Below, in pieces: positions 1 to 64,000 of a stretch of DNA of 64,000 nucleotides. Every line of letters starts with the position of its first letter. Position 1 is the first letter of the stretch. The notes under the pieces are model-generated. The model was not told the DNA's origin, made no database searches, and saw only the letters and a program-made list of their open reading frames with translations. The stretch is taken from contig OZ244561.1 of assembly GCA_965217585.1 (NCBI GenBank), forward strand, positions 2,688,001 to 2,752,000. Reading direction: 5' to 3'. The translations under genes and the position numbers were made by a program. The DNA comes from Candidatus Latescibacterota bacterium (GTDB lineage Bacteria > Latescibacterota > UBA2968 > UBA8231).

Positions 1-1911
1 GTGCCCCTGCTGTTGGACGTGGTCGTCGATGGCCAAGAGCGCAAGATCGTCGCCCAGCTTACGAAACAGGCCTTTTGCTTTGTCTTTGACCGCGTAACCG
101 GCGAGCCGATCTGGCCCATCGTTGAAAAGTCGGTTCCGCAGTCGCAGGTAGCGGGGGAAAAGACCTCGCCGACGCAGCCGTTCCCAACCAAGCCCGTGGC
201 CTTTGAGCGCCAAGGCATCAGCGAGGACGACCTCATTGACTTTACGCCCGAGTTGCGCGAGGAAGCCAAGGCCATTCTCGCCGAATACGATTACGGTCCG
301 CTCTACACGCCGCCGACGGAGAAGGGCGTCTTGTCGGTTCCCGGCCAATGGGGTGGTGCCGACTGGGCGGGCGGCGCGGCCGATCCGCGCACGGGTGTGC
401 TCTACGTGCCGTCGCACATGGCCATTACCAACGTGCAGTTGCGTCGGTTAGATGACCCAGAGGCTTATTCGGCGTTTTCTGCCCGCGCCGGCGAGCACAT
501 CGTCGGTCCTCGGGGTCTGCCGCTGGTCAAGCCCCCGTACGGCAGCATCACCGCGATTGACCTCAATAGCGGCGAACACCTTTGGCGGACCGCAGTGGGC
601 GAAGGCCCGGTCAATCACCCAGCACTCAAAGGGTTTGACCTGCCGGATATGGGCTGGGACAACCGCACCTTTGTCCTAGCCACGCCGAACCTTCTGTTGG
701 CCACTTCCGAGGACCCGCACGACCTAGCCGACGCCGGCAGGGACTACTTCGTCGACCGCGACGCGTACCTGCGGGCGTACGATTTGGCGTCAGGTGAGGA
801 GATCGGCCGCGTCGGACTGCCTAGCAACGCCTATGGCGCGCCGATGAGCTATACGGCCGGCGGGCGCCAATACGTGGTCGTGCCGCTGGGCAACCGCCAA
901 AGCAGGTCTGGGCGCCCGCCCGAATTAGTCGCCTTGGCCATTCCGCACGAGGGCGAGGAACTGCCGCCCCAAGGCCGGGACCGTGGCGATACCGACCACC
1001 GGGCCTTTTACGAGGCCGTAAAAGCCATCGACGTCGGCGACAGTGAGACGCTACAGAAACTGCTCGCTGAGTACCCCGAGCTAGCGACGGCACGTGGCTA
1101 TTTCGACGAGTACTACGAATACCCGTACTTTCGCGGAGCCACTCTCCTGCACCACCTAGCCGGCGAGCCACGAGGAGTGCCGCTACCCGAAAACGCGGTT
1201 GAACTAGCCGCTGCCCTGCTCTCAGCCGGTGCCGACCCCAACGCCGCCACGTACGACTCGATCACCGTGCTAGATCTGTTCATAAGAAGCGATCAGCTCG
1301 AATGGGCCGGGAGCAAGCCCGAAATGGTCCGACTGCTAGTGACCAACGGCGTAGATGTGAACCGCAACCGGGGCCAAATTTTATGGAACGCGCTTAGGGA
1401 AAGGAATCTAGATCTGGCGCACATGTTGGTCGCTGAGGGAGCGACCGTGGATTTGCGCTTTGCCGCCGGGGTCAACCGCGTTGATCTGATGGCCGAGTTC
1501 TTCGACTCCGCAGGCCAGCTAAAAGAGGACATCGGCCACCTCTACCACCCGGATCCGGACACCGTGCTCACCGCCGAGCAGATTATGGTGGAAGCGCTCA
1601 ATTTTGCGGCCTATAGCGGTGCGCTGGAAGCGGCGGAGTTTTTGTTGGATCGCGGTGCGGATATCAATGGGTTGGCCGGTGGGTTTAACCGTTACGACCG
1701 AGGTAGTACGCCCCTGCACAAAACCGTCATGGCCGACCAGCTAGAGATGGCCCGCCTGCTCTTGGCGCGGGGCGCGGACCCACTGGTGGGGGATCGGCGC
1801 TTTGACATCACGCCTTATGAATGGTCCAATTACCTGAATACCTCTAAGGCCCTCGACGAGGTGCTCAGAGAACACTATGAGGCCGCCTTAGAGCGGGCGG
1901 ATACGGACTAG
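1..1911 (+). CDS. PQQ-dependent (quinoprotein glucose-type) dehydrogenase C-terminal part fused to an ankyrin-repeat domain; 5'-truncated by the window edge
   Basis: FVFDRVTGEPIWPIVE, SPTQPFP, KPPYGSITAIDLNSGEHLW and PMSY..GGRQYVVV are typical of quinoprotein GDH. The C-terminal ~300 aa has ankyrin motifs (GATLLHH, GADPNA, GSTPLHK..LLARGADP). Confidence 0.85.
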   Translation: MPLLLDVVVDGQERKIVAQLTKQAFCFVFDRVTGEPIWPIVEKSVPQSQVAGEKTSPTQPFPTKPVAFERQGISEDDLIDFTPELREEAKAILAEYDYGPLYTPPTEKGVLSVPGQWGGADWAGGAADPRTGVLYVPSHMAITNVQLRRLDDPEAYSAFSARAGEHIVGPRGLPLVKPPYGSITAIDLNSGEHLWRTAVGEGPVNHPALKGFDLPDMGWDNRTFVLATPNLLLATSEDPHDLADAGRDYFVDRDAYLRAYDLASGEEIGRVGLPSNAYGAPMSYTAGGRQYVVVPLGNRQSRSGRPPELVALAIPHEGEELPPQGRDRGDTDHRAFYEAVKAIDVGDSETLQKLLAEYPELATARGYFDEYYEYPYFRGATLLHHLAGEPRGVPLPENAVELAAALLSAGADPNAATYDSITVLDLFIRSDQLEWAGSKPEMVRLLVTNGVDVNRNRGQILWNALRERNLDLAHMLVAEGATVDLRFAAGVNRVDLMAEFFDSAGQLKEDIGHLYHPDPDTVLTAEQIMVEALNFAAYSGALEAAEFLLDRGADINGLAGGFNRYDRGSTPLHKTVMADQLEMARLLLARGADPLVGDRRFDITPYEWSNYLNTSKALDEVLREHYEAALERADTD

Positions 1912-1948
1912 GCTCCGCTCCTTCGAGGATTCGCCGGGTGAAATGTGC

Positions 1949-1977
1949 TTGACAAATTCAAGGCGCAAAGATAAAAG
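1949..1977 (+). promoter_or_regulatory. possible sigma70 promoter upstream of the TauD-like gene
   Basis: TTGACA at 1949-1954, 17-bp spacer, then TAAAAG (imperfect -10). Confidence 0.3.
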
Positions 1978-2023
1978 TGCATAGACGAGCCACGCGGATC
2001 GCTATGGTAGAGGATGGAGCATC

Positions 2024-3232
2024 ATGGGCCAAAAGACAGAACCGTTAGACGAAAAGCTGCGCGAGTTATTCGGCACGGACGCCCGCAGCGAGGGGCCGCT
2101 GGCCGCTAGCGGTGCCGGGCGGCGCTTCACCGGCATAGACCTGTGCCGCCCGCTCAATCCCGAGCAGGTCGCCTTTCTGCTGGATGCCCTGAGCCAGTTT
2201 CGCATCGTCAGCATTGCCGGGCAGGACTTGGAAGCCTTTTCCCTAGCCCACTTTGAGCGCTTCGCCAACCACTGGGGCGCGCCGGTGCCGCATCCCAACA
2301 ACTTCATGCGTGGGGGTAAACCGGCCCAGCAAGATGGCGACAGCGACGGCCCTTTTGAGCTAATTCCCTTTGAGCGTCGCTCGGCAGCCGCGGTCAACGC
2401 CGCCTTCCCCGGCCAACTACAATGCCTGCCGCACGAGTCGCCTGCGGTGCTGGTTGTGTCCAACTTTCGGGGGGAACGCAGTACGGCTCCCGTCGGAGTG
2501 ACCGGGGGCGGCTCGTGGCACACGGATATTGAGTACGAGCCCTTGCCGATCTACGTCTCGATGTTTCTCGCCCACAAGTCGCCGGTGGCGCGCGATGCCC
2601 CAGGCGGGAATTGGGTGCAGGCACCCGACGACGGCAAGGCTCATCCATACTACGAAGGCTCGGATAGCGAACTCATACGGTTGCGCAAGCGCCTGCCGTT
2701 AAACGGCGAGACGGCTTTTGCCGACACCGCGGCGGCTTTTGCGGCGCTGCCGCCGACAGAGCAGACGGCTCTGGAGCAAATCCAGCTACGGCGGCGGTTG
2801 AACGAGGGAGACGAGGGCTGGCTCGCTCCGCTGGTGCGCACCAACCCGCGTTCCGGGATCAAGTCCCTGCACAGTCCAATCTGGGCATCGCGGCCACGGG
2901 TGCGGCCGGCGGTCGAGGTGGAGGGGTTGTCGGCGGAAGCATCGCGCGCATTCCTCGACCGGCTCGAAGCGCACGTGTTGCAGCCGCAGTTCCGCTACGA
3001 CCACCTGCACGAGCCGGGCGATGTGACGCTGTGGGACAACTACATGACCCTGCACAACTCGCCGCCGATCAAGTCGAATATCAACTCGCTCGACGATGCC
3101 CGGCTGCTGTACCGCTTGAGCTGCAAGGGCGAGCCGGCCCTGTCGTTGCCACGACGCGATGCGCCGGAGTGGCGCGCCGCCCACATCCCCGGTGGCTACG
3201 CCACGCCCTTGGAAATTATCGACATCGCTTAA
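2024..3232 (+). CDS. TauD/TfdA family Fe(II)/2-oxoglutarate dioxygenase
   Basis: WHTD (HxD), GETAFAD, PLVRTNP and GDVTLWDN..TLH...R motifs. Confidence 0.85.
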   Translation: MGQKTEPLDEKLRELFGTDARSEGPLAASGAGRRFTGIDLCRPLNPEQVAFLLDALSQFRIVSIAGQDLEAFSLAHFERFANHWGAPVPHPNNFMRGGKPAQQDGDSDGPFELIPFERRSAAAVNAAFPGQLQCLPHESPAVLVVSNFRGERSTAPVGVTGGGSWHTDIEYEPLPIYVSMFLAHKSPVARDAPGGNWVQAPDDGKAHPYYEGSDSELIRLRKRLPLNGETAFADTAAAFAALPPTEQTALEQIQLRRRLNEGDEGWLAPLVRTNPRSGIKSLHSPIWASRPRVRPAVEVEGLSAEASRAFLDRLEAHVLQPQFRYDHLHEPGDVTLWDNYMTLHNSPPIKSNINSLDDARLLYRLSCKGEPALSLPRRDAPEWRAAHIPGGYATPLEIIDIA

Positions 3233-3303
3233 GAATATTGACAGCGTTCGTGTGAGATCGAAAAATATCGACATATCACTTCTTACTCCAGACGGAGGAT
3301 ACT

Positions 3304-3558
3304 ATGGCGAGCATTCTCGAAAAATCTCGTTCCCCCAAATGGGTATATGATGACTCGGGCAAGGTAATTGAGGTGATACTTGGATATGACGACTTCAAGA
3401 CCTTACTGCAAAAGATCGCTCGGGAAACCGATTGGGAGACACTCCCTCTGCATCTGCAAGATGCCGTTGATGCCCTATTAATGGAAGAGGCTAATGAGGA
3501 AAATGGCGAAACGCGGTCGTTACGAGATTTTCTTCGTGGGACCGGAGAATCACCTTAA
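3304..3558 (+). CDS. putative antitoxin
   Basis: Small acidic 84-aa ORF with GGAGG RBS, ending 2 bp before a RelE-like toxin; lower GC than the flanks. Confidence 0.65.
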   Translation: MASILEKSRSPKWVYDDSGKVIEVILGYDDFKTLLQKIARETDWETLPLHLQDAVDALLMEEANEENGETRSLRDFLRGTGESP

Positions 3559-3560
3559 CG

Positions 3561-3821
3561 ATGGCTTATGCTGTTTATCTGCGTCCAGCAGCAGAACGAG
3601 AACGCCGTCGCCTGCAAGATCCTATTCGTCAACGCATAAATCAGCATCTTCTTCACTTAGAATCGGAACCACGTCCTTTAGGAGTAGAGAAACTAGTTGG
3701 CCGCTCGAATTCGTGGCGTATTCGAGTGGGAGACTATCGCATTCTTTACGAAATTGACGACGCTAATCAGCGCGTTACCGTCTTTCGCCTCGCTCATCGT
3801 AGAAACGTATATCGACCCTAG
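3561..3821 (+). CDS. RelE/ParE family type II toxin
   Basis: PRP.GVEKL.G and WRIRVGDYRILYEIDD..HRRNVY, the classic RelE pattern. Confidence 0.9.
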   Translation: MAYAVYLRPAAERERRRLQDPIRQRINQHLLHLESEPRPLGVEKLVGRSNSWRIRVGDYRILYEIDDANQRVTVFRLAHRRNVYRP

Positions 3822-3907
3822 CGCAAGGGGTGGCAAAAAACATGGCCCCGACGCTCATATACTTAGCCACTTGGGACAGCGACAGCTTTCTTTTTCGTTG
3901 GCTAGGC

Positions 3908-4861
3908 TCAGTCGATATTGGTCTCGACGATTTCGGCATGAACCTGGAAGATATGGCTGTCGGCTGGATCGACGGTCACCCGCAGATAGTGGATATCGGG
4001 CGTGCCGAAAGGCTCGATGCGCGTGAAGCGCACCAAGCGCCGGCCCGTGGCTGCTTGGCGTAGCGGCTTGTCCACGCGGAAATAGTGGGAGTCGCCGTGG
4101 GCTAGGGCCACCGGTCGGCCAAAGCGGACGACCTCTTCTTCTAGAGCCTGCAAAAAAGTGGCGTACGGCCCGTCCGGCTCGTCTTCCCGTCTCTCAAAGC
4201 GCGGATTGGCGTGAATGATGAGGAAAATGGCGCGATGGTCTTGTTCCGCAGCTTGGACGAATGTTTCGCGCATCCAGGCAATGGCGGCGTTGGTGCGGCT
4301 TTTGACTTCCTCGTCGTTAGCTTGAGCGCGGCCTTTAAACTTGGCGGTGGCATTGTGACTGCCGACAATGTGCAGCACGGCAAAGCTCGTCCGCCCGTGG
4401 GTCCAGCGCACGTGCTCGGGGAAGGTGCCCCCTTGGGTGCCGACGCGCATGGGTTGCTGGCCCAGAGTCCAACCTGGGCGCGGAAAAAAGAGCGCCCGCA
4501 CGCGCGCCAGCCGATCCAGCGGCTGGTATCCGCTCCGGTGGCAGTCGGTCCAATCGTTGTCGCCAGGAGCCAAAATAAAAGGGCGTGCAAATTGCTGGAA
4601 CCACTCGAAGCGGCTCTGTAGCAGGCCATCGCTACAGGGGCTGCTACCGCCCTTGATATCGCCCACGTGGACGACCCATTCCAAACCCTCGGCGCGGTTA
4701 ATGTCCTCAACGAGCCGACCAAAGCGGACGCTGTCGGTCGGAGAGTATGGCATGTCCCCGATCAGGGCGAAGGAGAAAGGGGCATCGGCGGGTGGGTTTT
4801 GGGCGCTGGCGACGTCTAGCAGTGCGAGAATTAGGGATAGACTCAGAAGATGCCGGGCCAT
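3908..4861 (-). CDS. secreted calcineurin-like metallophosphoesterase
   Basis: Signal peptide; IGDMPY, HVGDIK, PGDNDWTDC and HGDSH motifs. Confidence 0.8.
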   Translation of the reverse strand: MARHLLSLSLILALLDVASAQNPPADAPFSFALIGDMPYSPTDSVRFGRLVEDINRAEGLEWVVHVGDIKGGSSPCSDGLLQSRFEWFQQFARPFILAPGDNDWTDCHRSGYQPLDRLARVRALFFPRPGWTLGQQPMRVGTQGGTFPEHVRWTHGRTSFAVLHIVGSHNATAKFKGRAQANDEEVKSRTNAAIAWMRETFVQAAEQDHRAIFLIIHANPRFERREDEPDGPYATFLQALEEEVVRFGRPVALAHGDSHYFRVDKPLRQAATGRRLVRFTRIEPFGTPDIHYLRVTVDPADSHIFQVHAEIVETNID

Positions 4862-5018
4862 ACATTTCCTCCATCTGGTTGTCAGTGCGTTGCTTGATGT
4901 CGGTTTTCTTAGGCATAAGCGAACTAAAAAATAAAGGTAGTTTTGGTAACAATGTTAAGGATCGGCTGTTCCACCTGATTAGCAAAATCGACCACTTTCA
5001 AGGAAAGACCGCAAGGCC

Positions 5019-5615
5019 ATGAATACACTCGTAGATCCCTCCCTAGCCAGAGAATTGGCCCAAGGCACGCCGACCCAGAAAGTCGATGCTTTATTCGCGT
5101 ACATGGAGCGCAGAGGCCAGTCCTTTTACGACGAAGTCGTGACCCAACTCGAACACGCCCTGCAATGCGCCCACCAGGCCCACCAGGCTGGGGCTGATTC
5201 GGTGCAAGTGGCGGCGGCCCTGCTGCACGATCTGGGTCATTTCCTAGCTGACGAGCACAACGAAGAAGCCGATTTCCTGACCGAGGATTTCCTTCACGAA
5301 AAAGTGGGTGCCGAGTATCTGGATCCCTTTTTCATCGACGCAGTGACCGAGCCAGTCGGGCTGCACGTGCCGGCCAAGCGCTATATCTGCACTGTGGATA
5401 GGTCCTATTACCAGACCTTGTCTCGGGCTTCCAAGCGGAGTTTTGAGTTGCAGGGCGGCTTCATGTCGGGCGAAGAAAAAGCGGCCTTTGAACGGAATCC
5501 CCATTGGGAAAGTGCCGTGCAGTTGCGCAAGTGGGACGACTTGGCCAAGGAGAAGGACCTAAAGACGCCGGGTTTGGAAAGCTATCGGGCGGCCGTGCAG
5601 GGCTGTTTGAAGTAA
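5019..5615 (+). CDS. HD-domain protein, PhnZ/TmpB-like (phosphonate oxygenase-like)
   Basis: Y.E.VTQLEHALQ, ALLHDLGH, HE, HVPAKRY, LS.AS..S..LQGG and LRKWDD.AK motifs. Confidence 0.8.
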   Translation: MNTLVDPSLARELAQGTPTQKVDALFAYMERRGQSFYDEVVTQLEHALQCAHQAHQAGADSVQVAAALLHDLGHFLADEHNEEADFLTEDFLHEKVGAEYLDPFFIDAVTEPVGLHVPAKRYICTVDRSYYQTLSRASKRSFELQGGFMSGEEKAAFERNPHWESAVQLRKWDDLAKEKDLKTPGLESYRAAVQGCLK

Positions 5616-5642
5616 TCGCGGCCCTCCGCTTCATGCTCTGGC

Positions 5643-8600
5643 TCACTTGACCAACGACATCTTGCGCTCCTGCACAACATCGCCCGTTTGCAAGCGCACA
5701 AGGTACACCCCGCTGGCGAGCTCGCCAGCGTCCCAGCGCACCCGGTAAGCCCCTGGTTTCCGCCACGCCTCTAGCAGCGTTTTCACCCGCTGTCCAGTCG
5801 GGCCGAAAACCTCTAGCCGCACCTTGCCGGCCTGCCCCACGCTGAAATCGATATGCACTCGGCTGTTGAATGGGTTGGGATAAGGCGGCTGTAGATGCGT
5901 TTTTTGCGGCGTGCTCTCCACGGCCTGTACCGCGGTGGCAGCGGCCTCCCCCATGTACGCCTTTACATAGCCGTCCGTGGTCGTCACCACAATATCCAGA
6001 AATCCGTCTTTATCCACATCGGCCAGGGCGATATCGCTGCTGCGACCCTCCACTTCGAGGGTCCAGGCCCGGCTCAGGGTGCCTTCCTCCTGTTCCACGC
6101 AGATCAACTTGGTGCCGCTACCAAACAGGAACTCGTCGCGCCCATCGCCGTCCACATCGCCGGAGACCACATCCGTATGGGCCCGCACCCCATCGTCGAA
6201 CTCCAGCAAAACCGCGCCGTCCGCCGCCTGGAACAGGCGCACCCCGTCCGCAGTCGAAGCCAGCAACTCCACGCTCCCGTCGCCATTGCTGTCGCCCACT
6301 CCCATCAGCGATTGCACCTCGGTATTGTTGCGGTACGGGGTTTGCCAAATGCGCTGGCCGTCGCCGTCCAGCACGGCGTTCAAATAGCTGCAGTGTCCCC
6401 AGAGGAGTTCCGGCCGGCTGTCGCCGAACAAATCGACCACCGCTGGGAACGCATAGCCGATAAAGGAATCGCTCTCAAACAGCGGATTGAGTCCGTTGGT
6501 ATAGCCATAGGCCTGACGCACCACTTGCGCCGTGCCTGTGACCCCGTCGATAATGTGCAACCGGTCGGGCCACATCACCACAATCTCCTCCAGACCGTCG
6601 CCGTCCACATCCCCCGCAGCGCTGGGATGCCCGCCCAGACTGCGGCCGCTGCCGTCCTCGGGCAAGGTGAAACCATTGGATTCCCAGACGATTTCGCCGC
6701 TGCGTCCGTCGAGCAAAAAGCCCACTTCGCTGCCCAACTTGCCGCGCCGCAGACTGGCGAATACATCCATGTACTCGTTGCTGCGGAAATACCCGACGCT
6801 CCAGTAGGACAGGCCGCTGAAGTTCCAGATAGGCATACTGCCGTCAAAGCCGACGAACTCGGTCTGCCAGCGGATGGAGCCATCGGCCGCGAGCGCCACC
6901 AAGCTGGCGTTGCCACTGGCCGCCTCGCGCGCCGCCAGCACTTCCCGGCGGCCATCGCCGTCCACGTCGGCAGCGACCACTCCCCAGTGATAAGGCGCGT
7001 TATTGGTCTGGCCATAGCCTGGCACCTGCCACAGTGGGCGGGGATCGCCCCCACCTTCTCCCGGAGCTTGCAGACACAGCACTTCCCGAGTCGCTGTCTG
7101 CACGACCACTTCCACCCGGCCATCGCCCTCCAAATCGGCCACTACCGGCGTGCCGGCCGGGGTAAATGCCTGACGACTCCACTGGTGCAGCACCCCTGAA
7201 GCCCCCTCCAGCACCAGCGCCTGACTAGGGAGCCCACTCCCCTTCAGATACAGCAAAGCCGCCGCCCCATCGTCCGCCACCGCGGCGGTCTCCAGAGCCA
7301 TTCCGGCCGGACCGCGCACCGACCACTGCGGTCCGATTCGTCCCGCGTCGTCGCTGCCCAAGGCGACCAGCACTTCGCTTGCTCCGTCCGGCGCGAGCGC
7401 AAAGAAATCCCGTCGTCCATCGCCATCCACATCGCCGGTCGAAACCGTGCGCAAACCGTCGGCGGCCCCAGTGCTCACCGTCAAGGGCAATTGATTCAGC
7501 AATACCGTACTGAAGCGCCCCCGCTCGTGGCTCCAACGCACCGTTGCCGCCCCCATCTCTATGGACCAGACCTCCAGCGGCGCATAGGTCGGCAGAGCCT
7601 CGCCCGTCGTGGCCGAGACGAACAGCTCCAAGCGCCCGTCGCCATCCACATCGGCCATACCGTGTAAATGGTGCTGTGGGAAATCAAAGCTGGTCTCGCC
7701 GCTGAGCGCATCGACGCCGACGATGTGCCACTGGCCGTCGCCTTGGTCGTTGTAGATGCTGTACACCAGCTCGAAGCGGCCATCGCCGTCCACATCGACT
7801 AGGGCCTGCGGTTTGGGCCGCACCACCTTGGTTGACTGCGATGGATCGGGCTGAATGTCGCGCAGCCAGCGCAGCGTCAGTTTCGTCCCGTCGTTGTCAA
7901 TGACCTCGGCGTGCATGCTGAAATCGGCCACCACGCCGAATTCGGGGTACGGATCATCGTCGATATTGGCAGCCCCGAACCAGCCGTAGTTGCGGTACCC
8001 GTGGTACTGCAACTGCATCTTGGTCGCCCCGGTCGCCCCGTCGAAGACGAGGATGCGGTAGTGGGTGGCCACGACTATATCGAGCTGGCCATCTACATCG
8101 ACGTCAACCACGAGGACATTGGGGTCCCAGGTATTGGTAAAGAACTCGGTCTCCCACACCACCCGGGGTTCGCCGCTGTCGTACGCGAGCAGTTGGCCCT
8201 GCTTGGGCTCGGCCCCGCCGTCACTGAACGAATTTCCCATCTCAAAGCGCTGTAAGCCCGCCTCCCCGGGCAGGATCTGGGCCACTTTGAAGACATTGTC
8301 CAGCGGCATAGCCACCTCGACGCCGCCGAGGTCAAAAATCTGTGGCCCAATCCCCCAATCTCGCCCGTGGGTGCCGATGTACCCGGGATCTACTGGGGCG
8401 GCAAAGGGCAAGGACACCGAGGCGTCGCCCTCGTGCTGGGCCACTTCCACATAGCCCTCCCAAGCGGCGATGTCGTAGCGCCAGCGCTCTTGCGGTGGGT
8501 CGTGGCGCATTTGACCGACCCCTGAGGCCCGGCCGCTCATGTGGCGGTCGCCGCGCAATTGCAGCCACTCGCTCGTTTGCCCGTGCGCCCCTCCCGCCAG

Positions 8601-8669
8601 CATCGTCAGCAGCAAAACTCCCGCCACCGCATTTGCTCTACTGTCTTTGGAAAGCCTATCATTGGGCAT
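5643..8669 (-). CDS. secreted FG-GAP/VCBS-repeat beta-propeller protein with C-terminal sorting (T9SS-A/FlgD-Ig-like) domain
   Basis: Signal peptide, many D-V-D-G-D-G repeats, C-terminal PYPNPFN...WD...LASGVYLVRL. Start taken at ATG 8669 (alternative 8702). Confidence 0.8.
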   Translation of the reverse strand: MPNDRLSKDSRANAVAGVLLLTMLAGGAHGQTSEWLQLRGDRHMSGRASGVGQMRHDPPQERWRYDIAAWEGYVEVAQHEGDASVSLPFAAPVDPGYIGTHGRDWGIGPQIFDLGGVEVAMPLDNVFKVAQILPGEAGLQRFEMGNSFSDGGAEPKQGQLLAYDSGEPRVVWETEFFTNTWDPNVLVVDVDVDGQLDIVVATHYRILVFDGATGATKMQLQYHGYRNYGWFGAANIDDDPYPEFGVVADFSMHAEVIDNDGTKLTLRWLRDIQPDPSQSTKVVRPKPQALVDVDGDGRFELVYSIYNDQGDGQWHIVGVDALSGETSFDFPQHHLHGMADVDGDGRLELFVSATTGEALPTYAPLEVWSIEMGAATVRWSHERGRFSTVLLNQLPLTVSTGAADGLRTVSTGDVDGDGRRDFFALAPDGASEVLVALGSDDAGRIGPQWSVRGPAGMALETAAVADDGAAALLYLKGSGLPSQALVLEGASGVLHQWSRQAFTPAGTPVVADLEGDGRVEVVVQTATREVLCLQAPGEGGGDPRPLWQVPGYGQTNNAPYHWGVVAADVDGDGRREVLAAREAASGNASLVALAADGSIRWQTEFVGFDGSMPIWNFSGLSYWSVGYFRSNEYMDVFASLRRGKLGSEVGFLLDGRSGEIVWESNGFTLPEDGSGRSLGGHPSAAGDVDGDGLEEIVVMWPDRLHIIDGVTGTAQVVRQAYGYTNGLNPLFESDSFIGYAFPAVVDLFGDSRPELLWGHCSYLNAVLDGDGQRIWQTPYRNNTEVQSLMGVGDSNGDGSVELLASTADGVRLFQAADGAVLLEFDDGVRAHTDVVSGDVDGDGRDEFLFGSGTKLICVEQEEGTLSRAWTLEVEGRSSDIALADVDKDGFLDIVVTTTDGYVKAYMGEAAATAVQAVESTPQKTHLQPPYPNPFNSRVHIDFSVGQAGKVRLEVFGPTGQRVKTLLEAWRKPGAYRVRWDAGELASGVYLVRLQTGDVVQERKMSLVK

Positions 8670-8831
8670 CGCTTTTTCCTCGGTATCGCCATAAAACTGC
8701 AATTATGGAGTCCAGAAACCATACAAGTCAATCTGCAACGGTTTCGCCGCGATGGCTACTTTAAATCGCGATATTCCCGCCAATTTTGGCGTCGATTAAT
8801 TTATTGCTAACTGAGGAGCCTAGAAAAGCAG

Positions 8832-9578
8832 ATGGATCCGCAACCACTCAAGGGAAAAAACGCCATTGTCACCGGTGCCGCCCGTGGCATAGGCCGCGCC
8901 ATTGCCCAGCGCCTTGCCGCCGAGGGCGGCCGGGTGGCCATTCTCGATATCGCCGCCGCCGGTGCGCAACGGATGGCTGCTGAAATAGGCGGTTCGACCA
9001 TCGGCCTTGCCGTCGATGTGAGCCAAGCCGCTTCGGTTGACCGGGCCTTTGCCCAAGTTGCCGATCGGTTGGGTGGCCTCGACATCTTGGTAAACAACGC
9101 CGGCATTGTCGGCACGGACACGCCGGTCAAAGATTTGGCCGAAGACGACTGGGATCGCGTCCTCGACATCAATCTCAAGGGGACCTTTCTGTGCTCGCGG
9201 GCGGCCTTGCGCTACATGCTGCCGCAACAGAGTGGGGTCATCTGCTCGCTGGCCTCTATCTCCGGCAAAGAGGGCAACGCCAATATGGCGCCCTACTCCG
9301 TATCCAAGGCTGGCATCATCTGCTTTACCAAGACGCTGGCCAAAGAGGTTTTGGACTGCGGCATCCGCGTCAATTGCGTGGCTCCGGCCCTGATTGACAC
9401 GCCGATATTGCAGGGCATGGACCAGGCCCGCGTCGATTTCTTGACCGCCAAAATTCCCCTCGGCCGCTTGGGCCGCCCCGAAGAAGTGGCGGCGACCATT
9501 TTATTTTTAGTATCGGACGAGGCGACCTTTACCACGGGCCAGTGCTTTGACGTGAGCGGCGGTCGAGCGACCTATTGA
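8832..9578 (+). CDS. SDR family NAD(P)-dependent oxidoreductase (FabG-like)
   Basis: TGAARGIG, NNAG and YSVSK motifs. Confidence 0.92.
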   Translation: MDPQPLKGKNAIVTGAARGIGRAIAQRLAAEGGRVAILDIAAAGAQRMAAEIGGSTIGLAVDVSQAASVDRAFAQVADRLGGLDILVNNAGIVGTDTPVKDLAEDDWDRVLDINLKGTFLCSRAALRYMLPQQSGVICSLASISGKEGNANMAPYSVSKAGIICFTKTLAKEVLDCGIRVNCVAPALIDTPILQGMDQARVDFLTAKIPLGRLGRPEEVAATILFLVSDEATFTTGQCFDVSGGRATY

Positions 9579-10370
9579 CTACTCGTCGCCTTCCTCGACA
9601 AAGCGCACGTACCCAAAGCGCTGGGGCACGTGGTAGGACTGCAAATCGAGCGGTGCCCACCCCGACAGCTCCGGCTGCTCCTCGTCGCGGGGCCGTTCGT
9701 AGCGGTTGATATTGATGCGCCAAACATCGCCCGCCCGCGGCGGGACGGGGGTTCCTCCGGTGATTTTGCCAAAGCCCTGCCACGGCATGGCAAACTCGAA
9801 AACCGAGCCCTGGTCGATATCCGTGCTGTCGTTCACTGTGCCGTGGTTTTCAACCGCATGCCGCATGCCCGCCTGAGTCCAGGCGTACAGCTCGGTCCAG
9901 ACCACTGGCGAGCCGTCGGCGTACTTAAAGTCGTTTTTGGGGATCCAGATATCGTTTATCGTATCGAGACAATTTATGTGGATCTCGGCGTAGTCTTTCC
10001 CATCGGAGTCGGGATCGATGAACAGCTCAATGGTTTCCTCTTGACACAGACACTTCTCATCGCCCTCTTCCATAGTGCTCCAAATATCGGGATCTCCGAC
10101 CGCCACCAAAAAATAAAGATGGTCCTGGTCCCACAGCATTTTCGCCACCGTCCGATGGCGCGGTTGGATGTCCTCGTGCTGGAAGCGGGTAAAGGTGCCC
10201 ACTTCCGGGGCCAGTTGCCAAGCCAATTCATCGCCCTTTCCATCGACGACAATAGTGCCGCTGTTGAACATGCAGTCGTAGCGACGCACCCAGTCGGGAT
10301 TTTCCTGGGCCCAGGCAACTGCCGCGACCAGCGCGATCACACTCCAACCGGTTATAGCCTTGCTGTACAT
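9579..10370 (-). CDS. secreted carbohydrate-binding family 9-like protein
   Basis: Signal peptide; IVVDG..DE.AW, KMLWD, E.FIDPD.DG and GDVWRININR motifs. Confidence 0.75.
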   Translation of the reverse strand: MYSKAITGWSVIALVAAVAWAQENPDWVRRYDCMFNSGTIVVDGKGDELAWQLAPEVGTFTRFQHEDIQPRHRTVAKMLWDQDHLYFLVAVGDPDIWSTMEEGDEKCLCQEETIELFIDPDSDGKDYAEIHINCLDTINDIWIPKNDFKYADGSPVVWTELYAWTQAGMRHAVENHGTVNDSTDIDQGSVFEFAMPWQGFGKITGGTPVPPRAGDVWRININRYERPRDEEQPELSGWAPLDLQSYHVPQRFGYVRFVEEGDE

Positions 10371-10410
10371 GCCAATCCTCCTTCTGTAGAGCCGAGTTAT
10401 CGGTTCTCCT

Positions 10411-12012
10411 CTAATCGGCTAGGTACCGGCGGATGGCGTTTGCCGTGATTTTGGATACCGCCTCGTCCACCAAAATGGAAGCCGGCCAGCAGATGGAGCC
10501 CACCGAAAAGACGGCACCGCCGCTGGCGGTCGTGTGTTCGACGATTTCGGCACCGCCTTCGTCCGGGTTGAGCCCTTTGGCCAACAGCCGCGTATTGGCT
10601 GGCGACTGCGGCGACATTTTATCGGTTTCGTGGCCCGAGGCCCCGCCCGGCACGCGCTGATGCAGGCTTTTTTCGCCGAACACATCGCCGTTTTTCAGGC
10701 CCGTCCCCGCAAAACACCAGTGGGCATCGTCTAACACCCGATACGGTGCGGCGGTCATTATGCCGCTGAAGGAAAAGACCACGCCCAATAAATTGGCCTC
10801 TGATTCCACCCGCCGGTCAAAGCGGCTCTCGTACTCCCGCCCGTCCGCGGCGATCTGGGGCTCGGAATGGCTCCAGTTGGTATTGTGGTACACGATGCGG
10901 TGGTCGTCGAGGAATTCGACCTCGCAGTTGAGTCCGTTGCCGCCCAAGTACAGCAAGCGCCCGCCGCGCTCGAAGACCCAGTTCTTGAGCCGGAAGTACA
11001 TCTCCTTGGACCAGTACTCGGGATGGGTGCTAATCACCAGCACTTTGTACTGGTCGAGAGGCACTTGGTCAAAGTGGAATTGCGTCTCTCCGTACAAGTC
11101 GTAATCAATGCCCTGGCGCTCCATCCAGCCGAACAAACGCCATTCGGCCGCGGCCATGTGGCAGCCCTGGCGGCCGGCAATGGGATCGGTCAGACCCTCG
11201 TTCTCGTCGATGTGGTTGTACGGGTCGGGCCGCTCTAGGGAAAGCGGCGCGTACGTCTCCGCATTGTACGTGCGGTGCTCTTTTTCGGTATAGCGCTTTA
11301 GTTCAAGGCGCGCGTTGATTGTCGGCGTTGCGGGGAAGCAATCGGCGTGGATGTAGTTGCTGCGGCCGCCAAAACTATTGTACGCGTTCCAGTTGATATC
11401 CGCGGCCAGCACTGCCATCGGTGCCGTGGGTTGGGTCGGCGCGACGACCCAAGGGAAGGAAAAGAAGCGTCCCTCCTTGTCGCGGGCGTGCATGTAGTAC
11501 AGGCCCGAGCGCTGGGGAGCCTCGACGAATTGGCCCAGCGCTTTGCTGTGGTACCCGTGCTTATTCCACTGCACGCCAGTCTGGGTGTAATCGCCGTCGG
11601 GCGTGATCTGCATATTGGCCCGCGGCCCGTGCTCGTCAAAAGTGCCGATGCGGCGGATGAACTCCTTTGCGGCACCGTAACGCCACAGTTCCAGTTCGTA
11701 CTCGACCACCCCGTGTACCCGGAATTCGGCCCGTTCTCCGCCGCGCACGCATTTGGGCCACATATAGCCCAGCAGCCCGTCCGACAGTAGGCGAAACTGG
11801 TATGGCTGGTCTTGCCGCGCCTCCATGCGCACGATCTTTGAACCGTGGCCCGGTCCGCCTAGGACGACCTCGTACTCCCCAGGTTCGATATCCGCGTACA
11901 CTGCGCCCGAAATGGTCGAGCGCGCCGTTGCAACCCGGCCGGCGCGGCGAAACTCAAATAGCATATCGGCCAAGGCGACATAGCGTTCATTGCTGACATA
12001 TCCGACGAGCAT
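10411..12012 (-). CDS. N,N-dimethylformamidase beta-subunit-like protein
   Basis: SGLYY, W.AYN.FGG.S.Y, HPEYWS, LYLGGN and GASGHETDK motifs; GGGAGG RBS. Confidence 0.75.
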   Translation of the reverse strand: MLVGYVSNERYVALADMLFEFRRAGRVATARSTISGAVYADIEPGEYEVVLGGPGHGSKIVRMEARQDQPYQFRLLSDGLLGYMWPKCVRGGERAEFRVHGVVEYELELWRYGAAKEFIRRIGTFDEHGPRANMQITPDGDYTQTGVQWNKHGYHSKALGQFVEAPQRSGLYYMHARDKEGRFFSFPWVVAPTQPTAPMAVLAADINWNAYNSFGGRSNYIHADCFPATPTINARLELKRYTEKEHRTYNAETYAPLSLERPDPYNHIDENEGLTDPIAGRQGCHMAAAEWRLFGWMERQGIDYDLYGETQFHFDQVPLDQYKVLVISTHPEYWSKEMYFRLKNWVFERGGRLLYLGGNGLNCEVEFLDDHRIVYHNTNWSHSEPQIAADGREYESRFDRRVESEANLLGVVFSFSGIMTAAPYRVLDDAHWCFAGTGLKNGDVFGEKSLHQRVPGGASGHETDKMSPQSPANTRLLAKGLNPDEGGAEIVEHTTASGGAVFSVGSICWPASILVDEAVSKITANAIRRYLAD

Positions 12013-12052
12013 GTCCGTCCTCCCAATTGAGTGTGAAGTGTGGTGCCGCTCC

Positions 12053-12196
12053 TCAACTCGCCCCTTCGTCGTGCCACGACATGGCTTCGCCGCGCACGAT
12101 GCGCGAGCGGATCTCGTGGCGTCCGGGCCATTCGACCGGCAAGTCGCCGTTTTCGACCATGTAGTTCAAGGGGTTCACCCGCGTCTTCAAGGGCAC
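12053..12196 (-). pseudogene. orphan C-terminal fragment of a Gfo/Idh/MocA oxidoreductase
   Basis: Translates VPLKTRVNPLNYMVENGDLPVEWPGRHEIRSRIVRGEAMSWHDEGAS*, aligning with the C-terminus of 41711-42799 (LPLQTRANPLDVAVEEGRMPVTRPGHWDERSFLVRGEGMSW). Confidence 0.7.
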
Positions 12197-12211
12197 GGGC
12201 CACTGTTTGCC

Positions 12212-12976
12212 TCAATCCCAATCTAGTGCCAGACCCGTTGATAGGCGAAAATCGCTTCCATCCACTCCATTGAGCGGATCGCTATCGCGCCGGAAGGTCA
12301 CGGCCGTGGTCGAGGATAAGGCTTGGGTGATCGACACTTTCAAGGCCGCGTCCCACAAAACGCGGTAGTCGTCAAATTGCCGCACCGCGGGCTGCACGTA
12401 GGCCGTTCCCGCTAGCTGGGCCGTTTCACCGAGCTTGATATCAGCCGACAAGTAATTGCTCCAGCGGACAATCGAGGTCCGAGCCGCATGGTCGTCCGCC
12501 GCTGTGAGCTCATTTTGTTCGTGCTCGAACATAAGCGACGAGCCTAGCCAAAAAGACGACTCGCCCGGGGCGATGAGAGCCCAACGGATACCGCCGCCGC
12601 CAATGCCGCGAAACTCCAAGCGCCGGGATTGATCGTAATTAACTTGTCCGAAGGCTTCTCCGTGCAGCCGCGAGCCCACGGCTCGGACATAGCGCAGATG
12701 CGCCAGCGCTTCATTGGAAAAGCGCTCCTTACCCTCCCAGCCGGCATCGCCTGAGCCGATAAAAATAAACGTGTCCTCGGCGCGGCCGTAACTAAAAGAA
12801 AGCTCGGGACCGCATTCGAATAATTCGACATTGCCGGCCCGCAACGTCAGGTCAATCGCCACGGAACCGAAAAAGCCCGCTTGATCGTCCCGGCGCAGGC
12901 TTTCGATATCGACTTGCGCCCGCAGGGGACTCGCCTGCCAGACTAGGGCCGCTAGTAAGAGGCAATAAAGCTTCAT
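12212..12976 (-). CDS. DUF481-like outer-membrane beta-barrel protein
   Basis: Signal peptide, alternating amphipathic strands, terminal ..GLALDWD. Confidence 0.7.
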   Translation of the reverse strand: MKLYCLLLAALVWQASPLRAQVDIESLRRDDQAGFFGSVAIDLTLRAGNVELFECGPELSFSYGRAEDTFIFIGSGDAGWEGKERFSNEALAHLRYVRAVGSRLHGEAFGQVNYDQSRRLEFRGIGGGGIRWALIAPGESSFWLGSSLMFEHEQNELTAADDHAARTSIVRWSNYLSADIKLGETAQLAGTAYVQPAVRQFDDYRVLWDAALKVSITQALSSTTAVTFRRDSDPLNGVDGSDFRLSTGLALDWD

Positions 12977-13109
12977 TGTCTTGGGGTGTTAAAGCCCTTG
13001 GCGTACCGCTAAAAGTGCCAGCTTGATAAGACGCGCTGGGGCGGTTGCGACCGGTGTGGCGCTAGAGCATGTAATTCGATCCCGTGATTCCATGCCATCC
13101 GGCGGATCC

Positions 13110-14285
13110 TCATGACAGCCCCCGCTCGGGATCGACCTCTGCCGCGTAGTCGATGTCCGCAAAGCCAAAGCCGAAAAGCCCCAGAAATTCCGCGCGATAG
13201 CTCTCGATATCCGACAGCGCTTCGAGGTTGTCGGTGTTGACTTGCTCCCACAGCGCAGCGACTTCCCGCTGCACATCCGTGCGCATTTCTCGGTCGTCGA
13301 TGCGGATGCGCCCCTCGGCGTCGGTGGGGGCATCTGCATACAGGCCGTCGGCGAAGAGTCGGTGCATTTGCTCGATGCAGCTTTCTTGGCAGCCCTTTTC
13401 CTTCATCACCTTGTACAGCAGCGAGATATAGAGCGGCACGACGGGGAGGGCAGCGCTCGATTGGGTCACCATGGCCTTGTTGACGGAGATGTGGGCACTG
13501 CCGCTGCTGGCTTGCAGAAATTCGTCGAGGGCCTTGGCCGTCTTTTCCAGATGATTCTTGGCTTGGCCGATGGTCCCGTCGCGATAGACCGGGTGGGTGA
13601 TTTCAGGGCCGATATAGGTGTAGGCGACCGTGCGAACGCCGTCGGCGAGTACACCCGCTTCGTCGAGGGCTTCAATCCACATCTGCCAGTCTTCCCCGCC
13701 CATGACCGCGATGGTGTGGGCGATCTCTTCTTCGTTCGCCGGGTCGATGGCGATGTCGGAAACTTCGCCGGTTTGGACGTGGACGGTCTTGTTGGTATAG
13801 GTGCTGCCGATGGGTTTGAGGACGGAGCTAAAATTTTCGCCAGTGCGCGGATGAGTCCGCCGCGGCGAAGCCAAGCTGTAAACGACCAAATCGACTTCTT
13901 GCAGATCCTCGCGGATGGCGGCGATCGTCTCGGCTTTGATTTCGTCGGAGAAGGCATCGCCGTTGATGCTGCGGGCGTAGTAGCCGGCGTTGCGGGCGGA
14001 TTGATGAAAGGCCGCGCTATTGTACCACCCGGCCGTTGCCGTGCGGTTGCCAGCCGCTGGCCGCTCGAAGAAGACCCCGAGCGTGGCCGCGCCCGCGCCA
14101 AAGCAGGTGACGATGCGCGACGCCAGCCCGTAGCCAGTCGAAGCGCCGACGACGAGGACTTTCTTAGGGCCGTCGAAGGGGGGTTGGCGTTTGACCCAGT
14201 CGATCTGGTCTTGGACGGCACTGGCGCAGCCGTCGGGATGGGCGGTAGTGCATATAAAGCCGCGAACTTTGGGTTGGATGATCAT
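13110..14285 (-). CDS. fabV: enoyl-ACP/trans-2-enoyl-CoA reductase FabV
   Basis: MIIQPKVRGFIC..AHP.GC, GASTGYGLASRI, SINGDAFS, YSLASPRR and VMGGEDW. Confidence 0.93.
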   Translation of the reverse strand: MIIQPKVRGFICTTAHPDGCASAVQDQIDWVKRQPPFDGPKKVLVVGASTGYGLASRIVTCFGAGAATLGVFFERPAAGNRTATAGWYNSAAFHQSARNAGYYARSINGDAFSDEIKAETIAAIREDLQEVDLVVYSLASPRRTHPRTGENFSSVLKPIGSTYTNKTVHVQTGEVSDIAIDPANEEEIAHTIAVMGGEDWQMWIEALDEAGVLADGVRTVAYTYIGPEITHPVYRDGTIGQAKNHLEKTAKALDEFLQASSGSAHISVNKAMVTQSSAALPVVPLYISLLYKVMKEKGCQESCIEQMHRLFADGLYADAPTDAEGRIRIDDREMRTDVQREVAALWEQVNTDNLEALSDIESYRAEFLGLFGFGFADIDYAAEVDPERGLS

Positions 14286-14451
14286 AGAATTTCCTCAAGT
14301 TAGGATTAAGGCAAACTATTGAATAATGGCCCGCGCTGCGGTCGGGCGCAAATGATCGGCTTGGCTGCCTTCGTTCGGCGGAATAGTTATACTTTCAGCC
14401 TAACGAGGGCAACTACCGCTGCCAAACTCAGCCATTGCAAAGAAGGCGAAC

Positions 14452-15237
14452 ATGAAGATAGGCCAGCTCGGTCTTTTGCTCGTGTCGCAGGTGCTTTGCG
14501 CGGCCCCAAGTGCGGCGCAAGATACAGTGCCTGCGGCGCAGGCCTTATTGGAACAGTTCGATGATATGTACCGCTCTGCGGGCACTGCGGCGCGGATCGA
14601 GATTAAGATCGAGCGCCCGAAAAAGGTGCGGACGATGCGGATGCGCTCTTGGAGCCAAGGCGAGGACAAGGCACTGGTAGTCATTGACGCGCCCGCCCGC
14701 GACGCGGGCACGGCCACGCTCCGGGTCGGCAGTAATCTGTGGAACTATCTGCCCAAAATCTCGCGCACGATCCGCGTGCCCCCCGCGCTGATGATGGGCG
14801 CGTGGATGGGCAGCGACTTGACCAACGACGACTTGGTGCGCGAGTCGTCTTACGCCCACGACTACGAGATTACAGGGGTCGGCCCGAGCGAGGAGCCGCC
14901 CGGCTGGCAGGTAAGTACCGAGGCCAAACCTGGGGTGCCGGGTTTGTGGGAGCGGGTGGAGGTCGTCTTTGCGTCGCCAATGCTGGCGACGGACAGCACG
15001 CGCGCAGAACAGTTGCCCATACTCGTGCGCTACTACGACCGCAAGGGGCGGCTCTCGCGCACGATGCAACTTGAAGAGATCAAAAAGATGGGGCCCCGGC
15101 AGATACCCACCCGGATTGTGATCTCGCCCGAGCGCGAGGAGGGCCGACGCACGGTATTGACCTATTTACACGTGGAATTCGATGTCGAGCTGGACGAGAG
15201 CCTCTTTAGTCTGGCGGAGTTGGAGCGCAGGCGCTAG
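14452..15237 (+). CDS. outer-membrane lipoprotein-sorting (LolA-like) protein
   Basis: Signal peptide; LWNYLP and WMGSDLTNDDL motifs; first gene of an ABC operon. Confidence 0.8.
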   Translation: MKIGQLGLLLVSQVLCAAPSAAQDTVPAAQALLEQFDDMYRSAGTAARIEIKIERPKKVRTMRMRSWSQGEDKALVVIDAPARDAGTATLRVGSNLWNYLPKISRTIRVPPALMMGAWMGSDLTNDDLVRESSYAHDYEITGVGPSEEPPGWQVSTEAKPGVPGLWERVEVVFASPMLATDSTRAEQLPILVRYYDRKGRLSRTMQLEEIKKMGPRQIPTRIVISPEREEGRRTVLTYLHVEFDVELDESLFSLAELERRR

Positions 15238-16476
15238 ATGGCCGAGAACAGCACATTTCGCCTAGCTTGGCGCGGCTTGGGCCGCAACCGCAAGCGCTCG
15301 GCCTTGGCGATAGCGGCGATAGGGCTGGGGCAGTTTGCCTTCTTGGCCACGGCTGGGATCATGCGAGGCTATGCCGACCATTACTTCGATTCGGTGACTG
15401 GCCCTTTGGTGGGTCACGTGCAGATCGTGGCACCGGGCTGGCGCGAGGAGCGCGCCGTCGATCAGACGCTGGACAACGTCGAGGCCATGCTAGCGGCGAT
15501 TCGCGGGCAGTCCCAAGTGGCGCGGGCCGTGCCGAGGATTTACGCGCCGGTGTTGGCCGCGCTGGAAGAGGAAGGTTTTGTGGGGATGGTCGTCGGCACC
15601 GATCCAGCACTAGAAGGGGTCGCGGACGGCCTGTTGGGCAGCGAAGAGCTGGCCGGCCTCTTGGGAGACGGCCGAGTGCTAGTGGGGAAGGGCTTGGCGC
15701 GGCAGCACGGCATCGAGACCGGTGCCGAACTGGCCGTGGTAGGCCAAGACATTGACGGCTCCATTGCCAGCGAGCTATACGAGGTGGCGGCGGTTGTCGA
15801 ATCGCCGGTGGAACTCGTCAACAGCATCGGCATCGTCGCCGGGCTGCAAGACGCGCGAGCGCTCCTGAGAATGGATGACGAAGCGCACGAGATTGCCGTC
15901 CGCTTGCACGAGGCCGAGCAGGTAGATCAGGTCGCAGACTCGCTCGGCGCGCAGCCCGCCCTGCAAGGGACGGAAATCAAGCTCTGGCACGAGGTCGTAC
16001 CTCAGCTAGCCGGGATCATCCGAATGATGGACATGTATTCGCTGGTGGTTTTGGGGATCGTCTGCTTGGCGTCCATCGCCGGCATTGCCAATACCATGAT
16101 GATGTCCACCTTTGAGCGCCGCCGCGAGTTGGGGATGTTGTTGGCACTGGGCGCGAATCCGGGCCGGCTCTTTCGGATGGTGGCGACCGAGGCCGTGCTG
16201 TTGGGTGCTTTGGGGGTGTTGCTGGGTACCGCGCTAGGTGCGTGTTTTGCGGAGTTGACAGCTGGATCGGGCTTTGACCTCGCCGAGTTGGGCGGTGAGG
16301 AGTCGTTTGAAATGGGCTTCCAAGGCGTGCAGATCGCCTCGCGGGTCTATCCCGAAATGCGCGCGGCCGACGTATTGGTCGGCGTGTCGGCGGTGCTGGT
16401 GACGGCCCTTTCCGCCTGCGTCTGGCCGCTGCTGCACGTCGCGCGGCTGGAGCCGGTGGAGGCCATGCGGACATGA
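15238..16476 (+). CDS. ABC transporter permease (FtsX/LolE/MacB-like)
   Basis: AWR.L.RN..RS, ERRRELGML.ALG and C-terminal ARLEPVEAMR. Confidence 0.88.
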   Translation: MAENSTFRLAWRGLGRNRKRSALAIAAIGLGQFAFLATAGIMRGYADHYFDSVTGPLVGHVQIVAPGWREERAVDQTLDNVEAMLAAIRGQSQVARAVPRIYAPVLAALEEEGFVGMVVGTDPALEGVADGLLGSEELAGLLGDGRVLVGKGLARQHGIETGAELAVVGQDIDGSIASELYEVAAVVESPVELVNSIGIVAGLQDARALLRMDDEAHEIAVRLHEAEQVDQVADSLGAQPALQGTEIKLWHEVVPQLAGIIRMMDMYSLVVLGIVCLASIAGIANTMMMSTFERRRELGMLLALGANPGRLFRMVATEAVLLGALGVLLGTALGACFAELTAGSGFDLAELGGEESFEMGFQGVQIASRVYPEMRAADVLVGVSAVLVTALSACVWPLLHVARLEPVEAMRT

Positions 16477-17711
16477 GTGCCAATCTGTCGCTTCAATACG
16501 CCTTGCGCTCGCTGGGGCGCAGTCGCCGCCGGACGAGCCTGTCCGTCTTGGGCGTGGGGCTAGGGTGCGCCATTGCGCTCTTTGCCACGGCCTTTATGCG
16601 CGGCGGTCAAACCATGCGGGTGCAGGCCATTTCCCAGAGCGGATACGGCCACCTGCGGATCGCGCCCGAAGGCTGGGAGCAGAGTCGGCGCGACGATCTG
16701 CGCTTGCAGGACTCGGCGGCCGCGCTCGCAGCCGTGCGCGGCCTCGAAGGCGTAGCTGTAGTGGCCGCCCACGTGCGGGTGCAGGGCCTGTTGGCCTTTG
16801 GCACGCGGGTGGCCGGAGTCCAGCTTTTGGGCGTGGATCCAGCCGCCGAGCCTCGGCTCAACAGGCTGGTGCGCACGGTCGACGAGGGACGTTACTTGCA
16901 GGCAGGCGACAAGGGCTCGGTGGTCGTCGGTAAAACCCTCGTCGAGCGCTTGGACGTAGAGCTGGGGGACGATTTGTTGTTGACGCTGACGCGCGCCGAC
17001 GGGGAGATGGAGTACGCGATGCTGCGGATCGTCGGGATCGTATCTACCGGCAGCCGCACGATTGACGAGACCATCTGCCACGCGATGCTCGCCGATGTCG
17101 AGAGCATGACGGGCCTGAAGGGCGTGGCCGAGGTGTCGGTAGCCTTCTCGGACCCGCAACAGGTGGCGGCGCTCTCGGCCGAGCTGGCGCAGCGAGTGCA
17201 GGGCGACGAAGTGCTCACTTGGCGCGAGGTCCTGCCGGCGATGAGCGGCGACGCGGCGGCCGACCAAGCTTTTTCCAGCTTTTTTATTGTGGTCGTAGCC
17301 GCGGTGGTAATTTTGGGCGTGACGAGCGCACAACTGACGGCCATGCTGGAAAGGAGGCGCGAATTTGCCGTGCTAATGGCGCTGGGACTCAGGGAATTCA
17401 AGCTGGTGGGATTGGTGCTTTTCGAGGCCGTGTTCATGGGCGCGTTCGGTGCGCTCTTGGGCCTGTTGCTGGCGTTGCCGCTCGTTTGGCACACGGCGAC
17501 GGCGGGGGTTGATTTTTCCGCGATGATGGGAGACGATATGACGGTCATGGGGGTCTTCTTCGACCCGATAATCTACGCGGACATGGGGCTGTGGATGCTG
17601 CCCTACGCCTTTGGCTTGGGGCTTTGTGCGACGCTTTTGGCCGCGCTTTATCCGGCTTGGTCTGCCACGCGCTTGGATCCGGCGGCGGCCCTGAGCCAGC
17701 GGGATGCGTGA
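16473..17711 (+). CDS. ABC transporter permease (FtsX/LolE/MacB-like)
   Basis: Paralogous to the upstream permease; ERRREFAVL.ALG and YPAW.A.RLDP. Confidence 0.88.
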   Translation: MSANLSLQYALRSLGRSRRRTSLSVLGVGLGCAIALFATAFMRGGQTMRVQAISQSGYGHLRIAPEGWEQSRRDDLRLQDSAAALAAVRGLEGVAVVAAHVRVQGLLAFGTRVAGVQLLGVDPAAEPRLNRLVRTVDEGRYLQAGDKGSVVVGKTLVERLDVELGDDLLLTLTRADGEMEYAMLRIVGIVSTGSRTIDETICHAMLADVESMTGLKGVAEVSVAFSDPQQVAALSAELAQRVQGDEVLTWREVLPAMSGDAAADQAFSSFFIVVVAAVVILGVTSAQLTAMLERRREFAVLMALGLREFKLVGLVLFEAVFMGAFGALLGLLLALPLVWHTATAGVDFSAMMGDDMTVMGVFFDPIIYADMGLWMLPYAFGLGLCATLLAALYPAWSATRLDPAAALSQRDA

Positions 17712-18414
17712 TATGGATAAAGTGCTAGTAGCCGCTCAAGGCGTGAAAAAGGTGTTTCGGGCGGGAGATATTGCCGTGGAGGCCCTGCGCGGAATCGACC
17801 TCGAAATCGGCGGCGGGGAGTTCATGGCCATCGTCGGGCCGAGCGGCAGCGGCAAGACGACGCTGCTCAATCTAATCGGCGCGCTCGACGTGCCCACTGG
17901 CGGGCACATTGTGCTCTTTGGCCGCGACTTGGGGCCGCTGAGCCGCAGCGAGCGGGCCGAATTGCGGCTTCGATCCTTGGGCTTTGTGTTCCAAGCCTAC
18001 AACTTGGTGCCGGTGTTGACGGCGCGCGAAAACGTGGAGTTTGTGCTAGAGTTGCAGGGCATGGACCCAAAGAAGCGGCGGGCGCGAGCCGAGGAGACGC
18101 TAGCTGAGCTAGGGCTAAGCGAGCTCGCCCGCCGGCGGCCCAGCCAGATGTCGGGCGGCCAGCAGCAGCGGGTGGCCGTGGCGCGGGCCGTAGCTTCGCG
18201 GCCGGGCTTGGTGCTCGCCGACGAGCCGACGGCCAACCTCGACAGCGACAACGCGCAGGCTCTCTTGCAGATGATGCGGCGGCTCCGCGACGAGATGGGC
18301 ATGGCCTTTGTCTTTTCGACGCACGATCCCTTGGTGGTTTCTTATGCCTCGCGGGTGGTTACTTTGCGCGATGGCGAGGTGCTGAGCGACGAACGCAAGG
18401 GGGCATGCGACTGA
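17704..18414 (+). CDS. ABC transporter ATP-binding protein (LolD-like)
   Basis: GPSGSGKT, MSGGQQQRV and LADEPT; alternative start 17713. Confidence 0.93.
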   Translation: MRDMDKVLVAAQGVKKVFRAGDIAVEALRGIDLEIGGGEFMAIVGPSGSGKTTLLNLIGALDVPTGGHIVLFGRDLGPLSRSERAELRLRSLGFVFQAYNLVPVLTARENVEFVLELQGMDPKKRRARAEETLAELGLSELARRRPSQMSGGQQQRVAVARAVASRPGLVLADEPTANLDSDNAQALLQMMRRLRDEMGMAFVFSTHDPLVVSYASRVVTLRDGEVLSDERKGACD

Positions 18415-19622
18415 CGCTGGCAGTTCTCTTGGCAGCGCAGCCCGCGTTTGGCATCAGCTTGTGGTCAAATGTTGACGGGAGTCGCTACTGGGCACTGGAT
18501 GCTGCGGTGAAGTGGACCGCGCTCTCGTCGTACGCACCCGACGCGCCGCTGCTGTATCCCAAGAGTTGGAGCGCAGCCGCACTGGGAAGGGGGCGGCTCG
18601 CGCTGAGAGGCCAAGCCGCGACGGATCTGCACGTGCGCTTGGCCTACGAGCAACGGGCGCGGGCGGTGTCCACGGGTGCTGGCGCGGGCGGGGGCGCAGG
18701 TATCTTGGTGCCGGAGAGCCACGCGCCGTATCGGCTCAAACAGTTCGATGACGCGCTGGCGATGGGCGAGAACATCGCCTATCGGCACGAGCTAGACCGC
18801 GCATTCGTCGCTTGGCACCTAGGGCGTGGCGAGCTACAAATTGGCCGCCAAGCCATTGGGTGGGGGCGCGGCGTGCTCTTTGGCGCAGTGGATATTTTCG
18901 CGCCGTTTAATCCCTTAGAAAGCGATCGCGAATGGCGGCGTGGCGTGGATGCGCTGCGCGTTTCCGTGCCGCTGGCGGATCGCTTTTCGCTAGACGCGGT
19001 AGCGGCTGGCGGTTCATCGGTTGACGAATCGGCCTTTGTGGGGCGGCTCTACGGCTATATCGACGCGCTCGACGGAGAGTTGCTGCTAGGGCGTCGCCGC
19101 GGCGATGGCTTTGTCGGCACAGCTATGTCCGTGCGGGTCAAAGGCGCTGAGATACACGGCGAGTTAGCATCGTTCAAGACGCCTGCCACAGCAGGGGGCG
19201 AGGTGGTGCTCAAAGCCCTTGTGGGCGGTTCGTACGCATGGGACACCCAAGGCGGCTTGTTGCTCGTGAGCGAATATCACTTCTCGGGCTTTGGCGTTAG
19301 CGATATTGCCGAGCTATATACGGCCCCTTACCTGGAGCGCCTGATCCAAGGAGACGCGCAGATCTTGGGGCGGCACGCCGGAGCCTTGCAGCTATCGCAG
19401 GGGATCACGGGCACTCTGCCGAGGACGTTGGGTTGGCTCTTTTCCCCGATAGATGGCTCCGGAGTGCTAACGGGCGTGGTGACGTGGATTTTCTCCGACG
19501 CGCTGACCATGGCGGCCAGTGCGTACTGGCCCTATGGGGAGAGGCCGAGCGGATATGCCTTGAGAAGCGAGTATGGGGGAGGGGCAAAGAGTGGGTTGGC
19601 GCAGATTAGTTTTTACTATTGA
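18405..19622 (+). CDS. putative outer-membrane protein of the ABC operon
   Basis: Signal peptide, IGRQAIGWG motif, aromatic C-terminus (ISFYY). Confidence 0.7.
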   Translation: MRLTLAVLLAAQPAFGISLWSNVDGSRYWALDAAVKWTALSSYAPDAPLLYPKSWSAAALGRGRLALRGQAATDLHVRLAYEQRARAVSTGAGAGGGAGILVPESHAPYRLKQFDDALAMGENIAYRHELDRAFVAWHLGRGELQIGRQAIGWGRGVLFGAVDIFAPFNPLESDREWRRGVDALRVSVPLADRFSLDAVAAGGSSVDESAFVGRLYGYIDALDGELLLGRRRGDGFVGTAMSVRVKGAEIHGELASFKTPATAGGEVVLKALVGGSYAWDTQGGLLLVSEYHFSGFGVSDIAELYTAPYLERLIQGDAQILGRHAGALQLSQGITGTLPRTLGWLFSPIDGSGVLTGVVTWIFSDALTMAASAYWPYGERPSGYALRSEYGGGAKSGLAQISFYY

Positions 19623-19671
19623 TGGGGTCGTCGCAGTTATAGGCCGGTAACTTCTCCCGGTGTGCTAAGCG

Positions 19672-20121
19672 TCAGGTGCGGCTTTGCAAAAGCGCGGCGA
19701 TTTCGGCGTGGCCCTGTTGCTCGGCCCAAGCCAGCGGGGCCGTCCATGGCGCACCCGCCAGCGGCTCGACCGAAGCCCCGTGCTCCAAGAGCAAAGCGGC
19801 CAGCTTGGCCAAGCCGTAGCGGCAGGCGTGGCCCAGAGGCGTGGACTGGAGTTCGTCGTCGCGGGTTTCCAAGTCGGCACCATAGTCTATGAGCAACTCG
19901 GCGAACGGGAGCTTCTCTGCGTCGGCCCCGGCAGCTAAGAGCGCGGCCACGATCTCGGCGTACCCCTCGCGGGCGGCGAACTGGATCGCCAACTGGCCGT
20001 TTTGGGTGATGGGCTGGCGGGCGAGCAGGGCGTTTTGGGCAAGTATCTCCTCGACTTGGGCCAGATCGCCGGCTTGGGCGGCGTCACACAACTGTTGCAC
20101 GGTCGGCGTTTGCTCGGCCAT
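19672..20121 (-). CDS. ankyrin-repeat protein (possibly internally deleted)
   Basis: AAREGYAEIV..LL.AGAD, STPLGHAC, LL.HGA and APLAWA..GH.EIA; AAAGGA RBS. Confidence 0.8.
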   Translation of the reverse strand: MAEQTPTVQQLCDAAQAGDLAQVEEILAQNALLARQPITQNGQLAIQFAAREGYAEIVAALLAAGADAEKLPFAELLIDYGADLETRDDELQSTPLGHACRYGLAKLAALLLEHGASVEPLAGAPWTAPLAWAEQQGHAEIAALLQSRT

Positions 20122-20212
20122 GGTGCGTTCCTTTCTTTTAGAAGTTTCTGGCGATACTAGTCGGCCGATATAACCGCCGCAAGCGTTTTTTCTACCCTAA
20201 GCAGAGGTGTTG

Positions 20213-20938
20213 ATGTCGTTGATCACTGTCATTGGCCGCGGCCACTCGGGCACGCGCGCCATAGCCCACACTCTCTATGCCAGCGGCGTTTTTATGGGCC
20301 ATACGCTCAATCGCTCGGGCGACAAGGTGCCGCCCCACGCGCTCTACGCCGCCTGTCGGGTCATGGCCAAATACGTCAAGTGGAAAGGTGGCCTAGAGTG
20401 GGATTTCGACGATTTGCACAGCGCGAAAATTGACCCGGAATTCGAGGACTTGATCGGCGAATACCTGCAAGACATTGCGTCCGACCGCTCGGAGCACAAG
20501 GGTTGGAAGCTGCCTGAGACGACGTTGATTTACCCGTGGATTGTGCGGATGTTTCCCGACATCCACTACATTCACTGGATCCGCGATCCGCGCGACAGCA
20601 TCATCGGTGCCCACAAGACCGATGACCTAGCGGATTTCGGCGTCGAGTACGAGCGCACGGACGACATTCGGCGGCGGCGGGCCATTTCGTGGAAATACCA
20701 ATACGAGCTGATGAAGGCCACGCCCAAACCAAAGAAGTGGATGTTGGTGCGGTTCGAGGATTTTGTGCTGAAGCAGGAGGAAGTGTTGCGGGAGTTGGAG
20801 GCGCTTTTGGGGTTTGAGTTGGGACGGATCGTGGTGCGGCCGGAGTCGCTTGGGCGGTGGAAAACGGACCGGGAGCAGCACATGTTTGACTTTTTTAAGG
20901 ATGCCATGGACGAAAACGGATACGGAGAGATGCCATGA
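20213..20938 (+). CDS. sulfotransferase family protein
   Basis: GRGHSGT PAPS-binding loop; GWKLP, IRDPRD and VRFEDF motifs. Confidence 0.75.
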   Translation: MSLITVIGRGHSGTRAIAHTLYASGVFMGHTLNRSGDKVPPHALYAACRVMAKYVKWKGGLEWDFDDLHSAKIDPEFEDLIGEYLQDIASDRSEHKGWKLPETTLIYPWIVRMFPDIHYIHWIRDPRDSIIGAHKTDDLADFGVEYERTDDIRRRRAISWKYQYELMKATPKPKKWMLVRFEDFVLKQEEVLRELEALLGFELGRIVVRPESLGRWKTDREQHMFDFFKDAMDENGYGEMP

Positions 20939-21762
20939 AAATCAGCTTTACGACGTTGGGCTGTCCAGAGTGGGATTTGGATACCATTTGCCGCAGGGGC
21001 CGCGAATACGGCTACGAAGGCGTCGATTTCCGCGGGTTGCAGGAGACGATGGATATTACCCAATTGCCGGCCTTCACCAGCGGAGTCGTCCAGACTCGAC
21101 GCCAGCTAGCAGACGCTGGCATGGAGGTGTCGGGAATTAGCTCCAGCATCCGGGTCTGCGTGCCGGAGAAGCTAGAGGAGAACGTAGAGGAAGCGCGGCG
21201 CTCGATTCCAGTGGCCAATGCGTTGGGCTGCGGAGCGATCCGAGTTTTCGGCGGCGGCGATTCCAAGACCTATTCCAAGGAGGAGCTGGCCGACATCGGG
21301 CGGGAGACGATGGAACAGATCCTCGAATTGGATGGAGCCTGCCAACTCAAGTGGCTTTTTGAGACCCACGACGAGTGGATCAAGGCGGTGGAGTGCAAGC
21401 TGCTGCTCGACCGCATTCCGAACGAGGCGTTCGGCGTACTCTGGGACATGGGTCACACGGCGCGGGTGGGTGAGGAGTCGCCGGCGCAGACCTATGAGGC
21501 AGTGGGGCCGCGCATAGGTTACACCCACGTCAAGGACGCCGTCTATGATCCCGATCACGCCGAGGCGATGAAGGATGGTTGGCGCTACGTACCGCCGGGC
21601 ACGGGCCAATTGCCCTTAGAAGAGGCGATAGCCCTGCTCAAGGGACACGGGTACGACGGCTGGATCATGTTTGAGCACGAGAAGCGCTGGCACCGCGAGC
21701 TGGAGTCGCCGGAGGAGATATTCCCGATCTTTTCGGCTTGGGTCAGACCGTTGCTCGGTTAG
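20935..21762 (+). CDS. sugar phosphate isomerase/epimerase (xylose isomerase-like TIM barrel)
   Basis: FETHD, LWDMGH, HVKD and FEHEKRW motifs. Confidence 0.85.
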   Translation: MKISFTTLGCPEWDLDTICRRGREYGYEGVDFRGLQETMDITQLPAFTSGVVQTRRQLADAGMEVSGISSSIRVCVPEKLEENVEEARRSIPVANALGCGAIRVFGGGDSKTYSKEELADIGRETMEQILELDGACQLKWLFETHDEWIKAVECKLLLDRIPNEAFGVLWDMGHTARVGEESPAQTYEAVGPRIGYTHVKDAVYDPDHAEAMKDGWRYVPPGTGQLPLEEAIALLKGHGYDGWIMFEHEKRWHRELESPEEIFPIFSAWVRPLLG

Positions 21763-21768
21763 CCGGTG

Positions 21769-23070
21769 ATGCAGCTACACTATCCCAAGGTCGCCCTGCA
21801 CGTGCCGACCTTGCTCCTACCGCGAGCAGATATTCCCCTCGAAACTTGGTCAGTCATTGCCTGTGACCAGTACACCTCGCAGCCCGAATACTGGGAGGAA
21901 GTGCGGCGGATTGTCGGAGCCGACCCTTCGACACTATATCTGGTTTTTCCCGAAGCATATCTCGGGTTAGCTGACCGCAAACAGGCCATCGCCGGCATTA
22001 ACCAGCGGATGCAGGCGTATCTCAAAAGCGGCGCACTGGTAGAGCAGCGGCCCGGGTTTATGCTGGTGGAGCGGGAAGTGGGACGCGCCGCACCGCGCAA
22101 AGGGCTGGTCGTCGCCTTGGACCTGGAGCAGTACGACTACCGAGACGGAGCTCAGAAGCTAATCCGCACGACCGAGGGCACCGATCAGAGTCGGCTGCCG
22201 CCCAGAATCCAAGTGCGGGAGAAGGCGTCGCTGGAAACGCCGCATATCATGGTGCTGATCGACGATCCGCAGCAGACGGTGATTGAGCCGCTTGGCGAAG
22301 AAAACCTGAAGCAGGCCTACGATTTCGAGCTGATGTTAGGAGGAGGCCGACTTAGAGGCTGGCATATTGACGACGGGACGTTGATCGACGAAATCGCCGG
22401 GCGCCTTTCCCGCCTCGCGTGCGGCGAGCCACCGCTGATCTACGCGTTGGGCGATGGCAATCACTCCTTCGCCACAGCGCGCGCCGTCTGGGAGCGGCTC
22501 AAGGCGGAGGCGGCAGACGAGTGCCAGATAATGCATCACCCGGTCTTGGCCGAACTAGTCAATGTCCACGACGAGGGGTTGGAGTTTGCGCCAATCCATC
22601 GGGTGATTTTTGGAGTAGATGCGGCCGATCTCTTGCGGGCAATGGAGACACACTGCACAGAGTGGGGATTTAGCCATCGGACCTTCACTGATCGGGATCG
22701 ATGGGAGACCGCCTGTCGCGAAGCGGCCGTCGGCCCGGGGCACCACATTCCCTATATAAGCGAGACAGAGCGCGGCCTGTTGAATATCGCCAGACCCAAC
22801 TTCCAGCTCGAAGTAGCGTCCTTGCAGGCCTTTTTGGACCGCTATCTCGACGCGCATCCCCGCGCCCGTCTCGACTATATTCACGGCGATGATGTGCTAG
22901 AGAAGCTGACTGCGGAGCCGGACAGCGTCGGCTTCTTGCTGCCGGCGAGGGACAAGCGCGATTTGTTCAAGACGATCATCATGGACGGGGCCACGCCGCG
23001 CAAGACGTTCTCGCTGGGCGAGGCTGAAGAGAAGCGCTACTACTTGGAGTGTCGGCGGTTGGTGCCGTGA
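21769..23070 (+). CDS. DUF1015 family protein
   Basis: WSVIACDQYTS, IR.TEGT, GDGNHS.ATA and PRKTFS.G.A.EKRYYLE. Confidence 0.88.
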   Translation: MQLHYPKVALHVPTLLLPRADIPLETWSVIACDQYTSQPEYWEEVRRIVGADPSTLYLVFPEAYLGLADRKQAIAGINQRMQAYLKSGALVEQRPGFMLVEREVGRAAPRKGLVVALDLEQYDYRDGAQKLIRTTEGTDQSRLPPRIQVREKASLETPHIMVLIDDPQQTVIEPLGEENLKQAYDFELMLGGGRLRGWHIDDGTLIDEIAGRLSRLACGEPPLIYALGDGNHSFATARAVWERLKAEAADECQIMHHPVLAELVNVHDEGLEFAPIHRVIFGVDAADLLRAMETHCTEWGFSHRTFTDRDRWETACREAAVGPGHHIPYISETERGLLNIARPNFQLEVASLQAFLDRYLDAHPRARLDYIHGDDVLEKLTAEPDSVGFLLPARDKRDLFKTIIMDGATPRKTFSLGEAEEKRYYLECRRLVP

Positions 23071-23074
23071 GCGT

Positions 23075-23140
23075 TGCGGCCCCAATGCGGCCCTCATGCG
23101 GCCCCAATTCTGAGGCCGGACTGCACGGAGGCCGGACTGC
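23075..23140. repeat. short tandem repeats between convergent genes
   Basis: TGCGGCCCCAA / TGCGGCCCTCA / TGCGGCCCCAA (3 x 11 bp, 23075-23107), then GAGGCCGGACTGC x2 (23112-23124, 23128-23140). Confidence 0.7.
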
Positions 23141-23145
23141 TGGGC

Positions 23146-24000
23146 CTACCCGGAGTAATCGTATTTACGATTGCGGCTGATATAGTCGATCGGCCCATCG
23201 ACAAATTCAGCTACCGTCTCCAACGCACTATCTGCAAACAGTTCTTCCGTCCCCTTGGGAAACAGCAGCGGCTTCCCTGTGTGCCACCAGCGCGCCCAGT
23301 GGATCATGGCGATCATCGGGCGGGGCTGGTTGCTGAGGTTGGGCATGCCGCGATGCCAGAGGCGCATGTCGCGGACCAGCACGCTGCCGGCGGGCACGTT
23401 CGGCTGCAGGGGTTTGCACTCGTCGCGGAGGCGTTCTTCGATTGCGGGTGGCAGCTTGATGTCGCCGTCGTTGAGGGCGCGGGTGGTGTCTAGGTGGGTG
23501 CCGGGCCACAGTTCGGTGCTGCCGTTTGCGGGCGTGGCATCGACGACGGGCACATTGACGACGATGCCGTAGGCCGGCGTCGCCACTTCGAGATTGGGCC
23601 ACAGCTGACCCGCGTCAACGTGGAGGGGTTGCTGAGTGGTGTTGGGTAGGCAGGTGTTGCCGCTGTAGAAGGCGTTTTTGACGCCCTCGCCGAGTACAGC
23701 TTGAGTTATTTCGACGACGAGGTCGTTGGCCAGCACGTCGCGGAAGAGGTACGGCGGAAAGGGCGGCGGGTCTTGCTGTAGGTGGCCGTCGTTAAACTGA
23801 TAGGGGACGTCGGCGAGGGCGAGAATCTCTTCGACATCGGCGAGCATGCGCTCGCGCAACATTTCGATATGGGCGGGATCAATGGCGCGATGGAGGACGA
23901 CGAAGCCAGAGTCGTGCAGGGCGGCGACGGCCTGTTGCAGGTGCTCCGGTTTTAGCTTGCGCGCGCTGTGTTCGGCCTCACTCAATTCCAATTCGACCAT
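23146..24000 (-). CDS. phytanoyl-CoA dioxygenase (PhyH) family protein
   Basis: QPLHVD, NGSTELWPGTH and LWHRG motifs. Start placed at ATG 24000 (MVELELSE), just downstream of the stop of the upstream gene. Confidence 0.85.
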   Translation of the reverse strand: MVELELSEAEHSARKLKPEHLQQAVAALHDSGFVVLHRAIDPAHIEMLRERMLADVEEILALADVPYQFNDGHLQQDPPPFPPYLFRDVLANDLVVEITQAVLGEGVKNAFYSGNTCLPNTTQQPLHVDAGQLWPNLEVATPAYGIVVNVPVVDATPANGSTELWPGTHLDTTRALNDGDIKLPPAIEERLRDECKPLQPNVPAGSVLVRDMRLWHRGMPNLSNQPRPMIAMIHWARWWHTGKPLLFPKGTEELFADSALETVAEFVDGPIDYISRNRKYDYSG

Positions 24001-24005
24001 AGCGT

Positions 24006-24995
24006 TCAGGCGCAGGTGGGGTCTTCGAACGGCCAGCGATTGAAGGAGGGCAGGTTTTCGCCAGTCAGCCTTTCGCGTGCGTCGTACCACGATTGTGCCC
24101 AAGCTTCTGGGTCGCGCAGTTCGCTTGGGGGATATTTGCGGCTGCGAGCGACAAAGCCGGGGAAGAGCGGCCGGCCGGTGGGCTGACCGGTGGGGCTGTA
24201 GCGGAGGTCGAAGCTGATCCGCACCTGCTCGCTGACGTTGGGTAGCGACGAATGGCAGGTCTGCCGGTGCATGAAGAGGACATCGCCGCGCTTCGTTTCG
24301 GCGGTGACGACGCGGTCGAGGGCTAGATCTTGGTCTCGGATAAAGTGGCCGACGCCCTTGAATAAGCAGTGGTGCAATAGTCCGTCGCGGTGGCTGCCGG
24401 AGACGACTTCGATGCAGCCGTGCTCGCGGAAAGCGTTGGTCAGCGGCACCCACACGGTGAGCATGTCGGTCTCGTCGGCCTCGGGCAGCACCACGCCGTT
24501 GTCCTGATGCCAAGGCGTGGCACCGACGGCGAAGCCAGCGATGCGGCCGTGGTGGTCTTTGGGTATGCCGGGTAAGTACTGTTCGGGTGGTTTGATGCGG
24601 ATGTGCTGGACGGGGTTGGAGTAGATTTCCGGGCCGATGAGGTTTTCGATGATGTCGAGGAGCTTTTCGTTGCGCAGCATCGCGAAGGTGGCGGGGCCGA
24701 CGGCAATGGGCGAGTCGGTGCAGATGCCGCCTTGGGGTAGCGAGATGTCGAAGTGCTGGGCGTGAACTTGGCTGGTTTCGTTGTAGATCTGGCAGAGGCG
24801 CTCGTCAAAGCCGAGGTCGGCGTAGGTGGAGGCGATCTGACCCGCGGCGAGAAGCTCGTTGGCAAGGTTGTCGAGGACTTCGTCGTATTCGGCCAAGACG
24901 GGATCGATGTCGGTGGTGGGGTCGAGGAGGTCTTCGACGAGGACGAAGCCGTGCTCGCGGTAGTGGCCGAGTTGGGATGGGGTTAGTTGGGGCAT
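24006..24995 (-). CDS. phytanoyl-CoA dioxygenase (PhyH) family protein
   Basis: PWHQD, GC.EVV.GSH and HSSLPN...RISFDLRY; start MPQLTPSQ. Confidence 0.88.
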   Translation of the reverse strand: MPQLTPSQLGHYREHGFVLVEDLLDPTTDIDPVLAEYDEVLDNLANELLAAGQIASTYADLGFDERLCQIYNETSQVHAQHFDISLPQGGICTDSPIAVGPATFAMLRNEKLLDIIENLIGPEIYSNPVQHIRIKPPEQYLPGIPKDHHGRIAGFAVGATPWHQDNGVVLPEADETDMLTVWVPLTNAFREHGCIEVVSGSHRDGLLHHCLFKGVGHFIRDQDLALDRVVTAETKRGDVLFMHRQTCHSSLPNVSEQVRISFDLRYSPTGQPTGRPLFPGFVARSRKYPPSELRDPEAWAQSWYDARERLTGENLPSFNRWPFEDPTCA

Positions 24996-25010
24996 AGATT
25001 GGATTCCTAT

Positions 25011-25085
25011 TTGATGCGTCATCGCGCCCTCGGCGTATTGGACGAAGGCGATATCGTGTAGTTATGGATTGGTTCTAATCACTGA
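25011..25085 (+). pseudogene. remnant of a ParE/RelE-like toxin C-terminus
   Basis: Reads LMRHRALGVLDEGDIV*LWIGSNH*, resembling the YRALG....I.WFWIGSH tail of ParE-like toxins, with TAG at the expected Trp. Confidence 0.5.
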
Positions 25086-25099
25086 GCGAGAGGTGTCGA

Positions 25100-25338
25100 T
25101 CAGATACGAAGGCGACAGTTCATCTGCTCTGTGGCCGAGAATTCATGCTCAATTTCCTGAAGTTCCTTTTGGATTTCAGGATCAGCGGCCATTTTACTTA
25201 ATTGAGCGTCTATATCAGTTTTACCAGAAATATCAGTTCGTATCCGGTGGCTCACTCGCTCAATAAGCAGCAATTGCTCATCTAAAGACAAACGACGGAT
25301 GTTTTCTTTAATTCAGTAAGAAGAGATGGCGCAGACAT
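25100..25338 (-). pseudogene. frameshifted small antitoxin-like protein
   Basis: AGGAGG RBS and ATG at 25338 (MSAPSLLTEL). A one-base shift restores ENIRRLSLDEQLLLIERVSH...MAADPEIQKELQEI. Confidence 0.55.
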
Positions 25339-25510
25339 CTCGTTCCTCCTTGATAGATTGCTCATTTGGGATAATCGAAAGTACGACAAAGATCTCTTGA
25401 AGGTCAAGAAACTCCCCATCGTTGCCATCCTTGGCAACCCCACCCTGCTTGCACCAACGTGTAACAGGTCCATTTACGCTAACGTTCCTTTACCCTGATT
25501 GGAGTCCGCC

Positions 25511-26734
25511 ATGAAACTCAATCGCGACGAATTTCTGGAAACCGGCTACCTCATCGTCAAGGAAGCCGTGCCACGCGACAAACTTGAAAGCGTCCGGCAG
25601 GCGTACGAAACGCTCGTCAACCGCCAGCGCGAAAACTGGAAGGCCGAGCGCGCGGAAAATGATCCACCCGGGGGCGTCTGGGAGACCGCGGCGCAGCCCC
25701 GCCTGCAACTCTCAAGGTCACCGCTCGTCAATCAGATTGACCCGGAGACCGCGCCGGCGGTCGAGGTATGGCTTGAAGAGAACATCCATGGGGTCAGCAC
25801 AGAGCTCCTCAATATAGCGGACGGGGCCGTCACAGAGATGATGATGATGTGCAATCCTGTCAGAGATCACGGCCCGGCAAGGTGGCACCGCGATCTCCAT
25901 CCGATCGACACCGCGCCGCTTCAGGGCTATATCAACGACATCCTCGAAGGAGGCCCGCGCTACGTCCAATGGAACATCTCGCTTTACGACGACAGCGTCC
26001 TTTGGGTGGTGCCGGGCAGCCATCTGCGGCGGAACACGCCCGCAGAGAACGAGGTGATGTTGGCAGATCCCCGCTGCCCGCTGCCCAATGGCGTGCAGAC
26101 CCATCTCGGAGCTGGCGACGGCGTGGTCTATATCCTCCCGATCCTCCACTGGGGCAGCAACTACAGTCCGAAAATGCGGCGAACCGTGCACGGTGGTTTC
26201 TCGAACTATAATTCAATCGACGAACTCTCGTTTACCGAGCATATCTCCACAGACGCACAGGCGGCGTTCGCGCGCTGGAACGACCGCAGCGAGAAGATGA
26301 AGCAGCACACGGAATCGGCTCTGCGGGCCGTTCTCTCGGGAGATGGTGCCGCGTATCTAGGTGCCCTAGACAGTCTTCATCCAGAGCGGGCCGAGAAAGG
26401 CAGAATGCTGTCAACGGTCTTTCTCTGCAAGGCAGCGCTGGCGATTCGGCTGCATAAGGATCCACCGCTGCGTGGAATCGCCGAAGACCTCCGAGGTCGC
26501 GTTCTGGGGAAGCACCCCATCACGCTCAACTGGGGGCCGAAGTTCGCCGATCAATTCACCTCGGATGAGGCGCGATTGCTTTGGGATGGCTTCAGTCCGC
26601 TTGAGGCCCTGCTCCAAGCGGACGAGGAACACTTTGTGCCGGGATTCCAGGCCATCCCGATGAAGCACCACTTCAACGAGATGCCCGCGGACTACAGCAC
26701 GGCGGACTTCATCGCCAGTTGGACGGCCACGTGA
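25511..26734 (+). CDS. phytanoyl-CoA dioxygenase (PhyH) family protein with C-terminal extension
   Basis: F.E.GYLIVK, WHRD, LWVVPGSH and LHWGSNY..RRT; GGAG RBS. Confidence 0.85.
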   Translation: MKLNRDEFLETGYLIVKEAVPRDKLESVRQAYETLVNRQRENWKAERAENDPPGGVWETAAQPRLQLSRSPLVNQIDPETAPAVEVWLEENIHGVSTELLNIADGAVTEMMMMCNPVRDHGPARWHRDLHPIDTAPLQGYINDILEGGPRYVQWNISLYDDSVLWVVPGSHLRRNTPAENEVMLADPRCPLPNGVQTHLGAGDGVVYILPILHWGSNYSPKMRRTVHGGFSNYNSIDELSFTEHISTDAQAAFARWNDRSEKMKQHTESALRAVLSGDGAAYLGALDSLHPERAEKGRMLSTVFLCKAALAIRLHKDPPLRGIAEDLRGRVLGKHPITLNWGPKFADQFTSDEARLLWDGFSPLEALLQADEEHFVPGFQAIPMKHHFNEMPADYSTADFIASWTAT

Positions 26735-26790
26735 TCCGACCGTAGTTCCGTCGATAGAGACCAGCAACCTCAACCGGGAGATAAACAAAA

Positions 26791-27810
26791 ATGAGCCAAC
26801 TCAGCATCGGCGTCGCCGGACTTGGTCACGGCAGAACGCTGCTTGGTGCCAACCAGCCGGAAAACAGCGCTTTGCCGGTCCGCGTCGCCGCCCTGTGCGA
26901 TAAACAGCAGGACAAGCTCGAAGCGCTCGGCCGCGAATTCGGGATCGACGCCCTGACATCTGATTTCGACGAACTAGTCGCGCGCAGCGACCTCGACATC
27001 ATCGGCATTTACACGCCTGGACCGCTCCACGCGCAGCAGATCCTGACCGCGCTCGACGCGGGCAAGCACGTGATGGTCACTAAGTCGATGGTGTACACGA
27101 TGGAAGAAGTGGAGCAGGTTGTGGAAGCTGTTGACAGATCCGGCAAGGTGCTGCTCGTCACGCAGAGTCTGCGCGGGAGGTATGACTTCATCGAAGCGAA
27201 GCGCGCCTGCGATGCCGGAGAAATCGGCGAACTCTTCATGGCCGAAGCCCACTACGTTCACGATCTCCGCCCGGTCTATGACTACTCCCCTTGGCGGGTT
27301 GAGATGCCGCAAGACCTGATCTTGGGCGGTGCCTGCCACCCAATTGACCTTCTGCGCTGGTTCATGGGCGACATCGACGAAGTCCACTGTTACGGGCTGC
27401 GCAGCGGCGTCGCACCGGACTATCCCCAGGAGGACAACTTCGTCATCAACGCAAAGTTCACATCTGGAAAGATCGGACGCATTGCGAACTTCCTCGGCAT
27501 CGTACATCCGCATGAAGTCCCGATGAACAGTCTGGCCGTTTACGGAACCCGTGGCTCAATTCTCAACGGCGCAAAGAGCCTCGATCCAACCGGCGATCTG
27601 CCTTCGCGCAAGGTCACCGCCGAGTTTTCATCCATGCGGGGCCACGCCAGCGAGATGATCGTCATGCTGCGGCACATGGCAGATTGTGTCCTGAACGGCA
27701 CGAAGCCCTGGGTCGGCGTTCGAGAAGGGGCCAAGGTCGTCGCCACAGGGCTTGCGTGTTGGGCCTCCGTTAGATCGGGGATGCCGGAGAAAGTGCGGAA
27801 TGACTTCTGA
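26791..27810 (+). CDS. Gfo/Idh/MocA family oxidoreductase
   Basis: GVAGLGHG, AGKHVMVTK and GACHPIDLLRW motifs. Confidence 0.88.
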   Translation: MSQLSIGVAGLGHGRTLLGANQPENSALPVRVAALCDKQQDKLEALGREFGIDALTSDFDELVARSDLDIIGIYTPGPLHAQQILTALDAGKHVMVTKSMVYTMEEVEQVVEAVDRSGKVLLVTQSLRGRYDFIEAKRACDAGEIGELFMAEAHYVHDLRPVYDYSPWRVEMPQDLILGGACHPIDLLRWFMGDIDEVHCYGLRSGVAPDYPQEDNFVINAKFTSGKIGRIANFLGIVHPHEVPMNSLAVYGTRGSILNGAKSLDPTGDLPSRKVTAEFSSMRGHASEMIVMLRHMADCVLNGTKPWVGVREGAKVVATGLACWASVRSGMPEKVRNDF

Positions 27811-27833
27811 TTCGCTGTAGATGGGAGGCTTGC

Positions 27834-28823
27834 ATGCCCGTTTGTATTCCCAAAGACGCCAAGCGCATCATGCCGGATCTGTTGCGCGATTTTACTACTG
27901 AAGTGCTGCGCAAAGTCCACTTGCCCGATGGCGATGCTGCGTTGATTGCGCGCTATCTGGTGGATGTGGATTTGCGCGGGGTGGTCTCCCACGGCACGCG
28001 CCAGTTGCAACGGTATGTGGCTGAGTTTCGCGAGGGGCGCATTAACCCACATCCCGAGATTGCCCAAGTCATGGATGCCCCTTCCATGGCGATTTTTGAC
28101 GGCGATGGCGGTGCGGGTTACTTGGTGGCAACGCGGGCGACAGAGGCGGTCATTGAAAAAGCGAAAGCAAATGGCATCGCCGTTGCGTGTACGCGCAATC
28201 ACGGGCATGTGGGCAGCGTGGGAATTTATGCGCGGTTGGCACTGGTACGCGATTTGGCAACCTTTTCCGTGGCAGGGGGTGTCGCTTGGGAAAAACCGAC
28301 GAGCCCCGATGCAACAGTATGGGATGCGATGGGTGCCCCTCCGATGTGTTTTGGCATTCCAACGGCAGAAGGCCCGCCGTTTGTGCTGGATATGAATGCG
28401 AATATGTTGAAGGACCGCAGCAAACTCCCCGAAGCATTGCAGACATTTCCAGATTTTGTTTTCAAGAGTTTGGGAATGCGATTTACATCGTGGTTTTTGG
28501 CGGGCATTTTAGCGGGCACGGCGACCCCTGAATCGCGCAAACCAAAGTTTTCAAGTGCCACGCGGGCATTTACGATGGTGGCGATTGACGTGGCGCGGTT
28601 GGGCGATTTGGAGGCTTATAAGGCAGAGCTTGCTCGCATTTTGCGCGAGAGCCGGTCGCTGAACCCCATGCCGGGACTGGCAAGTGCCGAAGTCCCCGGC
28701 AGCTTGGAGTGGCAACGCGAACGAGCACGCGAGCAAAGCGGGATCCCACTGACTGAAGCATATCTCGACATGTTGCAGCGCATTGCCACAGAGATCAATG
28801 TGCCCGTTCCCTGGGAGTCATAG
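27834..28823 (+). CDS. Ldh_2 family (malate/L-lactate/ureidoglycolate dehydrogenase-like) oxidoreductase
   Basis: DLRGV.SHG, DGDGG.G, RNHGHVG and C-terminal VPG.LE..R.....GIPL. Confidence 0.85.
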   Translation: MPVCIPKDAKRIMPDLLRDFTTEVLRKVHLPDGDAALIARYLVDVDLRGVVSHGTRQLQRYVAEFREGRINPHPEIAQVMDAPSMAIFDGDGGAGYLVATRATEAVIEKAKANGIAVACTRNHGHVGSVGIYARLALVRDLATFSVAGGVAWEKPTSPDATVWDAMGAPPMCFGIPTAEGPPFVLDMNANMLKDRSKLPEALQTFPDFVFKSLGMRFTSWFLAGILAGTATPESRKPKFSSATRAFTMVAIDVARLGDLEAYKAELARILRESRSLNPMPGLASAEVPGSLEWQRERAREQSGIPLTEAYLDMLQRIATEINVPVPWES

Positions 28824-28859
28824 TGGGCGATAACACGGCGATGCGAAGGTCGGTTCTGC

Positions 28860-28967
28860 GTGGTCGGCTTCGGCGGAAGTGAGGGCTGCATGGTCAACGG
28901 CGAGAATCTCCAGCGCGGATCGTAGCTACCCTTCAAAGGCGAGTACGCGCAGCGGAATGGCTGGGCG
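28860..28967. repeat. degenerate copy of 40197-40299 (PhyH 5' end plus cyclase 3' end); left boundary of the island
   Basis: GTGGTCGGCTTCGGCGG...CTACCCTTCAAAGGCGAGTACGCGCAGCGGAATGGC aligns directly with 40197-40299. Confidence 0.85.
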
Positions 28968-29038
28968 GACGGAGTGAGGAAGTGGATTGATCGGAAAACG
29001 GATATGGTCCAAATCACTGTTGTAGATGAGGAAATATT

Positions 29039-31252
29039 ATGAGGATTTCGAGAGAGACGTTGAAGACTGAGGCGGACGCCTTGCGTCAGCGGGCCGAGCC
29101 GATTTGGGCGGCTCTTGAAGATATTCAAGACCGCGAGCTCAACCAGAGAGCTTTCGATAGTTCACTTGAGCACCTTGAACAACAACGCCTTTGCATCACG
29201 GTGATGGGTGAGTTCAACACGGGAAAATCTACTCTCCTCAACACTTTTATCGGAGAGGAACTGCTTCCGACCGACCAATTAGAATGTACGGCAGTGCCGA
29301 CTTGGGTTCGGTGGGCAGACGACGAAAGCCTTGATGAAAATCGACAGGCTACTGTGATTTACGCGGATGGAAGTTCGGATGCTATACCCCTGTCTGAGAT
29401 CAGTGCCCGTACTACCCTTGATCAGGATTCTTGGAAGGAAATTGAACGGGTCGAAATTACTCTACCTAAAGACGAAGGAGAACAAGGACCGACGAACATG
29501 GTGCTCGTAGATACGCCTGGGCTCAACGGCAGTGAGGAGTTGGAGGCACGTAGCAGTCATCAGCTTGGCATGTCTCATGTGACCATTGTCGTGGTTCCCG
29601 TCGATGGGATTGGGCGAAAGAGCGATGTCGATCTAATCAAAAAGGCGTGGTCTATTGCGGACCGTGTCATGGTCGTTATCAACAAGTGCGATCAGCACGT
29701 AAAGACGGGCGATGGCTTTGAGAGGTTTCGGGATGAACTCCGCAGACGGGTTCCCGATCTTCCTCACGAGGCTATTTACACGATCTCTGCCAAATGCGCT
29801 TTCGATGACAACGCCTACCGAGATGAAGAAGATGAACTAAAGAGCGAATTTTGCCGCTTCTACAATGATTTGCGGCAGAATGTTTTAGAGGACCCAACCG
29901 CTGCGTTAAAAAAGCGTCCATTATTACTCCTGCGCGAAATTTGCAAGAAGGAGATCGCTCGCATTGAGAAATTAGAAGCAGAATTCGATACGAGCATTGA
30001 AGCAGCGGAAGCATATCTCGAAGAAGCCCAGGTAAATCTACAACGCTCGCAGGAGAAAATTCTCCAACTTTCGCGTAAGACTTTGATGGGGGAAGTGGAT
30101 ATTTTCCAACACTTTCTGAACGAGGAGCGGTCTCACATCGAACAAAATATGACGAAGTTTGTCGATGAGTTAGATGACGAGTTGCTAAATCGAGATGATC
30201 TGAAAGCGGCGCGACAGTGCGTTTCCAAATGGCTGAACGAAAGCATGCAAGGCGCTATTTTCAATAGGGTTTCTAGCCTGTTAAAGGCAGCGGCGAATCG
30301 ATTGATCTACGACCTTGAAAATCGCGGGCAGGACTCTGCGTTGAATTTGCCCAAGGTGGCTTCTATCAAATTGAACATGGCCCCCTTGAAACAGCAAGCT
30401 GACAAAGCGAGTGAGGCGTTGAGTCGCCGCGAAGACGAAATTGATAGGCTAAAGCAGCAGGTTGCAAGGTGCGAGCGAGCGGTGAAAAAGCGAAAGAAAA
30501 AAGTCGAAACGCTTAGGGAGCAGTCTGCTCAGTTAGAGAATTTAGAAGCGCAACGCAAAAAAGCTGTGAAAGATAAAAGGCAACTTGGGAAGAAACCGAA
30601 TCCAAAAGTGGAAGATTACACTGCTTATGAGACGAGGGAAGTAAAGCGTAGAGGACTGATGAGAATATGGGACTTGTTTTCTACTAAGAAAGAGAGGGTC
30701 CCAGTGAAGCGGCAGCGCAAAAATTATAGCCATGTAAGAAAATGGGAACGCGAGATCGAGGCGGCGGATAAGAAAGTTTCCGGTTTAGAAAAGAAGATCG
30801 CGCCTCTCAAAGACATGCGGAAAGAGATGCAAGAGATCAGAGATGAACTCCCAAAATTGCGGCGGGAAGCTAAGAATACCAAAGCAAAGTTGGAGTGTGC
30901 AGAAAAGTGTCTATTAGAGGAACAGGAAAAGTATCGTCAGGCAGGGATAAAAACCCGACGAGCACAGCTTAAGACAGGTGCCCGAAGGGAGTTGGAAAGT
31001 CTTTTCGATTCACTTCCCGATAGACTTAAAGGGGAGGCTAAGCAAATGCTGAAGGAAATTTCAAGAGATTTCAGTACGCGCTTCAAAGAGGCTGCTGACC
31101 GACAGCACAAATTACTCGCAGACGAGATGGAACAGCGGAAGAAAGAGGCGCGTGCGGCAGATGCCGAACGAGTAAAACGAGAGGGTGTTCGCAAAGCGCT
31201 TGCGGAAGCATTGGAGACTTTTCTCAGTGAAAACCAAGGAGAGAGAACGTGA
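29039..31252 (+). CDS. dynamin-like GTPase 1
   Basis: G1 GEFNTGKS, G2 ECT, G3 DTPG, G4 NKCD, then a long coiled-coil stalk. Confidence 0.9.
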   Translation: MRISRETLKTEADALRQRAEPIWAALEDIQDRELNQRAFDSSLEHLEQQRLCITVMGEFNTGKSTLLNTFIGEELLPTDQLECTAVPTWVRWADDESLDENRQATVIYADGSSDAIPLSEISARTTLDQDSWKEIERVEITLPKDEGEQGPTNMVLVDTPGLNGSEELEARSSHQLGMSHVTIVVVPVDGIGRKSDVDLIKKAWSIADRVMVVINKCDQHVKTGDGFERFRDELRRRVPDLPHEAIYTISAKCAFDDNAYRDEEDELKSEFCRFYNDLRQNVLEDPTAALKKRPLLLLREICKKEIARIEKLEAEFDTSIEAAEAYLEEAQVNLQRSQEKILQLSRKTLMGEVDIFQHFLNEERSHIEQNMTKFVDELDDELLNRDDLKAARQCVSKWLNESMQGAIFNRVSSLLKAAANRLIYDLENRGQDSALNLPKVASIKLNMAPLKQQADKASEALSRREDEIDRLKQQVARCERAVKKRKKKVETLREQSAQLENLEAQRKKAVKDKRQLGKKPNPKVEDYTAYETREVKRRGLMRIWDLFSTKKERVPVKRQRKNYSHVRKWEREIEAADKKVSGLEKKIAPLKDMRKEMQEIRDELPKLRREAKNTKAKLECAEKCLLEEQEKYRQAGIKTRRAQLKTGARRELESLFDSLPDRLKGEAKQMLKEISRDFSTRFKEAADRQHKLLADEMEQRKKEARAADAERVKREGVRKALAEALETFLSENQGERT

Positions 31253-33600
31253 ACATCAAAAATAGATTTGCGGAATTGCGCGACGAAATGGTTGATCTAT
31301 TGAATCGAGCTGCCGCAGTCATGGAGAACGTCGTCCCACACTTAGGCGATGAAAGCGCGAGCAGTCTGCCAAAGACTTTCCAAGAACGGGCCAACACAGT
31401 TCAGAATGAGGAGTTCGTAGTCGTGGTCGTCGGCGAAATGAATCGCGGGAAGTCCGTGCTCCTCAACGCCATGATGCATAAGCAGTTGCTCACAATGGAT
31501 ACGCTTGAGTGTACGGCGACGGTCAATTTTCTTCGACATCCAATTCCGGAAAAAGATCAGTCGCCCGACCGCGTAGAGGTGCATTTTACCAATGGAAAGC
31601 CTCTGGAAAAAGTGCCGGTTGAAAAACTCGCGGATTATACCTCGCGGCTCTCGACTCTCGGTAGTGAGGAGGTGGCAGATTTGGTGGATCATGTAGATGT
31701 CTTTGTTGAATCGCGCTTCCTCAAAGACAATGTATTGCTCGTGGATACTCCGGGAACGAACACAACGACCCATAATCACATTCGGATTACCAACGAACAG
31801 GTCGAGCGTAGTAATGCGGCCATTTTTATTTTTGATGCGGGGACGCAAATGACCCGGTCGGATCGAGAGTTTCTCGAGAGTGTGAAAGAGTCGGTCTCTC
31901 GCCTATTCTTCGTCGTGAACAAAATTGACGATATTGACAAGAATGACATAGACCGGGTTTTGGAGCGCGTGGAGAGCAATATTCACGGGGTGGTGGAGCA
32001 GTCCGAAGTGCGAGTCTTCGGCTTGTCTGGTGCGAAGGCATTGCTCGGGCGCACTGGGTACGTGAAAAATCCGATTTTGGCAGAGAATGAGCGGCATAAG
32101 TTAGACGATCCGCAGTTTTGCAACACTCTGATTGAAGAGTCCCGGATCAATGCCTTTGAGGATGATCTGGAGCGGTATCTTTTTGGTGGTGGCAAGGGCT
32201 ATGATCTCTTGCACAGTCCAATCTCATTCATTCAAATCGAGACTGCAAAGCTCATAGGTAAGTTGCACCGGCAAATTGAGGTTCTCGACGACACATTTGA
32301 TCTGTCCGATCTCGAAATAAAAATAGAAAAGATGGACCGAACTGTTGGAGATCGCAGACGCGAACTCGAAGGCATGACTGATGAACTGTCTGAGGAATTA
32401 TCGCAAGCATTATTGGATGCACAGGGGGCTTTTGAGGAGCGATGCAGGCTAGCGGAAGAAATCCTCAAGGACGATTTCAATGCCTACGACTCGTATGAAG
32501 CACTCGAAGACAACTGGAACGGCGGTGCCCACTTAGCCGAGCTACCGGGCAGAAGTTCCGCGGCACTCGAAAGGCAGGCGGGGAAGTTGTTGCAAGATGC
32601 CGTAAGAAATGTGCTGCGAAAGCAAACGCGAGAGATTCGGAGACAGGTTAGAGGCGAGTTAGGAGAAATCGCTTTGGAACTTCCCGAAATGCCTGAAATG
32701 GTCCTTCAATTGCAGGCACCAAAGAGCGATGAAGCCGAAGAAGCGAAGCTCAAGGAACGTGAGCGAGAAATAGAAGAGATCAACCGAAAGTTGGATCAAC
32801 TAGAGGACCAACAAGCAGGAGGCAGAAACGAACGTCGCTACGTGGAACTACGAGAAGAAAGGCAGCGACTGAGCGAGGAACATCACAGTGAACTCCAACA
32901 TCTCGGCAGTCGCCCTGAAGCGAAAATTAGAAAGGTTGTCGAGGAAGAAGAACAGGATGTTAAGGGGATTGGCGGGTTCGTGGCGTACTTATTTAGGGGG
33001 AAAAAGCGGATACAAATTACCAGAGAAATCGTTGACGACCAAGACCAAGAGGATTATAAAGAGAGGCTGAAGCGCATTGAGACTCAGTATGAGGAGAAAC
33101 TGGCAGAACTCGACCGCGTAACGAAAGAAGCAGAGGAAAAGTACAAGGCCGAGTTGGTGGCGGGACGCAAAGCCGAGAAACTGGAAGAACTCAATCAAAA
33201 TAAGCAGCAGGCATTGGAAAAGGCGGAAAGCCACTATCAGGAGCAATCGGATAAGGCCGGTCAACGCGCTGCCACCTTGAACAAAGTACAGTCGATTAGC
33301 ACTTTCCAACTCGCCGTGGAAACCCTAAAAACTGCTGTGGAGCATTCTGTTGGTCAGACCGAAAATATGGCTACGGATTTCATCGAGAACGCAATGGCTG
33401 AACTCGATGCCACCCTGAAAGCCCACAATCAGGAGTTGGAGAAGCTCAAATCTTTGAAGGAAGTCAAAGAGAGTGAGCGGGACACGGCAAAGGAAGGGAT
33501 TGCGCGGGCAATAGAAGACGTGAAGACCCTGCAAGAGGCGGCGGCGCACGTGGAGAAAGAGCACGAGGCTTTTGCCACAGAATCTGGAGAGGAAAAATAA
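31249..33600 (+). CDS. dynamin-like GTPase 2
   Basis: G1 GEMNRGKS, ECT, DTPG, NKID, ESRI..FE..LE.YL; GTGA overlap with the previous gene. Confidence 0.9.
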   Translation: MNIKNRFAELRDEMVDLLNRAAAVMENVVPHLGDESASSLPKTFQERANTVQNEEFVVVVVGEMNRGKSVLLNAMMHKQLLTMDTLECTATVNFLRHPIPEKDQSPDRVEVHFTNGKPLEKVPVEKLADYTSRLSTLGSEEVADLVDHVDVFVESRFLKDNVLLVDTPGTNTTTHNHIRITNEQVERSNAAIFIFDAGTQMTRSDREFLESVKESVSRLFFVVNKIDDIDKNDIDRVLERVESNIHGVVEQSEVRVFGLSGAKALLGRTGYVKNPILAENERHKLDDPQFCNTLIEESRINAFEDDLERYLFGGGKGYDLLHSPISFIQIETAKLIGKLHRQIEVLDDTFDLSDLEIKIEKMDRTVGDRRRELEGMTDELSEELSQALLDAQGAFEERCRLAEEILKDDFNAYDSYEALEDNWNGGAHLAELPGRSSAALERQAGKLLQDAVRNVLRKQTREIRRQVRGELGEIALELPEMPEMVLQLQAPKSDEAEEAKLKEREREIEEINRKLDQLEDQQAGGRNERRYVELREERQRLSEEHHSELQHLGSRPEAKIRKVVEEEEQDVKGIGGFVAYLFRGKKRIQITREIVDDQDQEDYKERLKRIETQYEEKLAELDRVTKEAEEKYKAELVAGRKAEKLEELNQNKQQALEKAESHYQEQSDKAGQRAATLNKVQSISTFQLAVETLKTAVEHSVGQTENMATDFIENAMAELDATLKAHNQELEKLKSLKEVKESERDTAKEGIARAIEDVKTLQEAAAHVEKEHEAFATESGEEK

Positions 33601-33601
33601 A

Positions 33602-35983
33602 ATGAGCAACGCTATGGAACGCTGGAAAACGATCGTCAAAACACTGGAGGCCGCCGATTTGGACCGTTTGGCGGCTTATGTGCGCGACGAGTCTAATTCT
33701 GCACACGCAGCACTGTTGAGCATCCCTGTCATTGGCGAAACCGGATCGGGAAAGAGCGCGTTGGTTGCTCGTATCTTTGATGTGGAGCCAGCGATTTTTC
33801 CTCAAGATGTCCTCGAATCCACGGCACGCCCAGTGGAAGTCAAGTACGCGCGAACCAGCTATCGTGCCGTGGTGCATGGCGATGACGAATGGGATGAGTG
33901 TGAAGATGACACACATTGGGACGAGCTGGTGCGAGGACGGAAGCCGCTCAGTAGCGGTTCGCGTCTTGAAGTCGGGTTGCAGTGCGAAGATTTGAAGGCT
34001 TGGAACGCGAGTATCGTGGATACGCCCGGCATGAATACCAATACCCCGGAGCTGGAGGGACGCGCTTGGGCTGCAGCCGCTACTGCGCCAGTGGTGATAT
34101 TGACCATTCCCGCGACGAGTACGGGCAGGAGGACTGATATTGATTACTTGGAGAGCTTGGGCGACAACTCGGCGAATGTCGTAATCGCGCTTACAAAAAC
34201 AGATCTGCTTTCTTCAGGTGAAATAGATCGCGTGATAGATGATTTTCGCAATCGCCTTACCAAGTGCGGCATTTCGCCGCTTGGAATACTGCCGACATCG
34301 AGCACCGATGGGAAAGGCATTACAGAGTTGCGGAAGATGCTGGAGGAAGTAACGGGAGAGCGCCGCGAGCAATTGGTCGCGCACCATGTTGGCGGGCGCG
34401 TGGCGGAGAAAATTCAGAGTGAATTGTCGACTCTCCGGCTCAAGCAGACGGCTCTCGAATCCGAGTCAGTGACCACGAGAGAACAAGGCGAGATCGTAGA
34501 GCGCGATATTGTCGCGGAAGGGGCCGATCAAGAGGACGCTCTCAGAAAGGCCACCAACATATTGAAGGATCGCTGTACGCGCCTGCGTCTCGAAGCATTT
34601 AATAACATGCACGAGATCGGCAAGAAAGTTCTCCAAACCATTTCCGATAAGATCGCCCCATTGCAAACATATAGTGAGGTGCAGAGTTTTGCCGAGGACG
34701 CTATTCGCAAATACGTCTTACAGTGGCGGGAGGAGTGTATTGCCACGGCTGAAGATCGCTTGGAGAAGCTCGATCAAGAAGGGATCCAAGTCGCCAAGGA
34801 TGTAGTGTCTCAGCACTTTAATCAGATGGACATTTCAATGGATTGGCTACAAGACCTGCCAGAGGGAAGGGTGTCTCATCGCCCTACTTGGGACTCGACA
34901 TACGAGAATGTGCAACGTTCCCAAGAGGACTTGTTACGCCAAATTGAAGAGTTGCAGAAACACGCTCCAATGGCCGATGAGTTGGAAGCCATTCAACAGG
35001 AACTATCTGTTGCAAAAGAGGATCTTGACGGACTCGAATATGAGCCGCAGATGGATGAGGTTCACCTCGACCAAGGAAAGAGAGAAATTAAAGAAGCTTT
35101 GCGCTGGTCGGGGCAGGCTTTAGACATGGCTTTGACCTTAGCACCTATTCCCACAGGCGGGAAAGTAGGTGTGTTTCTAAAAAATTTACCAAAAGGGAAG
35201 CAGATCATTGGTGGGATCAAAAAGTACAATAAACTCATCGCCGCACGCGACAAATTACTGATAAAGGCCGTGTCCGGTGTTCCGGAGCTACCCAAGCCTA
35301 TGCAGGGAAATCTGCCGACTGCGCCCGGTGGCAAGGTGACAAAAGACGTAGCCCGGGGGTGGTTGATGAAGGCTCTCGATAACTTGTCCCTTGAGACTTG
35401 GGGCGAGCGATTGGGTGGGGTAGTTGGCGACTGGGTTAGCCCGGATAAAGTAGTCGAGATCGAGAATGAAGAGGTGCGTCAAGAGTTTCTCAAGCTCAAA
35501 AAACCCTTTGACGATGAGGTAGTCAGGCTTGAGCACGAACAAGCTAAAATCAAGTCGCGACAGAATCTCCTACAAGACAAACAAATCGAGTGGGAGGACA
35601 AAAAAGAGGAAGCAGCGCGTCTCGAAAAAGAGAGAAGGGATTTGGAGGCAAACCAGCAGCGCTTAGAAGCCGAGGAGAAGGCGACTGCGGCAAAGACGGC
35701 ACTGATGGCACAACTGAGCAGTCAATTTCTCGCCCACGATGGGGATTCGCTCTTCGCGGATGTTCGTCGGGCGGTGAGTGTGGGCTTTGATTCCGCGCGT
35801 GAAGCACTTGAGAACCACCTGCGGGAGCGCGTGAGAGCGATCAAGTCCGAGGTTCAGGCCGCGCTGAAGGAAGCGCGAGCAAAACATGCTCAGGGAGAAG
35901 CGGCTGTCAAAGAAGCTCTTGAAACAAACCAGAAAATGCGTCAGGCCCTTGAGTCCGCATTGTCTCAGTTGGAAGCATTGTGA
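33602..35983 (+). CDS. dynamin-like GTPase 3
   Basis: G1 GETGSGKS, EST, DTPG, TKTD; ATG 1 bp after the previous stop, GAGG RBS. Confidence 0.88.
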   Translation: MSNAMERWKTIVKTLEAADLDRLAAYVRDESNSAHAALLSIPVIGETGSGKSALVARIFDVEPAIFPQDVLESTARPVEVKYARTSYRAVVHGDDEWDECEDDTHWDELVRGRKPLSSGSRLEVGLQCEDLKAWNASIVDTPGMNTNTPELEGRAWAAAATAPVVILTIPATSTGRRTDIDYLESLGDNSANVVIALTKTDLLSSGEIDRVIDDFRNRLTKCGISPLGILPTSSTDGKGITELRKMLEEVTGERREQLVAHHVGGRVAEKIQSELSTLRLKQTALESESVTTREQGEIVERDIVAEGADQEDALRKATNILKDRCTRLRLEAFNNMHEIGKKVLQTISDKIAPLQTYSEVQSFAEDAIRKYVLQWREECIATAEDRLEKLDQEGIQVAKDVVSQHFNQMDISMDWLQDLPEGRVSHRPTWDSTYENVQRSQEDLLRQIEELQKHAPMADELEAIQQELSVAKEDLDGLEYEPQMDEVHLDQGKREIKEALRWSGQALDMALTLAPIPTGGKVGVFLKNLPKGKQIIGGIKKYNKLIAARDKLLIKAVSGVPELPKPMQGNLPTAPGGKVTKDVARGWLMKALDNLSLETWGERLGGVVGDWVSPDKVVEIENEEVRQEFLKLKKPFDDEVVRLEHEQAKIKSRQNLLQDKQIEWEDKKEEAARLEKERRDLEANQQRLEAEEKATAAKTALMAQLSSQFLAHDGDSLFADVRRAVSVGFDSAREALENHLRERVRAIKSEVQAALKEARAKHAQGEAAVKEALETNQKMRQALESALSQLEAL

Positions 35984-36846
35984 GTCAGGGCGCAGAAGCT
36001 CTTTGGGAGCGGGTTCTCGAAAGAGAACGGGGGTTGAAGAGAGTCTTGTCCGACGCCAGTGTAGTCGAGTCGAGCGATGATCCAATTAGTGACAAGCCAC
36101 TTGTGGATTCCGATACTGGGATCGCTGACGATGGGTCTGAACCAGAGACTGATGATCCATTAGCAAATTTCGACCCCGTGATTGACGATGATGAAGCAGA
36201 GGCGGTCGTCGATGTACTCTTCGAGGAATCGGCTGATCTCTGGTTATCGCGGTCGCGTCTCGCGTTGAAACATGCGCTTCAGTCAATGGGCACAGCAAGG
36301 GATGTTCTCCCCATTCGCCGCCCGTTACTGATCTTCTCCTCTCACCGTTCAAAGCTCGCCGCACCCGAGTATCACCGCGTAGAAGTCACGCGAGAGGGTT
36401 GGCCCCGCCGCCTACAATCCACCGAGCCGCTGACAAGCAATGCTGCTGCAAAAACTCTGGCATCTTCCCATTCGATTTCACCGTATTTTGAAGGCGATAC
36501 CGTTGCGGTTGAGGTTCCAAATCCGTTGCTCGCCCGCGATCGATGGATCGTTTTATGGCCAGAGTTGAATGACCTCCCCGACCCGGCGGAGTTTCAGCAA
36601 TGGCGGCAAGTGCGCCGGGTCGTGTGGTGTGTCAAGAGAGATCAAATAGGACCTCGAGATGTCATTAATTGGCTTTCTCGCTCTTGGCCAGACATCCCCA
36701 TTCGCATAGCACTCTTTAGAGCAGCATCGTTTGTTCACGGGGAAAGGGACATGGAAGCAAAACTAAAGAAGCTGTCGGGGGTTCGTCGCGCACTTGAAAA
36801 ATTCGATAGAATTAAAAGCCATCCTTGGATCGTGGTGGGGCCATAA
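35980..36846 (+). CDS. hypothetical protein, possible inactive dynamin-type GTPase fold
   Basis: GTGA overlap; acidic N-terminus; VEVPNPLLARDRWIVLWPELND resembles the dynamin segment leading into DTPG; no P-loop. Confidence 0.7.
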   Translation: MSQGAEALWERVLERERGLKRVLSDASVVESSDDPISDKPLVDSDTGIADDGSEPETDDPLANFDPVIDDDEAEAVVDVLFEESADLWLSRSRLALKHALQSMGTARDVLPIRRPLLIFSSHRSKLAAPEYHRVEVTREGWPRRLQSTEPLTSNAAAKTLASSHSISPYFEGDTVAVEVPNPLLARDRWIVLWPELNDLPDPAEFQQWRQVRRVVWCVKRDQIGPRDVINWLSRSWPDIPIRIALFRAASFVHGERDMEAKLKKLSGVRRALEKFDRIKSHPWIVVGP

Positions 36847-37472
36847 TGACGACGTGGGCAAAAAATCCTTCCGAGTTTCTCGCGTTCCTCAACGGTCTTG
36901 ACAGTCGCGATGCCTTTTCAAAAAGCCAGCGTTTCCCAGTCGTTAGGTCCACCAATGCAAATACCGAGATAAAAAAGCCGCCACTAGAAGCTCAAAACGA
37001 CGTTCTCGCACTGGTGTACGAAATTTTGGGGGTTTTGAGGAAGGGAGGAACGAAAAAAAGACCATCCGCGAGAAACTTACTGAATGTTCCCCAAGTAGAT
37101 GAGTTTTTTTCAAAAGCAACTCAGGCGATGGTCGAGGCGGCGAGTCGACAGAACTCGCCACTGCAAAAGGCGATAGAAGGTCTCGTCACAGAAGCCTATA
37201 TCGAACGAATCCGAATTGAATTTGTCGGCGAATTGGCGCGTTCCCTCAAGGTATTTCGAGTACGCCTCACAAAAGATCGTGCAAAAGACGATGACTGGCA
37301 GGATGAGTTGGATAGCGGAGTCGTGCTGTACGATGTCTTTCGGCCAAATCTATGGGATATTTATCGGGAGCTATGGGACAAATGGCAGGCTGATATGGTA
37401 CGTATCCGCGATCTAGCTACACACGTACAGTGCATCGACAAAACGTTAAAAGGAGAGGAGACAAACTCTTGA
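36846..37472 (+). CDS. hypothetical helical protein of the dynamin operon
   Basis: TAATG overlap with the upstream gene and TTGA overlap downstream; same composition as the island. Confidence 0.75.
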   Translation: MTTWAKNPSEFLAFLNGLDSRDAFSKSQRFPVVRSTNANTEIKKPPLEAQNDVLALVYEILGVLRKGGTKKRPSARNLLNVPQVDEFFSKATQAMVEAASRQNSPLQKAIEGLVTEAYIERIRIEFVGELARSLKVFRVRLTKDRAKDDDWQDELDSGVVLYDVFRPNLWDIYRELWDKWQADMVRIRDLATHVQCIDKTLKGEETNS

Positions 37473-38452
37473 AGAAAACGGTGTTATTTGCATTCGGCGC
37501 TGTGTTCCCCTTGGTCGCCTTGGCTGTTTTAACCATCGTCATGCCCCCTGTCGGAACGTGGGCTATTGTGATGGGGCTTGCTGTAGTCGCCGGGGTACTT
37601 TCAGCGCAGGCCGGACAGGAACTGGTTCAGTTACTCTTGAGCATTCGCAAAGGGCTCGGGGAAGCAAACAAAGAAGCCAAAGCGGCGCAAAGCGAGGCAA
37701 ACAAAATTCTCGCGGAACGGTTCGAGCGTTTTGTAGAGGAATACGGACAGCGAGACGAAGACTGGCGCACCAAAACGCTGGCCGAGTGGCAAGCCGTGAG
37801 GCAAGCGTTGGATTCGTCTTTTGAAAAGATGTTATCGGATGTTCGCTCGCATCTCGCAACACTGGCCGAGCAAGAGCGAGCATGGCAAGAAGAAGCGGTG
37901 CAATCGAGAACCGAGGCCATGCAGGCTGAAGCGAAACAAGCACGCAGTGAATTTGCACAGTTCTGCGAGGCGACGAAAGAAGCGGTAGAACAACACGCAG
38001 CCGTAATTCAAGCGACGCAAAAGACCATTGAGAACGTTGAGGATCATTTCGCCAAGCAGCAGGCGAACGCACTCACTGAGTGGCAAGCCGTGACGCAGGC
38101 GTTGGCTTCGTCTTTTGAGAAGAATCTTGCAGCACTGGCCGAGCGAGAGCGAGTATTGCAAGAAAAAGCGGCGCAAGAGAGAACCGAGGCCATTGATGCT
38201 GAGTTGGCACAAGTAAAAGAAACTTTTGCACTGGTTGAAGATACCCGCAACAAACTCAATGCAGAATTTGAAAAGGTGATTGGGGAGCTTCGCGCACTCG
38301 TTAAAAAAGAGACGCAAAGGCAGGAGGAGCAAAAGAGCGCCGACCGCGATCACCTCGAAAAAATGTTGGAAGTTCAACAAAAGGCCCATGACGAAGCAGA
38401 AGAACGCTCCGGGCAACTGTGGTGCCATTTGCTCGATCAGTTAAAAAGTTAA
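37469..38452 (+). CDS. 2-TM membrane-anchored coiled-coil protein with an internal repeat
   Basis: GAGGAG RBS and TTG start; two N-terminal hydrophobic helices; duplicated EWQAV.QAL.SSFEK...RTEA unit. Confidence 0.8.
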   Translation: MKKTVLFAFGAVFPLVALAVLTIVMPPVGTWAIVMGLAVVAGVLSAQAGQELVQLLLSIRKGLGEANKEAKAAQSEANKILAERFERFVEEYGQRDEDWRTKTLAEWQAVRQALDSSFEKMLSDVRSHLATLAEQERAWQEEAVQSRTEAMQAEAKQARSEFAQFCEATKEAVEQHAAVIQATQKTIENVEDHFAKQQANALTEWQAVTQALASSFEKNLAALAERERVLQEKAAQERTEAIDAELAQVKETFALVEDTRNKLNAEFEKVIGELRALVKKETQRQEEQKSADRDHLEKMLEVQQKAHDEAEERSGQLWCHLLDQLKS

Positions 38453-38859
38453 TGGCTATCCTACATGAACGGCTGCATTCGGAACTTGCCACAACCGAGT
38501 TGAAGGCGGTACTGGCCGAAGATCCAAGGCTGACAAGTCTCGTGGAAAATACGCTGCGCCGTGCGCGGGAACTGGTTGAGCAAAGGCGGGTGCTAGAGGC
38601 GCAAGTCTGGCTAGCGGGAATCACGGCGATCGTCGAACGCTGTCGCCGCGAGCGCATTGCCGCCAAACAGCGTCAAGAAGAGCGCATTGCCACTCTAGTA
38701 GCGAATCTCGGAAGCAACCCCCCGGCCAAAGGTCTCGGCGAACTACTCTCCCATGCGGCAACCCTTCAGCCCGACGTCACCGGCAAGCTCCTCGATGTAG
38801 TAGAAAGTGCGCTGACGGGTGCTGATCCGGGCATACCCCATAGACGACGGACTCGCTAA
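38452..38859 (+). CDS. hypothetical protein, last gene of the dynamin operon
   Basis: TAATG overlap; helical, 135 aa; ends 10 bp before the boundary repeat. Confidence 0.65.
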   Translation: MAILHERLHSELATTELKAVLAEDPRLTSLVENTLRRARELVEQRRVLEAQVWLAGITAIVERCRRERIAAKQRQEERIATLVANLGSNPPAKGLGELLSHAATLQPDVTGKLLDVVESALTGADPGIPHRRRTR

Positions 38860-38868
38860 GCGGACGCT

Positions 38869-38984
38869 CTACCCTTCAAAAGCGAGCACGCGCAGCGGAA
38901 TGGCGTCGGTTCCAGCCGCCGGTAGCGGCTGGGCAAAAAGGTAAACGCGGGGTTGTAGTAGGTCGCCTAAGCGGTCTAGGCTCT
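38869..38984. repeat. degenerate copy of the cyclase gene 3' end (40264-40379); right boundary of the island
   Basis: CTACCCTTCAAAAGCGAG...CCTAAGCGGTCTAGGCTCT aligns with 40264-40379. Confidence 0.9.
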
Positions 38985-39023
38985 TAAACAGGATTATCTA
39001 GATCGTCGTAAGGAGTACGCACC

Positions 39024-39209
39024 ATGAGTGATGTAGAAAAGTATATTGCAGAAAGAAAGAAGACCGATCCTGAGTTTGCAGAAGGCTTTGAGGAAGGATA
39101 TAAGGAATTCGAATTCGGCGTTTTGCTGCGTCAAGCCAAGGAGGAATCCGGCTTAACGCAGGAGCAACTCGCCAAGTTAATGCACACTAGCGGACACGGC
39201 GACACCTGA
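39024..39209 (+). pseudogene. truncated HigA-like XRE HTH antitoxin, preceded by a possible toxin C-terminal remnant
   Basis: MSDVEKYI..RK..DPEFAEGFEEGY..F..GVLLRQA.EE.GLTQEQLA breaks off before the recognition helix, where the Ldh repeat starts. Upstream KQDYLDRRKEYAP* overlaps it via ATGA. Confidence 0.75.
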
Positions 39210-39367
39210 ATCGCGCAAACCAAAATTTTCAAGTGCCACGCGGGCATTTACGATTGTGGCGATTGACGTGGCGCAATTGGGCGATCGACATGTTGCAGCG
39301 CATTGCCACGGAGATCAATGTCCCCGTTCCCTGGGAGTCATAAACGGACAATAACACGGCGATGCGA
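39188..39367. repeat. degenerate, internally deleted copy of the Ldh_2 gene 3' end and its downstream spacer (28510-28846)
   Basis: TAGCGG.CACGGCGAC.CCTGAATCGCGCAAACC...GGGCGAT joined to CGACATGTTGCAGCG...TAACACGGCGATGCGA; 28608-28765 is missing from the copy. Confidence 0.9.
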
Positions 39368-39374
39368 GAGAAGG

Positions 39375-40229
39375 TTAAAGACCGTACCACTCTCTCGGGG
39401 CCGTAGGGTGAAAGTCATAGCGCTCGACGCCGAGCGCCTGAAGAACGCCGCGCTCGACGAGAGAAAAGTCGGCAGGATCCTCGCGGTTGAAGCGTAGGGG
39501 TTTTTTGAGGGCGACAGGGGGATTGGTCATGAAGCGGGGGCGACCCGAGTGATTGGGGGAGGAGGCATGGAGGGTAAAAGGGTGGAGAAGGGTCAGATCG
39601 CCGGTCTGGCCGGTAAGCTCAATGAAGTCTTGGCACTGGTCGATGAGAAAGCTACAGGCCCCCGGATCGACGCCCTCGGGATGGTCGGCGAGGTAGCGGG
39701 CAACGTGTCTGAAGGAATCGCAGGCGACGAAGGTGCCGCCGGACTTGGGAGGGGTATCGGTCCATTGGAGGACGACCAATAGGGCTTGTTCGGGGCTGTC
39801 TAAGAAATGGCGGAAGAAGCTGCCGTCCTTGTGCCAGTGGGCCGTGTTGGAGGCCGGGGGTTGCCAAGGGGTATCGGCACCATAGTGGAAGTTGATGATG
39901 AAAGCGTCGGACCAGTGGAAGGATTCGACCGAAGAGAAATGCTTGGTTTCTAGTCGGCGAATGGCGAGATCGATGCGGTCCTCGCCGCCGAGTACATCGC
40001 AGGTCGCGCCCCAAGCTCGGGGGCAAAGGTCCTTCACTTTGAATCTGTGAGCGTGATCTAAGTAGCGGATCGGCTCGGTCCAGGTGGCGGGATCTTCGGG
40101 GTCGTAGCCCAAGCGCTCATAGGCGTGGTCAATGAGCGGCTGGGCGAAGTCGCGGGTGAAGCAGCCGGGGATGGTGACGTAGCCCTTGGCGAGAAAGTGG
40201 TCGGCTTCGGCGGGCGTGAGGGTTTGCAT
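39375..40229 (-). CDS. phytanoyl-CoA dioxygenase (PhyH) family protein
   Basis: HFLAKGYV, WHKD, GGT and LHASSPN...PRFMTN; start MQTLTPAE. Confidence 0.85.
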   Translation of the reverse strand: MQTLTPAEADHFLAKGYVTIPGCFTRDFAQPLIDHAYERLGYDPEDPATWTEPIRYLDHAHRFKVKDLCPRAWGATCDVLGGEDRIDLAIRRLETKHFSSVESFHWSDAFIINFHYGADTPWQPPASNTAHWHKDGSFFRHFLDSPEQALLVVLQWTDTPPKSGGTFVACDSFRHVARYLADHPEGVDPGACSFLIDQCQDFIELTGQTGDLTLLHPFTLHASSPNHSGRPRFMTNPPVALKKPLRFNREDPADFSLVERGVLQALGVERYDFHPTAPREWYGL

Positions 40230-40263
40230 GGCCAACGGCGGGAATCTCCAGTGCGGACCACAG

Positions 40264-40929
40264 CTACCCTTCAAAAGCGAGTACGCGCAGCGGAATGGCG
40301 TCGGTTTCGGCTGCCGGTAGCGGCTGGGCGAAAAGGTAAACGCGCGGTTGTCGCAGGTCTCCTAAGCGGTCCAGGCTCTCGATTAGGGGAATGCCGTGCG
40401 CGAAGAGCAGGTGGTGGTTGGGCAGGCTGCGGTCGCCCGGAATGTCTAGGCCGGGCGTGTCGATGCCGACCAGTTTGACGCCTGCCTCGACGAGCCAGCG
40501 CAAGGCTGCGGTCGAGGGGTAAGGCGGATAGGCACCAGCGGTAGCCCGTTGATCCCAGTCAAAGCGAAAAAGTGCGATGTCCCTCGGGCGGACGCCTCCA
40601 CCTGGGTCGGCGGCCCGTTGGAGTTGCTCCGGTGAAAGCGGCTCGCCCAGCGGGGCATCACTAAAGTCGAAGACGATCGCCTCGCCGAAAAAGCGCTCGA
40701 CATCGAGGTCGGCGATGGCTGGGCCGTCTTGTACGGCGTGTAAAGGCCCTTCGACATGGGTACCGGCGTGCCCGCCCATGTCGATGCTGGTGGTGATATA
40801 CCAGCGGTCGGTCGGCGGGTCGTCAACGGGTACGCGCACCGTGCGGTAGTGGATGAGGCGACCTTCCGACGGAGTGATGGTCCGCGAAAGATCTACCATG
40901 CGGCTGTAGGCGAAGGAGGGGACCTTCAC
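40264..40929 (-). CDS. cyclase family protein (kynurenine formamidase-like metal-dependent hydrolase)
   Basis: VDLSR, H.GTHVEGP.H, VGIDT, H..L...GIPLIE and P.RVLA. Confidence 0.88.
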   Translation of the reverse strand: MKVPSFAYSRMVDLSRTITPSEGRLIHYRTVRVPVDDPPTDRWYITTSIDMGGHAGTHVEGPLHAVQDGPAIADLDVERFFGEAIVFDFSDAPLGEPLSPEQLQRAADPGGGVRPRDIALFRFDWDQRATAGAYPPYPSTAALRWLVEAGVKLVGIDTPGLDIPGDRSLPNHHLLFAHGIPLIESLDRLGDLRQPRVYLFAQPLPAAETDAIPLRVLAFEG

Positions 40930-41708
40930 GCGATGGCTTTCTTGAGGGTGGTCGCGGTCTCGCCGTCGTCGGCATAGGCCGGCAGGTCGCCACTCAGCGT
41001 TACGCGCCCATCGTAGCCGGATGCGCGCAACGCGTGCAGAAAGAGCGCATGGTCGGCCGGCGTGGTTTGCGGTCGGCCGCGCCCCGGCTCGGCAATGTGG
41101 GCGTGGATCAGGTGCGGCCCGGCTTCTTTGAGCGCGTCGAAGGACTCGCCGTTGAGCTTCATGTGGAAGAAGTCGGCCATCAGCTTGGCATGAGAGCGGT
41201 CAACTTCCTTGATAAACTCGGTCGCTTCGGAGACGGTATTGAGCAGGTTGGCGTCATCGCGGTTATAAGGCTCGAGTGCGACCTTGACGCCCCTCGGTTC
41301 GCCGAGGTCGGCGCACAGGTGCAAAAAGTCGCCGACCTGTTGGCGTGCTCTGTTGCGGTCGAAACCGTCGGGTACCCAGCGCGAGCCACCGCTCCCGTAG
41401 CCGATGACCTCGACTCCAGCCCGTTGCATAAGGTCGAAGACCCGCGTGACAAAAGTACGCAGCCGATCCAAGCTCACGTCGGGGCCGACGACCATCAGCC
41501 CGCGCCCCTGCGGGTCGCCAATAAAGCCGCACATCGTCTTCATCTGGAGCGGGTGCTTTTCCAAAAGCGCTAAGAACTCGCGCTCGGTCGCTTGTGGGTC
41601 GTCGGCATCGATACCGAGCAGACCGGGGGAGCCTTCGAGGTAGTCGAAGTCCCAGTCGGCGGACTCTTCAAGCTCTTGACGATTGGTAACTAAGAGGCCG
41701 ATTTGCAT
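40926..41708 (-). CDS. sugar phosphate isomerase/epimerase
   Basis: GSGGSR.VP.G, ALEPYN, ADFFHM and HAHIAE; start MQIGLL. Confidence 0.85.
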   Translation of the reverse strand: MQIGLLVTNRQELEESADWDFDYLEGSPGLLGIDADDPQATEREFLALLEKHPLQMKTMCGFIGDPQGRGLMVVGPDVSLDRLRTFVTRVFDLMQRAGVEVIGYGSGGSRWVPDGFDRNRARQQVGDFLHLCADLGEPRGVKVALEPYNRDDANLLNTVSEATEFIKEVDRSHAKLMADFFHMKLNGESFDALKEAGPHLIHAHIAEPGRGRPQTTPADHALFLHALRASGYDGRVTLSGDLPAYADDGETATTLKKAIA

Positions 41709-41710
41709 GA

Positions 41711-42799
41711 CTATTTGTCCCTGATCCAACTCATGCCCTCGCCACGCACCAGAAAGGAGCGCTCGTCCCAATGGCCGGGCCGGGTGACGGGCATACGGCC
41801 CTCCTCGACGGCGACGTCGAGCGGGTTGGCGCGGGTTTGCAACGGCAGGGCCACGCGCTCGTGCAGCCTAGCCGACTCATAGACGCCCATCATGATCTCG
41901 GTGGCAGCCTTGCCGTGTTCGGCCTTGCCATAGTAGTCCTCAAAGTCGCCCTCGATCCAGCGGCAGATTCCGTAGGCCTGGTCGACGAAGGCGTTGCCGT
42001 AGCCGCTGGCTTTGTCGGTGGGCGCGAAGTCCTGCCAGCCGTTGGAGTTGGTCGTCATGTAGCGCAGGCTGTTGTCGCTGACGACCATCATGCCGTTTTC
42101 GCCGTAGATGGTCGCCCCCACCTGATAAATATCGTTCATCTCGTTTTCGATCACGCCTTCGACCCCGTCGGGATAGCCGATGATCCCCACGCAGCGATCT
42201 TCGACCCGGTGGCCGAAGACAAAGTGATCGGTGTGGCGCTCGACCGAGCCCATGACCCACTCGGCCTGCGGATCGCCGAGGGCGTAGAGCTGGAAGTCGA
42301 TGCAGTGGGTGCCGGTGTTCATCATCCCGGCCTTGACCGCCGACCACAGCCGCTGCGGCTTGCCGATGGCTCCGTCGGCGATCATCCGCCGCGCCTCGCG
42401 CCAACAAGAGTAAAAGCGGCGCTGGTGGCCGATGGCCAGTTTGACGTCGTTGCGCTGAGCAGCGATGACCATGGCCTCGGCCTCGCCCAAGGAAACGGCC
42501 ATGGGCTTTTCGCAGAGGACGGCTTTGGGCCGGCGGGCGCAGGCAGCGATGGACATTTCCGCGTGCTGGGGGTCCCAAGAGCAAACGCTGACGATGTCGA
42601 GGTTTTCCACGTCGAGCATCTCGCGGTAGTCGAGATACTGCTTTTCGACGTTGAAATCCGCGGCGTAGCTGGCTAAGGCTTCGGGATGCGTATCGGCGAT
42701 GGCGGCTATTTCAGTGTGTTCGCACTCGGCCCAACCGCGGCCGTGCTCGCGGGCAATGCGGCCGGAGGCAATGACGCCAACGCGATATTTGGCGGGCAT
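41711..42799 (-). CDS. Gfo/Idh/MocA family oxidoreductase
   Basis: GVIASGRIA, LCEKPMA, HQRRF and GTHCID. Confidence 0.9.
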   Translation of the reverse strand: MPAKYRVGVIASGRIAREHGRGWAECEHTEIAAIADTHPEALASYAADFNVEKQYLDYREMLDVENLDIVSVCSWDPQHAEMSIAACARRPKAVLCEKPMAVSLGEAEAMVIAAQRNDVKLAIGHQRRFYSCWREARRMIADGAIGKPQRLWSAVKAGMMNTGTHCIDFQLYALGDPQAEWVMGSVERHTDHFVFGHRVEDRCVGIIGYPDGVEGVIENEMNDIYQVGATIYGENGMMVVSDNSLRYMTTNSNGWQDFAPTDKASGYGNAFVDQAYGICRWIEGDFEDYYGKAEHGKAATEIMMGVYESARLHERVALPLQTRANPLDVAVEEGRMPVTRPGHWDERSFLVRGEGMSWIRDK

Positions 42800-42861
42800 A
42801 GAGTCCTTTCGGCTTGAATGCGAAGTCGCCTTCCGTCCGGTTCGTTTCTATAGCCAACTTC

Positions 42862-42886
42862 GGGCAACCACAGGGGTTGCCCCTAC
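42862..42886 (-). repeat. GTAG-type REP-like palindrome
   Basis: Minus strand reads GTAGGGGCAACCCCTGTGGTTGCCC: GTAG followed by a hairpin. Confidence 0.6.
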
Positions 42887-43797
42887 TTGACGTCGCCTAG
42901 GTGCATCAGCGGCAGCGGTGCCGGGCTATCGCCGTTGAGGAAGTAGATCTTGGCGGCCGGGTCCTTGGAGATGGCTTGCAGGGCTTCGAGCGCCTGGAGC
43001 TTGACGTAGTTGGGATTTTTGCCGATGGCATCGTTGATCTTGGTGATCTCGTAGGCCCGGGCGTCAGCGAGCAGGCGACGCTTCTCGGCTTCGGCTGAGG
43101 CGGCGTCCTTTTCGGCTATGGCTAGGGCGATTTTCTGCTGCTGCTCGGTGTCGTAGCGCTCGAGCTCGGCCTTTTGTTTTTCGACCTCCTGCTCGCGCTC
43201 CTTCTTGGACTCAATGGCCTTAGTGATAAAGGGCGGCAATGTGATATCGCGGATCAGCACGGCCTCTACCGCGACCCCCTTGGTACCCAGATAGTCCTTC
43301 AACCCTTCGAGTAGCGCTATCTGCAGGGTGTTCTGGGTCTCTTCGAGGAAGAAGTCCTCGGCGCGCCTGATGGTCTTGCCCTGTTCGCGGATCTGCGAGC
43401 GCAGCTTAGGCACGATGTGTACGGCGAGCACGTCGTTGATAGAGCCGGTCTCTTTTAAGATACTTGGCGCTTGGTGGCCGACGATGCGATACTGGACGCT
43501 GACGTCGATTTTGGTCTGTAGCTGGTCCTGGCTGGGGACGTTGGAGGTTTCGGAGTGGGTCTTCTGGCGCACGTCGTAGAAGTACCATTGGTAGAGCGGG
43601 TTGACGGGGATGTGCAGGCCTTCGGTGAAGTGGGTGGGCTGGACTTCGCCGAAGAGGGTGGCGACGGCCACGTGGCCGGCCGGGACGCTTTGGTAGAAGC
43701 GCGGGCTGATGAGGAAGACGAGGAAGACGGCGACGATGATGGCGATGATGGACTTAGGGAGCTGGATCATGGGGGGCCTCCTTACGGGCTGGGACAT
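42883..43797 (-). CDS. SPFH/prohibitin (band 7) membrane protein
   Basis: N-terminal TM; G...FG.V, EGLH..NP, VLIRDITLP, AIE.K, then coiled coil. Confidence 0.88.
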   Translation of the reverse strand: MSQPVRRPPMIQLPKSIIAIIVAVFLVFLISPRFYQSVPAGHVAVATLFGEVQPTHFTEGLHIPVNPLYQWYFYDVRQKTHSETSNVPSQDQLQTKIDVSVQYRIVGHQAPSILKETGSINDVLAVHIVPKLRSQIREQGKTIRRAEDFFLEETQNTLQIALLEGLKDYLGTKGVAVEAVLIRDITLPPFITKAIESKKEREQEVEKQKAELERYDTEQQQKIALAIAEKDAASAEAEKRRLLADARAYEITKINDAIGKNPNYVKLQALEALQAISKDPAAKIYFLNGDSPAPLPLMHLGDVK

Positions 43798-43916
43798 TTC
43801 TTCCTACCTTTAATCGGGTGGGAGGGAGATCAGTAGCCTAGAAGGTAAATCCTTCACCTATAAATGTCCATTAAAACACCCAAGCCTACATACTCGGCTG
43901 CAAACGGGCGGACCTC

Positions 43917-45296
43917 GTGCTCCTGACCATAAGTACGGTCCATCAGCCCGCCACGGACTTAGGCTATCTCCTGCACAAGCACCCAGGCCGCGCCCAAGCC
44001 CTTGAATTGCCCTTTGGGACGGCACACGTCTTCTATCCAGAAGCCTCGTCTGAGCGATGCACGGCCGCGTTGCTCCTCGACGTAGATCCAACCGCGCTCA
44101 AGCGGAGTTCGGCATCCCCCGACTTCGCGCTGGCGTCTTATGTCAACGATCGTCCCTACGCGGCCTCTTCTTTTACCAGCGTAGCCATTGCCCGAGTGTT
44201 TACCTCGGCCTTGAACGGACAGTGCCGAGACCGAGCCGAGCTAGTAGACCAGGCCCTGCCGTTGCGAGTCGGCGTTAGCGCGCTGCCCTGCCGGGGGGGC
44301 GAGGACTTGTTGCGCGGCCTCTTTGAGCCGTTGGGATATGCGGTGGAGGCTAGGGGCTTTTTGCTCGACGAGCATTTTCCAGAGTGGGGAAACGGCCCCT
44401 ATTACGAGGTCGAGCTACAGTGCGTGCGGCCATTAAAAGAAGTGCTGGCGCATTTGTATGTGCTGATACCGGTGCTCGACGACGAGAAGCACTACTACGT
44501 GGGGGAGGAAGAGATCGACAAGCTGATGAGGCGAGGCGGGGAATGGCTGGCAGGCCACCCGCTGCGCGATCTAGTCGTCGAGCGCTACCTAAAGCACCAG
44601 CGAGGTCTGAAGCAGGCCGCGCTGTCGCGGCTTTTGGTAGAGGAAGCAGGGGAGGCCGAAAACCACGCGGGCGAAGAGGCACTCGAAGCGGAGCTGAGCT
44701 TGAACCAACAGCGCTTGGCCGCCGTGTTCGAGGTGCTCAAGGCGAGCGGTGCCCGGCGGGTGCTGGACCTCGGCTGTGGAGAGGGGCGACTGCTCGCGCT
44801 GTTGGCGGCGGAAGTGCAGTTCACCGAAGTGGCGGGGATGGATGTGTCGCCGCAAGCCCTGTCGCGCGCTCGTCGGCGGCTAGAGAGGCTACCCCGCGGC
44901 GAACAGGTCTCGGTTTTTCAAGGGTCGCTGGCCTATCGCGATGCCCGGTTGAGCGGGTACGACGCCGCGGCGCTGGTGGAGGTCGTCGAGCATTTAGATC
45001 CGCCGCAGCTACGGGCCTGCGAGCGGACCGTGTTCGAGTTCGCCCGCCCCGCTACGGTAGTGATAACCACTCCCAACGCCGAATACAACGCCCATTGGGA
45101 CGCGCTGCCGGCCGGTGCATTCCGCCATCCCGACCACCGCTTTGAATGGCGGCGAGCGGAATTCGGGGCTTGGGCCGAGCAGGTGGGGAAGCGCTATGGA
45201 TATGCCGTTCGCATGGCGCCCGTCGGCCCGGAGGACCCCGAGCTAGGCGCGCCGACGCAAATGGCGATTTTCTCTGCGGAGGGCACTGGTGGCTGA
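43917..45296 (+). CDS. hen1: 3'-terminal RNA ribose 2'-O-methyltransferase Hen1
   Basis: MLLTIST...PATDLGYLLHKHP, YVNDRPY, VLDLGCGEG, EVVEH and FRH.DHRFEW. Confidence 0.95.
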   Translation: MLLTISTVHQPATDLGYLLHKHPGRAQALELPFGTAHVFYPEASSERCTAALLLDVDPTALKRSSASPDFALASYVNDRPYAASSFTSVAIARVFTSALNGQCRDRAELVDQALPLRVGVSALPCRGGEDLLRGLFEPLGYAVEARGFLLDEHFPEWGNGPYYEVELQCVRPLKEVLAHLYVLIPVLDDEKHYYVGEEEIDKLMRRGGEWLAGHPLRDLVVERYLKHQRGLKQAALSRLLVEEAGEAENHAGEEALEAELSLNQQRLAAVFEVLKASGARRVLDLGCGEGRLLALLAAEVQFTEVAGMDVSPQALSRARRRLERLPRGEQVSVFQGSLAYRDARLSGYDAAALVEVVEHLDPPQLRACERTVFEFARPATVVITTPNAEYNAHWDALPAGAFRHPDHRFEWRRAEFGAWAEQVGKRYGYAVRMAPVGPEDPELGAPTQMAIFSAEGTGG

Positions 45297-47814
45297 CGAG
45301 AAAATCCGCCTCTCGATACCCGACCTCTCGCTGGTGGTGCTAATCGGCGTTTCTAGCGCGGGCAAATCGACCTTCGCCCGCGAGCACTTCCTCCCGACCG
45401 AAGTGCTTTCCGCTGACTTTTTTCGCGGAGTGGTCGCAGACGACGAAAACAGCTTAGAGGCCACGGACGATGCGTTTGCCGCTCTGCACTTTGTCGCCGC
45501 CCGCCGCTTGGCACGGGGCCTTTTGACCGTGGTAGATGCGACCAACGTGCAGCCCGAGGCGCGGAAGCCGCTGGTGGCGCTGGCCAAGCGCTATCACGCC
45601 CAGCCGGTGGCCATCGTCTTCAACCTGCCTCGGGCGCTCTGCGAGGAGCGCGCGGCCGGGCGTACAGACCGCGACTTGCCTCCCCACGTGATCCCCCGGC
45701 AACACAGTCAGCTACGCCGCGGCCTCAAGGGCCTCAAGCGCGAGGGCTTTCGCCGCTCCTTTGCGCTGCGCTCGCCCGCAGACGTGGCGCGGGTCGAAGT
45801 GGTGCGAGAGAAACTGTGGCCCGACCGCCGCGAGGAGCGCGGTCCGTTTGACATCATCGGCGATGTGCACGGGTGTTGTGCCGAACTCGAAGCCCTGCTC
45901 GACCGGCTAGGGTATCGCATCTCAGAGGGAAAGGTGGAGCCGCCGCCGGGGCACAAGGCCGTCTTTGTCGGCGATCTGGTGGACCGTGGACCCAATGCCC
46001 CCGGCGTTCTCGCGCTGGTCATGCGCATGGTGGAGTCGGGCGCGGCCCTGTGCGTGCCGGGCAATCACGACGCGCGCTTGGTCCGGGCCTTGCAAGGCAG
46101 AAAGGTCCAGCGCACGCACGGCTTGGAGGAGACGCTCGCCCAACTCGCCGACGAGACGGCGGAGTTCAAGAAAAAAGTCGAGACCTTTCTCGGCGGCCTA
46201 GTCAGCCACTACGTCCTCGACGGAGGTGCGCTGGTGGTAGCGCACGCTGGTATGAAGGAGGAAATGGCCGGCCGCGCCTCCGGGGCCGTGCGGGCGTTTG
46301 CCCTGTACGGGGACCCGACGGGCGAGGAGGACGAATTTGGCTTGCCGGTGCGCCGCGATTGGGCGGCTGAGTATCGGGGCCGCGCCCGCGTCGTCTATGG
46401 CCACACGCCTGTGGCGCAGTCGGAGTGGGTCAACAACGCGATCAACATCGACACCGGCTGCGTCTTTGGCGGCGCACTGACGGCGCTGCGCTATCCCGAG
46501 TTGGAACTCGTATCAGTCCCGGCCAAGGCGCAGTACGCCGACCCGGTCCGCCCCTTGGCGGTGCAACAGACGCGCGACGATGTACTCGACTTGGCGGATG
46601 TGGCCGGGGGCCGGCGGGTGGAGACGCGGTTGATGGGCCGAGTTACCGTCCATGCAGAGCGGGCGGCCGCGGCGCTGGAGGTGATGAGCCGCTTTGCAGT
46701 TGATCACCGGTGGCTGATCTATCTGCCGCCGACGATGGCCCCGCCCCAAACCAGCACCCGCCCTGACTTGCTCGAACACCCGGACGAGGTCTTGGCGTAC
46801 TATCGCCGCTGCGGCGTGCGCGAGCTCATCTGTGAGGAGAAGCAAATGGGCTCGCGGGCCGTGTTGGTCGTTTGCCGCGACCCGGTGACAGCGCAGCGGC
46901 GCTTTGGGGTCGAGGACGGCAGCGCGGGCATTTGCTACACGCGCACGGGCCGCCGTTTTTTCACGGATACGGCTTTGGAAGCGGGGCTCTTGGACCACGT
47001 GCGCCGGGCCTTTGAGCGCAGCGAGCTGTGGAATGCGCTGGCGACGGACTGGGCGGTACTCGACGCCGAGATCATGCCTTGGTCGGCCAAGGCGCAGCAG
47101 CTACTCGAAGACCAGTACGCAGCAGTGGGCGCGGCGGCGCGAATGTCGCTGGCAGCGGCCGTGGGCGCGCTGGAGCAGGCGGCCGCGCGGGGTATAGCCG
47201 TCGGCGAGCTGTTGAGCCGTTGCCGCAGCCGGGCCGAGTCCGTGGCGCGCTACGCAGCGGCCTATCGCCCCTATTGCTGGCCGGTGCACTCGCTCAAGGA
47301 TCTCAAATTGGCTCCTTTTCACCTCTTGGCCACGGAGGGGCAGGTCCACGTCAACCAGACCCACGCGTGGCATCTGGAGACCTTGGACAAGCTCTGCGCG
47401 GCCGAGCCGGATTTGCTGTGCCGGATAGATCGCCGGCGGGTGGTTTTGGACGATATGCACAGCAGCAGCGCAGCGGTCCAGTGGTGGGAAGAACTGACCG
47501 CAAGCGACAGCGAGGGTTTCGTCGCCAAGCCCTTGGACTTCGTCTGCACAGGCGGACGCGGCCTCGTCCAGCCGGCGCTTAAGTGCCGGGGCCGCGCGTA
47601 TCTGCGGCTGATCTACGGGCCTGAGTACACGGAGCGCCTAGACCTTTTGCGCCGCCGCAACCTCAAGGGCAAGCAGGCGTTGGCACTGCGGGAGTTCGCG
47701 CTGGGGGTGGAGGGTTTGGAGCGGTTCGTCGCCGGGCAGCCCTTGCGCCGGGTACACGAATGCGTCTTTGGGGTCTTGGCGTTGGAAAGCGAGCCGGTTG
47801 ACCCTCGGTTTTAG
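45289..47814 (+). CDS. pnkp: polynucleotide kinase-phosphatase-ligase Pnkp
   Basis: Kinase GVSSAGKST/DATN; phosphoesterase GDVHG, GDLVDRG, GNHD; ligase EEKQMGSR, EG.V.KP, KCRGR; terminal ESEPVDPR. Overlaps hen1. Confidence 0.95.
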   Translation: MADEKIRLSIPDLSLVVLIGVSSAGKSTFAREHFLPTEVLSADFFRGVVADDENSLEATDDAFAALHFVAARRLARGLLTVVDATNVQPEARKPLVALAKRYHAQPVAIVFNLPRALCEERAAGRTDRDLPPHVIPRQHSQLRRGLKGLKREGFRRSFALRSPADVARVEVVREKLWPDRREERGPFDIIGDVHGCCAELEALLDRLGYRISEGKVEPPPGHKAVFVGDLVDRGPNAPGVLALVMRMVESGAALCVPGNHDARLVRALQGRKVQRTHGLEETLAQLADETAEFKKKVETFLGGLVSHYVLDGGALVVAHAGMKEEMAGRASGAVRAFALYGDPTGEEDEFGLPVRRDWAAEYRGRARVVYGHTPVAQSEWVNNAINIDTGCVFGGALTALRYPELELVSVPAKAQYADPVRPLAVQQTRDDVLDLADVAGGRRVETRLMGRVTVHAERAAAALEVMSRFAVDHRWLIYLPPTMAPPQTSTRPDLLEHPDEVLAYYRRCGVRELICEEKQMGSRAVLVVCRDPVTAQRRFGVEDGSAGICYTRTGRRFFTDTALEAGLLDHVRRAFERSELWNALATDWAVLDAEIMPWSAKAQQLLEDQYAAVGAAARMSLAAAVGALEQAAARGIAVGELLSRCRSRAESVARYAAAYRPYCWPVHSLKDLKLAPFHLLATEGQVHVNQTHAWHLETLDKLCAAEPDLLCRIDRRRVVLDDMHSSSAAVQWWEELTASDSEGFVAKPLDFVCTGGRGLVQPALKCRGRAYLRLIYGPEYTERLDLLRRRNLKGKQALALREFALGVEGLERFVAGQPLRRVHECVFGVLALESEPVDPRF

Positions 47815-47886
47815 CAATGGGCCGCTTGCGCCGCAGCCCACTGTCTCGGTATTATCAAGTAGTTACGTCTCGACGGAGGACAGACC

Positions 47887-48456
47887 ATGATTACCATTAC
47901 TGAAGCAGCAGAACAGAAAATTGCCACCCTAGTCGCCGCGAGCGAAAAGCCGGTCAAGGGCCTGCGCATCGGTGCCCGCCTCGATCCCGCCAAGCAGGTT
48001 GACTACAAGCTGGCCTTCGTATCCGACCAGCAGGTAGGCAGCGACGATCAGGTTGCCCACTTTGAGGGCTTTGACGTGTACATAGATCCCGAAAGCGCCG
48101 ACCTGTTGGCGGAAGCCAGGGTGGATTACGTAGATGGGCTTATGGGTTCGGGCTTCAAGATCGAGCGCCCGCGCAAGATGCCCGCGCATCTGAGCGGCCC
48201 GGTGGCCGAGGCCGTCCACCGCGTCATTGAAACCCAAATCAACCCAGGCGTAGCCTCGCACGGCGGCGTGGTGACCTTAGTGGACATCAAGGGCAACACG
48301 GTCTTCGTGCAGATGGGCGGGGGCTGTCAGGGTTGTGGCCAAGCCGATGTGACGCTTAAACAGGGCATCATTCGCATGATCAAGGAAGCGGTGCCCGAGG
48401 TGGAGGCCGTAGAGGACGCGACGGATCACGCCTCGGGAGAAAACCCGTACTATTAG
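47887..48456 (+). CDS. nfuA: Fe-S cluster carrier NfuA-like (A-type-like plus NifU domain)
   Basis: MITITEAA, INP.VASHGG, GGGCQGC and DATDH.SGENPYY. Confidence 0.88.
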   Translation: MITITEAAEQKIATLVAASEKPVKGLRIGARLDPAKQVDYKLAFVSDQQVGSDDQVAHFEGFDVYIDPESADLLAEARVDYVDGLMGSGFKIERPRKMPAHLSGPVAEAVHRVIETQINPGVASHGGVVTLVDIKGNTVFVQMGGGCQGCGQADVTLKQGIIRMIKEAVPEVEAVEDATDHASGENPYY

Positions 48457-48473
48457 TCCCGAAGAGAGGATCT

Positions 48474-49277
48474 ATGGCAACGGCTTTGCCGCTGGTGGCG
48501 CGGCCCGATCTCGAGGGCTATGTGCAGGCGATGAAGGACGACGGGTACGCCTATTTTCCCCAGGCGCTCAACGAGCAAGAGGTCGCCGACTTGCGCCAGG
48601 CCATGGACGAGCTGACCGCGCTGGAGGAAAGCTACGACCGCCACACCGACCCGGCCGCGCACGGCTTTCTCAACAAGAGCATTAACAACGCGTTCAACCG
48701 CGCGCCGGTCTTCACCCAGTACTTGGACCGGCCCGAAATCATCGACCTAGTCGAGGCGGTACACGGCGACGACTGCCACTGCATCGGCATGACGGCTTGG
48801 ATAACTGGCCCAGGTCGCCCGGACCAAACCCTGCACGCCGACTGGCAACCGCTGACCCTGCCCGAAGAAGTCATGGATCACCCAGAGGTAGAAATTCCGA
48901 TCTTTATCACCACGGCCCATTACTATCTCGACGATCTGACCGACGAGTTGGGGCCGACTCACTTCGTGCCAGGCAGCCACCGCGCGGGTAGGCGACCCCG
49001 TGCGGGTGAGACCAGCTTTAAGGGCATCGAGGAGCAGAGCATCTTGTGCAAGGCCGGCGACTGCGTGTTGTTCCGCTGCGAGGTCTGGCATCGAGGCACG
49101 GCCAATACGAGCGAGCAGACGCGCTACCTGCTGCAAGTACACTACGCCCAGCGCATTATCACCCAAAAGTACCCACCTTATCTGAACAAATTCCAATTCG
49201 ACGCGGCCCTGTTGGCACAGGCCACGCCACGGCAGCAGCGGCTTTTGGGTGACCACGTGCCGAGCAATTACGACTAG
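48474..49277 (+). CDS. phytanoyl-CoA dioxygenase (PhyH) family protein
   Basis: LHAD, GPT.FVPGSH and WHRG..N....RY. Confidence 0.88.
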   Translation: MATALPLVARPDLEGYVQAMKDDGYAYFPQALNEQEVADLRQAMDELTALEESYDRHTDPAAHGFLNKSINNAFNRAPVFTQYLDRPEIIDLVEAVHGDDCHCIGMTAWITGPGRPDQTLHADWQPLTLPEEVMDHPEVEIPIFITTAHYYLDDLTDELGPTHFVPGSHRAGRRPRAGETSFKGIEEQSILCKAGDCVLFRCEVWHRGTANTSEQTRYLLQVHYAQRIITQKYPPYLNKFQFDAALLAQATPRQQRLLGDHVPSNYD

Positions 49278-49280
49278 CAA

Positions 49281-49308
49281 GTAGGGGCGACCGGCCGGTC
49301 GCCCCTAC
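49281..49308. repeat. GTAG-type REP-like perfect palindrome (may also act as a terminator)
   Basis: GTAGGGGCGACCGGCCGGTCGCCCCTAC, a 28-bp perfect inverted repeat starting just after the stop codon. Confidence 0.7.
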
Positions 49309-49350
49309 CACCCGGATTACGGCCCCCGCCGAATGGATGAATAATACACT

Positions 49351-49722
49351 ATGGCTGATTCCCCCATATCCGTCCTGCTCTTCGAAGACAATCCCATTCA
49401 CGCCCGCCTGTTGCAGAACTTGCTGAAACCGGAATTTGCCGTGGAAGCGGTCGATCATTTAGCGGCTGGCCTAGTGCGGTTAGAAGCCGGTGGCATCGAC
49501 GCAATCCTCCTCGACCTGGTACTGCCCGACAGCCAAGAGATGGCCACCTTCGAGCGCGTCAAAGCAACCGTCCCGAATATCCCCGTACTGGTCCTGACTG
49601 GCCTCGATGACGAAGTGCTCGCCGAAGAGGCCGTAGCGGCCGGCGCCCGCGATTACCTAATCAAAACGCAGATCGATGGCGAGAGTTTGGCCCGGTCTAT
49701 CCGGGCGGCCGTAGCAGGTTAG
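49351..49722 (+). CDS. single-domain response regulator
   Basis: [17 protein letters not shown] and DYLIK. Confidence 0.9.
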
Positions 49723-49724
49723 CG

Positions 49725-52601
49725 ATGGGGGGCGATCCCCGCTTCCTGCGCAGGACCGGCTGGCTGGCGCGATTAGCAGCCTCCATGAGCGTACTCTCGG
49801 GTGCGCTGGTGCTATGGGGCTGGAACGCCGACGACGAATATCTCAAAAGCTTCATGCACATCAGTTGGGTGGCGACGCATCCGCTCGTGGCGATGCAGTT
49901 TATCTTGGCCGGCGCGGCGCTTTTGTTGTTACAGGCCGAGCCGCTGAGCCGCTGGCGGCGATATGCGGGCGTGGTGCTGGGGGCGACCGTGGTGCTGATC
50001 GCCGTGTTCAAGTTGGTCGGCTACCAGTACAACTGGGAGCGGGGCGTCGATACATACCTTTTTTACTTCAAGCTGGGCGGCTACCGGATGTCGCCCAATG
50101 CGGCTTTTTCCTTTTTGCTGATCGGCTTGGCTTTAGTGCTGATGGATGTGCGGGTGAGGGGCCGTGCCTATCTGCCGCAGATCTGCGTGCTCGCGGCGAC
50201 GGCCATTGGGCTTTTGTCGATGAGCAGCTACTTCCACAACGTGCTTCTGCTCTACGGGATAGCCGGGTATGTGCCGGTCGTCCCCGACACGGCAACCGAA
50301 TTCCTCATCCTCTGCGCTGGCATGCTCTGCGCCCGGCCGCACCGCGAGCCGATCGCCACCATAATCAGCACTACGGAGGGCGGCTCCGTGGCGCGCCGCC
50401 TCTTGCCGGCCGCCTTTGCCATTCCCCTCGTGCTCGACTGGGTGCGCATGCAGGGCGAGGGCCTCTATGGCTACGAGTTTGGCCTCTCGCTCTTTACGCT
50501 GCTCAACATTTTGGCCTTTGCCCTGCTCATTTGGTGGAACGCCGCGTCGCTGTCGCGGGTCGATGCGGAAAGGCGGCGCTCGGAAGAGCAGCTACAAGAG
50601 CAATACCGCCTAACCGCGGCGACGGCGCAATCCGAGCACGAGGCCCTGTTGGCACTCGAAGAATCGCAGGAGGCCCTGCGCGACGCCAAGGAGCAGGCCG
50701 AAGCAGCCAATTATGCCAAGGGCGCGTTCTTGGCCAATATGAGCCACGAGATCCGCACCCCAATGAACGGCATCATTGGCATGACTGAGCTCTTGGGGCG
50801 CACCCGGCTCGAATCTCAGCAGCGCAACTACTTGACTTTGGTGCAGCAGTCGGCTGAAGCCCTGCTGTCCCTGCTCAACGACATCCTCGACTTCTCCAAA
50901 GTCGAAGCAGGACGCTTGGCGCTGGAGAGGATCGAGTTCGGCCTGCGCGACGAGGTGGGCAACGCCGTGCAGACACTGGCCATGCACGCGGCGAGCAAAA
51001 ACGTAGAGCTCGTATGCCACATCCCCGCGGACGTCCCCGACCGCTTGGTCGGCGATCCGCGCCGCTTGCGCCAAGTGGTGATCAACTTGGTGGGCAATGC
51101 TGTCAAGTTTACCGAAGAGGGCGAAGTGGAAGTTGGCCTAGCAGTGGAAGAAGCCTTGCCGGACGCCGTGTGTTTGCGCCTGTGGGTGCGCGATACTGGG
51201 ATCGGCATCGCGCCGGAGAAACGGGCGCAGATCTTCGACTCTTTCAGCCAAGTCGATAGCTCGACCTCGCGGCGCTTTGGCGGCTCCGGCTTGGGCTTGG
51301 CCATTTCGCAGCAGCTAGTCGAGCTGATGGGGGGCCGCATCTGGGTCGAGAGCGAGGAGGGCAAAGGCAGCACCTTTTACTGCACGGTCCGCTTAGGGCT
51401 GGGGACGCCGGAAACCAAGCGCACCGATCAGGTCTCGCTGCGGGGGCTAAAGGTCTTAGTCGCCGACGACCATGCGACCAATCGGCGGATCCTCGAAGAG
51501 ATCCTCAAAAGCTGGGCGATGGAGGTCGAGCTGGTGGAGAGCGGCTCAGCTGCCATCGCAGCCTTAGAGGTCGTGGAGCAGCCCTTCGACTTGGTGCTGA
51601 TGGATCTGATGATGCCGGATATGGACGGCCTAGAAACGGTAGCGAGGATCCGCGAGAACGCAGCGTTTGCCCAAGTGCCGGTGCTGCTGCTTTCCTCGGC
51701 CGACCGAGCCGAATACAGCGCGCGGTCGCGCTCCTTGGGCATTGCCCGCAGCCTAATCAAGCCGGTCAAGCAGTCGGACCTGCTAGAGGCTATTGTCGTG
51801 GCTCTCGAAGCCGCCCCGCCGGTGGATGCGTATGTGCCCGGGGACCAGCCGACGACTGTTGAGCGCCGCCGCATCCTCTTGGCCGAGGATGGGGTGATCA
51901 ACCAGCAGGTAGCCGTGCGGCTACTGGAGGAGCGCGGCCACTCCGTAGTGGTCGTGAACAATGGCCGCGCAGCCATGGAGCAGGTGGCCGCGCAGCCCTT
52001 CGACGTGGTGCTGATGGACGTGCAAATGCCGGATATGGACGGCCTAGAGGCCACGGCGGCCATTCGCCAAGCAGAGACGCCGACCGGCGAGCACATCCCA
52101 ATCATCGCCATGACCGCCCATGCCATGAAAGGCGACCGCGACCGCTTCTTGGCGGCGGGCATGGACGGTTATGTCGCCAAGCCCGTGCGCCCGCACGAGC
52201 TGTACGCGGCCGTGGAGGGGCTGCACCGCGCCTTGAGGCGTGAATTCGCGCCTGCGGATGTGTCCTTCGAGTGGGATGCCGCACTCGACCGCGTCGGCGG
52301 CGACGAGGCTATGCTGCGCGATCTAGCGGAGATGTTTTTTGCCGAGTGCCCCAAGCTGATGCAGCAGATCCGCGAGCACATCGCCGGCGCGGACGGCCCC
52401 GAATTGCGGCGGGCTGCACATACGCTCAAAGGGTCGGCGCAGGTTTTCGGAGCGGAGGAAACGGCTGAGGCTGCGCATCGGTTGGAGGAAATCGGACGCG
52501 AGGAAGCGTTTGCCGACGCTAGAGAGGCGCTAGCGTTGTTGGACGATGAAGTGGCGCGGTTGCTGCCGGCCTTGCGGGAGCGGATTGCGACTAGCGCGTA
52601 A
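49725..52601 (+). CDS. hybrid sensor histidine kinase (membrane sensor, HisKA, HATPase, two REC, Hpt)
   Basis: [33 protein letters not shown], two receiver domains and AHTLKGS. Confidence 0.95.
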
Positions 52602-52622
52602 CGCCGAAGGAGAAAGCAGACG

Positions 52623-52952
52623 ATGGAACGCGTTTATACCACGCAGGACTTGGCCATGCTCAGCCACCTCAAAAACGCGCTGGCCGCGCAGGGCATTGAA
52701 TGCGTTTTGCGCGGTCAGCATCTGCTCGGCGGAGTGGGCGAATTGCCTCCGATCGAATGCTGGCCGGAATTGTGGGTTTTGGACGACAGACAGGCCGCGG
52801 CAGCGAAGTCGCACATCGACACTCTGTTCGCAACGGCTGCTAAAGACGAGGTGCCTTGGACCTGCGCCGCGTGCGGTGAGGAGTGCCCGGGGGCGTTTAC
52901 GGACTGTTGGAGCTGCGGCGCGGCTAGAGCCGAAAAGAGCGAGACTCCCTAA
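52623..52952 (+). CDS. DUF2007 domain protein with C-terminal zinc ribbon
   Basis: L...GIEC, GELP...WPELWV and WTCAACGE....F..CWSCG. Confidence 0.8.
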   Translation: MERVYTTQDLAMLSHLKNALAAQGIECVLRGQHLLGGVGELPPIECWPELWVLDDRQAAAAKSHIDTLFATAAKDEVPWTCAACGEECPGAFTDCWSCGAARAEKSETP

Positions 52953-53005
52953 ATACGGCCCCACCGGTGCGCTGCTCCCCGAATTGGAAAAGACCGCTAA
53001 GACGC

Positions 53006-54406
53006 ATGAACAAGACAGAAAATAGCGCACCCAATATCGTGCTGATCGTCACCGATCAACAGCGCTGGGACACGCTCGGCTACTTGGGCTACGACCACGT
53101 CATCACTCCGCATATTGACCGGCTGGCCGCCCGGGGCGTAGCGTTCAGTCGCGCCTTTGTGCAAGGGGCCGTTTGCGGCCCGTCGCGCAACAGCATCGTC
53201 TCGGGCCAGTACGTCCACACCCACGGCATTGACCGCAACGAGGCGTGGCTGACGCCCGAACAGCCCAACTGGATCGCGCAGCTTAGGGACGGCGGCTACC
53301 ACACGGTCAACATCGGCAAAATGCACACCGCGCCCATCCGCCTGCCGTGCGGCTTCCGCCACCGCACGGTCGTCGAAAACAAGAATTATCGGCAGGGCCA
53401 CCACGGCCCAGACGCGGACGACTACGACTTGTACCTGATGCAATTCGGGCTTAGGCGACCGGCGCTGACCTACTACCGCGACGTGCCCAATTGGCCGGAT
53501 TACTTGGGCGCGGCCGTGTGGCCGCACGACGAAGCCTTGTTTATCGACAACTGCATTGGGCGCTGGAGCGTGGAGGCGATTCACTCGCACGACTTTGCCA
53601 AGCCGCTCTTCCTGTGGAGCGGTTTCGCCGGCCCGCACGACCCCTTTGACGCGCCCGCGTCCTCGCTGGTGCGCTACGAGGGCGTGGAGATTCCCGACCC
53701 CGTGGGGATCCCCAACGAACTCGACACCAAGCCACCGCCACAGCGCCAAGCCATGGAGGGCATGGACGGCAAACGCGCGCCCGCGGCGATCTGGTGGAGC
53801 CGAGCGACCCCGGAGCGCATTCGCCGCATGCGCCGACACTACTACGCCAACATCACGGCTATTGACGATTGGGTCGGCGCGATGGTCGCGGCCATCGACG
53901 AGCGGGGCGAACTGGACAGCACGATTTTCGCGTTTACCTCGGACCACGGCGACTGCCTCGGCGACCATCACCAAGTCTATAAGTTCTCGTCCCACTACGA
54001 CTCGGTGGCGCGAGTACCGCTTGTTTTTGCCGGTCCCGGAGTCGAGCGGCTGGGGACGCGCGATCCGCTAGTAGAGCTGATTGACCTAGGCCCGACCCTG
54101 TTGGAAGTGGCGGGATTGGGGCCGTTGGTCGGGGCGGCTGGGCTTTCTTTGGGGCCGCTGTTGCGCGGAGAAGAGGCCGTATTACACGAGACCGTATTTT
54201 CCGAGTACGGCCCGCGCATCATGGCGCGAACCGAGGCGTGGAAATTGGTTTTTTACCCCGGGGAACCCTACGGGGAGTTGTATCATTTAGAAGAGGACCC
54301 GGACGAACTGTACAATCTGTACGACGATCCGGCTCATGCGGGGGCGCGGGGAGCCATGGTGGAGCGGATGATGGATTGGTACGGCAAGACGCGGATGCAG
54401 CGCTAG
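53006..54406 (+). CDS. sulfatase (choline-sulfatase-like family)
   Basis: PNIVLI.TDQQR, CGPSR formylglycine motif, GKMH, PHDP and TSDHGD. Confidence 0.92.
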   Translation: MNKTENSAPNIVLIVTDQQRWDTLGYLGYDHVITPHIDRLAARGVAFSRAFVQGAVCGPSRNSIVSGQYVHTHGIDRNEAWLTPEQPNWIAQLRDGGYHTVNIGKMHTAPIRLPCGFRHRTVVENKNYRQGHHGPDADDYDLYLMQFGLRRPALTYYRDVPNWPDYLGAAVWPHDEALFIDNCIGRWSVEAIHSHDFAKPLFLWSGFAGPHDPFDAPASSLVRYEGVEIPDPVGIPNELDTKPPPQRQAMEGMDGKRAPAAIWWSRATPERIRRMRRHYYANITAIDDWVGAMVAAIDERGELDSTIFAFTSDHGDCLGDHHQVYKFSSHYDSVARVPLVFAGPGVERLGTRDPLVELIDLGPTLLEVAGLGPLVGAAGLSLGPLLRGEEAVLHETVFSEYGPRIMARTEAWKLVFYPGEPYGELYHLEEDPDELYNLYDDPAHAGARGAMVERMMDWYGKTRMQR

Positions 54407-54447
54407 CCGAGAAAATCGACGCTGATTAGAGAAAGGACGCGAGGTTC

Positions 54448-55899
54448 GTGATTCCCATCGACATGCCAGACGCGGTCAAGCGCGCAGACGGCAGTGCGCG
54501 CTTTGCGTACGTCACTTTTGTGATGATGAACGACAGCTACGTGCCCGGTGCGCTCCTGCTGGCCTACGGACTGCGCCGGCAGTGGACCGAGGCGGATATA
54601 GTCTGTCTAGTCACACCCGAAGTCACGGCTGACGCCCGCGATGCGCTCGCGGTGCTCTACGATCACGTGGTTGAGGTCGAGACCGTGTGCGTGCCGCACA
54701 AGCGCAGCCATCAGCGGCGGGACCGGCCCTTTTGGTTTACCCGGCAGAATGCCTTGCGCCTCGGGGCCGACGGGGACTTGGGCCTATCCTACGAGAAGAT
54801 CGTGGTCCTCGACGCCGATGTGCTGCCGTTGAAGTGGTTCGATCACCTTTTTACGCTCGACGCGCCTTCCGGGGTCTTAAACGAGCGCAAAGAGCACTGC
54901 ATTGAGGAGGACGATCAGGGCCAGTACATCGTCCCGCAAAACTTGCACGTCGGCACCGAGTGGAAGTGGCACCGCCTGTACGCGGCTTGTCCCCACGGCC
55001 AAGCCATTCCCCGAGAAATTACCGATCGGGTCGCAGCCGACCCCGGCAACAACACCGGCATCAGCGGTTCGCTCTACGTATGGGAACCTTCCATGCGGGA
55101 GTTCCTCGACATCTGTGAGGCGATCGCCAAGCCCCCGGTAGTCGAATACGTCACAGACCTATTCGACTACCCAGACATGCAGTACATGACGATGCGCTAT
55201 TCCGGGAGTTGGAAGAGCATCGACTTGCGCTTTATAGGGTTCAAGGGCTATCCAGGGCTAAAGGCGCTCTTCGGCACCCACTACGCTGGATTCAAGCCTT
55301 GGTATTTCAAGCAGCCGCAAGTGCTCAAGCGCTATAGTCAGTACGAGGATTTTGCGTACTGGTATCGGGAGTACTTGGCGATGGTGTGGGTGGATTATTC
55401 CGATTTGCGGAAAATCAAACGGCTTGCGAGACTCGACGAGGATATCCGGGCGCTGACCGGCATCCAAATCGGCGAGATGCAAGACAGATGCTCGGAGAAA
55501 AACAATCCGCGCCAGCGAAAGGAGCACACTGTGAACATACACGTGGGTAATTTGGCGAAGACGACCAAAAAGGAGGCGCTGATCGAGCTCTTCCAACCGT
55601 ATGGGAAGGTAGTGGCCGCCACTATCGCCCGAGACAAGAAGAACGGTGCCTCGCGCGGCTTCGGTTACGTGGAGATGGCTACCCGGCACGAAGGCGAAGA
55701 GGCCATCGCCCATCTCAACGACAAGGAGTTCGAGGGGCAGAAGTTGCACCTCAGCGAGGCGCACGAAGGCAAGGGCAAGGGCGGGCGCGGGTCGGGCAAG
55801 GGCGACCGCGCTGACCAGCAGCACAGTAGTTTTTTCTCCGCCCGCGGCGGTCAGCACAACGCGGGCAATATGCGGCGGAGTGGGCGGCGGGGTTCCTAG
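54448..55899 (+). CDS. glycogenin-like GT8 glycosyltransferase fused in frame to an RRM RNA-binding domain with a Gly/Arg-rich tail
   Basis: AYVT....DSYVPGAL.L...LR, LDAD (DxD) and HY.G.KPW. From 55531: NIHVGNL (RNP2), RGFGYVEM (RNP1) and an RGG-like tail. Confidence 0.8.
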   Translation: MIPIDMPDAVKRADGSARFAYVTFVMMNDSYVPGALLLAYGLRRQWTEADIVCLVTPEVTADARDALAVLYDHVVEVETVCVPHKRSHQRRDRPFWFTRQNALRLGADGDLGLSYEKIVVLDADVLPLKWFDHLFTLDAPSGVLNERKEHCIEEDDQGQYIVPQNLHVGTEWKWHRLYAACPHGQAIPREITDRVAADPGNNTGISGSLYVWEPSMREFLDICEAIAKPPVVEYVTDLFDYPDMQYMTMRYSGSWKSIDLRFIGFKGYPGLKALFGTHYAGFKPWYFKQPQVLKRYSQYEDFAYWYREYLAMVWVDYSDLRKIKRLARLDEDIRALTGIQIGEMQDRCSEKNNPRQRKEHTVNIHVGNLAKTTKKEALIELFQPYGKVVAATIARDKKNGASRGFGYVEMATRHEGEEAIAHLNDKEFEGQKLHLSEAHEGKGKGGRGSGKGDRADQQHSSFFSARGGQHNAGNMRRSGRRGS

Positions 55900-58241
55900 T
55901 CTGGGCGATCATAAAGCAGCAACCGCGCGAGGATGGGGTCGTGGTCGCTGGCTTGGTTGGGGAACTCGGTGTTGACGTGGACATGGTCGAACTCGGGCTG
56001 GAGCGCGATCAGAGCCGAGCTGACCAGCAGGTGATCGAGCTGCTGGGAAATTCCCTGAAAGTTATAGGAATAGGCCAAATCTCCATCCACCGCGTCGCCG
56101 AGATTGAAGAGGATCGGCGGGGTGCCGGCGAGCGTTTGCAGGACATCGCCCGGCGGCGGTTGTACTGGGGCGAGCGGAAACGGGCACTCGTTGAAATCCC
56201 CGAGCACGACGATGTTGGCGTTGGGATCGGCGGTCAGCAGCTCGGCGACGAGGTCGTGGATGAACGCGGCCTGCGCGAGGCGCTTGGCAAGCCCGCCATT
56301 CGTCGGCGGCTGGATTCGACCGAAGAGGGGTGGACTGCCAGACTTGGACGAGAAGTGGCAGTTGATCACCGTCAGCTTGGTTCCCTTGAAATCGAACGCG
56401 GCCTTGAGCGGTTTGCGGCTGTTGCGGAAGGCATCGTCGCCATCGGTGGCTTCAATGCGTTCCACCGAACCAATCAGGGCCACCCGACCGGGCTGGTAGA
56501 GGTACGCAACGCGGATATTGCCGCCCGGCTGGCCGCCGTCGGCCCCATCTGGGGGCGCGACATCCGCGTACGCGTACCTCGGACCACCGGCCGCAGCAAT
56601 GGCGGCAATGAGCGTTTGCGCCGTCTGGTCCGCTGAAGTGGTGCCGTCGTTGGCCGCGCCACTGTTGTCCTGCACTTCCTGCAAGGCCAGCACATCCGGT
56701 GCGCCTAGGCGATGGACAATTTGGTCGGCAATGGCAGTGAATTGACCGTCCGCTAGGTCCGCACTTTTGTCGTCGTCATTGGGATCGAGATTGAACACGT
56801 TGAAACTGCCCACCGTCAGATACTGGGCCGTGCCGACGAGGGTGGTAGTTTCCGGCACTAAGTCGGCGCTCTCGACCACCGGCTTGGTCAAGACGAGTAC
56901 CTCAAAGTTGCCAAAGCGGTAGCTAATCGGGCCGCGCACATCGCCGAGGGCATCGCCGACCTGCGCGGCCGGCATGGCACCGGGTAGCAGGCTGTCGTCG
57001 AGCTGGATGCGCTGCGGATGCAGGGTATTCGGCGTTAGATTCAACCCCCCCCGCGAATTGAGCCGCTGCCCTGCACCAGCGTTGGCGAGGACGACAATCT
57101 CGCCAAAGCGGTTGGTCGGACTAATGGCGACCGCGTCCTGCACCTCCACCAGCATTCCCTCCAGCGACTCGTAAAAGTCAATGCCGTCCTCGGCCGGGTC
57201 GAAAACTGCGAAGCGGTCGTTGTCGATCACCCTTGTCGGCGGCTGGCGGCCGGCCGCGCCAATGGCCACTGGAGCCGGTATGGGGTTGCCGGTTGACACG
57301 ATCTTAATGCGGTCGGGCTGCGAGAATTCGGTTATCGACAGATTGTTGGTAGCCGCGCCGCCGGGAATGTATTCGATCACGGTGCCGGTCACTTGTACCT
57401 CGTCGCCGACGGAGACCTTCGGGGCATTTTTGGTAAAGACGAACATCCCGTCGGATGTGCGCTCATCGCCGTCTCCGGTTGCGTCTTGGAAGTAGAAGCC
57501 ATTGCGAGCGACAGCCGTTACAATGCCCCGAGTTGCCACTTGCTCGCCCTCGTGCGGCGAGATGTGGCCCGCCCCCTGAATTTTGCAGATCCTGAGCACC
57601 GGGGGAGACGCGATGTGGGCCTCGCTTGGGGTGTTGTCGTTGATTGCCGCGTCTGTGCCGAAGACCTGTTCGGCATTTACGGCACCAAAGCTAGATTGGG
57701 TTGGTATGCTCCAAAAAAAATTACCCGACGCGGTGCCGGTGCCCTTTAGTTGCAGGGAAAATTCCACCGGCGTGGAGCCGGATTCGGCAACCCTGATGTC
57801 GGTGCTGGTCATGCCGTCAGCGGGTCCACCTGCTGCCGTGAAGGTCCCTTCGTAACTGAGGAACTGGACGACCTGCCCGTTGGCGACTAGGGCGATCCCG
57901 TCGGGGGCACCGTTTTGGATGCTTTTTGCAAAGCCGAAGGCGATCGTTCCGAACCCGTTGGCCTGATCCGGTATGATCCCGCTTAAGGGCTTAGTACGGT
58001 ATAAGGTGCCATTCCTCCCATTGTAGAGTGCCAGTGCCCAGCCGGAAAGATCGGTCTCGGCTGGCCCGGCGACCTCAATGGCTTCGCCAGTATCTTTGCC
58101 GATGTTGTCGTAGTGAATTTCGTTGATGAATGCAGTTTGCCCCAGCAACGGCCCGGCCCCAATCGAGAGTAGCGAGGCGCAAAAAGCTGATCGGCGAAGC
58201 CAGCCCAATTGGGGCTTGGCGAGTGTAGCGAACATGGTCAA
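55896..58241 (-). CDS. extracellular nuclease, ExeM/NucH-like (lamin-tail, OB-fold and EEP domains)
   Basis: FINEIHYDN, IQG..H.SP, ESLEGM, FNVFN, LQEVQ, GDFN, LDH and SDHDP. Confidence 0.88.
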   Translation of the reverse strand: MTMFATLAKPQLGWLRRSAFCASLLSIGAGPLLGQTAFINEIHYDNIGKDTGEAIEVAGPAETDLSGWALALYNGRNGTLYRTKPLSGIIPDQANGFGTIAFGFAKSIQNGAPDGIALVANGQVVQFLSYEGTFTAAGGPADGMTSTDIRVAESGSTPVEFSLQLKGTGTASGNFFWSIPTQSSFGAVNAEQVFGTDAAINDNTPSEAHIASPPVLRICKIQGAGHISPHEGEQVATRGIVTAVARNGFYFQDATGDGDERTSDGMFVFTKNAPKVSVGDEVQVTGTVIEYIPGGAATNNLSITEFSQPDRIKIVSTGNPIPAPVAIGAAGRQPPTRVIDNDRFAVFDPAEDGIDFYESLEGMLVEVQDAVAISPTNRFGEIVVLANAGAGQRLNSRGGLNLTPNTLHPQRIQLDDSLLPGAMPAAQVGDALGDVRGPISYRFGNFEVLVLTKPVVESADLVPETTTLVGTAQYLTVGSFNVFNLDPNDDDKSADLADGQFTAIADQIVHRLGAPDVLALQEVQDNSGAANDGTTSADQTAQTLIAAIAAAGGPRYAYADVAPPDGADGGQPGGNIRVAYLYQPGRVALIGSVERIEATDGDDAFRNSRKPLKAAFDFKGTKLTVINCHFSSKSGSPPLFGRIQPPTNGGLAKRLAQAAFIHDLVAELLTADPNANIVVLGDFNECPFPLAPVQPPPGDVLQTLAGTPPILFNLGDAVDGDLAYSYNFQGISQQLDHLLVSSALIALQPEFDHVHVNTEFPNQASDHDPILARLLLYDRPD

Positions 58242-58283
58242 CCCTCTTCGTTGGCGGCAAGTAGGGCTTGGATGAGGATGTCC

Positions 58284-58880
58284 TCAGCCGCGTACCCGAC
58301 GCAACAGCATCAATAATTCGGCGTGGCTTTGGACGCGGAAGTCGGCTTCGGCAGTCCAGAGATCCTGGCCCTCAGCGTCGTAGTAGATGGTGGTGACTTC
58401 GGCGCGGCGGCCGGCCTCTAGGTCGTAGCGGAAGTCGCCGACCATCACGGCGGTTGCCGGCGCGGCATCCCAAGCGGCAAGTAGTTTGTGGATGCCATCG
58501 GGGTCGGGCTTGGGGGCGGCCTCGTCGCGGCCTAAGACGTGGGCGGGATCAAAGAATTCGGCGAGGTCGCAAACGGCGAGCGTCTGCAACGCATTGGCGT
58601 GGTTATTGCGGGTGAGGATGCCGAGTTGGGCACCGCGTTGGACCAGTGAGGTTAGCAGTTCGTGGACGCCAGGTAGGGGCTGGGCGCGGAGCGCGTACTC
58701 GCGTTCGAGCGCGGCAAGGCGGCGTCTGAGCACGGCTGCTTCGGCGGCGGGGCGGGCGTCAATCTCTTCGAGCATGCCCTTGCCCAAAGGCAGGCCCAAC
58801 TTCTGGCGCATATCGCCGAAATCAATGGCGCTATCGGCGAGGGTGTTATCGAGATCGAAGATCCAGTGGGTGAAGTTCAT
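58284..58880 (-). CDS. HAD family hydrolase
   Basis: FDLDNTL, KPDPDG and MVGD...D. Confidence 0.9.
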   Translation of the reverse strand: MNFTHWIFDLDNTLADSAIDFGDMRQKLGLPLGKGMLEEIDARPAAEAAVLRRRLAALEREYALRAQPLPGVHELLTSLVQRGAQLGILTRNNHANALQTLAVCDLAEFFDPAHVLGRDEAAPKPDPDGIHKLLAAWDAAPATAVMVGDFRYDLEAGRRAEVTTIYYDAEGQDLWTAEADFRVQSHAELLMLLRRVRG

Positions 58881-59881
58881 ACCCCCAGAACTTCTCGTGC
58901 GGCCTGTGTAGTCTCGCGGACTTGGCCTAGGGTGCCCATTCCAAACATCGAGGCCGAGACGCCTACCTCTTTGAAGACATATTCGAATGCCTTGTGGCCA
59001 AGGTAGCGACCGCCGGCCAGCGGCTTGATGGCGATGACGGGTTTGCTGGCGTTTTTGATCGCGTCGATGGCCATATCGCGGGTGGGAAACATGAAGGTGC
59101 CCGGGGCGTTGACGGTGGTCAGGTAGCCATCGACGGGGATGTTTTCGGCCTCGAGGAGCGGTAGGGTGACGCCAGCGTGGTGGACGCTGGTGATGACGGT
59201 GTCGAAACGCTGGCGCAGAAAGCCCAAGTACTCGCGGATCAGGTCGAAGCGGCCAGTCATCGCCAGCAGGTCGATTTCGGCACCAGGGTCGGCGATGAGG
59301 ATATCGCAGCCGGCGAAGAAGCCCAGATATTGCTCGAGGATACCGTAGTCAATCTCAAAGCGGGCGGCGTCTTCTTCTGTGTAAGGTGGCACGGTCTCCG
59401 GGGTGACGATGCCGTTGAAGGTGTCGCCTAGGTTGTAGCGGAGGATGTCGTCGCGGTGGAAGTGCTCGCGGAAGGCCGCACCGCCGAGGGCTTCGTTGCA
59501 GCCATAGAAGGTCGAGTGGGCGCGCTCGGAGTAGGAGACGATTTCGCCGTCCAAGGTCACCGGGATCAGGATATAGGCCACCATGCCGAGTTGGGTGTCG
59601 GTCTGTTGCTCGGTTTCCCAGATTGCCTGCAGGTGCAGCCGGTCGAGTTCGGGCAGCATGTGGTCCACTTGGACGGCGGTAATGCCGCCCTCTTCGACCG
59701 CGTAACGCAGAACGTCGGCTACGGATTGGACGCGGTTAAAGGCGCGAAAATTTTCAGCGTCGCGCGCCTTGCTCTGGTAGGAACAGCCATCGTAGGGATG
59801 GATGCCCATAATCAGGCGGGGAATTTCGGCTTGGCCGATCTGGGTGGTAGGGACTCCACAACCTTCGAGATAGGTTTTCAT
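58877..59881 (-). CDS. hypothetical protein, aldo/keto reductase-like TIM barrel
   Basis: IG..EIPRLIMG and KPVIAIKPLAGGR; overlaps the HAD gene (ATGA). Confidence 0.6.
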   Translation of the reverse strand: MKTYLEGCGVPTTQIGQAEIPRLIMGIHPYDGCSYQSKARDAENFRAFNRVQSVADVLRYAVEEGGITAVQVDHMLPELDRLHLQAIWETEQQTDTQLGMVAYILIPVTLDGEIVSYSERAHSTFYGCNEALGGAAFREHFHRDDILRYNLGDTFNGIVTPETVPPYTEEDAARFEIDYGILEQYLGFFAGCDILIADPGAEIDLLAMTGRFDLIREYLGFLRQRFDTVITSVHHAGVTLPLLEAENIPVDGYLTTVNAPGTFMFPTRDMAIDAIKNASKPVIAIKPLAGGRYLGHKAFEYVFKEVGVSASMFGMGTLGQVRETTQAAREVLGV

Positions 59882-59898
59882 CGCGTTGTTCCTGTTGG

Positions 59899-60873
59899 TT
59901 AGGCTTGGCGCTCGGCAAAAGGGGTCCAGCTACGGCCGGGCTTGTGGACGGGGGTCCGTTCGTAGCGGGTGCGGATTTCCTTGAATTCGGCGATGTCGGT
60001 GATTTCGCGCTGTGGATTTTCCGCGTCTTTGATGACAAAGTCGCCCTCTGTCGGCAAGCAAGCCATAGTGACCGGGTCGCGTTCCAGGTCGAAGTCTTTG
60101 GGGTCTTCGTCAATGTTGTTCGGAATCTCGGCGTCTTGGTAGCGGAGATCGACGCTCCAGCGGACGATGTTGGTGTTGTTCTCAAAGGAGGCGTGCGGGG
60201 TGAGGTTGGTCATAAAGAGCACCGAGCCGGCGCGCATTGGGCAGGCCACAGGCTCGGGGGCCGGCAGGTCTTCGCTGGCGATTTCGAGATACCCACCCTG
60301 CCCACCGGTGTAGTGGCGGTAAACGCCGCTGCGGTGCGCTTGGGGGAGGACGTACAGGCAGCCGTTTTCAATGGTAGCATCGACGAGGGGAATCCAGCAG
60401 GTCACGATCAGGCTCTGGTCGCAGTGGGGCATGAAATAACCCGAGTCTTGGTGCCAAGGCACGGCACCGCGCGAGTAGCCGGGAGCCTTGGGGCGGATGC
60501 GGTACACGGACGAGCCAATGATGTCGGGGCCGACGAGGCTTTCGATGCAGGAGACGAGCGGCGGATGGCGCAAAAAGTCGAGAATGGCCTGTTCCTTGAA
60601 GCCGCCGCCGCCGTGCCCCATGATCGTTCGGGTCACGCGCTCACCGACTGCGACATCGGCTTTGAAAAGGGCACCGAGCCGGGTTTCAAAGGGTTCGGCG
60701 GCAAAGGTTTCCGCGCCGAGTAGCCCTTCTTCTTGCAAGACGGCACACGTCTGGTCAATGACGGCGGTGAGCCCGTCTTTGAGGGGTTGGAGATCGGCTT
60801 GGGAGTAGATGTCTTCTTTGACTACGTAGCCGAGATCGTGGAATTGCTGGCGTTCGGCAGTGGTCAGGCCCAT
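59899..60873 (-). CDS. phytanoyl-CoA dioxygenase (PhyH) family protein
   Basis: PWHQD, NGCL.VLP..H and H.S..N....RWSVDLRY. Confidence 0.88.
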   Translation of the reverse strand: MGLTTAERQQFHDLGYVVKEDIYSQADLQPLKDGLTAVIDQTCAVLQEEGLLGAETFAAEPFETRLGALFKADVAVGERVTRTIMGHGGGGFKEQAILDFLRHPPLVSCIESLVGPDIIGSSVYRIRPKAPGYSRGAVPWHQDSGYFMPHCDQSLIVTCWIPLVDATIENGCLYVLPQAHRSGVYRHYTGGQGGYLEIASEDLPAPEPVACPMRAGSVLFMTNLTPHASFENNTNIVRWSVDLRYQDAEIPNNIDEDPKDFDLERDPVTMACLPTEGDFVIKDAENPQREITDIAEFKEIRTRYERTPVHKPGRSWTPFAERQA

Positions 60874-61152
60874 GACATGCTCCGGGTTGAAAGGGTCGTC
60901 AAAGGGTATTCCCTCTTTCCGCTCTAGTCAATGGCGTTCCGGATGTGTCTTTATCCATCTCGCTTGTATGCGATTACCTTCCTATTCCCCACCACCAATC
61001 TCTCGTTCCAGTTGTTCGAGCAGCGATTCCTCGTGTTCCCTTGGGTCGCAATACGCGCTTGACCACTTTGAGCAGCCTAGGATCGCCATAGAGCCGCTTG
61101 CTGAACTCGTACTCCACATCTCCACCAGCGACCGCTTCTTAGAAGATAGCGT

Positions 61153-64000
61153 CTAGTCTTCTCTGGGCAGCACGACGATAGAATGCACCAGTTTGGTCGC
61201 CTCGTCGCCTTGGGCGAGGTGTACCACCAGCTTTTTGCGGCCGTTGTGCTCGCCGGTTGAGAGATCGGCTTCGAGGCGATAGGTCTGGTCGTCTATTCGT
61301 TGCAACGGCAATGCCTCGGGGCCGTCCAGCGCGGCCAGATTGGCCGTTAGCTGAGCTGGCTCCGCGTCTGCTACCTGCCGCCGGAGGCGAATCGTCGAAC
61401 GCAAGGATAGCGCTGCGCCGGCGAGCAGGGTGTCGGGCGGGGGGTTTTCCCACGTGCCCTGGAGGGGGCTGGCCTCAATGCGGAAGATGGCTTGGGTGTT
61501 TTCGTCGCTGGTCAAATAGAGGCGTCCGGCCTCGTCGGTAATTAGCCCAACGGGCTTACCCCACACGTTAGCGGAATTAAAAGAGAAAAAACCGAAGAGC
61601 CCACCCAATCCGGCATCCCCGTTGTCCTCGCTGGAATCGAGCCGGAAGCCGGTGAGAAAGTCGGCGACGCGGGCGTTGGACCCATCCGGCTCGGCAAAGA
61701 GCGCCATGACCTTGTAGCCGGGATCGTTGCCCAAGACACCAGCGCGACAGGCGACAAATGCGGCGTGTTTGTACTGAGGAGGAAACTGGTCGCGCTCGTA
61801 GAAATGCAGCGCCATGGGTGCCAAGTGGGCGGGAATGAGGACGGCTGGAGTATCCATGTTGGCAACCAACAGCGAATCGGCACCGGTCAGCGGAAAGATC
61901 GACCTTCGGTAGGAGGAGAAATCGGTCCAGACTTTGTCCCCGTAAGCAAATGGCCAGCCATAGAAGCCGCCGTCGCGGAGGGGGGTGATCCACTCCGGCG
62001 GCAGGTTTGGGCCCTCGCGATCGTGCCCGGTGTTGGCAGCCCACAGTTCGCCGGTGATGGGATGCAAGTCGAGGCCGATGGCATTGCGCAACCCAGAGGC
62101 ATAGATCCGCCGACCCGTGCCATCGGCGTTCATCTGTATGACCGCGGACCGTTCTGGATCGTCTTCGCGGCAGATGTCGCAACCTGAGCCAATGTGGAAG
62201 TAGAGCTTGTCGTTGGACTCGTCGAAAACCAGCGTATGCGTCACGTGCTCAACGGGACGGCCCATGAAACCGGGCACCTCGGCGAAGACGGTGCGCTCCT
62301 CGTAAAAGCCGTCCGCGTCCCGGTCTTCGAGGCGGTAGATCGCATCGTCATCGGCGACGAAGAGCGCCTCTTGGTAGAAGGCGATGCTGTGGGGCCAGTT
62401 GAGGTCATCGACCGCTTTGTACACGGTGTCGGCGCGGCCATCGCCGTCTTTGTCGGGCAAGGCCAATACTGTGCCTTGGCGACCGGGGACCGGGGCCCAT
62501 GTATGCCGAGGCTTCATGTTGGCCACGTGTAGGACGCCTTGGTCGTCCCAAGCCATAAAGCGGGCTTTATCTACTTGGTCGGAGAAGAGTTTGACCTTAA
62601 AGCCGGGCGGGAGATTGAGCGTGCGGTCGGGGAGACCTTCAACCGGCACTGGTTCGAGGTGGAGGTCGATCTTGGGCGTTAAGCGGATCTGACTGGGAGC
62701 GTCCTCGCCGCGGAGCGTGGCGAGATACTCGTCGAACCCTTCGCGCGAGCCGTGCCGGCGCTCGTACAGCGCGACTAGGGCCGCTTGGCAGGGGTTGGAC
62801 CCCCAGCTTCGGACCTCGAGGCCGGCGCTGTAGGCGTCCGCCGCCTTGTCGAGCCAAGTGCCGGCTGCCTCGACGTCATCCCGAGCTTCGGCCTCGGTCG
62901 CCATGTGCTCGAACACTTGGCCTAAGTGATAGTGAGCACGGGTATTTCCCCGCGAAAACTCCAGTGCCCGCTCGATCTCGTTGCGGCCTTCCTCGACGCG
63001 ACCCGCTTTGTAGAGAGCCCACCCGAGGGCGTCGTGGACGAAGCCCAAGTAAAAGTTCAGCCGACCCTCCCCCTCCGCTTCCTCTTCGGCCCTATCGAGC
63101 ATGGCTTGTATGACACTCTGAGCGAGTTCGGCCGCCTCCTCGGCGTACGGCGTGCGGTCGGCCATCAAGATAAGGGCACTGTACGTTAGATGCGGGTTGA
63201 GCCGCTCGTACCGGACCAAGCCGCGCACTGCCTCGGCGAGTTCCTCGGCCGGAACCGGGTTCATGGCGCTTAGGGCACTGAAGAGCGCTCGGTGCGCCCG
63301 CTCGCGGAAGCTATCGTCGTAGAGGGGTTTTTCGAGAAACCGAAAGGCCGCGTCGCAGATGAGGCGAAGCCGATTTTGGTACTCCGGCGCGTCCTTGCGG
63401 CCGATGCGCTCCAACTCGGACTGTAATCGTTGGTACTCCTGTTGGAACTTCCCTTGGTGGATTCGCGACGCATGGCGACTCGCGGGAGCTTGCGTCAGCA
63501 GCTTCGCCTCGAACGCCGCCGCCTGCTCTTCGTCCCCGAGTACGTTCCTATAAGCCCTGGTGAGCAGGGCGAGGCCGCGTATGGTCTCTGGCACGGCCTG
63601 CCGATACGCGGCGATGCTGGCCTCAATGGCGGGGCGTCGCTCCTCGTCGGGGAGTTGATCCGTCTCGTTGAGAATCTGCCAATGCAAATAGCGCACATGC
63701 GCGGAGCCCGGCGCGAGGCGAACGGCCTCTTCGATCAGCGGGAGCGCCTCCTGAGGCTTGTTGGACCGGTATAGCTGTTCCGCGGCTTGAAAGTAGCCGC
63801 TGACGTGATCGGGCCAACGCGCTCGCAGCGTGGCCAAGGTAGCGAGGCTTGTGTCCGCATAGGAGGGATCCTCCAGTACGTACTGTGCCATGTACTCGAG
63901 TTCCGCGCGGGCATAGAGGACTTCGGGATGCTGGCGGGTCTCCGCATCCACTGAGTCCAGAAATGCCATCCCCGCTTCCGCATTTCTGAACCGATGCGCC
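61153..64000 (-). CDS. TPR-repeat protein fused to a glucose/sorbosone (PQQ-dependent sugar) dehydrogenase propeller; frame is open to the window edge
   Basis: TPR motifs (DALGWALYKAG, AHYHLGQV), then LPPGF.V.LF, GS.CD.C.E, ASGLRN, GFYGWP, AH.AP and GKPVG. No stop upstream of ATG 63969. Confidence 0.8.
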   Translation of the reverse strand, partial: AHRFRNAEAGMAFLDSVDAETRQHPEVLYARAELEYMAQYVLEDPSYADTSLATLATLRARWPDHVSGYFQAAEQLYRSNKPQEALPLIEEAVRLAPGSAHVRYLHWQILNETDQLPDEERRPAIEASIAAYRQAVPETIRGLALLTRAYRNVLGDEEQAAAFEAKLLTQAPASRHASRIHQGKFQQEYQRLQSELERIGRKDAPEYQNRLRLICDAAFRFLEKPLYDDSFRERAHRALFSALSAMNPVPAEELAEAVRGLVRYERLNPHLTYSALILMADRTPYAEEAAELAQSVIQAMLDRAEEEAEGEGRLNFYLGFVHDALGWALYKAGRVEEGRNEIERALEFSRGNTRAHYHLGQVFEHMATEAEARDDVEAAGTWLDKAADAYSAGLEVRSWGSNPCQAALVALYERRHGSREGFDEYLATLRGEDAPSQIRLTPKIDLHLEPVPVEGLPDRTLNLPPGFKVKLFSDQVDKARFMAWDDQGVLHVANMKPRHTWAPVPGRQGTVLALPDKDGDGRADTVYKAVDDLNWPHSIAFYQEALFVADDDAIYRLEDRDADGFYEERTVFAEVPGFMGRPVEHVTHTLVFDESNDKLYFHIGSGCDICREDDPERSAVIQMNADGTGRRIYASGLRNAIGLDLHPITGELWAANTGHDREGPNLPPEWITPLRDGGFYGWPFAYGDKVWTDFSSYRRSIFPLTGADSLLVANMDTPAVLIPAHLAPMALHFYERDQFPPQYKHAAFVACRAGVLGNDPGYKVMALFAEPDGSNARVADFLTGFRLDSSEDNGDAGLGGLFGFFSFNSANVWGKPVGLITDEAGRLYLTSDENTQAIFRIEASPLQGTWENPPPDTLLAGAALSLRSTIRLRRQVADAEPAQLTANLAALDGPEALPLQRIDDQTYRLEADLSTGEHNGRKKLVVHLAQGDEATKLVHSIVVLPRED

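What the first reader, a model, noticed from the sequence alone, without database searches (positions are those of the whole stretch)
29039..38859. Seven-gene operon with three dynamin-like GTPases: candidate undescribed defence or membrane-remodelling system
Seen: three consecutive 737-793 aa proteins each with complete G1-G4 motifs and long coiled coils, then a GTPase-like relic, an unknown, a 2-TM coiled-coil protein and another unknown. All junctions overlap or are 1 bp apart (GTGA, +1, GTGA, TAATG, TTGA, TAATG). The DNA is lower in GC than its flanks and sits next to a TA remnant. Established: characterised bacterial dynamin loci mostly have two GTPase units (B. subtilis DynA fusion, Campylobacter DLP1/2, mycobacterial IniA/C, E. 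coli LeoABC), and DynA and the LeoABC-type Eleos system protect against phage. Inference: a hetero-oligomeric dynamin machine with a dedicated membrane anchor and accessory subunits, plausibly anti-phage. I do not recognise this architecture as a named system.
Basis: partly seen in the sequence, partly recalled or inferred. Interest (0 to 1): 0.9.

Follow-up and report, generated by a model that had tools for sequence, protein, structure and literature searches.

The report
Three-dynamin operon with dead dynamin pieces
A rare, horizontally acquired seven-gene block in an uncultured Latescibacterota genome encodes three working dynamin-like GTPases plus four always-linked helpers, one of which is a dynamin GTPase domain that has lost its nucleotide-binding motifs; it looks like a new kind of bacterial membrane-remodelling machine, possibly for phage defence, but its function is untested.

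Summary
Seven co-directional, overlapping or abutting ORFs fill 29039-38859. The first three are Dynamin_N proteins with intact G1, G3 and G4 motifs.

All seven genes recur in the same order in 4 other Latescibacterota genomes. That is 5 of 168 genomes in the phylum and 4 of 31 in the genus.

In this genus the block is a ~10.5 kb low-GC indel. Elsewhere the two flanking genes lie 23-45 bp apart.

New here:
- g4 folds as a dynamin-superfamily G domain (Z 11.6 to BDLP; ranks 1-13 all dynamin-family). It has no Walker A or NKxD in 0 of 12 relatives, so it is a pseudo-GTPase.
- g5 models as a helical bundle whose best match is the Campylobacter DLP1 trunk. This is suggestive only.
- Only g6 has transmembrane helices.
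- No PADLOC system matches. The LeoBC hits are generic to dynamin-like proteins.

A defence role is plausible but unproven. Support is fast evolution, an integration hotspot, and TIR and methylase neighbours in the one independent context.

Verdict: a real, rare new variant of bacterial dynamin systems.

The parts
29039..31252 (+). g1, dynamin-like GTPase (737 aa), no TM segment; nearest solved relative by sequence is Campylobacter Cj-DLP2
   Evidence: Dynamin_N 1.1e-17. G1/G3/G4 intact in 5 of 5 orthologues. PDB 5owv_C 1.1e-12. No hydrophobic window of KD 1.0 or more.
31249..33600 (+). g2, dynamin-like GTPase (783 aa), BDLP/Cj-DLP1-like G domain, very acidic (net charge -51)
   Evidence: Dynamin_N 5.3e-23. 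PDB 2j68_A 5.7e-16 and 5owv_A 5.4e-10. Motifs intact in 5 of 5. Charge.
33602..35983 (+). g3, divergent third dynamin-like GTPase (793 aa from ATG; 803 aa from TTG at 33572), with a mildly hydrophobic, Gly/Lys-rich tip around residues 518-560 of the 803-aa reading
   Evidence: Dynamin_N 1.3e-9. No PDB hit as a single sequence; the profile hits 5owv_C at 1.1e-3. Motifs intact in 12 of 12. 39 database clusters, all 49% identity or more. Tip hydropathy.
35980..36846 (+). g4, three parts: N-terminal helix, disordered acidic linker with repeated short acidic/aromatic motifs in variable copy number, and a C-terminal dynamin-type G-domain fold without nucleotide-binding motifs (pseudo-GTPase)
   Evidence: AF2 model has pLDDT about 90 over residues 76-288. 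VIA-align top hits: BDLP Z 11.6, Fzo1 11.5, Cj-DLP2 11.3, MFN2 10.8, IniA 10.7. 0 of 12 sequences have Walker A or a conserved NKxD. Only 13 representatives in 1.84 billion proteins. Repeats seen.
36846..37472 (+). g5, 208-aa all-helical bundle with a low-confidence N-terminal 41 residues; resembles a dynamin trunk/stalk bundle
   Evidence: AF2 pLDDT 72, helices 47-206. Best VIA match is Cj-DLP1 residues 514-677: Z 11.5, rmsd 2.6 A, 135 aligned. A designed bundle scores Z 11.0. No Pfam, PADLOC or NCBIfam hit. 54 clusters, all 42% identity or more.
37469..38452 (+). g6, N-terminal two-TM hairpin followed by about 270 residues of charged helix with an internal duplication; the only integral membrane protein of the set
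   Evidence: KD19 peaks of 2.60 and 2.03. Internal repeat is 57% identical over 60 aa, E 1.7e-15; DNA repeats D3 and D6. Weak hits to the LeoBC C-terminus in 2 of 5 orthologues and to ZorA3 in 3 of 5 are treated as noise.
38452..38859 (+). g7, 135-aa protein of unknown fold, the most conserved of the seven (75-87% identity)
   Evidence: Alignment A5. dN/dS 0.23-0.24. 63 clusters, none named. No PDB relative. Interrupted by an IS in one genome.
28824..29038 (.). left boundary and upstream region of the insert: copies of sequence that also lies at 39346-39376 and 40197-40299, then about 77 nt unique with a purine-rich ribosome-binding site
   Evidence: Repeats D4, D7 and D9. Sequence read. No consensus promoter found. 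Upstream regions are poorly conserved between genomes.
38860..39376 (.). right boundary debris: copy of the 3' end of the cyclase gene, a truncated HTH_31 ORF (39024-39209), and copies of two pieces of the Ldh_2 gene
   Evidence: Repeats D1, D2, D5 and D7. HTH_31 3.8e-6.

Best explanation
The block is a self-contained, horizontally acquired module that builds a hetero-oligomeric dynamin-like machine at the cytoplasmic membrane.

Shown:
- Three paralogous but deeply diverged dynamin-like GTPases (g1-g3) have intact catalytic motifs and no transmembrane segment.
- A stand-alone dynamin-type G domain (g4) has lost every nucleotide-binding motif. It carries an acidic tail with repeated short motifs.
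- There is a helical-bundle protein (g5), a two-TM coiled-coil protein (g6) and a small conserved protein (g7).
- All seven are inherited and lost together.

Inferred:
- g6 anchors the assembly in the membrane.
- The three active GTPases pair through their G domains and stalks, as known bacterial DLP pairs do. GTP-driven conformational change then tethers, seals or deforms membrane.
- The pseudo-G domain of g4 occupies a G-domain dimer interface. It thereby gates the dimerisation-dependent GTPase activity until a trigger arrives.
- Its acidic motifs act as docking peptides.

The most likely biological role is a conflict or defence function: membrane surveillance or repair against phage or other envelope attack, as for B. 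subtilis DynA and the two-gene LeoA/LeoBC system. I give that role roughly 0.45 on its own. The structural reading (one conserved multi-subunit dynamin system containing a pseudo-GTPase) I hold at about 0.85.
For: Conservation:
- Seven ORFs are translationally coupled.
- They are 1:1 orthologues in identical order in 5 of 5 loci, from two taxonomic families, at 43-87% identity.

The three GTPases:
- Dynamin_N is above its cut-off for g1-g3.
- G1/G3/G4 are intact in 5/5, 5/5 and 12/12 sequences.
- The paralogues share only about 26% identity, and only in the G domain.
- g1 is nearest to Cj-DLP2. g2 is nearest to BDLP and Cj-DLP1, the two halves of a known heterotypic pair.

Accessory genes:
- g4 folds as a dynamin G domain (Z 11.6-10.5 for six bacterial or mitofusin-type DLPs; ranks 1-13 are all dynamin superfamily). 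It has 0 of 12 Walker A motifs.
- g5's best structural match is the Cj-DLP1 trunk.
- TM helices occur only in g6.

Accessory, mobile nature:
- 5 of 168 phylum genomes and 4 of 31 genus genomes carry it.
- In the phylum the g2 profile finds only the 5 operon genomes plus 2 others with an unrelated 639-aa DLP.
- In G005 and G010 the flanking Ldh_2 and cyclase genes are 45 and 23 bp apart.
- GC is 0.51 against about 0.60-0.63 in the flanks.
- Flank duplications and an HTH remnant lie at the borders.

Conflict-like signals:
- dN/dS is 0.23-0.60 against 0.07-0.24 in the flanks, at similar dS.
- The same hotspot in G019 holds a 40%-GC insert with an HSDR_N_2 nuclease-domain ORF.
- In G025 the operon lies within about 8 kb of a ResIII helicase and a ThsB-like TIR protein. 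It is bracketed by two DNA methylases.

Precedent, from passages read:
- The two-gene dynamin system protects against jumbo phages, and P-loop mutants abolish protection.
- LeoC and LeoB are a dynamin split into two genes.
Against: - No experiment and no expression data exist. No RNA holder was listed.
- Only two independent genomic contexts could be read. In the window's own genus the neighbours are metabolic genes (Ldh_2, cyclase, Gfo/Idh/MocA oxidoreductases).
- No PADLOC model other than generic LeoA/LeoBC hits any of the seven proteins.
- Elevated dN/dS is also expected for coiled-coil proteins under relaxed constraint.
- The proposed g4-to-G-domain docking is pure inference. The complex prediction could not be run.
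- Sequence profiles show no similarity between g4-g7 and g1-g3.
- The g5 match is within the range that helical bundles reach by chance (note).
- The stalk architecture of g1-g3 was not modelled.
Confidence: 0.45

Rival explanations
1. The same seven-protein dynamin machine serves a physiological membrane-remodelling task rather than defence. Examples are repair after abiotic or antibiotic envelope stress, vesicle release, or niche-specific membrane dynamics in a subset of strains.
For: - Characterised bacterial DLPs act in sporulation septation, vesicle release, membrane repair and drug tolerance (passages; listing).
- In the window's genus the neighbours are metabolic genes.
- No known defence protein family other than generic dynamin models matches.
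- An SPFH-family membrane protein lies 4 kb downstream.
Against: - The distribution is patchy: 5 of 168 genomes.
- The block is a clean indel at a hotspot that elsewhere holds a low-GC nuclease-domain gene.
- GC is lower than in the flanks.
- dN/dS is 3-5 times that of the flanks.
- The neighbours in G025 are a TIR protein and methylases.

None of these excludes an accessory physiological role.
Confidence: 0.35
2. It is simply a diverged member of the known Eleos (LeoA + LeoBC) anti-phage system with passenger genes attached.
For: PADLOC LeoBC hits for g1, g2 and g3 (1.6e-14, 9e-12, 6.1e-8) and a LeoA hit for g1 (8.1e-13).
Against: - An unrelated fourth dynamin of the same genome hits LeoBC at 7.8e-10, so the hit is superfamily-level.
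- The LeoA hit covers one short stretch.
- Among solved structures, LeoA ranks far below BDLP, Cj-DLP2 and IniA for g4 (Z 7.5 against 10.7-11.6). It does not appear among the sequence hits of g1-g3.
- There are three GTPases, not two.
- None of the three has the hydrophobic paddle or anchor described for LeoB and LeoC.
- The four extra genes are conserved, under purifying selection, and never missing in the loci read.
Confidence: 0.1
3. g4-g7 are unrelated passengers or spurious ORFs that do not work with the dynamins.
For: No family annotation for g4-g7. No sequence-profile similarity to g1-g3.
Against: - They are conserved in order in 5 of 5 loci.
- dN/dS is 0.23-0.60.
- The stop and start codons overlap.
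- The g4 fold model is confident and is a dynamin G domain.
- g3, g4, g5 and g7 homologues share contigs in the protein collection, judged by identical longest-contig lengths. This is an indirect proxy.
Confidence: 0.03

Closest known systems
Eleos / LeoABC (two-gene dynamin anti-phage system; E. coli ETEC LeoA, LeoB, LeoC)
   Same: - Operon of several dynamin-like GTPases on an accessory island.
- P-loop GTPases with helical stalks.
- Precedent for a dynamin split into separate genes (LeoC + LeoB).
- Weak PADLOC LeoBC and LeoA hits.
- Passages read.
   Different: - Three full GTPases instead of two.
- No hydrophobic paddle or anchor in any GTPase.
- The membrane anchor is a separate gene.
- An extra pseudo-G-domain protein and two further conserved proteins.
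- The LeoBC hit is generic.
- The LeoC/LeoB split keeps the catalytic motifs, whereas g4 has none.
Campylobacter jejuni DLP1/DLP2 heterotypic pair (PDB 5owv)
   Same: - g1 is nearest in sequence to Cj-DLP2. g2 hits BDLP1 and Cj-DLP1.
- g4's G domain and g5's bundle both match chains of this entry.
- Side-by-side genes; activity is expected to need heterotypic assembly.
   Different: - The Cj operon has two DLPs plus a beta-lactamase-like gene.
- It has no third DLP, no pseudo-G domain and no TM partner.
- Identities here are low, and the matches cover only G domains.
Bacillus subtilis DynA (two DLPs fused; membrane repair and phage protection)
   Same: - Multi-headed dynamin acting at the cytoplasmic membrane.
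- Delays phage-induced lysis (abstract seen in the listing).
- The proposed working principle is the same.
   Different: - DynA is one fused housekeeping gene.
- The NCBIfam DynA model scores 29.8 and 36.6 bits against a cut-off of 1600.
- No accessory subunits are described in what I read.
Nostoc BDLP1 and multi-DLP cyanobacteria; mycobacterial IniA/IniC
   Same: - BDLP1 is the best structural match of g4 and the best sequence match of g2.
- IniA also matches.
- Up to 8 DLPs per genome have been noted as hinting at multicomponent complexes.
   Different: In the passages I read, none of these is reported with three tandem DLPs plus a stand-alone pseudo-G domain and a separate TM anchor in one operon.
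Helicobacter pylori genomic island annotated with three DLP helical-superfamily proteins and GTPases (PMC8935386)
   Same: An accessory island carrying three or more dynamin-related genes together with small GTPase ORFs (passage). The language-model look-alikes of g4 are small dynamin-domain proteins, commonest in Campylobacterota. This is a lead only (score 0.88).
   Different: - Known only as annotation.
- That island sits in a Leo-type context with a putative enterotoxin-output gene.
- Homology to this operon was not tested.
Eukaryotic DRP-like pseudoenzyme acting with MICOS (bioRxiv 10.1101/2023.10.03.560745)
   Same: A dynamin-related protein without catalytic activity that shapes membrane together with partners. 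Only the title and the start of the abstract were seen.
   Different: Eukaryotic and mitochondrial, and a full-length protein. No evolutionary link is claimed.

Membership tests
Dynamin superfamily (g1, g2, g3) | Dynamin-type G domain above the Pfam gathering score | tested here: met
   PF00350 scores 65, 82.3 and 38.7 bits against a cut-off of 27.
Dynamin superfamily (g1, g2, g3) | Intact G1 (P-loop), G3 (DxxG) and G4 ([NT]KxD) motifs | tested here: met
   Regex over the orthologue alignments finds them in 5/5, 5/5 and 12/12 sequences. G2 was not examined.
Dynamin superfamily (g1, g2, g3) | Helical neck/trunk (stalk) following the G domain | tested here: inconclusive
   There are long charged helix-like segments by a composition proxy. 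LeoBC profile alignments reach profile position about 430 of 601. No structure was predicted for g1-g3.
Dynamin superfamily (g1, g2, g3) | Membrane-binding paddle or anchor | tested here: inconclusive
   No TM-strength window lies outside the G core. g3 has a mildly hydrophobic tip (KD 1.02-1.43). g1 and g2 have short hydrophobic/basic tips.
Dynamin G-domain fold (g4) | Three-dimensional fold of a dynamin-type G domain | tested here: met
   Model pLDDT is about 90 over residues 76-288. Z is 11.6 to BDLP and 11.3 to Cj-DLP2. Ranks 1-13 are all dynamin superfamily, with small GTPases below.
Active GTPase (g4) | Walker A / G4 nucleotide-binding motifs | tested here: not met
   0 of 12 family members have [AG]xxxxGK[ST] or GK[ST]. 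There is no conserved [NT]KxD. g4 is therefore called a pseudo-GTPase.
Eleos (LeoA + LeoBC) | Two-gene LeoA + LeoBC architecture | tested here: not met
   There are three full DLPs plus four further conserved genes.
Eleos (LeoA + LeoBC) | Specific similarity to the LeoA and LeoBC models | tested here: inconclusive
   LeoBC hits are 1.6e-14 to 6.1e-8 and the LeoA hit for g1 is 8.1e-13. An unrelated DLP of the same genome also hits LeoBC at 7.8e-10. PADLOC's own system caller could not be run.
Eleos (LeoA + LeoBC) | Protection against phage that depends on the P-loops | not testable with these tools
   Needs an experiment.
B. subtilis DynA (NF052648) and E. coli CrfC (NF007368) | Score above the NCBIfam equivalog cut-off | tested here: not met
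   DynA scores 29.8 and 36.6 bits against 1600. CrfC scores 22.3 and 33.6 bits against 1146.
Dynamin stalk/trunk bundle (g5) | Structural match to a DLP trunk standing clear of unrelated helical bundles | tested here: inconclusive
   The top hit is Cj-DLP1 residues 514-677 (Z 11.5, rmsd 2.6 A, 135 aligned). A designed bundle scores Z 11.0, and helical models often reach Z 13 by chance. There is no profile similarity.

The most novel reading that the evidence does not exclude
The four downstream genes may be the colinear pieces of a fourth dynamin that was broken up and catalytically silenced. The pieces run in gene order:
- g4, the G domain;
- g5, the first stalk bundle;
- g6, the membrane hairpin ('paddle') plus returning helices;
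- g7, the C-terminal element.

On this reading they reassemble non-covalently into a membrane-embedded pseudo-dynamin. That assembly nucleates and gates three active dynamins, and the whole is a new class of anti-phage or anti-envelope-attack system. It would be the first bacterial case of pseudo-GTPase control of a dynamin machine.
Probability: 0.2. Interest if true: 0.85.

Novelty: new variant of a known kind. Interest (0 to 1): 0.62.

Why it matters
Bacterial dynamins are known mostly as pairs, and how they are recruited and switched on is open. This operon is a natural, conserved case of three active dynamins encoded with a dedicated membrane anchor and a stand-alone dynamin G domain that can no longer bind nucleotide.

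If the pseudo-G domain caps or templates the G-domain interface, it gives a directly testable handle on how dimerisation-dependent GTPase activity is gated. That mechanism would be relevant to mitofusin, OPA1 and Mx biology.

If the system protects against phage, it extends dynamin-based immunity beyond the two-gene Eleos type. It would also add four protein families with no annotation. These families are very rare: 13 representatives of g4 in 1.84 billion proteins.

Tried and rejected
Context searches that found nothing new:
- A JGI metagenome contig scan with the g4 alignment found no relative, and so did a scan with the distant g4 homologue P0016.
- A viral contig scan found none.
- tblastn of g2 found only distant generic dynamins: 3 plasmid records and 1 phage record, at 25-30% identity.
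- The genome-contig scan with g4 found only 3 loci, all Latescibacterota MAGs already covered.

Family and structure-database searches:
- PDB sequence or profile searches for g4, g5 and g7 gave nothing significant.
- hhalign of every accessory alignment against g1-g3 and against each other gave nothing. The best was g6 against the g3 C-terminus, at probability about 10%.
- The g6 similarity to the LeoBC C-terminus was seen in only 2 of 5 orthologues, and 3 of 5 hit the ZorA coiled coil. I treat it as noise.
- The ESM Atlas look-alike search for g5 gave no usable hit. For g4 the scores were below 0.9, so they are a lead only.

Regulation and expression:
- The promoter and terminator scan found fewer sites than in shuffled sequence. 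Rfam found nothing.
- No RNA holder was listed among sequencing runs.

Tools that did not run:
- Complex prediction (three G domains plus the g4 C-terminal domain) never entered the queue. There is no result of any kind.
- Foldseek 'pdb' was busy, so pdb_via_wide was used instead.
Identical longest-contig lengths served only as an indirect proxy for co-occurrence.

Data handling:
- One dN/dS row (dn_281 against L027, dN 1.83) was dropped as an off-frame coordinate artefact.

Literature searches:
- Searches for a described three-dynamin operon, a pseudo-GTPase with bacterial dynamins, or dynamins in Latescibacteria found nothing that matches. The closest was an annotation-level H. pylori island.
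- Supplements are closed. Table S5 of the Millman preprint lists variants of the dynamin system and could bear on novelty.


Full report
1. WHAT IS THERE

The window is G000:C1:2688001-2752000, a single 7.3-Mb contig. Related public records are titled MAG: Candidatus Latescibacterota.

Between 29039 and 38859 lie seven co-directional ORFs. Their stops and starts overlap or abut. This was read from the coordinates and the first codons printed:
- g1/g2 and g3/g4 overlap by 4 nt.
- The g3 ATG at 33602 follows the g2 stop by one base.
- The g5 ATG at 36846, the g6 TTG at 37469 and the g7 ATG at 38452 each overlap the preceding stop.

The database copies of g3 (793 aa) and g5 (208 aa) use these same starts. 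GC is 0.47-0.55 inside against 0.57-0.67 outside. Over 8-kb flanks it is 0.511 against 0.595 and 0.625.

2. THE THREE GTPASES

g1, g2 and g3 pass the Pfam Dynamin_N cut-off. They carry G1, G3 and G4 motifs that are invariant in 5/5, 5/5 and 12/12 orthologues.

They are old paralogues, about 26% identical and only across the G domain. By sequence:
- g1 is nearest to Campylobacter Cj-DLP2 (5owv_C, 1.1e-12).
- g2 is nearest to Nostoc BDLP (5.7e-16) and Cj-DLP1 (5.4e-10).
- g3 has no solved relative as a single sequence. As a profile it gives only a 1.1e-3 hit to Cj-DLP2.

None has a transmembrane-strength segment. g3 has a mildly hydrophobic Gly/Lys-rich tip, and g1 and g2 have short hydrophobic/basic tips between long charged helices.

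NCBIfam equivalogs for DynA and CrfC are missed by more than an order of magnitude in score.

3. THE FOUR DOWNSTREAM GENES

None has a Pfam, NCBIfam or meaningful PADLOC hit.

g4 consists of three parts:
- a conserved N-terminal helix;
- a disordered acidic linker with short acidic/aromatic motifs, repeated one to about five times depending on the genome;
- a C-terminal domain.

AlphaFold2 on a 12-sequence alignment gives pLDDT around 90 for residues 76-288. This model was aligned to 48,161 PDB representatives. Ranks 1-13 are all dynamin-superfamily G domains:
- BDLP: Z 11.6, rmsd 4.5 A, 192 aligned.
- Fzo1: Z 11.5.
- Cj-DLP2: Z 11.3, rmsd 3.5 A, 168 aligned.
- MFN2: Z 10.8.
- IniA: Z 10.7.
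- SynDLP: Z 10.5.
- Then MxB, Mgm1, EHD4, OPA1 and dynamin 1.
- Rag, EngB and Ras-type GTPases come below.

Yet 0 of 12 family members has a Walker A motif or a conserved [NT]KxD. Profile comparison with g1-g3 finds nothing. g4 is best called a dynamin-type pseudo-GTPase.

g5 models as a helical bundle (pLDDT 72). Its top match is the trunk of Cj-DLP1, residues 514-677 (Z 11.5, rmsd 2.6 A over 135 residues). The MxB stalk, dynamin, SynDLP, Drp1 and Mgm1 also appear lower down. A designed bundle scores Z 11.0, and the tool warns that helical models reach such values by chance. I treat this as suggestive.

g6 has two strong TM helices at its N-terminus. These are followed by about 270 residues of charged helix with an internal duplication, 57% identical over 60 aa. 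Its weak LeoBC C-terminal hit is not reproducible across orthologues: 2 of 5 hit LeoBC and 3 of 5 hit the ZorA coiled coil.

g7 is small, of unknown fold, and the most conserved of the seven.

4. CONSERVATION AND DISTRIBUTION

The g5 protein and the g4 profile each find the same 5 of 168 Latescibacterota species genomes. These are G000, three more of 30 in its genus, and one of 31 in another family.

All five loci carry all seven genes in the same order, as 1:1 orthologues at 43-87% identity. In G007, g7 is interrupted by a DDE-transposase IS.

The g2 profile finds no other close relative in the phylum. Only two genomes have an unrelated 639-aa DLP.

In very large protein collections the families are tiny and unnamed:
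- g4: 13 representatives among 1.84 billion.
- g3: 39 clusters, all 49% identity or more.
- g5: 54 clusters.
- g7: 63 clusters.

Many of these clusters list the same longest-contig length. For example, one 4,719,565-bp contig appears for g3, g4, g5 and g7. This suggests co-occurrence down to about 50% identity. It is an indirect proxy, and absences in it mean nothing.

dN/dS is 0.23-0.60 for all seven genes, so all are coding and constrained.

5. AN ACQUIRED INSERT

I examined five genus genomes that lack the operon. All keep the flanking genes.
- In G005 and G010 the convergent Ldh_2 and cyclase genes are 45 and 23 bp apart.
- G001 and G002 hold remnants of a PhyH gene there.
- G019 holds a 1,458-bp, 40%-GC insert with a 320-aa ORF. 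That ORF reaches the Pfam HSDR_N_2 cut-off exactly, at 25.0 bits.

In G000 the borders carry duplicated pieces of the Ldh_2, PhyH and cyclase genes and a truncated HTH_31 ORF.

Synonymous divergence of operon genes (0.19-0.68) is similar to, or somewhat above, that of the flanks (0.27-0.53). dN/dS is 3-5 times higher than in the metabolic flanks, which give 0.07-0.16, and 0.20-0.24 for the SPFH gene. This fits one acquisition in a sub-lineage of the genus followed by fast protein evolution.

The only independent context is G025. There the operon sits downstream of a ResIII helicase, a ThsB-like TIR protein (Pfam 4.2e-19; PADLOC ThsB 2.2e-8), an 8xMP membrane protein, a type II/III methylase and an amine oxidase. 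It is followed by a Dam-type methylase.

6. HOW IT PROBABLY WORKS

Shown: three catalytically competent DLPs without anchors, one anchor protein, and one nucleotide-blind dynamin G domain, all inherited as a unit.

From established knowledge:
- Bacterial DLPs mostly work as heterotypic pairs whose GTPase activity needs G-domain dimerisation.
- Cj-DLP1 and Cj-DLP2 are inactive alone.
- LeoC plus LeoB shows that a dynamin can be split between genes.
- DynA and the two-gene Leo-type system protect against phage. For the latter, P-loop mutations abolish defence (abstract).

Inferred:
- g6 holds the assembly at the membrane.
- g1-g3 form a hetero-oligomer that tethers, seals or deforms membrane on GTP turnover.
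- g4 docks on a G-domain interface and gates activity. Its acidic motifs act as docking peptides.
- g5 and g7 are structural adaptors.

A bolder reading notes that the gene order g4-g5-g6-g7 (G domain, helical bundle, membrane hairpin plus helices, C-terminal piece) is colinear with a BDLP. On that reading the four genes are a fragmented, silenced fourth dynamin. The evidence is strong for g4, moderate for g5, and absent for g6 and g7.

7. COMPARISON AND NOVELTY

This is not an Eleos member by architecture. The LeoBC and LeoA hits are superfamily-level, because the genome's unrelated fourth DLP also hits LeoBC.

Literature searches found no description of such an operon. They also found no pseudo-GTPase partner for bacterial dynamins. 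The closest were an H. pylori island annotated with three DLP-related genes (passage) and a eukaryotic DRP-like pseudoenzyme (listing). Supplementary tables could not be read. Table S5 of the Millman preprint may list variants.

8. VERDICT

It is a new variant of a known kind. Its notable component is the stand-alone dynamin pseudo-GTPase.

The complex prediction, the wider gene-neighbourhood census and all experiments remain to be done.

Noticed in passing
window 43917-47814 (+): A bacterial Hen1 RNA 3'-end 2'-O-methyltransferase (665.8 bits, cut-off 340) sits next to a polynucleotide kinase-phosphatase Pnkp (1316.7 bits, cut-off 750). Together they are the RNA-repair pair. They lie 5 kb downstream of the operon and outside the indel.
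   Followed up: partly
window 28510-28961, 38869-39376 and 40197-40379: A patchwork of direct repeats (91-97% identical) copies pieces of the Ldh_2 gene, the start of the PhyH gene and the 3' end of the cyclase gene on both sides of the operon. This points to recombination at an integration hotspot.
   Followed up: partly
L038 (G019) 1635-3092: At the same Ldh_2/cyclase hotspot, another genome of the genus carries a 1,458-bp, 40%-GC insert. Its 320-aa ORF has an HSDR_N_2 (type I restriction R, N-terminal nuclease-like) domain exactly at the Pfam cut-off.
   Followed up: partly
L011 (G007) 7782-8714 and 5368-7005: A DDE transposase IS interrupts g7 in G007. A 545-aa AAA/STAND-like ATPase is inserted between the two genes that flank the operon downstream. 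No PADLOC hit was found for the ATPase.
   Followed up: partly
L040 (G025) 10044-14221: An 861-aa ResIII helicase lies next to a 134-aa ThsB-like TIR protein and an 8xMP octameric membrane protein, 3-8 kb upstream of the G025 copy of the operon. This may be an unclassified TIR defence module.
   Followed up: no
G000:C1 about 3054235-3056460 (L003:127-2352, minus strand): A fourth, unlinked 741-aa dynamin-family protein is in the same genome. Its first 50 residues give weak hits to HTH-type PADLOC models (HTH_VI 1.2e-5) and its C-terminal half hits LeoBC.
   Followed up: partly
window 36070-36210 (g4 residues about 30-75) and orthologues: The acidic linker of g4 carries a short acidic/aromatic motif whose copy number varies from one to about five between genomes. 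G007 has a tandem 13-residue repeat.
   Followed up: partly
window 42883-43797 (-): A 304-aa SPFH/HflC-like membrane protein (weak HflC hit, 1e-6) evolves faster than its neighbours, with dN/dS 0.20-0.24.
   Followed up: no
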